Shown here: positions 1-32,000 of the stretch, piece by piece
Layout of the letters: every line of letters starts with the position of its first letter
How positions within the stretch are numbered: position 1 is the stretch's first letter
NCBI RefSeq assembly: GCF_017876815.1
Contig: NZ_JAGIOS010000002.1
Span: 360,001 to 392,000 of the forward strand
Source: Sinorhizobium meliloti
GTDB taxonomy: Bacteria > Pseudomonadota > Alphaproteobacteria > Rhizobiales > Rhizobiaceae
Length of the DNA: 32,000 nucleotides
Direction of reading: 5' to 3'
Notes under the pieces: model-generated
The model's input: the letters and a program-made list of their open reading frames with translations, nothing else
Told to the model about the DNA's origin: nothing
Databases searched by the model: none
Translations under genes and position numbers: made by a program

Positions 1-85
1 CGCACAAAGGTCGCGGACGGCAGCACGCGCAGAGCGCGGGCTCCATATATTTCCATGGATATGGGTCAGGGCGTGTGTTTTCTTC

Positions 86-116
86 CCTCACTCCTGCGCT
101 TGTCACAGGAATGAGG
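86..116. repeat. REP-like imperfect palindrome downstream of glpK
   Basis: CCTCACTCCTG (86-96) pairs with CAGGAATGAGG (106-116) with one mismatch. It belongs to the same CTGYG..CACAG / GATGAGG hairpin family as 6886-6916, 6977-6999, 25585-25607 and 25671-25693. It lies 56 nt past the glpK stop on the minus strand, so it may also act as a terminator. Confidence 0.5.
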
Positions 117-171
117 ATCGTTGGGAAGGCTTCTGCCGCAGCGCTGAAGCGCAACGTGGAAGGTTCAACAC

Positions 172-1665
172 TCAGGCAGCAATCAACGTCCGCTTGACTG
201 CGCTGCGCCAGCCCTTGAGCTTCACCTTGCGCGTGGCCTCGTCCATATGCGGCTCGAAGCGGCGGTCGCGGGCCCAGGACTTGGCGAACGCCTCCTGGTT
301 TGGCCAGACGCCGGCGCGGCTGCCTGCAAGCCACGCGACGCCGAGCGCGGTGGTTTCGAGAATGACCGGTCGGTCGACCGGAGCGTCGAGCAGGTCCGAC
401 AGGCGCTGCATCGTCCAGTCGGAGGCGACCATGCCGCCATCGACGCGCAGGACCGTATCATTGCCGTTACGGCGCCAATCCTTGTGCATGGCCTCCAGCA
501 GGTCGCGGGTCTGGTAGCAGACGGCCTCGAGTGCCGCCCGTGCGAACTCTGCCGGGCCGGTATTGCGCGTCATGCCGAAGATCGCGCCCCGCGCATCCGG
601 ATCCCAATGGGGCGCTCCGAGGCCGGTGAAGGCCGGCACCAGATAGACCTCCTGCGAGGGATCGGCGCTCTCGGCAAGCGAGCCCGTATCGGGCGCCGCC
701 TTGATCACCTTGAGCCCGTCGCGCAGCCATTGCACGGCAGCACCGGCTACGAAGATCGAGCCTTCGAGCGCATAGGTCGTTTCACCGTCGAGGCGGTAGG
801 CGATGGTGGTCAGAAGGCGGTTCTTCGAGCGGACCATGTCCTTGCCGGTGTTGAGCAAAGCGAAGCAGCCCGTACCGTAGGTCGATTTCAGCATGCCCGG
901 CTTGAAACAGGCCTGACCGATCGTTGCCGCCTGCTGGTCGCCGGCAACGCCGAGGATCGGGATCGCCGCGCCGAAGAGAGACGGATCCGTGACGCCGAAG
1001 TCGGCCGCGCAGTCCTTCACTTCCGGCAGCATCTCCTTCGGCACGCGCAGGATCTCGGTGAGCTCGTCGTCCCAGGCATTCTCGGCGATATTGTATAGGA
1101 GGGTACGCGAGGCATTCGTCGCGTCGGTGCAGAAGCACTTGCCGCCCGTCAGCCGCCAGATTAGGAAGGTGTCGATGGTGCCGAAGCAGAGTTCCCCTTT
1201 GGCTGCGCGCGCCTGCGCGCCCTTCACATTGGAAAGCAGCCATGTGAGCTTCGTTCCCGAAAAATAGGGATCGAGCAGCAGACCGGTCTTCTTCACGAAG
1301 GTCTTTTCCAGTCCCTTCTTCTTGAGCTTGTCGCAGAAGGCGGCAGTGCGGCGGTCCTGCCAGACGATGGCATTGTGGATCGGCTTGCCGGTCTCGCGAT
1401 CCCAGACGACAACCGTCTCCCGCTGGTTGGTGATGCCGATCGCGGCAATATCGTTCGCGGTGATGCCGGACTTCTCGATCGCTTCCTTGACCGTGCTGAC
1501 GACCGTCTGCCAGATCTCCTCCGGATCGTGCTCCACCCAGCCTGACTTCGGAAAGTGCTGCTTGAACTCTTTCTGCCCGACGCCCGCGATTTTCTGGTTG
1601 CCGTCGAAAACGATCGCGCGCGTGGACGTCGTGCCCTGATCGATCGCGAGAATATATCCGCCCAT
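172..1665 (-). CDS. glpK: Glycerol kinase (FGGY family)
   Basis: Track ORF 172..1770. Classic GlpK motifs: [54 protein letters not shown]. Start moved to ATG 1665, which has GAGGAGG 5 nt upstream. The 35 upstream codons are Arg/Ser-rich and look non-coding. Confidence 0.93.
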
Positions 1666-1772
1666 ATGCCCCTCCTCGGCACGCGATTGAAAGGACCGAC
1701 CGGAATGCGAGCGGAAGCCCGCATACGCTTTCCTCACTCCGCCCCTCTCGCCCTTCCTCGAGGGCGACATTC

Positions 1773-1822
1773 GAACGACTTCAATACGATAGAAAAACGA
1801 ATGTCAAACGAAAACAAAACGC
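1773..1822. promoter_or_regulatory. Five 11-bp-phased (A)ACGA motifs in the glpK/bdhA divergent intergenic region (candidate operator array)
   Basis: ACG cores at 1775, 1786, 1797, 1808 and 1819 (gAACGAc, atACGAt, aaACGAa, aaACGAa, aaACGc), exactly one helical turn apart. This is the A-rich part of the 299-bp gap between the glpK start (1665) and the bdhA start (1965). Confidence 0.3.
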
Positions 1823-1964
1823 AACTTTTGCCAAGTGCTCCCGCGGACACGGACTCTGCTTTGCCGGGCGGAAAAACACAATTGTCACTGGCGCGCATTT
1901 GCGCGTAGGCTGACGCTGTTGCGTCGCAAAAGACCTGTGCGGCATCAGGACGGAGAGAGCGGGA

Positions 1965-2741
1965 ATGACCAAGACTGCGGTGATAACGGGTTCCACAAGC
2001 GGCATCGGATTGGCGATCTCCCGGACCCTGGCGAAGACCGGTGCCAATATCGTCCTGAACGGCTTCGGTGCGCCGGACGAGATCAGGACCGTCACGGACG
2101 AAGTCGCAGGCCTGAGCTCCGGTACGGTGCTTCATCACCCGGCCGACATGACCAAGCCCTCCGAAATCGCCGACATGATGGCGATGGTTGCCGATCGCTT
2201 CGGCGGCGCCGATATCCTCGTCAACAATGCCGGCGTGCAGTTCGTTGAAAAGATCGAGGATTTTCCGGTCGAGCAATGGGACCGGATCATCGCCGTCAAT
2301 CTCTCCTCCTCCTTTCACACCATTCGTGGCGCCATTCCGCCGATGAAGAAGAAGGGCTGGGGCCGGATCATCAATATCGCGTCCGCTCATGGCCTCGTGG
2401 CCTCCCCCTTCAAGTCCGCCTATGTCGCCGCCAAGCATGGTATCATGGGGTTGACGAAGACCGTGGCGCTGGAGGTGGCGGAGAGCGGTGTCACCGTGAA
2501 CTCGATCTGCCCCGGCTACGTTCTGACGCCGCTCGTCGAAAAGCAGATACCGGATCAGGCGAGAACGCGCGGCATCACCGAGGAACAGGTGATCAACGAG
2601 GTGATGCTCAAGGGACAGCCGACGAAAAAGTTCATCACCGTCGAACAGGTTGCCTCCCTGGCGCTCTATCTTGCAGGCGACGATGCCGCCCAGATCACCG
2701 GGACGCATGTCTCGATGGATGGCGGCTGGACGGCGCAGTAG
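1965..2741 (+). CDS. bdhA: D-3-hydroxybutyrate dehydrogenase (classical SDR)
   Basis: 258 aa. TGSTSGIG cofactor loop, NNAG, catalytic S...YxxxK (SAYVAAKHG), ending GGWTAQ as I recall for rhizobial BdhA. GGAGAG RBS before ATG 1965. xdhA follows after only 43 nt. Confidence 0.88.
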   Translation: MTKTAVITGSTSGIGLAISRTLAKTGANIVLNGFGAPDEIRTVTDEVAGLSSGTVLHHPADMTKPSEIADMMAMVADRFGGADILVNNAGVQFVEKIEDFPVEQWDRIIAVNLSSSFHTIRGAIPPMKKKGWGRIINIASAHGLVASPFKSAYVAAKHGIMGLTKTVALEVAESGVTVNSICPGYVLTPLVEKQIPDQARTRGITEEQVINEVMLKGQPTKKFITVEQVASLALYLAGDDAAQITGTHVSMDGGWTAQ

Positions 2742-2784
2742 CCGACGACTGAGGGAAAAGCCGGTTGAGGGACAAGGAAGTGGC

Positions 2785-4272
2785 ATGGCACAGGCATCCG
2801 ACAGCATCCGCTTCATCCTGAACGACTCCGAGATCGTCCTTTCCGACGTCGCGCCGACGTCGACGCTGCTCGATTTCCTGAGGCTGGAGCGCCGCCTCAC
2901 CGGCACCAAGGAAGGCTGCGCGGAAGGCGACTGCGGCGCCTGCACGGTGCTCGTGGGCCGGCTCGCCGAGGATGCCAGCGGAGCGAAAAAACTCGTCTAT
3001 GAAAGCGTCAACGCCTGCATCCGCTTCACAGGCTCGCTGAATGCCACGCATGTGGTGACGGTCGAGCACCTGGCTGCAGCAGACGGCACATTGCATCCGG
3101 TGCAGCAGGCACTGGTGGATTTTCACGGCTCCCAATGCGGCTTCTGCACTCCGGGGATCGTGATGTCGCTTTACGGGCTCTGGCTTGCCGATGAAAAACC
3201 GAGCCGCGCGGCGATAGAAAAGGCGCTGCAGGGCAATCTCTGTCGCTGCACCGGCTACGAACCGATCGTGCGCGCGGCGGAGGCTGCGGCCGCGGAGCGC
3301 CCGGCCGCTCTCTTCGACCCGGTCACCCGCACGCGGGAAGCGGTTACGGCGCGCCTTCATGCGATGGGGCAGACGGAGACGATCGTTGTCTGCAGCGGCG
3401 CTGACTGTCTGATCGTACCCGTCGACGCTGCGGACCTGGCGGGTGTTCTCGCTGATCATCCAGGCGCGACGATCGTCGCCGGCTGCACCGATGTCGGGCT
3501 CTGGGTGACGAAGCAGATGCGCTCGCTCAATCCGGTGGTCTTCATCAATGGCATTGCCGAACTGCAGCGGATCGAAAGCTCGACAGCCGGCCTGACGATC
3601 GGTGCAGGCGTGAGCTATACGGCGGCGCACGAGGCCCTGTCTTCAGCCTATCCGTCATTCGGCCGGCTGCTCGACCGCATCGGCGGCGACCAGGTGCGCA
3701 ACATGGGCACGATCGGCGGCAATATCGCCAATGGCTCTCCGATCGGCGACAGCCCGCCGCCCCTGATCGTTCTCGGCGCGACGGTTACCCTGCGCTCGAA
3801 GGACGGCCAGCGGACGCTGCCGCTCGAGGACTTCTTCATCGCCTATGGCAAGCAGGATCGCAGGCCCGGTGAATTCGTCGAGAGCCTCTTCGTCCCGGCT
3901 CTGCCCGCGGACGAGCGCTTTGCCGCCTACAAGATCTCGAAGCGCCGCGACGAGGACATTTCCGCCCTGCTTGGCGCCTTCCGCATCTCGCTCGACGGCG
4001 ACCGGGTGAAAACCGCACGGATAGCCTTCGGCGGTATGGCGGCAACTCCGAGGCGGGCGAAGACCGTTGAAGCAGCGCTGATCGGTCAGCCCTGGACGGA
4101 GGAGACGGTCCGTACTGCGCAGACCGCCTTCGAGACCGACTATCAGCCGATCACCGACTGGCGGGCCACCGGTGCCTATCGCATGCTTGCGGCAAAAAAC
4201 CTGCTGATGCGCTTCTTCCTCGAGAGCATCGGAGAGACGGTCCGGTTGCAGCGGTTCGAGGAAGTGGCATGA
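2785..4272 (+). CDS. xdhA: Xanthine dehydrogenase small subunit ([2Fe-2S] + FAD-binding)
   Basis: Track ORF 2650..4272 trimmed to ATG 2785 (AAGGAAG at 2774-2780). Iron-sulfur motifs CAEGDCGACTV, CGFCTPG and NLCRCTGY, followed by a CO-dehydrogenase-flavoprotein-like FAD domain. Confidence 0.92.
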   Translation: MAQASDSIRFILNDSEIVLSDVAPTSTLLDFLRLERRLTGTKEGCAEGDCGACTVLVGRLAEDASGAKKLVYESVNACIRFTGSLNATHVVTVEHLAAADGTLHPVQQALVDFHGSQCGFCTPGIVMSLYGLWLADEKPSRAAIEKALQGNLCRCTGYEPIVRAAEAAAAERPAALFDPVTRTREAVTARLHAMGQTETIVVCSGADCLIVPVDAADLAGVLADHPGATIVAGCTDVGLWVTKQMRSLNPVVFINGIAELQRIESSTAGLTIGAGVSYTAAHEALSSAYPSFGRLLDRIGGDQVRNMGTIGGNIANGSPIGDSPPPLIVLGATVTLRSKDGQRTLPLEDFFIAYGKQDRRPGEFVESLFVPALPADERFAAYKISKRRDEDISALLGAFRISLDGDRVKTARIAFGGMAATPRRAKTVEAALIGQPWTEETVRTAQTAFETDYQPITDWRATGAYRMLAAKNLLMRFFLESIGETVRLQRFEEVA

Positions 4273-4482
4273 GCGCCTGTCGCGATATTGGCGGATGGGA
4301 ATTGCCCCTGACCGGTTGGATTGCGGGGAGAGGGGACGAGTACGCCGCTTCCTTCCTCCCAGTCGACGAACGGGCTCGCAGAGAGGACGAGCGCGCACCG
4401 CTTATCCCTTCGCCCCGCCTGCAGGGAAAAGGTGCCGGCAGGCGGATGAGGGGCTCCTCATCCTTCGTCAGGAGGCCCCGGC
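4273..4482. repeat. 210-bp repeat-like insertion between xdhA and xdhB with two adjacent GC-rich hairpins
   Basis: Hairpin CCGCCTGC(4415-4422)/GCAGGCGG(4438-4445) and perfect hairpin GGATGAGG-GGCT-CCTCATCC (4444-4463). Its translation (..APLIPSPRLQGKGAGRRMRG..) is the kind of pseudo-peptide produced by common rhizobial intergenic repeats. It shares the GGATGAGG motif with the other repeat loci in this window. Confidence 0.6.
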
Positions 4483-6816
4483 ATGGATAAATCCACCCTC
4501 GAAGTCAGCACCATCACCGGACCGATGCACGCACCGCTCCGTCACGACAGCGCCCACAAGCATGTGGCGGGTACCGCCGATTATATCGATGACATGCCGG
4601 AACCCGCCGGCACCCTGCATGGCGCGCTCGGCCTCACGAACCGGGCGCATGCGGAAATCCTGGAGATGGACCTCGCCGCCGTCGCCGCAGTGCCCGGCGT
4701 CGTCTGCGTGCTCACGGCAAGGGACATGCCGCATTCCAACGACATCAGCCCCACCCATCTGCACGACGAGCCGGTGCTTGCCGACGGGCGCGTGGAGTTC
4801 CATGGCCAGCCGGCCTTCGCGGTCATCGCCGAAACGCGCGACGTCGCCCGCCGCGCCGCGCGGCTCGCCAGGATAACCTATCGTGACTTCCTGCCGGCGA
4901 TCGATGTCGTCGATGCTGTGGCAACCGGCGGCGAGCTGGTGACCCCGCCGCTGACACTCGAGCGCGGCGACGCCGAAGGCGAGCTCGAGCGGGCGCCCCG
5001 CCGCATCCAGGGGCACATGCGAATCGGTGGCCAGGAGCACTTCTATCTGGAAGGCCATATCGCGCTCGCGATTCCCGGCGAGGATGACGAAATGACCGTC
5101 TGGGTATCGACGCAGCATCCGAGCGAAGTCCAGCGTATGGTCGCGCAGGTGCTCGGCGTTCCCTCCAACGCCATCACGGTGAATGTCCGCCGCATGGGCG
5201 GCGGCTTCGGCGGCAAGGAAACGCAGGGCAACCAGTTTGCGGCACTCGCCGCCGTCGCCGCGCGCAAGCTTCGCCGCGCCGTCAAGTTCCGCCCGGACCG
5301 GGACGACGACATGATCGCCACCGGCAAGCGGCACGATTTCCTGGTAAATTACGATGTCGGCTTCGACGAGGAGGGACGCATCCGGGCGGTCCAGGCGAAT
5401 TATGCCGCGCGATGCGGTTTCTCCGCCGATCTCTCCGGCCCGGTCACCGACCGCGCCCTTTTCCATGCGGACAATGCCTACTTCTATCCGCATGTGAAGC
5501 TCACCTCGCAACCGCTTAAGACCAATACGGTTTCCAACACCGCCTTTCGCGGCTTCGGCGGGCCGCAGGGCATGCTCGGCGGCGAGCGGATCATCGAGGA
5601 GATCGCTTACGCGCTCGGGAAGGACCCGCTCGAAATCCGCAAGCTGAACTTCTATGGCGACCCGCATTCCGGCCGCAACGTCACGCCCTATCACCAGAAG
5701 ATCGAAGACAACATCATCCGCCGGATCGTCGATGAGCTGGAAGCGAGCGCCGATTATCAGGCGCGCCGGGCGGCGATTATCGAATTCAACAGATCGAGCC
5801 GGGTTATCCGCAAGGGGATTGCATTGACGCCGGTGAAATTCGGCATCTCCTTCACCCTCACACATCTGAACCAGGCCGGCGCCCTCGTCCACATCTACAC
5901 GGACGGCTCGGTTCACCTCAACCACGGCGGCACCGAGATGGGCCAGGGCGTCTATACGAAAGTGGCGCAGGTCCTTGCAGACAGTTTCCAGATCGACATC
6001 GACCGGGTGAAAATAACCGCGACGACGACCGGCAAGGTGCCGAATACGTCTGCGACAGCCGCCTCCTCCGGCTCCGACCTCAACGGCATGGCCGCCTTCG
6101 ATGCCGCGCGTCAGATCAAGGAGCGGCTCGTCGCCTTTGCGGCCGAGCGTTGGCAGACGACGGCCGAAAACGTCACCTTCGTGGCCAATCATGTCCGTAT
6201 CGGCGACGAGCTCGTTCCCTTTGCGCAGTTCGTGCAGGAGGCCTACGGTGCACGTGTCCAGCTCTCCGCCGCCGGCTTCTATGCAACGCCTGGCATCCAC
6301 TGGGACCGGGCGGCCGGCCGCGGCACGCCCTTCTACTACTTTGCCTATGGCGCGGCCGTTTCCGAGGTCTCGATCGATACGCTGACAGGCGAATACCTGG
6401 TCGATCGCGTCGACGTGCTGCACGACGTCGGCCGTTCCCTCAACCCGGCGATCGATCTCGGCCAGATCGAGGGCGGCTTCGTTCAGGGCATGGGCTGGCT
6501 CACGACGGAAGAGCTCTGGTGGGATGAGAAGGGGCGCCTGAGGACGCATGCGCCCTCGACCTACAAGATACCCCTTGCCTCGGATCGGCCGAAGATCTTC
6601 AACGTGCGCCTGGCCGAATGGTCGGAAAACGCCGAAGAGACGATCGGCAGATCGAAGGCCGTGGGAGAGCCGCCCCTCATGCTGCCGATTTCGGTGGTCG
6701 AGGCCCTGTCGATGGCCGTCGCCAGCGTCGCCGGCTATCGCGAGTGCCCCCGGCTCGATACCCCGGCAACGCCCGAACGTGTCCTGATGGCGGTGGAACG
6801 GCTTAGAGCTGGATGA
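4483..6816 (+). CDS. xdhB: Xanthine dehydrogenase large, molybdopterin-binding subunit
   Basis: 777 aa. Motifs GGGFGGKETQ, FRGFGGPQG, GTEMGQG and SKAVGEPP of the xanthine/aldehyde oxidase Mo-cofactor family. AGGAGG RBS at 4470-4475. Confidence 0.95.
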   Translation: MDKSTLEVSTITGPMHAPLRHDSAHKHVAGTADYIDDMPEPAGTLHGALGLTNRAHAEILEMDLAAVAAVPGVVCVLTARDMPHSNDISPTHLHDEPVLADGRVEFHGQPAFAVIAETRDVARRAARLARITYRDFLPAIDVVDAVATGGELVTPPLTLERGDAEGELERAPRRIQGHMRIGGQEHFYLEGHIALAIPGEDDEMTVWVSTQHPSEVQRMVAQVLGVPSNAITVNVRRMGGGFGGKETQGNQFAALAAVAARKLRRAVKFRPDRDDDMIATGKRHDFLVNYDVGFDEEGRIRAVQANYAARCGFSADLSGPVTDRALFHADNAYFYPHVKLTSQPLKTNTVSNTAFRGFGGPQGMLGGERIIEEIAYALGKDPLEIRKLNFYGDPHSGRNVTPYHQKIEDNIIRRIVDELEASADYQARRAAIIEFNRSSRVIRKGIALTPVKFGISFTLTHLNQAGALVHIYTDGSVHLNHGGTEMGQGVYTKVAQVLADSFQIDIDRVKITATTTGKVPNTSATAASSGSDLNGMAAFDAARQIKERLVAFAAERWQTTAENVTFVANHVRIGDELVPFAQFVQEAYGARVQLSAAGFYATPGIHWDRAAGRGTPFYYFAYGAAVSEVSIDTLTGEYLVDRVDVLHDVGRSLNPAIDLGQIEGGFVQGMGWLTTEELWWDEKGRLRTHAPSTYKIPLASDRPKIFNVRLAEWSENAEETIGRSKAVGEPPLMLPISVVEALSMAVASVAGYRECPRLDTPATPERVLMAVERLRAG

Positions 6817-7048
6817 GGAAAAGTGTGAGCGGTTTTCCGCCCGCATCCGGGCAAGAGCCCGTTGAGGACGGCAATCTCTCCTCACTCTCATCTCTGTGCT
6901 CGTCACGAAGATGAGAGCAGCGCTGCGTCTGCGGCGCGGGAGGAGTTCTTTTAGCCCAAGGACTTGGTCTGGCTGGATCCCTGTGACGAGCACAGGGATG
7001 AGGAGATCAAACAAGCCACGGCGGGTATCCCGAATCTCAATAGGCCTT
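6803..7048. repeat. Mosaic intergenic repeat block: A motif (6803-6848) plus a 172-bp two-hairpin unit (6877-7048)
   Basis: A motif TTAGAGCTGGATGAGGAAAAGTGTGAGCGGTTTTCCGCCCGCATCC recurs at 25741-25786. Unit 6877-7048 recurs at 25572-25742, with a 65-nt identical core (6953-7017 = 25647-25711). Hairpins at 6886-6916 (imperfect) and ATCCCTGTG-ACGAG-CACAGGGAT at 6977-6999 (perfect). Confidence 0.85.
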
Positions 7049-7082
7049 GAACTGTAGCGAACGGCTCGAATGAACAGCCTCT

Positions 7083-7286
7083 CTACCGCAGCATGTCGTC
7101 GTCCTGCCGGGCCATGCGGCCGTCGAGTAACCCCAAGTCCTTTTTCATGTATTCGGATGTGGATTCAAGGTCGAGGCTTAAGCTCCGGCCTCTTATGCGG
7201 CGCAGCGCCGAAGCGGCAAACCGGATGATCCCGTTCACTGGGAGAATCGGTTTTCTTTCAGTATATTCCAATGTATCGCAAGACAT
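7083..7286 (-). CDS. Small DUF1127-like protein (tentative)
   Basis: Track ORF 7083..7376 trimmed to the internal ATG at 7286 (67 aa). The C-terminal half, LRRIRGRSLSLDLESTSEYMKKDLGLLDGRMAR, resembles the R-x-R..L..LSD..LKDIGL.R pattern of DUF1127. It is divergent from a LysR gene, a common rhizobial pairing. Confidence 0.4.
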   Translation of the reverse strand: MSCDTLEYTERKPILPVNGIIRFAASALRRIRGRSLSLDLESTSEYMKKDLGLLDGRMARQDDDMLR

Positions 7287-7394
7287 CTGAGCACCCTTGG
7301 CAAGCGGTGAAGTTGACTTGCAGCATGCCCCGATAGATGCTCGGATTCCAATCGAACATCCGTCTGTATGCATCAAGAGAACTTATCCATGAAG

Positions 7395-8288
7395 ATGTCG
7401 AAGCAGTTCCCGCTGAATGCGCTGAGGGTCTTCGAAGCCGCAGCCCGGCTCGGCAGCTTCACCAAGGCCGGCAACGAGCTCGGCATGACCCAGACGGCCG
7501 TCAGCTACCAGATCAAACTCATCGAAGAGAGCGTCGGCGAGCCGCTGTTCCTGAGGCGTCCCCGCCAGATTGCACTGACCGAAGTCGGCCAACGTCTGGC
7601 GCCGAAGGTGACGGAAGCCTTCGAACTGATGCAGGAGGCGGTCGCCTCCGCGCGCGGCGATGCAGCGTCCACCCTGCTCATCAGTTCGACCGCGACCTTC
7701 GCCTCGCAATGGCTCGCCCGCCATATCGGCACGTTCCAACTCGCTCAGCCCAACATGGCCGTCCGGCTGTCGGCGAATGATGCAATGATCGATTTCAGCA
7801 TAGAGGCAGTGGACGTGGCAATCCGGTCCGGGTTGGGCGTTTGGCCGGGTCTCGTCAGCCATCGACTGATGAAAGTAGAATTTACGCCAATGCTCAGTCC
7901 CGCGCTCGCCTCGACGATCGGCGGCGTGAATGAACCGCGGGACCTCCTGAAGCTCCGCATCATCGACCCTCAAGACCGCTGGTGGCCGCTGTGGTTTCGC
8001 GCTGCCGGCGTCCGCGACGCGGACCTCGACGGCCGGGTTCCGACACGGCTCGGCGCCCAGTCCTTCGAGGCAGGCGCCGCAATCGCCGGGCAAGGCGTTG
8101 CGATCCTCACTCCTCAATTCTATACCGATGACGTCGCGCTCGGTCGGCTTTATCAACCCTTCGATTTGCGCGGCAGCGATGGCCACGACTATTGGCTGGT
8201 CTATCCGCATGCTCGACGCAACGTCCCGAAGATCCGCAATTTTCGCGACTGGATTCTTTCAGAGTTCAATCAGGATTGCGGCGCCTAA
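7395..8288 (+). CDS. LysR-family transcriptional regulator (GcvA/AmpR-like)
   Basis: wHTH LNALRVFEAAARLGSFTKAGNELGMTQTAVSYQIKLIEE followed by a LysR substrate-binding domain. The start could be 7368, 7389 or 7395. I chose 7395 by analogy with the usual MSK..LPxLNALR N-termini. Confidence 0.85.
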   Translation: MSKQFPLNALRVFEAAARLGSFTKAGNELGMTQTAVSYQIKLIEESVGEPLFLRRPRQIALTEVGQRLAPKVTEAFELMQEAVASARGDAASTLLISSTATFASQWLARHIGTFQLAQPNMAVRLSANDAMIDFSIEAVDVAIRSGLGVWPGLVSHRLMKVEFTPMLSPALASTIGGVNEPRDLLKLRIIDPQDRWWPLWFRAAGVRDADLDGRVPTRLGAQSFEAGAAIAGQGVAILTPQFYTDDVALGRLYQPFDLRGSDGHDYWLVYPHARRNVPKIRNFRDWILSEFNQDCGA

Positions 8289-8304
8289 GCCTGTAGCGTG
8301 GATT

Positions 8305-8337
8305 GCCGAGAACGCCCCTTTCCCGTTTCGGCTTTTT
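8305..8337 (+). terminator. Rho-independent terminator-like hairpin after the LysR gene
   Basis: GCCGAGAACG (8305-8314) pairs with CGTTTCGGC (8324-8332) with one bulge, followed by TTTTT (8333-8337). It lies only 40 nt upstream of the puuD start. Confidence 0.55.
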
Positions 8338-8376
8338 CTCGCAAGCTGCGTCAACGGAGAGAAAGAGGGGACCCGA

Positions 8377-9609
8377 ATGTATGAATTCGCCATTGCCTGG
8401 GAATGGCTGGCCTTCGCCGTACGCTGGCTGCATGTCGTCACCGCCATCGCCTGGATCGGCTCGTCCTTCTATTTCATCGCGCTCGATCTCGGTCTCGTAA
8501 AGCGCGACCAGCTGCCCCCGGGCACCTATGGCGAGGAATGGCAGGTCCATGGCGGGGGTTTCTATCACATCCAGAAATATCTGGTGGCGCCAGCCGCCAT
8601 GCCGGAGCACCTCACCTGGTTCAAGTGGGAGTCCTACGCGACCTGGCTCTCGGGCTTCGCCATGCTCTGCATCGTCTATTATGGCGGCGCCGACCTCTTT
8701 CTCATAGACCGGCATGTCCTGGACATTTCGGCGACGACCGCGATCCTGATCTCGCTTGCCTCGCTCGGTCTCGGCTGGGTCCTCTATGACCTTCTCTGCA
8801 AGTCACCGATCGGGAAAAGCGCCTGGGGACTGATGGCACTGCTCTATCTGGTACTGGTCGCCATGGCCTGGGGTTATACCCAGGTCTTCACCGGCCGCGC
8901 CGCCTTCCTGCATCTCGGCGCCTTCACCGCCACGATCATGTCGGCCAACGTCTTCCTGATCATCATCCCCAACCAGAAGATCGTCGTCGCCGACCTGATC
9001 GCCGGCCGCATGCCGGATCCAAGACTCGGCGCCCAGGCGAAGCAGCGCTCGCTGCACAACAACTACCTGACGCTGCCCGTCATCTTCTTCATGCTCTCAA
9101 ACCATTATCCGCTCGCCTTCGCGACGGCTTTCAACTGGATCATCGCAGCGCTCGTCTTCCTGATGGGCGTTACGATCCGTCATTGGTTCAACACCACGCA
9201 TGCGCGCAAGGGCAGGCCCACCTGGACCTGGCTTGTCACCACGCTTCTGTTCATCCTGATCATGTGGCTCTCGACCGCGCCGAAAATACTGACGGGAGAA
9301 GAACGGGCCGACACGGCACCGGCCTTCCGGCGCTTTGCCGAAAACGCGCATTTTCCCGCAATCAAGGAGACGATCTCGACCCGCTGCAGCATGTGCCACG
9401 CGGCCGAGCCGGCCTATGAAGGAATTGTGCGGGCTCCGAACGGCGTCACGCTCGAAAGCGACGCCGAGATTGCTGCCCGCGCGCGGGAAATCTATATCCA
9501 GGCGGGGCGCAGCCATGCCATGCCGCCCGGCAACATAAGCGACATGACGGCGGAAGAGCGCAGGCTGGTGACGGCCTGGTTCGAAAGCGCCGTCGGGGAG
9601 ACACGATGA
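8377..9609 (+). CDS. puuD: Membrane-bound cytochrome-c urate hydroxylase (PuuD/DUF989 type)
   Basis: Track ORF 8098..9609 trimmed to ATG 8377 (GAGAAAGAGGGG upstream). Multi-pass membrane domain with WLHVVTAIAWIGSSFYFIALD and WQVHGGGFYHIQKY, plus a C-terminal haem-c motif CSMCH. Confidence 0.85.
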   Translation: MYEFAIAWEWLAFAVRWLHVVTAIAWIGSSFYFIALDLGLVKRDQLPPGTYGEEWQVHGGGFYHIQKYLVAPAAMPEHLTWFKWESYATWLSGFAMLCIVYYGGADLFLIDRHVLDISATTAILISLASLGLGWVLYDLLCKSPIGKSAWGLMALLYLVLVAMAWGYTQVFTGRAAFLHLGAFTATIMSANVFLIIIPNQKIVVADLIAGRMPDPRLGAQAKQRSLHNNYLTLPVIFFMLSNHYPLAFATAFNWIIAALVFLMGVTIRHWFNTTHARKGRPTWTWLVTTLLFILIMWLSTAPKILTGEERADTAPAFRRFAENAHFPAIKETISTRCSMCHAAEPAYEGIVRAPNGVTLESDAEIAARAREIYIQAGRSHAMPPGNISDMTAEERRLVTAWFESAVGETR

Positions 9610-10922
9610 CATCCACCCTCATTCGCGGCCGCCTGCTGAGCTTCCATCGCGAACCTCAAGGTATCGACGACAGTGCTGCCTATGCCTACGAAAGCGACGG
9701 CGCGCTTCTCGTCGAGAACGGGGTGATCAAGGCATCCGGCTCCTATGCAGCGGTCAAGGCGGCAGCGCCTGAGGAGGTCCCCGAGATCGACCACCGCCCG
9801 CACCTGATCGTGCCGGGCCTCATCGACACGCATCTGCATTTTCCGCAGATGCAGGTGATGGCCTCCTACGCGGCCGATCTGCTCGAATGGCTGAACACCT
9901 ACACCTTTCCCGAGGAATGCCGTTTCGTCGAGACGGCGCATGCGGAGCGGATCGCCCGCCATTTCTTCGACGAGATGATCCGCCACGGCACGACGACGGC
10001 GACGGCCTACTGTTCGGTGCACAAGACCTCCGCCGACGCCTTCTTCGCCGAGAGCCTGAAGCGCGGCATGTGCATGGTCGCAGGCAAGGTGATGATGGAC
10101 CGCAATGCGCCGCAGGGCCTGCTCGACACGCCGGAGATGAGCTATGACGAGACCCGCGCCCTCATCGCCGACTGGCACGGCAAAGGCCGCAACCATGTGG
10201 CTATCACCCCCCGTTTCGCCATCACTTCCACGCCGGAGCAGATGGAGGTCGCGAAATCTCTCGTCGGCGAATTTCCCGACCTGCATGTGCAGACGCATCT
10301 CTCCGAGAACCGTGACGAAATCGCCTACACCTCGGAACTCTATCCGGAGGCGACCGACTATACCGACGTCTACGCCCGCTACGGGCTGCTGGGGCCGAAA
10401 AGCCTGTTCGGACATTGCATCCACCTCTCCGAGCGCGAGGCGGATGCGATGAGCGAGACCGGCTCGGTCGCCGTCTTCTGCCCGACGTCCAATCTCTTCC
10501 TCGGCTCCGGCCTTTTTCCCCTGCGGGCGCTCAAGCGCCGGCAAAAACCGGTGCGCGTTTCCGTCGCCTCGGACATCGGCGGCGGCACCAGCTACTCGAT
10601 GCTGAAGACGCTCGACGAGGCCTACAAGATCCTGCAGTTGCAGGGCGAAAGGCTGAACCCCTTCGACAGCTTCTACATGATGACCCGCGGCAATGCCGAG
10701 GCGCTATCTCTCGCCGACCGTATCGGCACGCTGGAGCCCGGCACCGATGCGGACATTGCGGTACTCGACATGGCGGCAACGCCTGCAATGGCGCTCAGAG
10801 CCGAAGTGGTCAATTCGCTGGCCGACGAACTCTTTCTCCTGCAGACGATGGGCGACGACCGCGCCGTCGTCGAGACCTACGTCGCCGGCAAGCCCTGCAA
10901 ATCAACCCTTGGCGCAACCTGA
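9606..10922 (+). CDS. guaD: Guanine deaminase (amidohydrolase superfamily)
   Basis: 438 aa. PGLIDTHLHFPQ (HxH), HLSEN and SDIGGG motifs. ATGA start/stop overlap with puuD at 9606-9609. Confidence 0.9.
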   Translation: MTSTLIRGRLLSFHREPQGIDDSAAYAYESDGALLVENGVIKASGSYAAVKAAAPEEVPEIDHRPHLIVPGLIDTHLHFPQMQVMASYAADLLEWLNTYTFPEECRFVETAHAERIARHFFDEMIRHGTTTATAYCSVHKTSADAFFAESLKRGMCMVAGKVMMDRNAPQGLLDTPEMSYDETRALIADWHGKGRNHVAITPRFAITSTPEQMEVAKSLVGEFPDLHVQTHLSENRDEIAYTSELYPEATDYTDVYARYGLLGPKSLFGHCIHLSEREADAMSETGSVAVFCPTSNLFLGSGLFPLRALKRRQKPVRVSVASDIGGGTSYSMLKTLDEAYKILQLQGERLNPFDSFYMMTRGNAEALSLADRIGTLEPGTDADIAVLDMAATPAMALRAEVVNSLADELFLLQTMGDDRAVVETYVAGKPCKSTLGAT

Positions 10923-10935
10923 GCAGAGATGAAAA

Positions 10936-10962
10936 CGAGAGGTAAGATTTTTTGACCTCTCG
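10936..10962 (+). terminator. Hairpin after guaD (possible terminator)
   Basis: CGAGAGGT (10936-10943) / ACCTCTCG (10955-10962) with an 11-nt T-rich loop, followed by CTTTCTG. Confidence 0.35.
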
Positions 10963-11036
10963 CTTTCTGCAACTATTACAAGCCCTCCGAAATCATGATA
11001 AGGGCTCGGCTGTCATTCACTCGATGAGGCCGATCC

Positions 11037-12173
11037 ATGACGCAGATTCTCGAAATACGGGACCTGAAGGCCCTGGCCAGACGGCGCGTGCCGAAGCTTT
11101 TCTTCGATTATGCGGACAGCGGCGCATGGACGGAGGGAACCTACCGCGCCAACGAGGAGGATTTCGCCGGGATCAAGCTGCGCCAGCGGGTGCTGGTCGA
11201 CATGTCCGACCGGTCGCTCGAAACGACGATGATCGGACAGAAGGTCTCGATGCCGGTCGCGCTCGCCCCCACCGGCCTGACGGGCATGCAGCATGCCGAC
11301 GGCGAGATGCTGGCGGCTCAGGCGGCCGAGGCGTTCGGCGTCCCGTTCACGCTCTCGACCATGAGCATCTGCTCGATCGAGGACGTCGCCTCGGTGACGA
11401 CGAAGCCGTTTTGGTTCCAGCTCTATGTCATGCGCGAGCGCCAGTTCGTGCTCGATCTGATCGACCGGGCCAAGGCCGCGAAGTGTTCCGCGCTCGTCCT
11501 GACGCTCGACCTGCAGATCCTCGGCCAGCGCCATAAGGACCTTCGCAACGGCCTGTCCGCGCCGCCGCGACTGACGCCGAAACACCTCTGGATGATGGCG
11601 ACGCGGCCCGGCTGGTGCATGAAGATGCTCGGCACCAACCGCCGCACCTTCCGCAACATCGTCGGCCACGCCAAGAGCGTCGCCGACCTCTCCTCGCTTC
11701 AGGCCTGGACGAACGAGCAGTTCGACCCGCAGCTTTCCTGGAAGGACGTCGAGTGGATCAAGGAGCGCTGGGGCGGTCCGCTGATCCTCAAGGGCATTCT
11801 CGATCCGGAAGACGCAAAAATGGCGGCGAAGACCGGCGCCGACGCAATCATCGTCTCGAACCACGGCGGCCGCCAGCTCGACGGCGCGCATTCCTCGATC
11901 AGCATGCTGCCGCGCATCGTTGAGGCCGTCGGCGACCAGATCGAGGTACACCTCGACGGCGGCATTCGTTCCGGCCAGGACGTCCTGAAGGCGATCGCGC
12001 TCGGTGCGAAAGGCACCTATATCGGCCGCCCCTTCCTCTACGGCCTCGGCGCGCTCGGCAAGGAAGGCGTGACACTCGCGCTCGACATCATCCGCAAGGA
12101 GATGGACACGACCATGGCGCTCTGCGGCAAACGCCGCATCACCGAGGTCGGCCGCGACATCATCGCCGAGTAG
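11037..12173 (+). CDS. lldD: FMN-dependent alpha-hydroxy-acid dehydrogenase (L-lactate dehydrogenase [cytochrome]-like)
   Basis: 378 aa. Motifs [41 protein letters not shown] and [18 protein letters not shown], typical of the glycolate oxidase/LldD family. Confidence 0.9.
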   Translation: MTQILEIRDLKALARRRVPKLFFDYADSGAWTEGTYRANEEDFAGIKLRQRVLVDMSDRSLETTMIGQKVSMPVALAPTGLTGMQHADGEMLAAQAAEAFGVPFTLSTMSICSIEDVASVTTKPFWFQLYVMRERQFVLDLIDRAKAAKCSALVLTLDLQILGQRHKDLRNGLSAPPRLTPKHLWMMATRPGWCMKMLGTNRRTFRNIVGHAKSVADLSSLQAWTNEQFDPQLSWKDVEWIKERWGGPLILKGILDPEDAKMAAKTGADAIIVSNHGGRQLDGAHSSISMLPRIVEAVGDQIEVHLDGGIRSGQDVLKAIALGAKGTYIGRPFLYGLGALGKEGVTLALDIIRKEMDTTMALCGKRRITEVGRDIIAE

Positions 12174-12251
12174 CAGGCAGGAAGCGTGTAGCGGTTTTCC
12201 ATCGGAAGTGCGTAGCTTCAAAGACTTAGAGCAGAACCGCACGTTCAGCAA
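11775..12251 (+). repeat. Left copy of a ~0.48-kb direct repeat (3' 400 nt of lldD plus 78 nt downstream)
   Basis: Read directly. It aligns with 20818-21299 in the same orientation with roughly ten point differences. It includes the downstream element GTGTAGCGGTTTTCC..AAAGACTTAGAGCAGAAC. Confidence 0.9.
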
Positions 12252-12325
12252 ACGGGCAACATCATCAGAGAGCCTATGTCACCTGCCTTGACCTCGGCGA
12301 AGCCGGAGCCCCCTTCACCCGGGGC
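12252..12325 (+). pseudogene. Fragment of an NDH-2-like gene (paralogous to 24946-25018)
   Basis: ACGGGCAACATCATCAGAGAGCCTATGTCACCTGCCTTGACCTCGGCGAAGCCGGAGCCCCCTTCACCCGGGGC versus ACGGCAATATCATCAGAAAGCCTATGTCACCTGCCTTGACCTCGGCGATGCCGGAGCCCTTTTTACCCGGGGC in the intact gene. About 90 percent identity by eye, same orientation, with no start and no continuation. Confidence 0.75.
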
Positions 12326-12418
12326 CGGTCGATGGCGTGACCCTCGAAAATCTCGGGTCCGAGCGCGGTAGCCGGTTACGGGCGATATTGGGCAGAGAGC
12401 CTTGAGAATGGTCGACAC

Positions 12419-13399
12419 TCATGCGTGCTCCAATGCGAATGTCGCTGTTGCCTCGTCGGTGACGAGGACATTGACCAGGCCGGCGCGAAGCACGCCAAGG
12501 ACGACGTTGAATTTTTCGCTACCGGCCGCGATGCCGATAGCCTTTCCACTCGTCTTCAGATCGGAAAGCGAAAGGCCGATCGTGCGGGCATCCAATTCCG
12601 CGTCGACGATCTCGCCATTGACATCGATGAAACGGCCAAGGACATCGCCCACCGCACCTTTTGAAAGAAGCGTCGCCAGTTCGTCCCTCAAAATGTTGCC
12701 CGAGCGGACAAGGACCGATTCTTCGCTCAGGCTTCCGCAAGAAAAAATGAGAATTTGTGCCGAGCGCGCCTTGGTCAGAACATCGGCGACGATCCGGTCG
12801 CGTTCGAGCACCTCACGGGTGACGCGCTGGCCGACAATTGCCGGCACTGGCAGCGGCACAAGGCGGGCACCTGCCTTGCGTGCGAAGATCCCGGCGACAT
12901 CGTTATGATACGTGACGCCGGAAATGGGTGCGACCGTTCCATTGATCTGTACGACCTCGCCGCCATCGCTCCATTGAAGCGGAAGCCAATGGGCAACGGC
13001 GCCCATCGTACGCCCCCAGGAAACGCCCACGGTTGCGCCATTGGATTTGATAGAAGCAATGTACTGGCCGGCGGCTTGAGCGACGGTGTCCAAACTCTGC
13101 GCCTGTTCGCCGTCGCTGGAAACCACGACGGAATCGTTCAGGTTGAAGGTTTGTTGCAAGGCGGTTTCCAGGTCGGGGCGGCGCGGCGAGCGTGGAATGA
13201 TTTCGATGCGCACGATGCCGAGGTCGCGCGCCTCCTGCAGGAGACGGCTAACCTGCCAGCGGTTCAACCCGGTCTCAGCAGCGATTTCCGACTGATTCAG
13301 TTCCTGTTGGTAGGTCATGCGCGCAACCTTGACCATCAGGTGCTCGCGGCTTTCGTCCATCGGCAGGCGATTGCTGACGCGTTCGCTTTCGTCTTTCAT
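12419..13399 (-). CDS. SorC-family (sugar-binding) transcriptional regulator
   Basis: 326 aa. N-terminal HTH SQSEIAAETGLNRWQVSRLLQEARDLGIVRIEI plus a C-terminal SorC/DeoR(Bacillus-type) sugar-phosphate-binding domain. ATGA overlap with the kinase stop at 13396-13399. Confidence 0.85.
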   Translation of the reverse strand: MKDESERVSNRLPMDESREHLMVKVARMTYQQELNQSEIAAETGLNRWQVSRLLQEARDLGIVRIEIIPRSPRRPDLETALQQTFNLNDSVVVSSDGEQAQSLDTVAQAAGQYIASIKSNGATVGVSWGRTMGAVAHWLPLQWSDGGEVVQINGTVAPISGVTYHNDVAGIFARKAGARLVPLPVPAIVGQRVTREVLERDRIVADVLTKARSAQILIFSCGSLSEESVLVRSGNILRDELATLLSKGAVGDVLGRFIDVNGEIVDAELDARTIGLSLSDLKTSGKAIGIAAGSEKFNVVLGVLRAGLVNVLVTDEATATFALEHA

Positions 13400-14925
13400 A
13401 CTCTCTCCGTCCGTGTGCTTTCGACGTTACCGGAAAGCCTATGGAAGACGGGCGTCAGGACATCCGTTGCTTCGCGGTAGTCGGCAAACATAGCGAGATA
13501 TTGTCTGTGACGATTGAAATCAGGCGTTCTTTTCACGACAGGCGCGCGCAACGCATGCGCCGCGGTCGTCAGGTCTGGAAACAGTCCAAGCGCCACCGTA
13601 CAGGCGACGGCGCCGCCATGCAGCGAAAGGTTGTCATCGAGCGCAAGCTCCACGGGCTTACCTATTGCATCGATGGTTGCTTCGAGCCAGAGACGGTTTT
13701 TCATGATGCCGCCAGACATGACGATCCGGTCGATCGCCACCCCTTGCTTTTCCAGATCGAAGACGACATTCGCCGCCCCGAGTGCGACCGCAGTCACAGT
13801 AGCACGGTAGATGCTGGCCCGGTCGTGAGACAGCGACAAACCCAAAAAGGCGCCCCGCAGCCGTGCATCCCGGTAGGGTGTACGGTTGCCCATCCAATAA
13901 TCCAGCGCCAGGAGCCCGGTGGAATCCGGCTCGATTGCGTCAGCGGCCGCGCAAAGTGATCGGAAGCCGGCATCATCAAGCCCGAAGATGGTGTTGCTCA
14001 GCCACTGAAGAATGGAACCAGCCGAGACCTGGCCGCCCTCGATCATTCGCAAGCCGGGCGTCAAGGCGTTGGGGTAAGGACCCCAGACCCCGCGGATATT
14101 ACGCCCGTCATCCGGTACCTGCGTGAGGTGGACATTCGATGTCCCGCCGATGAACAGCATGGAGCCTGGCGTCACCGCGTCGGCACCGAATGTTCCCATA
14201 TGCGCGTCTATGCCACCCTGCACCACGACAGGATTACCCGGAATGCCAAGCGTACGTGCCATCTCGGGAAGCATGGGAGCGACGACGTCCCCGATGTCCA
14301 CAATTCGCTGCGGAAGCTTGGCACCAAGGTCCGGCACGCCGAGCAGAGCATAGAGATCCTCGCAGAATTTGCGGTTCCGGCTATCGTAGTTCCACTTGCA
14401 TGTGGCATTCATCAGAGAGCCGGCCCATACACCGGTTAACCTGTGATTGACGAAATCCAGAGCCTCGCAAATGACTTCCGTGCGCGCCCAGAGGTCCGGC
14501 TTTCGGCGCGCGAACCACATGGCTTTCGGGACCAGCCACTCGACCGCATCCGAACCACCGCTGTCTGCGAGAATGGGGTGGTCCACGGTTTCAGTGAACG
14601 CGGCTTCGTCGGCCGCGCGTGCGTCCATCCAGAGGACGGCAGGGGCAATCGGCTTGCCAGACCGGTCGCAGAGTACAACCGTCGAGGCGAAGGTCGCTAC
14701 ACAAACCGCAGCGATATCGGGCGAACCGGCCTTTGCAACGACATCGGGGACGAGCGAGACGAGCGCGGTCATCCAGTCTTCAGGATTCTGCTCGGCGCGG
14801 TTGGGCGGAAGATGCTGCGTTCTGTAAGTCGCCTCGCCACGCGCAACGATGTGGTTCGTCTGCGTGTCGAAGATCGCTGCCCTCGCGCCGCCGGTTCCAA
14901 AATCCAGACTGAGAACTGCGACCAT
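13396..14925 (-). CDS. FGGY-family carbohydrate kinase (pentulose/polyol kinase-like)
   Basis: 509 aa. Motifs LSLDFGTGGARAAIFD, NPEDWM, GGIDAHMG, FIGGTSNVH, EGGQVSAGSILQWL and MSGGIMKN. It is clearly distinct from the glpK at 172-1665. Confidence 0.85.
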   Translation of the reverse strand: MVAVLSLDFGTGGARAAIFDTQTNHIVARGEATYRTQHLPPNRAEQNPEDWMTALVSLVPDVVAKAGSPDIAAVCVATFASTVVLCDRSGKPIAPAVLWMDARAADEAAFTETVDHPILADSGGSDAVEWLVPKAMWFARRKPDLWARTEVICEALDFVNHRLTGVWAGSLMNATCKWNYDSRNRKFCEDLYALLGVPDLGAKLPQRIVDIGDVVAPMLPEMARTLGIPGNPVVVQGGIDAHMGTFGADAVTPGSMLFIGGTSNVHLTQVPDDGRNIRGVWGPYPNALTPGLRMIEGGQVSAGSILQWLSNTIFGLDDAGFRSLCAAADAIEPDSTGLLALDYWMGNRTPYRDARLRGAFLGLSLSHDRASIYRATVTAVALGAANVVFDLEKQGVAIDRIVMSGGIMKNRLWLEATIDAIGKPVELALDDNLSLHGGAVACTVALGLFPDLTTAAHALRAPVVKRTPDFNRHRQYLAMFADYREATDVLTPVFHRLSGNVESTRTERV

Positions 14926-14967
14926 CCCTAACTTGCCTCCCTGTTTGCCCCACCGTCTCCCGAACGA

Positions 14968-15987
14968 TCAGGGGCGGAACAGCACTTTTGAGAAGTGCAG
15001 GTCCTTCGCCGCGAAGCGCTGAAAGATACCAGGCAGTTCGGCAAGGTCGAGATCATGCGAGATCATGAATTCCCACTTCAGTTCCCCGGTCGCGAATTTT
15101 TGGACGGTTGTCGTCCACTGCGGGCCGGGAAAAGGCGCACCGAAACTGTTCCACGAGCCGTGCAGTGAAACTTCCTGACGCAGGAATCTCTGGAACGTCG
15201 CGTTCGACAGCTTCACATCGGGGACAGGTATCCCGATAAACGTGACATGTCCGCCCGGCGCAGCCAGCATGACGGCAGCGTTGATCGTCGAATCGATACC
15301 GACGGCCTCGATCACAAGATCGGCTCGTTCCTTGTTGTCGGCAAAATCGGCAGACAGGATGCATAGATCGGCGCCCGCCTGACGCGCCAAGGCGAGTTTC
15401 TCTTCCGTGACATCGACGGCGATCACTCTCGAGGCCCCCATGATGCGCATCCACTGGATCGCGAACAGACCGATCGGGCCGCACCCGACGACGGCCCCGG
15501 TCTGGCCGGCCGTTATACCGCCGGCCTTCCAGATGGCATGGAGAGCGATCGAGGCAGGGTCGGTCATGGCGATAGCCCTGGGATCGACGTGCTGCGGTGT
15601 CTTGATGAGATTTTCGACGGGGACGGCGACAAATTCCGCATAAGCGCCGTCGCGGCGGCTACCGAAGTAATCATAGTCGCGGCATCGGGAAAAATTGCCT
15701 GTCTTGCATTCTATGCATTGATTGCACGGCATCAGCGGCGCAATAGCGGTCAGCTCGCCGATTTCCCAGCCTTCGACGTTTTCACCGAGCGCATGGATAT
15801 GGCCGGAAAACTCGTGGCCTGTGATGAGAGGCATCTTCCATGCGCCCTTGACCAGCATGCGGGGCAGATCCGACCCACACACGCCGACGGATGCGACGCG
15901 CAGCAGGACCTCTCCGGGGCCGGCCACCGGCTTTGGCCGCTTTTCAAGCCGTATATCGCCCGGGGCGTGGAGCACGATGGCTCGCAT
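14968..15987 (-). CDS. Zn-dependent medium-chain dehydrogenase, GatD (galactitol-1-phosphate 5-dehydrogenase)/sorbitol dehydrogenase-like
   Basis: Track ORF 14968..16056 trimmed to ATG 15987 (AGGAGA 6 nt upstream; N-terminus MRAIVLHAPGDIRLE). Motifs CGSDLPR, GHEFSG, CNQCIECKTGNFSRCRDYDYFGSRRDGAYAEF, GCGPIG and GSWNSFGAPFPGPQW. Confidence 0.85.
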   Translation of the reverse strand: MRAIVLHAPGDIRLEKRPKPVAGPGEVLLRVASVGVCGSDLPRMLVKGAWKMPLITGHEFSGHIHALGENVEGWEIGELTAIAPLMPCNQCIECKTGNFSRCRDYDYFGSRRDGAYAEFVAVPVENLIKTPQHVDPRAIAMTDPASIALHAIWKAGGITAGQTGAVVGCGPIGLFAIQWMRIMGASRVIAVDVTEEKLALARQAGADLCILSADFADNKERADLVIEAVGIDSTINAAVMLAAPGGHVTFIGIPVPDVKLSNATFQRFLRQEVSLHGSWNSFGAPFPGPQWTTTVQKFATGELKWEFMISHDLDLAELPGIFQRFAAKDLHFSKVLFRP

Positions 15988-16089
15988 GGCGTCTCCTGTT
16001 AGCATCTGCGTCATTTGGTTACCTTTGCTAGGACAGCTGTCGTGACAATTAATCACATGCGGGAATTTTCGCGACGTGGACCGGTCGAA

Positions 16090-16109
16090 GGGCGGCCTTC
16101 ATGCCGCCC
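16090..16109 (-). other. Intra-operon GC hairpin between the permease and dehydrogenase genes
   Basis: GGGCGGC-CTTCAT-GCCGCCC. There is no U-tract on the minus strand. It lies 56 nt after the permease stop and ~100 nt before the dehydrogenase start. Confidence 0.3.
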
Positions 16110-16164
16110 GTCTCATTAAGCTGGGCTCTGTAACTGTTACGTCGTTATCTGCCGGAGAATGATT

Positions 16165-17160
16165 TCATCGCTTCAGAGAGCCGGTGCTGTACTGCAACAG
16201 CATGGCAACGACGATGATCGCTCCCATATAAACCTGCTGGTGATAGCCGGGCACGCCTGCAAGGTTCATGATGTTGGTGATAATTCCCATGACCAAAGCG
16301 CCAAGCAGCGTGTTGATGACGCCGCCCTTCCCGCCCATCAGGCTCGCCCCACCGATGACGACGGCGGCGATCACATTGAGTTCGGCCCCGATGCCGACCT
16401 GAGCAGAGCCGACGCCTGTGCGGCTCGCGGCGATGATACCTGCCAAACCGGCGAGCAAACCGGAGATCACATAGACGGCGACGATATAGCGCGGGACGGC
16501 GATACCGGAGAGTCGGACAGCCTCCTCGTTGGAACCGATTGCCGTAATGACGCGTCCGAACCGGGTGAAGTTGAGGACGACACCGCCGGCGATATAGATT
16601 GCGAACATCAAAATGACTGGTTGGGGAATGCCCAGCACGAAGCCGGAACCGAAACTGCTGAAAGCTGCGCCCGCATCGCTGAGCGGAATTGGTCGCCCCT
16701 CGGAAATGATGAGGGAAAGGCCGCGCGCGACTGCCATCATGGCAAGCGACATGACAAAGGACGGCAGCCTGAGATACGCGATGAAACCGCCCGTTACCAG
16801 GCCGCAGGCAGCGCCGCACAACAAGACAAGAAAAATGGTCGCCCCGGTGCCATAGCCTAACATCGCGCAGAAGTAGCCCGTGAGTACGGAACCCAGGGCC
16901 ATGACCGATCCAACCGAAAGGTCAATGCCGCGCGTCAGGATGACGAACAGCATGCCGACGGCCATGATGCCGGCTGTCGAGGCAACCTGCCGCAATACGT
17001 TGAGGAGGTTGCCGCGAGTGAGAAAACTGTCCGACCACCAGGTCGCTACGGCGACGAGCACGAGAAAGATGGCCAGGGTCCCGAAACGCTGAACGATGGA
17101 GTGATAGTCGACAAAACCCTTCTGTTCCGGCGGCGTCACTGTGTCTGTTGTGTGGGTCAT
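16165..17160 (-). CDS. Sugar ABC transporter permease (RbsC/AraH type)
   Basis: Track ORF 16165..17451 trimmed to ATG 17160, which overlaps the ATPase stop (ATGA at 17157-17160). 331 aa and hydrophobic throughout, with the TRGIDLSVGSVMAL signature. Confidence 0.9.
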   Translation of the reverse strand: MTHTTDTVTPPEQKGFVDYHSIVQRFGTLAIFLVLVAVATWWSDSFLTRGNLLNVLRQVASTAGIMAVGMLFVILTRGIDLSVGSVMALGSVLTGYFCAMLGYGTGATIFLVLLCGAACGLVTGGFIAYLRLPSFVMSLAMMAVARGLSLIISEGRPIPLSDAGAAFSSFGSGFVLGIPQPVILMFAIYIAGGVVLNFTRFGRVITAIGSNEEAVRLSGIAVPRYIVAVYVISGLLAGLAGIIAASRTGVGSAQVGIGAELNVIAAVVIGGASLMGGKGGVINTLLGALVMGIITNIMNLAGVPGYHQQVYMGAIIVVAMLLQYSTGSLKR

Positions 17161-18671
17161 ACCTGGCTGCCTTGGTTGCTCGCTCTGGCTCCGCCCATCA
17201 TCGACAGGCCAAGCAGATTTTCTTCCGAGTAGTTGCTGGGTGTCAGTTCGCCTCGGATCTGCCCCTGGCCCATTGCCAGAACGCGATCGCAAAGACCAAA
17301 GAGTTCCTGATGTTCTGAGGAAATCACCAGAACTGCCTTGCCGTCTTCGGCGAGCTTGTTGATCAGAGCATAGATCTCGGCCTTCGCGCCGACATCGACG
17401 CCGCGTGTGGGTTCGTCCAGAATGATAACGTCGCCACCGGCGTGAAACCATTTCGCCAGCACGACCTTCTGCTGATTGCCGCCCGACAGACTGGAAACCG
17501 GTGCATCGATACTGGAAGCCTTGAGCCGCAAGCTCTTGCCAAGTGCGGTGACGTCGGTGCGCTCCAAGGCTGGCTTGAGGAAGCCCAAGGCATTCACGAC
17601 CGACGACATCCTGGCCATCGTTGCATTGACGCGGATCGGCTTGTCGATGACGACGCCGTGCTCCTTGCGGTCTTCCGGGACGAGCCCGATACCGGCCTTC
17701 ACCGCGTCTCTGGGCGATTTGAGTTTGAGGGCCTTCCCTTTGAGGCTGATCGTGCCGCTGTCCAGCGGATCAGCGCCGAAAATCGCGCGTGCGACTTCCG
17801 TGCGGCCTGATCCGATCAGGCCTCCAAGCCCGACGATCTCGCCGGCGCGGACAGAAAAGCTGACATCGCGAACCATCCGGTCCGCATTGAGTTTTTTCAC
17901 GTTGAGCAGTTCGGCGCCGATGGTGCGCTGCGAGCGCTCCGGGAACATGTTGGCGATTGGCCGGCCGACCATCATGCGAATGATATCGTCGATCTTGACG
18001 TCCGTCGTCGCGACTGTTCCGACCGTCTCCCCATCCTTCATTACTGTCATTCGATCCGCGATATCGAACACTTCATCGAGGCGATGCGAAATATAGACGA
18101 TGCCGACTCCACGATCGCGCAGGCCCCGGATGATCTGGTGCAGTTTCATCGCATCCTGAGCACCGAGCACTGCGGTCGGTTCGTCGAAGACGATGATCTT
18201 GATGTCCTGCGAAAGCGCCTTGGCGATCTCGACCACCTGCTGGTGGGCGACGGACAGGGTGCCGACAAGGCGCCCGGGATCGATATCGAAACCCAGACGG
18301 TCGATCAGCTGTTTTGCACGTCTTCGCAGGCTGAATCGGGAAATAAGGGTCGGTAGCTCTCCAAGAAAAATGTTTTCTGCCACGCTGAGATCAGGGGCAA
18401 GGGCAAGCTCCTGGTGGATCACGACGATGCCAAGTGCGCGTGCGTCTCGAGGATCGCGAAGCTCGGTCCGCTTTCCATTAATGACGACCTCTCCCTGGCT
18501 GGGGATAATCTCGCCGCCCAGAACGCGCATAAGGGTGGATTTTCCAGCACCGTTCTCGCCGAGAAGGGCATGAACCTCCCCCGGCCACACGTCGAAATTC
18601 ACGGACCGAAGCGCGTGAATGCCCCCGAAGGACTTGGAGATTGATTTCAGATTGGCAAGTTCGGTCACCAT
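17157..18671 (-). CDS. Sugar ABC transporter ATP-binding protein (tandem ABC cassettes, RbsA-like)
   Basis: Walker A GENGAGKST and GLIGSGRTE. Signature motifs LSVAHQQ and LSGGNQQK. Walker B IIVFDEP and VIILDEP. Start set to ATG 18671 (AGGAGG upstream); the track start is 18698. Confidence 0.92.
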   Translation of the reverse strand: MVTELANLKSISKSFGGIHALRSVNFDVWPGEVHALLGENGAGKSTLMRVLGGEIIPSQGEVVINGKRTELRDPRDARALGIVVIHQELALAPDLSVAENIFLGELPTLISRFSLRRRAKQLIDRLGFDIDPGRLVGTLSVAHQQVVEIAKALSQDIKIIVFDEPTAVLGAQDAMKLHQIIRGLRDRGVGIVYISHRLDEVFDIADRMTVMKDGETVGTVATTDVKIDDIIRMMVGRPIANMFPERSQRTIGAELLNVKKLNADRMVRDVSFSVRAGEIVGLGGLIGSGRTEVARAIFGADPLDSGTISLKGKALKLKSPRDAVKAGIGLVPEDRKEHGVVIDKPIRVNATMARMSSVVNALGFLKPALERTDVTALGKSLRLKASSIDAPVSSLSGGNQQKVVLAKWFHAGGDVIILDEPTRGVDVGAKAEIYALINKLAEDGKAVLVISSEHQELFGLCDRVLAMGQGQIRGELTPSNYSEENLLGLSMMGGARASNQGSQV

Positions 18672-18758
18672 GGCCCTCCTAACAATGGCTGCAGACAACG
18701 AGGCAGGAGCCCCGTTGTCCAGTCCGCGGCGGCTTTGCAGCCTCCTGGGAGGAGCAGA

Positions 18759-19727
18759 TCAGAAAACGGCGTCGGCGCGATAATATTTGTCGACGTTTTC
18801 TTTGGTGATGACGGCCGGTGTCGTCAGATTGAGCTTCGGGAAGTCGGCTGGCAGTTCGCCGTTGACTGCTTTGAGCCCGATATCGACCGCGGTACGCGCG
18901 ACCAGGTCCGGGTCGTTAAGCCCGGTTGCCCCGTATTTGCCTTCTTTGATCAGTGCCAATGCTTCCTTCTGGCCGTCCGCAGCGGCAAGCGCGAGAACAT
19001 CTGTCTTGCCTTGTGCCTCGAGAGCCTTCATGGCGCCAAGCACCATCGAGTCGTTTTCGCCAAGAACGACATTGGCGTCCGGATGCGCGGTCAGGAGGTC
19101 TTCCATCGCGGCGAGGCCACCTTCATGGGCCCAGCCACCCCAGCCCTGGCCCACGACTTCGAAACTGACCTTGCCGTCGTTGACCAATTGGCCTTCGACA
19201 AGGCCCTTGAAAACGCCGAGGCGCCGATCGCGGCCCACTTCGTTACCCTTGTCGCCCGATAGAAGGATGATCTTCATCGGCTTGCCCTTCATGGCATTGG
19301 CAAGCCATTGGCCGACAAGCACACCGTTCTGGTCATTGGAAGAGCGAACCTGGGTGACGACGTTGGCCTTCGTGTTGATAGAGGAGTCCATGACGACGAC
19401 CTTCACGCCAGCGGCCGTTGCAGCGTCTGCGGCCGCGACAAGGCCTTCCGGATCGCGCGGGTTGAGGATCAGCAGATTAACGCCGCGCGCCACCATGTCT
19501 TCCACGTCCGCGATCTGTTTGGTCATGTCGTTCTGGCCGTCGGCGCTGGTAACTTCACAACCGGCCTTTTTGGCCTGATCTTCCGCTGCCGCCACCTGAG
19601 CGGCGAAATAAGGTGCGCCAAGCGTGTACATAGCGATGCCAACCTTGCAGTCGGCGGCGTTTGCGATGCCAGCGGAAGCGACGCTCGCCATGAGGGCCAA
19701 CATGCATCCTGCGATTGATTTCTTCAT
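18759..19727 (-). CDS. Periplasmic sugar-binding protein (RbsB-like, type I PBP)
   Basis: 322 aa. Signal peptide MKKSIAGCMLALMASVASAGIANA. GGAGGAG RBS 7 nt upstream of ATG 19727. Confidence 0.9.
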   Translation of the reverse strand: MKKSIAGCMLALMASVASAGIANAADCKVGIAMYTLGAPYFAAQVAAAEDQAKKAGCEVTSADGQNDMTKQIADVEDMVARGVNLLILNPRDPEGLVAAADAATAAGVKVVVMDSSINTKANVVTQVRSSNDQNGVLVGQWLANAMKGKPMKIILLSGDKGNEVGRDRRLGVFKGLVEGQLVNDGKVSFEVVGQGWGGWAHEGGLAAMEDLLTAHPDANVVLGENDSMVLGAMKALEAQGKTDVLALAAADGQKEALALIKEGKYGATGLNDPDLVARTAVDIGLKAVNGELPADFPKLNLTTPAVITKENVDKYYRADAVF

Positions 19728-19970
19728 GGGTAACTCCTCCGATTTCCATGAGACAGGAAGCGGTTTCGGCTTCCATTCCGTAGTTTAATTACAAGCTTCG
19801 AGATTGGTCAAGCAAAATTAACCCCATTTTTGATACTATACCACATAAGTGACAAATCGTGCGCTGCAACAAGGCGATAATGCCCCACGTTTCGCCTGCG
19901 GCAGGCGCTGGGATTTGCGCTCGCAATTTTATTTGGTAGTTTTGCTACGAAATTAGAGAACAGGAGAAAA
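19728..19970. promoter_or_regulatory. AT-rich divergent control region between the ABC/catabolic operon and the cupin PGI gene
   Basis: 243 bp, visibly AT-richer than its surroundings. Small palindromes are present, e.g. ATTTGCG-CT-CGCAATT near 19912-19927 and GGAAGC..GCTTCC at 19756-19774. Presumed SorC operator(s); none proven. Confidence 0.4.
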
Positions 19971-20600
19971 GTGTTGATATTGTTTGAGCCGGGAGTCTGT
20001 CAGGTCGATGTTGCAACAGGCCAGTTGAAGGGTGCGACGAACCGCTATGTCAAAACCTTCCGGGATCTTGCAGGGCTGTATCAGGACGAGAGCGCATATC
20101 AAGCGCTTATCGCAACCCGCGGTGATGATGTCGCCTATGAGGTTACGGACTACAAGCCATCGGCCAATGGGGGTGACATCATCATCGGCGTCACGCGCAT
20201 GGAGCCTGGGAAGATCGGTGACGAGTATTTCATGACGCGGGGCCACATCCATGCGAGGCCCAATCGGCCGGAAATGTATTATGGCGAGGCTGGCGTAGGC
20301 GTGATGCTGCTGGAATCGCCCTATGGCGAGATTCGCACGATCGAGATACGCGCGAGGACTATGTGCTATGTGCCACCCTTTTGGATCCATCGTTCTGTCA
20401 ACGTCGGCCTGGAACCACTTGTAATGACATTTTCCTATCCCGCGGATGCCGGTCAGGACTACGACGTCATTGCGAAGGCGGGGGGAATGCGGAGCCGTAT
20501 TGTCGATGACGGGAACGGTGGATGGACCACAGTCGATAACGCCGGTTATTCAGGGAGACACCCATCGCTTGTAGAAGACATCATGTCGAGAGTTGACTGA
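19971..20600 (+). CDS. Cupin-type (archaeal-type) glucose-6-phosphate isomerase
   Basis: 209 aa. EPGKIGDEYFMTRGHIHARPNRPEMYYG and CYVPPFWIHRSVNVGLEPLVMTFSYPADAGQDYDVIAKAGG align closely with Pyrococcus cPGI as I recall it (YPGKVGKEFFFTKGHFHAKLDRAEVYVA; VYVPPYWAHRTVNIGDEPFIFLAIYPADAGHDYGTIAEKGF). The His/His/Glu/His metal ligands are present. Start is GTG 19971 or TTG 19974, after GGAG at 19963-19966. Confidence 0.9.
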   Translation: MLILFEPGVCQVDVATGQLKGATNRYVKTFRDLAGLYQDESAYQALIATRGDDVAYEVTDYKPSANGGDIIIGVTRMEPGKIGDEYFMTRGHIHARPNRPEMYYGEAGVGVMLLESPYGEIRTIEIRARTMCYVPPFWIHRSVNVGLEPLVMTFSYPADAGQDYDVIAKAGGMRSRIVDDGNGGWTTVDNAGYSGRHPSLVEDIMSRVD

Positions 20601-20638
20601 AGACTGTCGGGGATCCTGTCTGGTGTTCCCCGTCACCG

Positions 20639-20668
20639 CTGGTTTGACCGCCTCATCCCTGTGCTCGT
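20639..20668 (-). repeat. Truncated copy of the two-hairpin repeat unit, cut in the hairpin loop
   Basis: CTGGTTTGACCGCCTCATCCCTGTGCTCGT is the reverse complement of 6986-7015 at 27 of 30 positions. The second hairpin arm (CACAGGGAT) is missing, and the break at 20668/20669 abuts the putative IS end. Confidence 0.7.
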
Positions 20669-20817
20669 TGTCTAGCCCGGACACATAACTGACAGGTGTT
20701 CGGGGAGATGGCTGACACGTTCATACTGGCATGGATTGGCTTCGAGAGGAGGTTGTCCATGCCGTGGAAAGAGGTGCCGGTTATGGGAGAGAGGCAGGAA
20801 TTTGTGCGGCTGGCGCT
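20669..20817 (+). mobile_element. Remnant of the 5' end of an IS element (IS481-family-like transposase start)
   Basis: GAGAGGAGG RBS followed by ATG 20759, encoding [20 protein letters not shown]. From memory this matches the conserved N-terminus of IS481-family/integrase-core transposases in rhizobia. The reading frame is cut at 20817-20819 by the lldD fragment, leaving a 22-codon stub. TGTCTAGCCCGGACAC at 20669 is a plausible terminal repeat. Confidence 0.4.
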
Positions 20818-21217
20818 GGTCCGCTGATCCTCAAGGGCATTCTCGATCCGGAAGACGCAAAAATGGCGGCGAAGAGCGGCGCCGACGCAATCATCGTCTC
20901 GAACCACGGCGGCCGCCAGCTCGACGGGCGCGCATTCCTCGATCAGCATGCTGCCGCGCATCGTCGGGGCCGTCGGCGACCAGATCGAGGTACACCTCGA
21001 CGGCGGCATTCGTTCCGGCCAGGACGTCCTGAAGGCGATCGCGCTCGGTGCGAAAGGCACCTATATCGGCCGCCCCTTCCTCTACGGCCTCGGCGCGCTC
21101 GGCAACTAAGGCGTGACACTCGCGCTCGACATCATCCGCAAGGAGATGGACACGACCATGGCGCTCTGCGGCAAACGCCGCATCACCGAGGTCGGCCGCG
21201 ACATCATTGCGGATTAG
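20818..21217 (+). pseudogene. Truncated, frameshifted copy of the lldD 3' end
   Basis: About 98 percent identical by eye to 11775-12173. There is an extra G in GACGGGCGCG (20926-20928) and an in-phase TAA at 21107-21109 (GGC AAG GAA -> GGC AAC TAA). The 5' ~740 nt are absent. Track ORF 20731..21315 reads [37 protein letters not shown] and then goes out of frame. Confidence 0.92.
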
Positions 21218-21299
21218 AGCACTCAAGGAAAGCGTGTAGCGGTTTTCCGTCGGAAGTGCGTAGGTTCAAAGACTTAGAGCAGAACGGCACGTTCGGCAA
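20818..21299 (+). repeat. Right copy of the ~0.48-kb direct repeat
   Basis: Aligns with 11775-12251, including the downstream GTGTAGCGGTTTTCC..AAAGACTTAGAGCAGAAC element. Homology ends at GTTC(A/G)GCAA. Confidence 0.9.
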
Positions 21300-21494
21300 T
21301 TTGGCGAGAGGGTGAACATCCCTCGCAATAGGCCGTCTAGTGCTTGCCGCGAGTGCCGCATCGCGGGACGCTGAAGCCCGCGTGATCGAGAACGAGGTCC
21401 AATCGCTAAGGCAACCTATCCTGGAGAATAGATTTCCCCCCTCCGGGAGTTCTTATATTTTCCCTGCGTCACAACGCGCGAAAAACCAAAGCAC

Positions 21495-21516
21495 CGCGAC
21501 ATTGCTCGCGACATTG
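21495..21516. promoter_or_regulatory. Tandem direct repeat CGCGACATTG-CT-CGCGACATTG upstream of the AraC gene
   Basis: Two perfect 10-mers (21495-21504 and 21507-21516) with a 12-bp period, 115-220 nt upstream of the candidate AraC starts. AraC-type regulators typically bind direct repeats. Confidence 0.3.
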
Positions 21517-21631
21517 GGGATCTCATGGGTAGCAGGACTGACAGTGTCGGCCATCACACGCGCATCCCCAATGATCCTGCGATTGTTGGCGGGGTCATAT
21601 GTGAGCAGCGTCAGTCAACGAGCGCGCAATT

Positions 21632-22582
21632 ATGAGCGCGCCTTGCTCCTGCAATTCCCGCGAGAGCGAGGCAGATGATTCAGCCGACGTGAGCGTAGAC
21701 GGCGTGCGGCTTGCCGATCACACACCTGCAACCGAGATGTCGCGCGTTCTGCGGACAGCACCTATTCATCTCGCGGCGGATCCCTCCGGCGGTGCAATTG
21801 CTCATTGGAACCATGGCCCCCTGCATGACGTCGTCGAGCCCATGACCGACCACGTCGTCATGGCTTACAACGGCACGATACAGCGCATGGAACGACGGTC
21901 CGGAAGGTCGGTCGAGAGTGGCACGTTTCGTCGTGGGGTTGTGATAATAATCCCGGCTGGATCGAGCTCCCGCTGGGATATTCCGAAGCCGGTTGATGTC
22001 GTTCAGCTCTATCTCCCTCACACGACACTGACACGCATTGCCGAGGCAACCGATACTTTCACGCCGACCGATCTTCTGGAGCGAACGGCGCATCCGGACC
22101 CCATTACATCTCGGTTGCTCCTGAGCGCAGCCGATGTCCTGGAAGGCAATAGGGCACTGGATACACTTTTCAGGCAACAGCTGACTGATCTTCTGGCCAC
22201 GCGCCTGCTGGCTGCACATACGGGCAAGGCGCCGAGCTATCAACCGGCGGTCGGCGGCCTGGCACCGAATGTGCTGCGCCGGGCCATCGAACGATTGCGG
22301 TCCGACGCCGATGCGGACGTCTCCCTCGCCGCCCTCGCAGCTGATTCCGGGCTGTCACGTTTTCATTTCTGTCGCGCTTTCAAGGAAAGCACGGGGCTCT
22401 CACCGCACAACTGGCTGCGTCAATATCGGCTTGAGCAAGCCATAAACATGCTGCGCAATCCTGCAAATTCGGTCGCCTCGGTCGCAGCCTCTCTCGGTTA
22501 TAACTCGCAAACAGCATTTGCAGCTGCGTTCCGCAAATTGACCGGCGAAACACCGACCGAGTGGCGGCGCAGCCACGGCTGA
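21632..22582 (+). CDS. AraC-family transcriptional regulator
   Basis: C-terminal dual HTH: SLAALAADSGLSRFHFCRAFKESTGLSPHNWLRQYRLEQA...LGYNSQTAFAAAFRKLTGETPTEWR. The start is uncertain (ATG 21632 is the longest; ATG 21737 is also possible) and neither has a strong RBS. Confidence 0.85.
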   Translation: MSAPCSCNSRESEADDSADVSVDGVRLADHTPATEMSRVLRTAPIHLAADPSGGAIAHWNHGPLHDVVEPMTDHVVMAYNGTIQRMERRSGRSVESGTFRRGVVIIIPAGSSSRWDIPKPVDVVQLYLPHTTLTRIAEATDTFTPTDLLERTAHPDPITSRLLLSAADVLEGNRALDTLFRQQLTDLLATRLLAAHTGKAPSYQPAVGGLAPNVLRRAIERLRSDADADVSLAALAADSGLSRFHFCRAFKESTGLSPHNWLRQYRLEQAINMLRNPANSVASVAASLGYNSQTAFAAAFRKLTGETPTEWRRSHG

Positions 22583-22775
22583 CGGTTAAGTTCCTCTCGT
22601 CCTCGTTTCACATTTCGAAACAGCGCGTTTTTCTACGATTCAATCGGCTCGACCGCGTGACGACTATGCCCGCACGCCCGCGGGTATGGCTCGGCCGCAT
22701 TCCCGTTTTTCCTGCGCCTCCAGTCTCGGCCACTCTTTCGAAAGCAGACCGATAGCGACCGGCCTATGTGCGTCG

Positions 22776-22801
22776 GCGCAATCGCTTAACCGCAATTGCG
22801 C
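22776..22801. promoter_or_regulatory. Imperfect palindrome GCGCAATCGC-TTAACC-GCAATTGCGC in the long leader of the hydrolase gene
   Basis: 10-bp arms with one mismatch, read directly. It lies in the 439-bp non-coding gap between the AraC stop (22582) and the hydrolase start (23022). Confidence 0.25.
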
Positions 22802-23021
22802 TTTAATGGCGCCAATCCCTCTGGCGCAGCCGCAGTTCTGCTCCGCTAAACCATCATTGCGCCCATGCCACTTGATCCTGGCGAAACACGGGATGGTCTG
22901 GGCTCGGACTGCGGGTCGATTGCGGTGCGGCGACCTGGAGTGGCCAGCATGGCCGATTTTAGCCACTGCCCCTTCACTTCGATGGGCGGCGTAAAACAAA
23001 CATGTGCAAAGGATCAATGCA

Positions 23022-23852
23022 ATGACCTCCATTACAACCAGCGACGGCGTTCAGATTTTCTACAAGGACTGGGGACCGAAGTCCGCGCAACCCATCGTCT
23101 TTCACCATGGCTGGCCGCTCAGCTCTGATGATTGGGATAATCAAATGCTCTTCTTCCTCGGCAGAGGCTTTCGCGTGATCGCTCACGATCGCCGCGGTCA
23201 TGGCCGATCAAGCCAGGCGAGCGAGGGTCACGACATGGATCACTACGTATCCGACGTCGCCGCACTGATCGACCACCTCGATCTTCGTAACGCGATCCAT
23301 GTCGGTCACTCGACCGGCGGCGGTGAAGCCGCGCGGTATGTCGCGCGCTTTGGCAAGAACCGCGTTGCCAAACTCATTATGATTGCGGCAGTGCCGCCTT
23401 TGATGCTGAAGACCGCCACAAATCCCGGCGGTCTACCGCCCGAAGTATTCGACGGACTACGCAGCCAACTGGCCGCCAATCGTTCGCAGTTCTATCGCGA
23501 TTTTCCGAGTGGTCCATTCTACGGCTACAACCGCCCGGGTGCCGAACCTTCGCAAGCGGTCATCTCAAATTGGTGGCGTCAGGGCATGATGGGCGGCGCC
23601 AAAGCGCATTACGAAGGTATCAAGGCATTCTCGGAGACTGATTTCACCGAAGACCTGAAGAGCATCTCCGTGCCGACGTTGGTGTTGCATGGCGATGACG
23701 ACCAGATCGTTCCGATCGGCACCTCCTCTCCGTTATCGGCGAAGCTGATTAAGGCCGCGACACTGAAGATCTACGAGAAGCTGCCGCATGGGCTGTGCAC
23801 GACCCATGCAGATATCGTCAACGCCGACATACTGGCCTTCGTCACGGCCTGA
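23022..23852 (+). CDS. Alpha/beta hydrolase, non-haem haloperoxidase / perhydrolase-arylesterase subfamily
   Basis: 276 aa from ATG 23022 (AAAGGA RBS; the track ORF starts at GTG 23004). Motifs [29 protein letters not shown], nucleophile elbow [16 protein letters not shown] and PHGL. Confidence 0.9.
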
Positions 23853-23953
23853 GCAACCTCACTTCACCAACCCGCGCGCCATCGATCGTCTCCCATCCGG
23901 AGCGGCAACGGCGGCGCGCGCCCTTCGAAACCACAGGACACGGAGTAAACATT

Positions 23954-25159
23954 ATGAGACTTGTGATTGTAGGCGCCGGTTTCGCCGGCATGTACGCCGC
24001 ACTTTCCGCAGCCCGTCTGCGCGATATCGAAGGCGTCTCGCCCGAAGAGCTTGAAATCGCGCTGGTATCCCCGGAACCGACGCTTGTCATCCGCCCACGG
24101 CTTTACGAGCCGAACCCCGAGACCCTGACGGCGCCTTTGCAGAATGTATTTGACGCCGTCGATATCGCCTACGTGCAGGGTAGTGTTGACGCGATTGATA
24201 CGAAGGCCTGCACCGTAGAGGTCGTCAATGCCGAGGGTGAACGAAAGACTCTTCAGTATCATCGCCTTGTGCTCGCCACCGGCAGCCGGTTGTTCCGTCC
24301 GAATATTCCGGGCCTCGCCGAATACGCCTTCAGCATCGACAATGTCGATGACGCCATTGCCCTCGATCGCCATCTCCACGAGCTTGCGAAGATGCCGGCC
24401 TCGGCCGCGCGTGACACCATCGTCGTTGCCGGCGCCGGCTTCACAGGTATCGAGGCGGCGACCGAGATGCCTTCGCGGCTGCGGACCCTATTCGACAAAA
24501 CCGCCAATCCGCGCGTCATCATCATCGACCGCAGCAGCGCGGTCGCCCCTGACATGGGTGAAGGCGCTCGCCCGATCATTGAGGACGCGCTGCGCAGGCT
24601 CGGCGTAGAGACGCGGCTCAACGCCGGAGTTTCATCGCTCGACAAGTCCGGAGTCACGCTGAGTACTGGCGAGCATATCGAAACCATGACGGTGATCTGG
24701 GCGGCAGGCATGCGGGCCAATCCGGTTACCACTAAAATTCCCGGCGAACGTGACAAGTTCGACCGGCTGCTGGTCGACGGCTGCCTGCGTGTACCGTCCG
24801 TGCCAGGCGTCTTCGCCACCGGGGATGCCGCGCGCGCTGCTTGCGACGACTGCGGCAACTACGCACTGATGTCGTGCCAGCACGCCACACGCATGGGCGC
24901 CTTCGCGGGCAACAATGCCGCTGCCGAACTGTTAGGCGTACCGCCACGGCAATATCATCAGAAAGCCTATGTCACCTGCCTTGACCTCGGCGATGCCGGA
25001 GCCCTTTTTACCCGGGGCTGGGATCGCGAGGTGGAGATGGTCGGCGAAAAAGCGAAGGCGACGAAGCAGGAGATCAACACTGTCTGGATCTATCCGCCGG
25101 AGCCCGAGCGTGCCGCGGCACTGGCTTCCGCCGATCCGGAGCGTGTGACGGACCTCTGA
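23954..25159 (+). CDS. NAD(P)/FAD-dependent oxidoreductase, type II NADH dehydrogenase (NDH-2)-like
   Basis: Track ORF 23795..25159 trimmed to ATG 23954 (N-terminus MRLVIVGAGFAGMYAA). A second dinucleotide loop, VVAGAGFTGIEAA, and the motif ATGDAA. Confidence 0.85.
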   Translation: MRLVIVGAGFAGMYAALSAARLRDIEGVSPEELEIALVSPEPTLVIRPRLYEPNPETLTAPLQNVFDAVDIAYVQGSVDAIDTKACTVEVVNAEGERKTLQYHRLVLATGSRLFRPNIPGLAEYAFSIDNVDDAIALDRHLHELAKMPASAARDTIVVAGAGFTGIEAATEMPSRLRTLFDKTANPRVIIIDRSSAVAPDMGEGARPIIEDALRRLGVETRLNAGVSSLDKSGVTLSTGEHIETMTVIWAAGMRANPVTTKIPGERDKFDRLLVDGCLRVPSVPGVFATGDAARAACDDCGNYALMSCQHATRMGAFAGNNAAAELLGVPPRQYHQKAYVTCLDLGDAGALFTRGWDREVEMVGEKAKATKQEINTVWIYPPEPERAAALASADPERVTDL

Positions 25160-25174
25160 TCGCTTCAAGGCACG

Positions 25175-25202
25175 AACTGCGCTCTGAGCAAGAGCGCAGT
25201 TT
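25175..25202 (+). terminator. Terminator hairpin after the NDH-2-like gene
   Basis: AACTGCGCTCT-GAGCA-AGAGCGCAGTT, a perfect 11-bp stem starting 16 nt after the stop. The trailing T-run is short (TT). Confidence 0.55.
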
Positions 25203-25571
25203 GCAACATTCCGGCCTGCTCATGAGGCACCCCGTCAATTCACATCTGTCCCGGACCTTTGCGTGCACCACTGGCATCTCGATCCGTGGCATGCACGTAC
25301 GACATCGCAGACAGGCCGGGGTTGGCGAAGAGACCGTCACGAAGTTACCCGCTCGAACCAGTCAAGATTGGCGCGTTAGAGAGCCCGACAATCACCAGAC
25401 CGCTTTTTGCAGGTTGCACCGATGCTCACCAAACAGGCCATCCGCAGTGCATTTGCCGCGACGGCCTCCGAACATCGGTTACCTGCGTAGTTCGGCTGGA
25501 CTTCCTGCACTAAGGTCAGTTGAGATTCATCTGGAGTCTAAGACGGTTGCTGCGAGATGGATGATGGCGCT

Positions 25572-25786
25572 TCTCCTCGCCCTCATCTCTGTGCTTGTCA
25601 CAGAGATCCAGCGGCGCCGCGTGGGCGGCGCGGAGAACGTTCTTTCAGCCCAAGGACTTGGTCTGGCTGGATCCCTGTGACGAGCACAGGGATGAGGAGA
25701 TCAAACAAGCCGCGGCAGGAAATCCAAATCTCAACAGGCCTTAGAGCGGGATGAGGAAAGGTGTGTGCGGTCTTCCGCCCGCATCC
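25572..25786. repeat. Second mosaic repeat block: 171-bp two-hairpin unit (25572-25742) followed by the A motif (25741-25786)
   Basis: Same components as 6803-7048 but with the A motif on the other side of the unit. Perfect hairpins ATCTCTGTG-CTTGT-CACAGAGAT (25585-25607) and ATCCCTGTG-ACGAG-CACAGGGAT (25671-25693). Confidence 0.85.
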
Positions 25787-25807
25787 CGCGCCTCAACTTC
25801 TTGGAAC

Positions 25808-25856
25808 GATCACGTTCAATGTTTTTGGGTCGACCCGACCTAAAAACATCGTGATC
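25808..25856. repeat. Long hairpin extending the A-motif repeat
   Basis: GATCACG-(TTCA)-ATGTTTTT ... AAAAACAT-CGTGATC: 15 paired bases with a 4-nt bulge and a 15-nt loop. It resembles the second half of a common rhizobial intergenic repeat. Confidence 0.5.
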
Positions 25857-26079
25857 TAGGGAAGGATGGCGCTTTCCACATGGTTAATATCCCGCCGAAA
25901 TCTGCCTTGAATCCGATCTGCTCCCATTCGGGTATCAGCTTTCGGTTTCCGGGATAACGCGACGTTGATGCACGATATGCCACTGCATCCAGATAGACAG
26001 CTGAGTCGCACGCGAGATAGCTATTTCAACGATCCCTCACGTCCATCCAGTGCGCCTGAATCCACAGCTGGCTACGATC

Positions 26080-27108
26080 TTATGAGGCGGTGACCCGGAC
26101 CGGCCGGGAGGAGAGCGTCGCCAGATATTGGCTGTCGATCGGTGGCATGAAAGCAAGGCTTTCAGCCGGTATAGCGAGCGAAAGCCCGTTTGCTTCGCAT
26201 CGGTCATGAAGGAGGTCGACGATCTCATTCTTGGCAGGAGTTCGAATTGCGACGTTGTCTACGCGGAATTGAAGCTCGACTTCGATGGCGATGGCGTCGA
26301 TTGCTTTCAGGGCGGCGACCGGCGGCGGGCTCTTATTGATCAGGACACTGGATTGAAGCGCAGACCGCATGATTTCCTCGACGACGCGCGGCCTTTGCGT
26401 TGCCGCGACGCGCACACGTAACGTGATCAGGTGCGTCTCGTCGGGGCGGCTGAGATTTGTCATGCCCTGCTTTGCCAAGACGCTGTTCGGCAGCACGACG
26501 ACATTGTGCGTAGCGCTCAACAGGTTGGTGGAGCGCCAATTGGTTTCGATGACGCGGCCCTCGGTTCCGTCGGTCAACTCAATCCAGTCCCCTATCGCAT
26601 AGGCTCTGCCGAGTGTCAGCGCGATGCCGGAGAAGACGTCGCCGAGCGTATTTTGTAACGCAAGGCCGAAGATAACGGCGATGACACCCGACGTCGTGAC
26701 CAAGGTGCCGACCGGCATGCCGAAGACGAAACCTACAACGGAAAGCGCCACACCAAGATAGATGGCGGCAATGGCCATATCCTGGATGAGGTGTGCTTCC
26801 CGCGGCCTTCGGTTCAACCTGACGTAGATCTGGATGAAACCGATGACAGCCCAGGCGAGATGGGCCCACCACAGGATTCTGGCCGATTTTGAAAGCAGCG
26901 CTCCAATGCCCTGCAAATGGACGCCATCAGGCCGATACGGAGCGATACCCCCAAGGTAAAGCACCACGCTCATGACGCTGAAGAACAGAATCTGGGCGAT
27001 CAGACGGCCCGTCGGTCGGGTGCCGCCCTGGATGTGCCAGACGACGATCCCGGCAACCCCCAGAACGTTGACCAGGACAAGCGGTACCGAGTTGTCATCA
27101 CCAAACAT
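26080..27108 (-). CDS. Mechanosensitive ion channel family protein (MscS-like)
   Basis: Track ORF 26080..27138 trimmed to ATG 27108 (GAGGA upstream). The MscS pore-helix/beta-domain signature is GVIAVIFGLALQNTLGDVFSGIALTLGRAYAIGDWIEL. Confidence 0.85.
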   Translation of the reverse strand: MFGDDNSVPLVLVNVLGVAGIVVWHIQGGTRPTGRLIAQILFFSVMSVVLYLGGIAPYRPDGVHLQGIGALLSKSARILWWAHLAWAVIGFIQIYVRLNRRPREAHLIQDMAIAAIYLGVALSVVGFVFGMPVGTLVTTSGVIAVIFGLALQNTLGDVFSGIALTLGRAYAIGDWIELTDGTEGRVIETNWRSTNLLSATHNVVVLPNSVLAKQGMTNLSRPDETHLITLRVRVAATQRPRVVEEIMRSALQSSVLINKSPPPVAALKAIDAIAIEVELQFRVDNVAIRTPAKNEIVDLLHDRCEANGLSLAIPAESLAFMPPIDSQYLATLSSRPVRVTAS

Positions 27109-27144
27109 GGCACAAATCCTCGATTGTGGTTGAATCAAAGACGC

Positions 27145-27173
27145 GGCCGGGCGCCAACACTGGAGGCCCGGCC
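27145..27173 (-). terminator. Hairpin immediately after the cupin gene
   Basis: GGCCGGGC (27145-27152) / GCCCGGCC (27166-27173). On the minus strand it is followed by GCGTCTTTGATTC. Confidence 0.4.
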
Positions 27174-27180
27174 TGATAGT

Positions 27181-27606
27181 CTATTCCTTGATCGGGAAGG
27201 TCAGTTCCGTTTCAGCGGTATCGACCACAAAGACGGCGAGCAGCTTTGCCGGCTTGGTAGTGCTGGTGTTTTCGCTGACTCCGTGGCGATCGCCTGGCAA
27301 TTCCGAAAAGCTTTCACCAGCGCTGTAAACCGTAACGGGACCGTCATTGACCTGGCTGCGGATGGCGCCCTCGAGAACGGTAGCGTAAATGAAGGCGGAT
27401 ACTGGATGTGTATGGCCCTCCGAAAAGCCGCCCGGAGCGTACTCGACGAGAACGCCCTTCACGCTCTTGCCAGGAACGTTCGGCAGTTCATGCTCATAGA
27501 CGAGCGTAACCTTCGCGCCCTCATCGCCACCTGACGAATCATGTGCGAGCGCCGTCCCTGATAGGAGAGCCGCCAACACGACGGCAAAATGCAATGTCTT
27601 GATCAT
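27181..27606 (-). CDS. Secreted cupin-domain protein
   Basis: 141 aa. Signal peptide MIKTLHFAVVLAALLSGTALA. Cupin motifs GGFSEGHTHP and PGDRHGVSEN. Confidence 0.75.
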   Translation of the reverse strand: MIKTLHFAVVLAALLSGTALAHDSSGGDEGAKVTLVYEHELPNVPGKSVKGVLVEYAPGGFSEGHTHPVSAFIYATVLEGAIRSQVNDGPVTVYSAGESFSELPGDRHGVSENTSTTKPAKLLAVFVVDTAETELTFPIKE

Positions 27607-27669
27607 GTCTTCTATCCTTTCGTGACTGGGGGCACCGGGCTGCCCAATAGACCGCCCGTGCGCCGATCG

Positions 27670-28422
27670 TTACTTTCTGGGCGTCGTCGCAAACCACTCA
27701 TCGAAACCGATACGGCCGACGCGAGGGTGCTTGTCCGAGACGAGTGAACCCTCTTCCAGTTTTGTCCCAAAATACCGGGCATCCGGATCTGCGATGACGG
27801 TGCGGGAATCTCCGATCGCCTTGAGATAGCGCGCGGCAAAATCGCAAAGACGAGCGCGCTCGGGCCCGCAGATTTCGATGATGTCGTTAGCCGGCGCGGC
27901 AAGGGCCGCGTCCGTCACGAAATCGGCGACGTCTTCGGACGCTATCGGCTGTAACAAACCCGTCGACAGGCGAGCAGTGCCATTGACCGTGCCCGCCTCG
28001 GCGATACCGCCGAGAAACTCCATGAACTGTGTGGAGCGCACGATCGTATAGGGTATGCCGGCTGCCCAGATGATCTTTTCCTGAGCAATCTTGGCTCGAA
28101 GATAGCCGCTATCCGGCAAACGATCTGCGCCGACGATGGAGAGGGCGACATGGTGCTTTACGCCGGCTTTCATTTCCGCCGCCATCAGATTCCTGCCCGC
28201 TTTCTGAAAGAATTCGAGCACGGCGTTGTCCTCGAAGGAGGGCGAGTTCGCGAGGTCGATAACCACCTCGGTATTCTTCAGTGCGTCCGCCAAGCCCTCG
28301 CCGGTGAGGGTGTTGACGCCGGTTTTCGGGGCAGCGGCAATGACCTCATGCCCTTTCTTGCGCAAGCGCTCTGCAGTCTTCGAACCGATCAGGCCGGTTC
28401 CGCCGATGATCACGATTTTCAT
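27670..28422 (-). CDS. NmrA-like / atypical SDR NAD(P)-binding protein
   Basis: Track ORF 27670..28596 trimmed to ATG 28422 (GGAG upstream). N-terminus is the Rossmann motif MKIVIIGGTGLIGSK. 250 aa. Confidence 0.85.
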   Translation of the reverse strand: MKIVIIGGTGLIGSKTAERLRKKGHEVIAAAPKTGVNTLTGEGLADALKNTEVVIDLANSPSFEDNAVLEFFQKAGRNLMAAEMKAGVKHHVALSIVGADRLPDSGYLRAKIAQEKIIWAAGIPYTIVRSTQFMEFLGGIAEAGTVNGTARLSTGLLQPIASEDVADFVTDAALAAPANDIIEICGPERARLCDFAARYLKAIGDSRTVIADPDARYFGTKLEEGSLVSDKHPRVGRIGFDEWFATTPRK

Positions 28423-28501
28423 GAGAGGCTCCATTTTCGAGGGCCCATACGGTGCGCGTCGCTCGATAGGTGAATTTGAGAAAGCCCGTTGACGCCAGGG
28501 A

Positions 28502-28530
28502 TTGAAGGCCGTCCTGAACACGGCCTTCAA
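28502..28530 (-). terminator. Strong hairpin between the MBL-fold gene and the NmrA-like gene
   Basis: TTGAAGGCCGT-CCTGAAC-ACGGCCTTCAA, a perfect 11-bp stem 39 nt downstream of the MBL gene stop. No clear U-tract. Confidence 0.45.
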
Positions 28531-28568
28531 AGTTGCACGTTCTGGTTCGACCTCAATTCCACAAGCGG

Positions 28569-29522
28569 TCAGTAGTCCCAGAAGACCGGCACCCAACGAA
28601 AGGTGTCGCCATCGACCGCGACATGGCCGACGGAAGGAAACGGCATATGCGTTGCCACCAGCAGTTCACCGGTCGCCGCCAGCTCCTGCAAAAGCCGGAC
28701 GCGGACGCGAGCTGCCTCCTCGGGGTCGTGTTCGAAACCGTTGTGCCAGTCGGGGTGGTCGAATCCGACCGCGAACACGGCGTCGCCGGCAAACATCAGA
28801 CGGTCGTTGCCCGAAGCCACGCGGACCACGCTGTGTCCCGGGGTATGCCCGCCGGTACGAGACACGACCACGCCCGGCGCCACCTCACGCTCATCCTCGA
28901 ACAGCCGCAGGTGGTTCTGATAATCTTTGGCGAACCGCTTGGCGGCCGCCCGAAGCGCGTCCGGGAACCCCTCCGGCATGACCGCGTGGGTGAAATCGGG
29001 CGACTCCCAGAATTTGACCTCGGCAGCGGCAACGTGGATCCGCAGGTCCGGATTCAGCTGCTCCTTCACCCCGTCGACCAGCAGTCCGCCAACGTGATCC
29101 ATGTGCATGTGGGTCAGTACCACGTCGGTCACGGATGCGAGGTCGATGCCGGCGGCCGCCAGCCGCTTCATCAGCTGCCCAGCACGGGGCAAGTTCAAGT
29201 CGGGGTCGAGTCCCAGGCCAGCGTCGATGAGAATGGTCTGCTCGCCGCTACGGACCACGACGACGTTCAGCGCCCAGTCGAACGCGTCCTGCGGCAGAAA
29301 CATGTCGCCCAACCACGCGGCACGGGCGGCCGGGTCGGCGTTATGGCCCAGCATCGCGGTTGGAAGCGGTAGCACCCCATCGCTGATCACCAGGACTTCA
29401 ATCTCGCCGATTTGCACCGCGTAGCGTGACGGCACCAGCTCCTCGGGTGCGGGTCTACCGACATATGAGGCGTTTTCCCGTTTCATGCTTGCCTCCTGAG
29501 TATTGCTGCTCATCTGGTTCAT
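28569..29522 (-). CDS. MBL-fold metallo-hydrolase (lactonase-like)
   Basis: HxHxDH motif THMHMDHVGG, plus TGGHTPGH and GDAVF. Start candidates are ATG 29522 (GAGGAG 9 nt upstream) and ATG 29486 (AGGAGG 5 nt upstream). The track start at 29603 is unlikely. Confidence 0.85.
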   Translation of the reverse strand: MNQMSSNTQEASMKRENASYVGRPAPEELVPSRYAVQIGEIEVLVISDGVLPLPTAMLGHNADPAARAAWLGDMFLPQDAFDWALNVVVVRSGEQTILIDAGLGLDPDLNLPRAGQLMKRLAAAGIDLASVTDVVLTHMHMDHVGGLLVDGVKEQLNPDLRIHVAAAEVKFWESPDFTHAVMPEGFPDALRAAAKRFAKDYQNHLRLFEDEREVAPGVVVSRTGGHTPGHSVVRVASGNDRLMFAGDAVFAVGFDHPDWHNGFEHDPEEAARVRVRLLQELAATGELLVATHMPFPSVGHVAVDGDTFRWVPVFWDY

Positions 29523-30087
29523 CTTTGAACGCTCCTCTGTTCTATGTCGTGGATGGCTTGCGCTTCCTGGGTGGAAGCGGGGTGAAAGTCGATCGCGACA
29601 CACTCAATGCCGGTGTGTCCTCTAATGATCTATCGAAAGCGATCTGCGGCTGCGCCAGAACGATTGCTGCCGCTGTAGAGCTATTGCTGCTGACGCATCC
29701 GCATGCGGCGATCGCCCGGTGTCGCCGCTCGGTCGAATTCTCGTGCGCGATAAATGTCCGGCGATGATCATTGGGATCGTCATTTGCGCAGCGCTCTGCT
29801 GCTTCGCCGGCATTCGATTTCGACCATCGCTGAAAATCATCGCCCTGAGGAGGCATCACTCGTCTGGCGAACTGGTGCTTGGCCTTTCCCATAGCCTTCG
29901 TGATCAACGTCGCGGGCCCATTGAGGCTCGGCGCTATTTCTCAAGGAGCGCCCAAACATGGATTGCCGCAAGTTGCGGCCGCACAGCCGCCAGACTAGGG
30001 TGCGCGCGCAACCGCCAGCACCCTCTCAAAGCTAATTCGCTCGAACGCTGGTGATCTTATGTTTCATTTGTTTTGTCGGAGCAGCCG

Positions 30088-32000
30088 ATGATGCTCATCT
30101 GGCCGTATCGTCCCCACCCCCGGCATCTGGCTCTCTTTATCGTAGCCTACGTCCTGGGCTGCGGTTTTGCGCACGCCCTGGCAATTGTCCCTGGGACCGG
30201 GATCTCCTTTTGGGCTCCTAGCGGGCTCTTCATTGCCACGCTCGCTATTGTCCAAAGGCAGAGCTGGCCGTGGTGGCTTCTGGCGGGATGTTTCGCCGAG
30301 GTGCTAAGCAATTTCCTGTGGTTCCACAGCCCGTTCCCTGCCGCCATGCTGATATATGTCGGCAATGCCCTAGAGGCAGTGATCGGTGCCTCGCTGGTCA
30401 ATTGGGCCTTAAAGCGATCGATTCGATTGGAAACCTTGCGGGAGGTTCTCGCTTTCGTCGTTCTGGGTGCTGGAGTTGCACCGGTGGTGAGCGCCACCGT
30501 CGGAAGTGCGACACTCGCCTGGTTCCGCATATTATCGCAAACCTTCACCGGCGCCTGGCCGCTCTGGTGGATTGGAGACGCCACTGGTGTCTTGATCGTT
30601 GCACCGCTGGCATTTATCGTAATCCAGAACTGGCGCGACAAGACCGAGCTTTCGGCGGCCCGATTGGCAGAAGCCTGCGTTCTTGGGCTGATTTTTCTTG
30701 GAGTCGCCGCCCTTTCGCTCAGCGGCTACTTACCCTTTGCATACATCATCATGCCACCACTTCTTTGGGCCGCGGTGCGCTTCGAGGTCAAGGGTGCGGT
30801 CGTCGTCCTGGTCCTCCTCACACTGATCACGGCGATATTCACGATATCCGGAACCAGTCCGTTTGCCGGCGACGACGAGACCCAGCGCCACAAGCAGTTC
30901 ATGCTACAACTTTTCTTGGCAATTTCGGCATTTTCAGCGCTCATCGTCGCCGCCATATCCCGCCAGTATCAACTGGCATTGTCGAACCTGCAACAAAGCG
31001 TGGCTACTTTGCGGGAGAGAGAGCGGGAACTCTCTCAGATCGTGAACATGGTCCCAGTTCATATCCGGCGGCTGACCCCCGAAGGCGAGCCGACGTTCTT
31101 CAACAAGCGTCTTACTGATTTCTTCGGGCTTGACCTGCAACAGTTGGAAAAGCCGAATGCAAGCCGGCTGGTGACGGCCGTGCAGACCCTCGTCCATCCC
31201 GATGATGCCGATAGCTTGCTGCAAGCCGTTCGCCGGTCCCTGGCTACGGGCGAACCGTACTCCATAAAATATCGCATGCGGCGTGCGGACGGCGCCTATC
31301 GGTGGGTCGATGGCAGGGCCGAGCCTTTGCGGGATGACAGCGGAACCATCTTGCAATGGTTTGCAATCTCCATCGACATCGATGATGAGGTCCGAATGCA
31401 AGAGGCGCTCAAGCAGAGCGAGCGTCGCTACCGCGAACTCTTCCACTATATGCCGATCGGTCTTGCCCAGATAGATGCAGGCAAGCTTATCCCAATGTTC
31501 AAAGAAATGCGGGCACAGGGCGTCGTCAGTCTCGAAACTTACATTGACGAGAACCCCGAATTCCTCAGCCACGCGCTGGAAGCGCTGGAGGTCGAAGAGG
31601 TCAACCAGCATGTCATTGACATGTTCCGCGCAAATAGCCGGGAAGAAATGGGCGGCTCGATCACCCGCTACTGGCAGCCGGCCCTTGCCACCATCCGCCG
31701 CTCCATCGAAGCACGCTATCGCGGCGAAGAGGTCTTCCAGGAAGAAACCAGAGTGGCGCGGATGGACGGCAGCGTCATGGACGTCGTTTTCGCTACTGCC
31801 CAGCCCGGCGCCATTGCCGACAAGAGCCTCGTCGGCTTTATCGATATCACAGAGCGGAAGCGGGCCGAAGAGGCTCTGCGCGCACGCGAGCGGGAATTCT
31901 CGCAGCTCGTGAACATGGTTCCCAGCTATCTCTGGCGGTTGACGCCCGACGGTGTCCCGAACTTTCTAAATCAGCGACTGATCGATTTTCTGGGCCCGGA
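30088..32000 (+). CDS. MASE1 domain + multiple PAS domain sensor protein (5' part; continues beyond the window)
   Basis: I hand-translated frame 1 from ATG 30088 (GGAG 6 nt upstream; in-frame TGA at 30052). It is open for 637 codons to the window end. N-terminal ~290 aa are polytopic, with the MASE1 motif PLWWIGDATGVLIVAPL. These are followed by PAS-like modules (YRMRRADGAYRWVDGRAEPLRDDSGTILQWF). It is not in the ORF track because it has no stop in the window. Confidence 0.85.
   Translation, partial: MMLIWPYRPHPRHLALFIVAYVLGCGFAHALAIVPGTGISFWAPSGLFIATLAIVQRQSWPWWLLAGCFAEVLSNFLWFHSPFPAAMLIYVGNALEAVIGASLVNWALKRSIRLETLREVLAFVVLGAGVAPVVSATVGSATLAWFRILSQTFTGAWPLWWIGDATGVLIVAPLAFIVIQNWRDKTELSAARLAEACVLGLIFLGVAALSLSGYLPFAYIIMPPLLWAAVRFEVKGAVVVLVLLTLITAIFTISGTSPFAGDDETQRHKQFMLQLFLAISAFSALIVAAISRQYQLALSNLQQSVATLRERERELSQIVNMVPVHIRRLTPEGEPTFFNKRLTDFFGLDLQQLEKPNASRLVTAVQTLVHPDDADSLLQAVRRSLATGEPYSIKYRMRRADGAYRWVDGRAEPLRDDSGTILQWFAISIDIDDEVRMQEALKQSERRYRELFHYMPIGLAQIDAGKLIPMFKEMRAQGVVSLETYIDENPEFLSHALEALEVEEVNQHVIDMFRANSREEMGGSITRYWQPALATIRRSIEARYRGEEVFQEETRVARMDGSVMDVVFATAQPGAIADKSLVGFIDITERKRAEEALRAREREFSQLVNMVPSYLWRLTPDGVPNFLNQRLIDFLGP

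Follow-up and report, generated by a model that had tools for sequence, protein, structure and literature searches.

The window, by which we mean the whole 32,000 nt stretch of DNA that was analysed, is part of the S. meliloti pSymB chromid and contains the SMb20850-57 region (Table 1). Its intact lldD gene encodes a 378 aa protein that scores 448 bits against NCBIfam PRK11197 (cut-off 376). lldD closes a conserved block, xdh-LysR-puuD-guaD-lldD, the synteny of which is kept in most of 80 Rhizobiaceae species, and in that survey the 3' end of lldD is a synteny break. In S. meliloti, lldD is followed by a cassette of seven metabolic, transport and regulatory genes that fill positions 12419-20600, and the cassette is bracketed by two direct copies of the lldD 3' end.

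Table 1. Features of the lldD region, with positions in the window
Feature	Position	Strand	Details
lldD, intact, FMN-dependent L-lactate dehydrogenase family	11037..12173	+	Pfam FMN_dh full length
Left repeat copy	11775..12251	+	lldD codons 247-378, stop, 8-nt linker, E70L
E70L, 70-nt element	12182-12251		Low-copy Sinorhizobium intergenic repeat family
D5 patch, 77 nt	12252..12328	+	From within FAD/NAD oxidoreductase gene; left junction with E70 edge
deoC-like aldolase remnant, first ~31 codons	12329..12418	-	Aligns with DeoC-family gene start, contig L099
SorC/DeoR-type regulator	12419-13399	-	Pfam
FGGY kinase	13396-14925	-	Pfam
Zn-dehydrogenase	14968-15987	-	Pfam
ABC permease	16165-17160	-	Pfam
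ABC ATPase	17157-18671	-	Pfam
ABC binding protein	18759-19727	-	Pfam
Cupin-type glucose-6-phosphate isomerase family	19971..20600	+	Pfam PF06560; divergent from operon
REP/RIME-like palindromic repeat, left half	20612..20668	+	IS insertion target; inverted matches
ISRm20-like IS481-family left-end stub, 149 bp	20669..20817	+	Terminal repeat TGTCTAGCCCGG...
Right repeat copy	20818..21299	+	lldD' 20818-21217, linker 21218-21229, E70R 21230-21299
Native spacer and AraC-family regulator	21300..22582	+	Directly follow lldD-E70 in empty-site genomes
D5 source	24945..25021 (approx.)	+	Inside oxidoreductase gene 23954-25159

The repeat pair

The original prediction, made from the sequence of the window, had claimed a direct duplication of the lldD 3' end, and this was borne out by BLAST, which matched 11775-12251 to 20818-21299 at 95.85% identity over 482 aligned columns. 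A repeat search resolved three co-linear blocks, 11775-11884/20818-20927 (99%, offset 9043), 11883-12173/20927-21217 (98%, offset 9044) and 12182-12251/21230-21299 (94%, offset 9048). The left edge of the repeat coincides with the start of lldD codon 247, and the right copy is missing the 738 nt that precede it, close to the ~740 nt predicted. When aligned by segment, the copies differ at approximately 20 positions rather than the 'about ten' first estimated: 8 substitutions and 1 inserted base in the coding segment, 6 substitutions and 4 gap columns in the linker 3' of the stop codon (8 nt in the left copy), and 4 substitutions in the 70 nt tail. Five of the eight substitutions in the right copy alter an amino acid or make a stop. 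The extra G (GGG, 20926-20928) and the TAA at 21107-21109 that had been reported in the right copy are both present, the latter a GAA to TAA change at codon 343, and with this frameshift and stop the right copy is, as proposed, a dead fragment. The 161 aa 'alpha-hydroxy-acid oxidizing protein' annotated in some genomes is a gene remnant. The repeat-cassette layout recurs in S. meliloti genomes that were finished independently of one another, more than 30 of them, and so is neither a chance resemblance nor an assembly artefact.

At 7/7 sites that separate S. meliloti from its relatives K101 and USDA 6670, the left and right copies alike have the state specific to S. meliloti, and by this criterion of sequence their lldD portion is native to S. 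meliloti. Members of the E70 family are found at approximately four places per pSymB, with partial copies on other replicons. Folding of E70 gave no signal, and neither did an Rfam search or a terminator/promoter scan.

The cassette and its junctions

The gene content predicted between the copies was matched by Pfam assignments. The operon at 12419..19727 on the minus strand corresponds to SMb20851-56 (PMC2597717), and the isomerase gene is pgiA2, SMb20857 (PMC10433430). The literature yielded these locus tags but no description of the duplication. No gene in the operon had an NCBIfam match above the equivalog cut-off, and hence no substrate was assigned. In PLSDB, orthologues of the isomerase with at least 90% identity were found only in S. 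meliloti, and no donor context for the cassette was found; a search of Sinorhizobium replicons for a donor-site scar returned no match above ~75%.

The cassette shares 90.4% nucleotide identity over 8.3 kb with a metagenome contig, L099, in which the flanks differ from those in the window. Homology to L099 starts at window position 12326 and stops at 20611-20617. In L099 the operon runs on into deoC and an aldehyde dehydrogenase gene. Thus, by comparison with L099, the cassette is not the 'self-contained' module originally described. It is a fragment of a more extensive locus for sugar/polyol catabolism, and the break falls within a gene for a deoC-like aldolase.

At the left junction the edge of E70L abuts D5, which was missed in the original prediction. 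D5 differs from its source gene by 4 substitutions and 1 indel that are common to all strains, and the sequence occurs at only two places per pSymB record. In the empty-site arrangement (see below), the D5 source is 3.7 kb downstream. Microhomology at the E70|D5 joint is no longer than 1 nt.

At the other end, the REP/RIME-like repeat has family members at 6916-7048 and 25610-25742, and aligns with the sequence that precedes a full ISRm20. The ISRm20-like element lies at the centre of the REP-type palindrome, as it does at other loci. The stub that remains shares 96% identity with complete elements from Sinorhizobium sp. C101/M103 and 84% with one that is annotated as 'IS481-like element ISRm20 family transposase', and it retains the transposase ATG at 20759 and approximately 19.7 codons. 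The interior of the IS, at about nt 149, meets lldD codon 247 with a 2 nt (GG) microhomology.

This 149 bp DDE-transposase stub is the sole mobility sequence in the element. The earlier statement that no integrase or recombinase gene is present was therefore right about integrases but had overlooked the IS481-family transposase stub; integrase, excisionase and conjugation genes were not found among the seven genes of the cassette, and nor was a tRNA gene at the locus. A composite or IS-mediated transposon was considered and rejected, as there is one truncated left end only and the left boundary is E70|D5|deoC'. Since neither a second IS copy nor a short target duplication is present at the cassette boundaries, where the duplication is 477 bp, the ISRm20-like element was not itself what mobilised the cassette.

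Empty sites and later history of the copies

Searching with the 70 nt E70 element located the predicted empty site, in which lldD is followed directly by the spacer and the AraC-family gene. S. meliloti B401 has it, and so does a sister species group, K101, C101, M103 and LMB1 (on pA in LMB1), that is approximately 5% diverged. These empty sites bear out the proposal that the cassette is an insertion. An LldD-anchored survey of 80 outgroup species returned no empty site, and homology always stopped at the lldD stop codon. The cassette is present in approximately 44/45 S. meliloti pSymB records, and because its junctions are common to all cassette strains we conclude that it had a single origin. 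A comparison of GC3 had also been suggested. A shift in GC3 does occur, but at the lldD stop codon, and the cassette and the right flank have the same GC3, so composition does not bear on insertion.

The expectation that the repeats can recombine was also upheld. The left and right copies in BL225C have the private variants 11882T and 12008C in common, and gene conversion between the copies is thus visible in this strain. In B401, the 738 nt of lldD that precede the repeat include 6 differences from all cassette strains (4 of them private), the last at 11772, while there are none inside the repeat, and the right flank is only 0.22-0.25% from M-type strains. This switch of haplotype inside the repeat suggests that B401 has probably lost the cassette secondarily, by unequal exchange between the copies.

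The right copy is decaying independently in different lineages. It contains the frameshift and stop in SM11-type strains and a 615 bp deletion in GR4-type strains, while one strain has an IS256-family insertion and another has lost 346 bp. IS256-family insertions are found at this junction in other strains, and later deletions there include those in the GR4 type and RCAM1750. On either side of the junction the local tree is (S,(M,G)), and as the S and M types both have the stub and lldD', the GR4 type represents a later loss. These trees led us to reject, as the main reading, a GR4-type ancestor to which the stub and lldD' were added later, a history that had been weighed seriously in view of where the breakpoints of the GR4-type deletion fall.

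The GR4-type deletion ends within a few nucleotides of the cassette/REP edge and of the left edge of E70, which is odd for a random deletion. Also within a few bases of E70 or REP edges are the left cassette joint, the point at which the sister-species spacer diverges and the indel-rich linker.

The segments of the duplication differ in apparent age. D5 and E70L together have 6-8 changes common to all strains in approximately 147 nt, while the 400 nt right lldD' has zero changes common to the S and M types.

Origin of the arrangement

The account we prefer, while judging it only about evenly balanced between right and wrong, is a single old illegitimate, template-switch-like duplicative insertion for which no recombinase was needed, followed by conversion, decay and probable loss. 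The ancestral order would have been lldD, E70, the spacer and, beyond it, genes for the AraC-family regulator, the hydrolase and the oxidoreductase. The insert, a block of about 9 kb, would have brought in 8.3 kb from the larger sugar/polyol locus, cut in deoC on one side and ending on the other in a REP-type repeat that already held an ISRm20-like element. One joint would have linked the right edge of E70 to the D5 patch and D5 to deoC', and the other the IS interior to lldD codon 247 via the 2 nt microhomology. Re-entry 477 nt upstream of the point of departure would have duplicated lldD'-E70. Microhomology at the joints amounts to 0-2 nt and long homology is absent, a pattern compatible with template switching during replication or with microhomology-mediated repair. 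Afterwards, the left copy would have kept lldD whole, with the right pseudogene fragment exchanging sequence with it by conversion. Left-to-right gene conversion may account for the mismatch in age between D5/E70L and lldD', or lldD' could be a later addition; the IS|lldD' joint could also be a secondary deletion rather than a primary junction. No intermediate, such as a complete IS adjoining the cassette, lldD present twice at full length, or the cassette elsewhere, was found among the available alleles, and we therefore infer the number of events.

The same topology, with one complete gene and one truncated direct copy flanking the insert, is exactly that expected from a Campbell-type event, in which a circle with lldD'-E70, D5, the cassette and the IS stub entered by a single homologous crossover at the lldD 3' end. 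The repeats are proficient in recombination, and E70L and D5 seem older or more diverged than lldD', as expected for a non-identical incomer with the crossover near the lldD stop codon. However, such a circle must already have held both illegitimate joints, which adds steps, nothing of this kind (circle, plasmid or donor context) was found in PLSDB, and the lldD' portion of both copies is wholly of the S. meliloti type. We therefore regard this origin as unlikely.

A larger segmental duplication, in which a complete second lldD, perhaps with further DNA, lay right of the cassette and was later trimmed, together with a full ISRm20, from the IS interior to codon 247, also seems improbable. The IS is truncated internally and IS-mediated events do not produce such ends, which requires a plain deletion or an illegitimate joint at this place at least once, and later deletions are common at this junction, as in the GR4 type and RCAM1750. 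The age mismatch would suit a staged history, in one variant of which gap repair primed from E70 placed a copy of lldD' beside E70R at a later stage. Against this, in none of the approximately 45 strains is the right copy longer or the IS complete at this position, and the cassette DNA is foreign to the locus, hence this was no simple tandem duplication. The simple segmental duplication offered in the original prediction fails for a similar reason, as empty sites lack the 8.3 kb that separates the copies, and the nearest relative of this DNA is in L099.

It is doubtful that E70 and the REP-type repeats, and not the lldD fragment, are the active elements here, as preferred sites for breaks or strand exchange that form an integrase-free system of cassette gain and loss on rhizobial chromids; if they are, a repeat-associated nuclease or stalled forks would be examples of the cause. 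Although accessory genes bracketed by direct repeats of a gene 3' end, with empty sites in existence, recall a site-specific integrative island that targeted lldD and brought a replacement 3' end, as had been suggested, this is highly improbable given that ORFs fill a cassette with no integrase, excisionase or conjugation genes, that the repeat is 477 bp and not a short att core, that the right copy is joined to the interior of an IS, that both copies have the native S. meliloti state (7/7 sites) with no tRNA gene nearby, and that the cassette ends are truncated genes.

Relation to known systems and significance

FoSTeS/MMBIR template switching and homology-facilitated illegitimate recombination are microhomology models that have been defined mainly in other systems. 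The lldD locus resembles the products expected from these models in its 0-2 nt microhomologies, a templated patch from a few kb away, a duplication at re-entry and the lack of a dedicated recombinase. It differs in that the mechanism is deduced from an old scar, and in that the patch and E70L are too diverged for a single recent event. Laboratory Campbell integrants, made with a plasmid carrying a gene 3' fragment, have the same intact and 5'-truncated direct copies and can revert by recombination, but here there is no plasmid backbone or replication gene and the ends are an IS interior, a 77 nt patch and a truncated deoC. Islands that enter the 3' ends of tRNA, tmRNA or protein genes and restore the gene likewise have 3'-end direct repeats and empty sites in relatives, whereas the lldD locus has no integrase, a repeat approximately 10 times the length of a typical att site, a native duplicate and an IS stub at the junction. 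The ISRm20-like element in a REP palindrome is like the IS-associated remnants and REP/RIME insertions seen on S. meliloti megaplasmids, but here only a 149 bp stub of it is present.

We conclude that the lldD locus bears a genuine scar of rearrangement that is well resolved but ordinary in kind, and it opens no new biological question. It does correct the annotation of the 161 aa 'alpha-hydroxy-acid oxidizing protein' of some genomes, which is a remnant, and it leaves the SMb20851-57 cluster without its aldolase, which matters when a substrate is assigned. More broadly, it provides a base-resolved case of a chromid gaining a catabolic cassette without dedicated mobile-element machinery, and of gene-fragment repeats that go on reshaping a locus by conversion and decay and probably also by loss.

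Duplication of the lldD 3'-end and its junctions

The window lies on S. meliloti pSymB, with 99.9% identity to SM11 and R28. The duplication of the lldD 3'-end is genuine, with three co-linear repeat blocks (offsets 9043, 9044 and 9048 in a repeat search within the window) tying the left copy to the right, and the copies share 95.85% identity across 482 columns in BLAST. The repeat starts at the first base of lldD codon 247, and the lldD of the left copy is intact. The copies differ by 8 substitutions and one extra G in the coding part and by 4 substitutions in the 70 nt tail (E70), and the 8 nt linker after the lldD stop is heavily altered. Both the inserted G (20926–8) and the TAA (21107–9, codon 343) described in the original prediction were confirmed in the right copy. 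E70 itself belongs to a low-copy Sinorhizobium repeat family (~4 places per pSymB, with pSymA and other replicons carrying 80–90% partial copies), and its edges coincide with several independent breakpoints.

Further sequences at both junctions had been overlooked previously. Immediately after the left repeat is a 77 nt patch copied from inside an oxidoreductase gene. It is followed by 90 nt that correspond to the opening ~31 codons of a deoC-like aldolase gene, an assignment that rests on comparison with the JGI metagenome contig L099. The right copy is directly preceded by the start of an IS-encoded peptide, itself after TGTCTAGCCCGG; this sequence belongs to an ISRm20-like element of the IS481 family, of which it is the left end. 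Compared with full copies in Sinorhizobium sp. C101 and M103, this stub has 96% identity, against 84% with a copy that carries an ISRm20 family annotation. Full copies are ~1.29 kb and are placed at the centre of REP-type palindromes. The stub ends after ~19.7 codons and is joined to lldD codon 247, with GG alone shared. As the IS has been cut in its interior, this joint is illegitimate and was not made by transposition. Composite REP/RIME-like intergenic repeats also follow xdhB and the oxidoreductase gene; the copies are 87–91% identical, and the ISRm20-like element enters the centre of such a palindrome in the window and at three other loci.

Features of the cassette and its surroundings (window positions)
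Feature	Position	Remarks
REP/RIME-like repeat	6802-7048	after xdhB
Left copy	11775-12251	lldD 3' part and tail
Left E70	12182-12251	
Patch	12252-12328	
Cassette genes	between copies	SorC/DeoR-type regulator, FGGY kinase, Zn-dehydrogenase, CUT2-type ABC transporter, cupin-type PGI
pgiA2	19971-20600	PGI
REP-type repeat	20612-20668	left half; partial inverted copy of REP/RIME-like repeat
IS stub	20669-20817	ISRm20-like
Right copy	20818-21299	lldD' and tail
Right E70	21230-21299	
Oxidoreductase gene	23954-25159	source of patch
REP/RIME-like repeat	25572-25786	after oxidoreductase gene

The cassette and its empty sites

The ABC transporter and PGI are SMb20854-56 and SMb20857, respectively (PMC2597717, PMC10433430). 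The region is near full length in 43 pSymB records. In PLSDB, close PGI orthologues are restricted to S. meliloti, and the next-best matches are Rhizobium leguminosarum-type loci (76% amino-acid identity) that contain more genes. The closest relative of the cassette is in L099, which is 90.4% identical from 12326 to 20611. Because the L099 operon runs on into deoC and an aldehyde dehydrogenase gene, with genes after PGI that differ from those in the window, the cassette is a truncated piece of a larger locus, not the self-contained module first proposed. In the reference strain Rm1021, pgiA2 aligns with the window protein as two separate segments, implying that the gene is frameshifted there.

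Of 80 other Rhizobiaceae species, most have kept the xdhB-LysR-puuD-guaD-lldD block, and homology to the window always halts at the lldD stop. This stop (12173/12174) is a boundary of synteny and composition, with GC3 of 0.75–0.89 in the block, and the DNA downstream varies between species. Composition does not discriminate, as everything downstream is at GC3 0.63–0.74. A search with E70 (70 nt query) returned S. meliloti B401 and Sinorhizobium sp. K101, in which lldD-E70 leads directly into the spacer and the AraC, hydrolase, oxidoreductase and MscS genes. With a junction-spanning query, the predicted empty site was found in exactly five records: B401, K101, C101, M103 and LMB1 pA, the last four being ~95–96% identical and forming a sister group. 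The cassette is present in ~44 of ~45 S. meliloti pSymB records. From the empty sites in B401 and the sister group, we conclude that the cassette is a derived insertion. LMB1 plasmid pA (NZ_CP141213.1) is labelled S. meliloti, yet here it resembles K101, C101 and M103 (~96% identity).

The right flank of B401 is nested in the Rm1021-type clade (0.22–0.25%), and no left flank is more divergent than its own (0.55–0.9%). Upstream of the repeat, in 738 nt of lldD, 6 differences (4 private) set B401 apart from all cassette-bearing strains, the last at 11772; within the repeat there are none. Its 12185G is matched only by the left copy of BL225C, with right-copy states appearing 16 nt later. Thus, it is within the repeat that the haplotype switches. 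Most simply read, a left-type lldD and a right copy underwent unequal exchange, which removed the cassette, though B401 might instead descend from an old empty allele that survived and afterwards recombined with a right copy.

Variation among strains and age of the copies

In GR4-type strains, 20612-21226 is missing, which takes out the REP half, the stub and lldD' and leaves the right E70. This deletion was read directly in GR4 and KH35c, and four further records give the same BLAST pattern; its two ends lie no more than a few bases from, respectively, the cassette/REP boundary and the left edge of E70. In trees rooted with L099 or K101, the sites closest to the junction, to its left as well as to its right, support (SM11-type,(Rm1021-type,GR4-type)), so the stub and lldD' are probably ancestral and were lost in the GR4 type. 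Rm1021-type right copies lack the frameshift and stop, and in one genome such a copy is annotated as a 161 aa protein. In RCAM1750 (L005 14370), a 346 bp deletion (window 20373-20718) has cost pgiA2 its 3' third and the stub its start. BIM B-442D has an IS256-family insertion (L006 17863-19159) inside the right lldD fragment at 20866; it is 1.3 kb and ISRm3-like, with a 406 aa transposase and an 8–9 bp target duplication, and ISRm3 is also found in the region in CP140883 and CP140921. RCAM1115 is a recombinant, with an SM11-type left flank and cassette (0.00–0.10%) and an Rm1021-type right copy and right flank (0.08–0.19%), placing the breakpoint between the cassette end and the right copy. 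A ~103 nt palindromic RIME/MITE-like element (CTGCATGTTTCCTTTAATCC...AAACATGCAG...) is found in the lldD-AraC spacer (window point 21340/21341) of Rm1021 (L002 24343-24445), GR4, KH35c, RCAM1750 and B401, and is absent from the window (SM11 type).

At all seven sites in the 400 nt coding part where K101 and USDA 6670 differ from S. meliloti, the two right copies checked have the S. meliloti state, so the right copy is native and did not come from a different species. No derived change is common to the SM11-type and Rm1021-type right copies, and each has private ones: 7 substitutions and the frameshift in the former (5/8 differences from the left copy are non-synonymous or stop), and 3 changes, 2 non-synonymous, in the latter. 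The patch has 4 substitutions and 1 indel common to all strains, and the left E70 has 2–3 left-specific changes. Hence, the left joint looks several-fold older than the strain radiation, and lldD' looks young. Gene conversion between the copies explains this mismatch: in BL225C, the private variants 11882T and 12008C are present in both copies and two Rm1021-type changes have been lost from the right one, and the SM11-type right E70 is a mosaic of left and right states. Alternatively, lldD' may have arisen separately, later than the left joint.

Mechanism

The joints carry 0–2 nt of microhomology, the patch at one was templated from 3.7 kb away, and re-entry 477 nt upstream of the departure point would have duplicated the target. 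A template-switch or microhomology-mediated illegitimate event is therefore the best explanation, to which we give an even chance. Two rivals stay live: Campbell integration of a pre-formed circle, and a duplication that was larger or occurred in stages. An integrative island and a composite transposon were ruled out, as no integrase, tRNA gene, second IS or short target duplication was found among the cassette ORFs and domains or by tRNA search. Rfam, terminator scans and folding added nothing. The feature is genuine, and its structure is now open to base-by-base dissection. As a type of event it is ordinary: a rearrangement scar bearing an IS remnant, in a region of a model rhizobium that is already well annotated.

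Follow-up and report, generated by a model that had tools for sequence, protein, structure and literature searches.

The seven genes SMb20851-SMb20857 of Sinorhizobium meliloti are tentatively read as a shortened, horizontally acquired version of a cluster that is widespread but biochemically uncharacterised and would direct a deoxy-aldose phosphate to DERA and ALDH16. A route to glucose-6-phosphate, proposed in an earlier note on this DNA, is probably not the main logic of the operon. The window, the whole stretch of 32,000 nt that was analysed, lies on pSymB (100% match to pSymB of S. meliloti SM11) and recurs at an identity of at least 99% in 43 Sinorhizobium records.

Organization of the operon

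The genes for an ABC importer, a GatD-like Zn dehydrogenase, an FGGY kinase and a SorC repressor lie on the minus strand as one translationally coupled operon, and a gene for a cupin-type phosphoglucose isomerase (PGI) diverges from the solute-binding protein (SBP) gene across 19728-19973. The features are as follows:

12419-13399, minus strand: SMb20851, SorC-family repressor, HTH and sugar-binding domain (PF04198, Sugar-bind, E 3.7e-61)
13396-14925, minus strand: SMb20852, FGGY carbohydrate kinase, pentulokinase-like (FGGY_N and FGGY_C)
14968-15987, minus strand: SMb20853, Zn-dependent MDR dehydrogenase, GatD-like (ADH_N and ADH_zinc_N)
16090-16109, minus strand: GC-rich hairpin with a 7-bp stem, permease-dehydrogenase spacer (sequence and fold)
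16165-17160, minus strand: SMb20854, CUT2 ABC permease (PF02653, BPD_transp_2, E 7e-38)
17157-18671, minus strand: SMb20855 (rbsA3), fused two-domain ABC ATPase (two ABC_tran stretches)
18759-19727, minus strand: SMb20856, CUT2 periplasmic SBP (PF13407, Peripla_BP_4, E 1e-49)
19728-19973, no strand: divergent control region common to the ABC operon and the cupin PGI gene (sequence)
19974-20600, plus strand: SMb20857 (pgiA2), cupin-type PGI family protein (PF06560, 242.7 bits)

ORF coordinates and domain searches agree with the minus-strand order given by the earlier note (SBP, ATPase, permease, hairpin, Zn dehydrogenase, FGGY kinase, SorC); its gene assignments were right by domain and family profile searches, and the divergent PGI gene and both 4-nt overlaps (ATGA, 17157-17160 and 13396-13399) are where it had placed them. 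All seven genes are intact and annotated as full-length, with at least 99% identity across the 43 records. The transporter and enzyme modules meet in the 177-nt spacer between the permease and dehydrogenase genes, and this spacer contains the hairpin that had been noticed there (GGGCGGC-AUGAAG-GCCGCCC); this hairpin lacks a U-tract and received no call from terminator prediction, and folding of the whole spacer was not unusual (z = -1.37). On the minus strand of the control region, two sigma-70-like matches were weak and did not exceed shuffled expectation. The earlier note did not recognise the gene combination as a characterised pathway, and none was found in the literature on SMb20851-57, where the genes appear in bare tag listings and no published characterisation was found. 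The curated iGD1575 metabolic model gives them generic annotation only and ties the operon to no specific carbon source.

The island and its deoC relic

Direct repeats of 480 bp, copies of the lldD1 3' end that are 97-99% identical by pairwise alignment, flank the whole 8.6-kb module, which is missing from some strains (empty-site records). Genes smb20852-55 are classed as 'accessory' and the flanking genes as 'core' in the iGD1575 source. The features at the borders are as follows:

11037-12173, plus strand: lldD1, intact alpha-hydroxy-acid oxidase (full-length FMN_dh match)
11775-12251, plus strand: left direct-repeat copy (~480 bp), lldD1 3' end and 78 nt downstream (repeat search)
12255-12328, no strand: 74-nt repeated element where the lldD1 repeat meets the deoC relic (blastn)
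12326-12422, minus strand: relic of the deoC 5' end, ~32 codons, 1-nt deletion (DNA identity to related locus L003)
20818-21299, plus strand: right direct-repeat copy, frameshifted lldD 3' fragment, pseudogene (repeat search and alignment)

The frameshifted deoC relic lies directly after SorC, its start overlapping the SorC stop codon by ATGA. The relic region exhibits 80% DNA identity to positions 13513-13668 of L003, which span the end of SorC and the start of DeoC and whose translation is the DeoC N-terminus. A second copy of the 74-nt element is present at 24948-25021 (90.5% over 74 nt, blastn). deoC and ALDH16 have been cut off from the S. meliloti operon, with the deoC relic left behind, and an intact deoR-deoC-ALDH16-rbsD set is present ~375 kb from it, also on pSymB, with no kinase gene annotated within 9 kb of it.

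Conserved partners of the dehydrogenase, kinase and regulator

The operon was compared with 53 related loci from Alphaproteobacteria and Actinobacteria, 43 of which keep the dehydrogenase-kinase-SorC triad in order. In these relatives the triad runs directly into DERA and usually also ALDH16: the triad has a DERA gene within 10 kb in 35 of the 43 full-triad loci, which abuts or overlaps SorC in L011, L060 and L042, and the two-domain aldehyde dehydrogenase ALDH16 lies within the same distance in 23 of the 43. The triad-linked DERA scores 152 bits against TIGR00126 (cutoff 117), has E. coli DERA as its top PDB match, and conserves D102, K167, K201 and the phosphate loop. For the 786-aa aldehyde dehydrogenase, the PDB match is 6MVR (E 8e-287), presumably the ALDH16 of Loktanella sp. 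According to a review, the Loktanella sp. enzyme is the sole solved ALDH16. No nearby DERA was seen at several loci, namely L004, L041, L056 and the window itself, and these count against the DERA reading. The conserved partners and the deoC relic indicate triose phosphate and acetaldehyde as products, not fructose-6-phosphate, and thereby speak against the conversion of a ketohexose-6-phosphate to glucose-6-phosphate by the cupin PGI that the earlier note had envisaged.

In an alignment with E. coli GatD (PDB 4A2C, E 1.7e-62), SMb20853 shows all of the GatD motifs that had been recognised in it: CGSDLPR, GHEFSG, the Cys stretch of the structural zinc, GSRRDG and GSW...PFPGPQW. GatD, as opposed to SorD/Tdh, is the nearest family by NCBIfam and PDB, but the score of 251 bits is far under the 550-bit equivalog cutoff. 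Residues R43 and R111, common to GatD and SMb20853, do not vary across the 53 orthologues examined, which is suggestive, though only that, of a phosphorylated substrate. SMb20852 is pentulokinase-like by family scores, but matches no equivalog (ribulokinase 250 bits, cutoff 428; XylB 221 bits, cutoff 380); its top PDB match is 3GG4/3L0Q (E 9e-47). The best matches of SMb20851 are Bacillus DeoR in NCBIfam (259 bits versus a cutoff of 420) and B. subtilis DeoR 8R7Y in the PDB (E 6.7e-44). Asn153 stands at the position of DeoR Lys141, and each of the module's 46 SorC regulators has Asn in place of this lysine. The lysine presumably forms a Schiff base with deoxyribose-5-phosphate, and so DeoR-style sensing of this compound is probably absent.

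The transporter and the cupin PGI

By NCBIfam, SMb20855 is AraG/XylG/RbsA-like, with scores under the cutoffs, and SMb20854 is RbsC/AraH-like. The top PDB match of SMb20856 is 4RY9 (Veis_2079; E 8e-112, 62% identity, TM 0.78-0.84), presumably crystallised with the hexitol D-talitol; a hexitol and not a deoxy-sugar in this structure counts against the DERA reading. Related SBPs 4RS3 and 4RSM are also among the PDB matches, and SBPs orthologous to SMb20856 (80-92% identity) adjoin DERA in Pararhizobium, Geminicoccus and Labrys.

SMb20857 matches P. furiosus PGI (E 3e-41) and keeps the HxH...E...H metal ligands. Its link to the operon is non-random, in keeping with the earlier note: the gene diverges from an SMb20856-type SBP in 9 of 13 loci with that SBP and in 0 of 44 without it. 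The presence of the cupin PGI goes with the transporter type and not with the dehydrogenase-kinase pair, and the PGI would be a co-regulated partner of the former and not of the latter. The iGD1575 curators ruled out smb20857 as a glucose-6-phosphate isomerase, and SMc02163 is taken in published work as the most likely pgi of S. meliloti, both of which further counter a glucose-6-phosphate endpoint.

Proposed route and alternatives

In the proposed route, the substrate of the importer would be small and linear, either a polyol or a deoxy-sugar, with a D-erythro tail; candidates are a 2-deoxy-pentose, a 2-deoxy-pentitol and a ribitol/altritol-like polyol. The FGGY kinase would phosphorylate the terminal hydroxyl, the Zn dehydrogenase would perform one NAD-linked oxidation before or after that step, and the phosphorylated intermediate would release the SorC repressor. 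The product would be a 2-deoxy-aldose phosphate, split by DERA into glyceraldehyde-3-phosphate and acetaldehyde, the latter to be oxidised by ALDH16. In S. meliloti, the DERA/ALDH16 end would need to be supplied in trans from the second pSymB locus, and it counts against the reading that the DERA encoded there could serve deoxynucleoside catabolism alone. GatD-type enzymes form a ketose by oxidising the penultimate carbon of a terminal diol, a reaction with no obvious 2-deoxy-aldose product, which gives the dehydrogenase no ready place in a DERA pathway. Wild-type S. meliloti barely respires on 2-deoxy-D-ribose (Biolog activity value 1), which also counts against a deoxy-sugar substrate.

It is unlikely, though the present S. 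meliloti operon has no aldolase, that the enzymes act in the conventional order, with the Zn dehydrogenase converting a free pentitol or rare hexitol to a ketose and the FGGY kinase forming a pentulose-5-phosphate or hexulose phosphate that would enter central metabolism without involvement of DERA in S. meliloti. The best kinase family matches (ribulokinase and xylulokinase), SBPs 4RS3 and 4RSM, and a gene architecture that is reportedly that of the M. smegmatis threitol/erythritol systems (Zn dehydrogenase, FGGY kinase, SorC and CUT2 ABC) all favour this order, but it explains neither why triad and DERA are strictly syntenic, nor the relic, nor the arginines common to a polyol-phosphate dehydrogenase. 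Wild-type S. meliloti does not use xylitol, and deletion B179, in which the region is removed, loses no common polyol on Biolog plates, retaining adonitol, D-arabitol, L-arabitol, erythritol, sorbitol, mannitol and dulcitol; both results speak against this order.

This lack of a phenotype attributable to the operon, the truncation with its relic, the strain-variable module and the lack of a carbon source in the metabolic model would all suit an island that, without deoC and ALDH16, is a non-functional or marginally useful passenger. Such a remnant is improbable, given seven intact, full-length genes at least 99% identical across 43 records, retained translational coupling, a DERA-ALDH16 pair on hand in trans and Biolog plates without rare or deoxy polyols.

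Least credible is the earlier note's route, in which an imported hexitol would be phosphorylated by the FGGY kinase and oxidised by the GatD-like enzyme to a ketohexose-6-phosphate, then passed as glucose-6-phosphate, via the cupin PGI, to the Entner-Doudoroff pathway; the invariant arginines, the PGI synteny and metal ligands, the hexitol presumably bound by 4RY9 and the kinase-first precedent of EryA/EryB in Brucella and Rhizobium lend it some support. It is very improbable since, without an SMb20856-type SBP, DERA and never PGI lies beside the dehydrogenase-kinase pair, the window holds a deoC relic, the kinase is pentulokinase-like, only mannitol-1-phosphate or sorbitol-6-phosphate gives fructose-6-phosphate directly, altritol and galactitol phosphates would give psicose- or tagatose-6-phosphate and the required epimerase is absent, smb20857 was excluded by the model curators, and B179 still grows on sorbitol, mannitol and dulcitol.

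Comparison with known systems

SMb20853 shares with E. coli GatD (4A2C) the Zn-dependent MDR fold and the CGSDLPR, GHEFSG, GSRRDG and GSW..P.PG..W motifs, but the PTS gatABC and the tagatose-bisphosphate aldolase gatYZ of the gat operon are absent from the S. meliloti operon, in which the dehydrogenase is accompanied by an ABC importer, an FGGY kinase and SorC, with DERA/ALDH16 as ancestral partners. Hansen et al. are said to have assayed bacterial cupin-type PGIs in 2005, one of them from Ensifer meliloti. SMb20857 resembles cupin-type PGIs such as that of P. furiosus (PF06560, ~190-aa cupin, HxH...E...H ligands), but has its link with a sugar/polyol ABC transporter and not with glycolysis, and is not treated as the main PGI of S. 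meliloti.

Huang et al. reportedly described D-threitol, L-threitol and erythritol pathways of M. smegmatis in 2015. These likewise have a CUT2 ABC system whose SBP binds polyols, together with a Zn dehydrogenase, a sugar kinase and a regulator of the SorC type; one further SBP type found within the module is the orthologue of M. smegmatis MSMEI_3018 (PDB 4YV7). Those pathways reach erythrose-4-phosphate through TIM/RpiB-like isomerases, genes for which were not seen in the module, whereas the S. meliloti-type module ends in DERA and ALDH16.

The closest precedent for the logic of the earlier note is the Agrobacterium D-altritol/galactitol pathway, reportedly described by Wichelecki et al. in 2015, together with SMb21372-77, a separate pSymB locus. 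In both, ABC hexitol uptake is followed by a PF00107 dehydrogenase and then a kinase, ending in fructose-6-phosphate, but through a PfkB kinase and a PF08013 epimerase, neither of which is among the seven SMb20851-57 proteins. SMb21372-77 is the tagatose/galactitol operon attributed to Kohlmeier et al. 2019.

Compared with SMb20853, EryB is FAD-dependent and glycerol-3-phosphate-dehydrogenase-like, not Zn-MDR, and the erythritol system has no DERA. Erythritol catabolism by EryA-EryB-EryD in Brucella and Rhizobium is kinase-first and combines ABC uptake with an FGGY kinase and regulation by a SorC protein, and so conversion of a polyol to its phosphate and then to a keto-phosphate after ABC import is not unprecedented in rhizobia. 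Deoxyribose and deoxynucleoside catabolism is represented by the B. subtilis DeoR/dra operon and enterobacterial deoK-deoC. The present cluster resembles these in its SorC regulator, best matched by B. subtilis DeoR, and in DERA as the conserved downstream gene, but has an FGGY kinase in place of PfkB, an extra GatD-like dehydrogenase, a regulator without DeoR Lys141, and ALDH16 in place of a conventional acetaldehyde dehydrogenase. In Pararhizobium, a PfkB-RbsD-ALDH16-DeoC-DeoR set adjoins the orthologous transporter.

Organisation of the SMb20851-SMb20857 operon

Six genes on the minus strand and a divergent one on the plus strand are called alike by ORF prediction, by Pfam and NCBIfam matches, and by PGAP in the annotation of an identical region. 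The 8.2-kb stretch that holds them matches Sinorhizobium meliloti SM11 pSymB at 100% identity and is present at 99% identity or more in 43 Sinorhizobium replicon records.

Genes of the locus (window positions; each called by ORF prediction, Pfam, NCBIfam and PGAP)
12419-13399, minus strand: SorC-family regulator
13396-14925, minus strand: FGGY kinase
14968-15987, minus strand: Zn-dependent MDR dehydrogenase
16165-17160, minus strand: permease
17157-18671, minus strand: fused double ABC ATPase
18759-19727, minus strand: CUT2 solute-binding protein (SBP)
19974-20600, plus strand: cupin-type PGI

The gene coordinates show ATGA overlaps at 17157-17160 and 13396-13399, and the permease-dehydrogenase spacer contains a 7-bp GC hairpin without a U-tract (16090-16109). 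The genes, their order, the overlaps, the hairpin and the divergent cupin PGI were all described in the earlier note, and that description is sound. The hairpin received no terminator call in a promoter/terminator scan, the matches of which were not above shuffled expectation; the fold of the whole spacer was not significant, and an Rfam search of 12000-22000 matched no family.

The Rm1021 tags of the operon are fixed by published gene lists. The published gene order runs bdhA, xdhA2, xdhB2, smb20847, smb20848, guaD2, lldD1, smb20851; the transporter is listed as SMb20854-56, COG1069 and COG1063 are smb20852 and smb20853 in the iGD1575 model, and pgiA2 is SMb20857 in published work. Window positions 1-12173 hold glpK, bdhA (a subject of study in PMC5940162), xdhA2, xdhB2, a LysR regulator, a puuD-like urate hydroxylase, guaD2 and lldD1, which belong to PHB and purine catabolism and have no relation to the operon.

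Family assignment of the dehydrogenase, kinase and regulator

The dehydrogenase matches ADH_N and ADH_zinc_N in Pfam, which identifies a Zn-MDR fold, and its best solved relative is Escherichia coli GatD (4A2C, E 1.7e-62). The GatD motifs named in the earlier note were all found in the alignment with 4A2C, where the CGSD, GHE and structural-zinc C..C.EC...C stretches align and are invariant in 53 orthologues. The NCBIfam GatD equivalog NF007642 is the top model for the dehydrogenase, but the score of 251 bits lies under the curated cutoff of 550, and the protein is therefore GatD-like rather than a GatD equivalog. Neither a galactitol PTS nor a tagatose-1,6-bisphosphate aldolase accompanies it, its neighbours being an ABC transporter, an FGGY kinase and a SorC regulator. 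The PGAP label "galactitol-1-phosphate 5-dehydrogenase" for this family is based on a sub-threshold match and should be read as an annotation warning. R43 (CGSDLPR) and R111 (GSRRDG), which are common with GatD, are invariant in the 53 orthologues (46-100% identity); these residues fit a substrate that is anionic, such as a phosphorylated one, without proving it.

The kinase possesses FGGY_N (E 5.5e-28) and FGGY_C (E 2.3e-44) domains in Pfam, and the closest match in the PDB is an FGGY kinase from Yersinia that is itself uncharacterised. Ribulokinase (250 bits, cutoff 428) and xylulokinase (XylB; 221, cutoff 380) are its top NCBIfam matches, and pentulose kinase (187, cutoff 409) and LsrK (112, cutoff 528) also score below their cutoffs. 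The regulator combines an HTH with a SorC sugar-binding domain (PF04198), and its top PDB match is Bacillus subtilis DeoR (8R7Y, E 6.7e-44); it scores 259 bits against the DeoR equivalog NF053881, the cutoff of which is 420. Lys141 of DeoR is reportedly the effector lysine that forms a Schiff base with deoxyribose-5-P, and the window regulator has Asn at this position, as does every one of the 46 module regulators. The operon proteins fall outside the GatD, ribulokinase, DeoR and Lsr equivalogs.

A conserved triad linked to DERA and ALDH16

A scan with one genome per species yielded 54 loci around dehydrogenase homologues, to which three loci around SBP orthologues were added; genes were tallied by tblastn within the fetched span of +/-10 kb, and a GC3-based filter was used for gene calling in high-GC loci. 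The dehydrogenase is present at 45% identity or more in 53 loci. In 43 of these, kinase and SorC genes are found as well, and the gene order is for the most part that of the window, where dehydrogenase, kinase and SorC follow one another on one strand. These 43 triad loci are from Alphaproteobacteria and Actinobacteria, with actinobacterial identities of roughly 50% for the dehydrogenase and 42% each for the kinase and SorC. A gene for deoxyribose-phosphate aldolase (DERA, deoC) lies within the fetched +/-10 kb in 35/43 triad loci, often overlapping or abutting the SorC stop codon, and an aldehyde dehydrogenase of about 790 aa is encoded in 23/43. Pfam scans of the actinobacterial neighbour genes gave no clue to the substrate.

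The relatives' aldolase scores 152 bits against TIGR00126 deoC (cutoff 117), has E. coli DERA as its top PDB match and, in comparison with the E. coli enzyme, appears to keep D102, K167 and K201 together with the phosphate loop. For the long aldehyde dehydrogenase the PDB match is 6MVR/6MVU (E 8e-287); 6MVR is presumably ALDH16, a two-domain aldehyde dehydrogenase, from Loktanella sp. We know of no physiological role assigned to ALDH16, the structure of which has been solved. According to a review, the solved ALDH16 is a Loktanella sp. protein, and its C-terminal cofactor-binding domain is non-functional. Among the related loci (handles L003-L060), ALDH16 consistently lies directly after a long-form DERA with an N-terminal extension of about 70 residues, for example at L011 13541-16930 and L060 19035-20969. 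This position suggests that ALDH16 oxidises DERA-derived acetaldehyde, a candidate physiological role that is open to test.

In many relatives the genes upstream of the dehydrogenase include another conserved trio, made up of an RpiR regulator, a split Zn dehydrogenase and a third FGGY kinase. It occurs in L005, L006, L008, L009 and L017-L023, at about 5800-9900 in each locus, and takes the place of the usual kinase and SorC in L006 and L018. The Zn dehydrogenase of the trio is unusual: it has about 579 aa, and some 200 residues separate its ADH_N from its ADH_zinc_N.

A truncated and split module in S. meliloti

The window has no gene for DERA or ALDH16 and so holds no intact downstream part of the module. 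DNA 3' of the SorC stop (about 12326-12422, minus strand) is 80% identical to the corresponding DNA of L003, a Rhizobium MAG and the nearest relative, and the aligned stretch spans the SorC end, the ATGA overlap and the first 32 or so deoC codons of L003. The S. meliloti relic of deoC contains a 1-nt deletion, after which the alignment ends. The operon therefore formerly ran on into deoC. An intact deoR-deoC-ALDH16-rbsD/fucU cluster is located on the same replicon, about 375 kb from the operon (L057, CP090105.1 498530-502504; deoC 335 aa, ALDH16 795 aa), with no annotated kinase within 9 kb. CP090105.1 is a 1.66-Mb replicon named 'pSymA', yet a pSymB-derived query also matches there (875279-883460).

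The transporter and cupin PGI as a separate unit

The SBP shares 62% identity with Veis_2079 (PDB 4RY9; E 8e-112, TM 0.78-0.84), a structure that is presumably a D-talitol complex, and orthologues of the SBP occur widely at 80-92% identity. Thirteen loci, the window included, have the window's SBP type, and of these a divergent cupin PGI is present in 9, DERA in 10 and the dehydrogenase in 12; no cupin PGI was seen in the 44 loci without this SBP type. After the window-type transporter, several genomes encode two SDRs, a glycerol-dehydrogenase-like enzyme and a second FGGY kinase, which is XylB-like. By the distribution of the PGI and of the other partners of the transporter, transporter and PGI therefore behave as one unit and dehydrogenase, kinase and SorC, with or without DERA and ALDH16, as another; in S. 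meliloti the two are fused at the hairpin-containing spacer. Other genomes possess a different SBP within the module, an orthologue of Mycobacterium smegmatis MSMEI_3018 (PDB 4YV7).

The cupin PGI scores 242.7 bits against PF06560 (gathering score 20.7) and keeps the HxH...E...H metal ligands of Pyrococcus furiosus PGI (GHIHA..E, IHR). In iGD1575, smb20857 was excluded as glucose-6-phosphate isomerase, and SMc02163 is regarded in another paper as the most likely S. meliloti pgi.

A strain-variable island

The 8.6-kb module is bounded at both ends by a direct repeat of about 480 bp, the copies of which are 97-99% identical.

Repeat copies at the island ends (window positions)
11775-12251: left copy, 3' end of lldD1 (gene intact here) followed by 78 nt
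20818-21299: right copy, frameshifted lldD pseudogene fragment

An artificial join of both island flanks was used as an empty-site query and was contiguous in five replicon records. One of these is from an S. meliloti strain (coverage 100%, identity 98.5%) and two are from Sinorhizobium sp. (93.8%); NZ_CP019484.1 is an empty-site record. In iGD1575, smb20852-55 are accessory and the flanking genes core. The repeats of about 480 bp suggest integration or loss by homologous recombination rather than transposition, and strains with and without the operon constitute natural controls. Dispersed repeats of 74 nt (12255-12328 and 24948-25021, 90.5% identity) and 31 nt (20638-20668, 6986-7016 and 25680-25710, 90% identity) lie at or near both island ends and elsewhere in the window, and may be rhizobial intergenic repeat elements.

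Prior characterisation and deletion phenotypes

The earlier note did not recognise the gene combination as a characterised pathway, and a literature search for the tags SMb20851-57 bore this out, finding them in four papers, only as list entries, and no functional study. No paper on FGGY, deoxyribose and deoC combined was found, and the literature searched had nothing of relevance on 4RY9, 4YV7 or Veis_2079. In the curated iGD1575 model the operon genes have generic, annotation-derived reactions.

The operon lies inside the B179 deletion (pSymB 1,207,052-1,322,226), the right flank of the module being at 1,262,954 in Rm1021. On Biolog plates B179 keeps the use of sorbitol, mannitol, dulcitol, adonitol, D-arabitol, L-arabitol, erythritol and maltitol; the wild type does not use xylitol and does not appreciably use 2-deoxy-D-ribose. 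The operon substrate is therefore either off those plates or redundantly catabolised. S. meliloti is a heavily studied model rhizobium, yet this seven-gene locus is without an assigned substrate, and phenotyping of pSymB deletions revealed none.

Proposed pathway and alternatives

In the model that we favour, though with less than even confidence, a small polyol or deoxy-sugar would enter through the importer. The pentulokinase-like kinase would add a phosphate to it and the GatD-like enzyme would carry out a single oxidation, in one order or the other, and SorC would be released by a sugar phosphate. DERA would then cleave the end product to glyceraldehyde-3-P and acetaldehyde, the latter being oxidised by ALDH16. 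The model is weak on three counts: enzymes with GatD-type chemistry make ketoses rather than 2-deoxy-aldoses; Asn takes the place of Lys141 in all 46 regulators; and 2-deoxyribose is hardly respired by S. meliloti.

A conventional polyol route, with the dehydrogenase acting first, is less probable than the DERA/ALDH16 model. That the operon, which ends in a deoC relic, is a cryptic remnant is unlikely. Less likely still is the route of the earlier note, in which a hexitol phosphate made by the kinase is converted to glucose-6-P through the cupin PGI: its GatD-like motifs stood, but the triad of the relatives adjoins DERA and ALDH16, and the PGI goes with the SBP type.

Within the DERA/ALDH16 model, triad, DERA and ALDH16 might, as a tentative proposal, form an undescribed pathway that is widespread in Alphaproteobacteria and Actinobacteria, in which an imported (deoxy)polyol is converted to a phosphorylated polyol and then to a 2-deoxy-aldose phosphate for DERA, and which in S. 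meliloti is split between the island operon for uptake, kinase and dehydrogenase and the distant deoC-ALDH16 locus. If true, DERA would here be reached by a route that does not start from nucleosides, and a bacterial ALDH16 would have its first physiological role. In place of "galactitol-1-P dehydrogenase / ribulokinase", synteny offers a claim that can be tested, namely triose-P and acetaldehyde via DERA and ALDH16.

Comparison with known systems

The architecture of the operon, with an ABC transporter, polyol dehydrogenase, sugar kinase and SorC regulator, is of a known kind, examples of which are the threitol/erythritol pathways of M. smegmatis, the altritol/galactitol pathway of Agrobacterium and erythritol catabolism in Brucella. 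The tagatose/galactitol operon SMb21372-77 was ruled out, being a distinct locus whose chemistry is that of PfkB and an epimerase. Also rejected was the lsr-like AI-2 locus of S. meliloti, first suspected from bdhA = SMb21010 and the LsrB tag: scores are far below cutoff (LsrB 34/384, LsrK 112/528, LsrR 142/486 bits), and the tags map to SMb20851-57. The Lsr system has LsrF, LsrG and two permeases, whereas the window operon has one permease and a Zn dehydrogenase, and neither LsrF nor LsrG. We take SMb21016 to be S. meliloti LsrB and the lsr-like locus to run from SMb21016 onwards; this tag was found only in AI-2/SBP papers.

B. subtilis DeoR possesses Lys141, whereas the module regulators have Asn there within the same HTH and SorC domain layout. 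E. coli GatD, which oxidises L-galactitol-1-P to D-tagatose-6-P, is partnered by a galactitol PTS and tagatose-1,6-bisphosphate aldolase, in contrast to the ABC transporter, FGGY kinase and SorC of the window and the DERA and ALDH16 of its relatives, and it is this conserved DERA/ALDH16 endgame that is unusual in the module.
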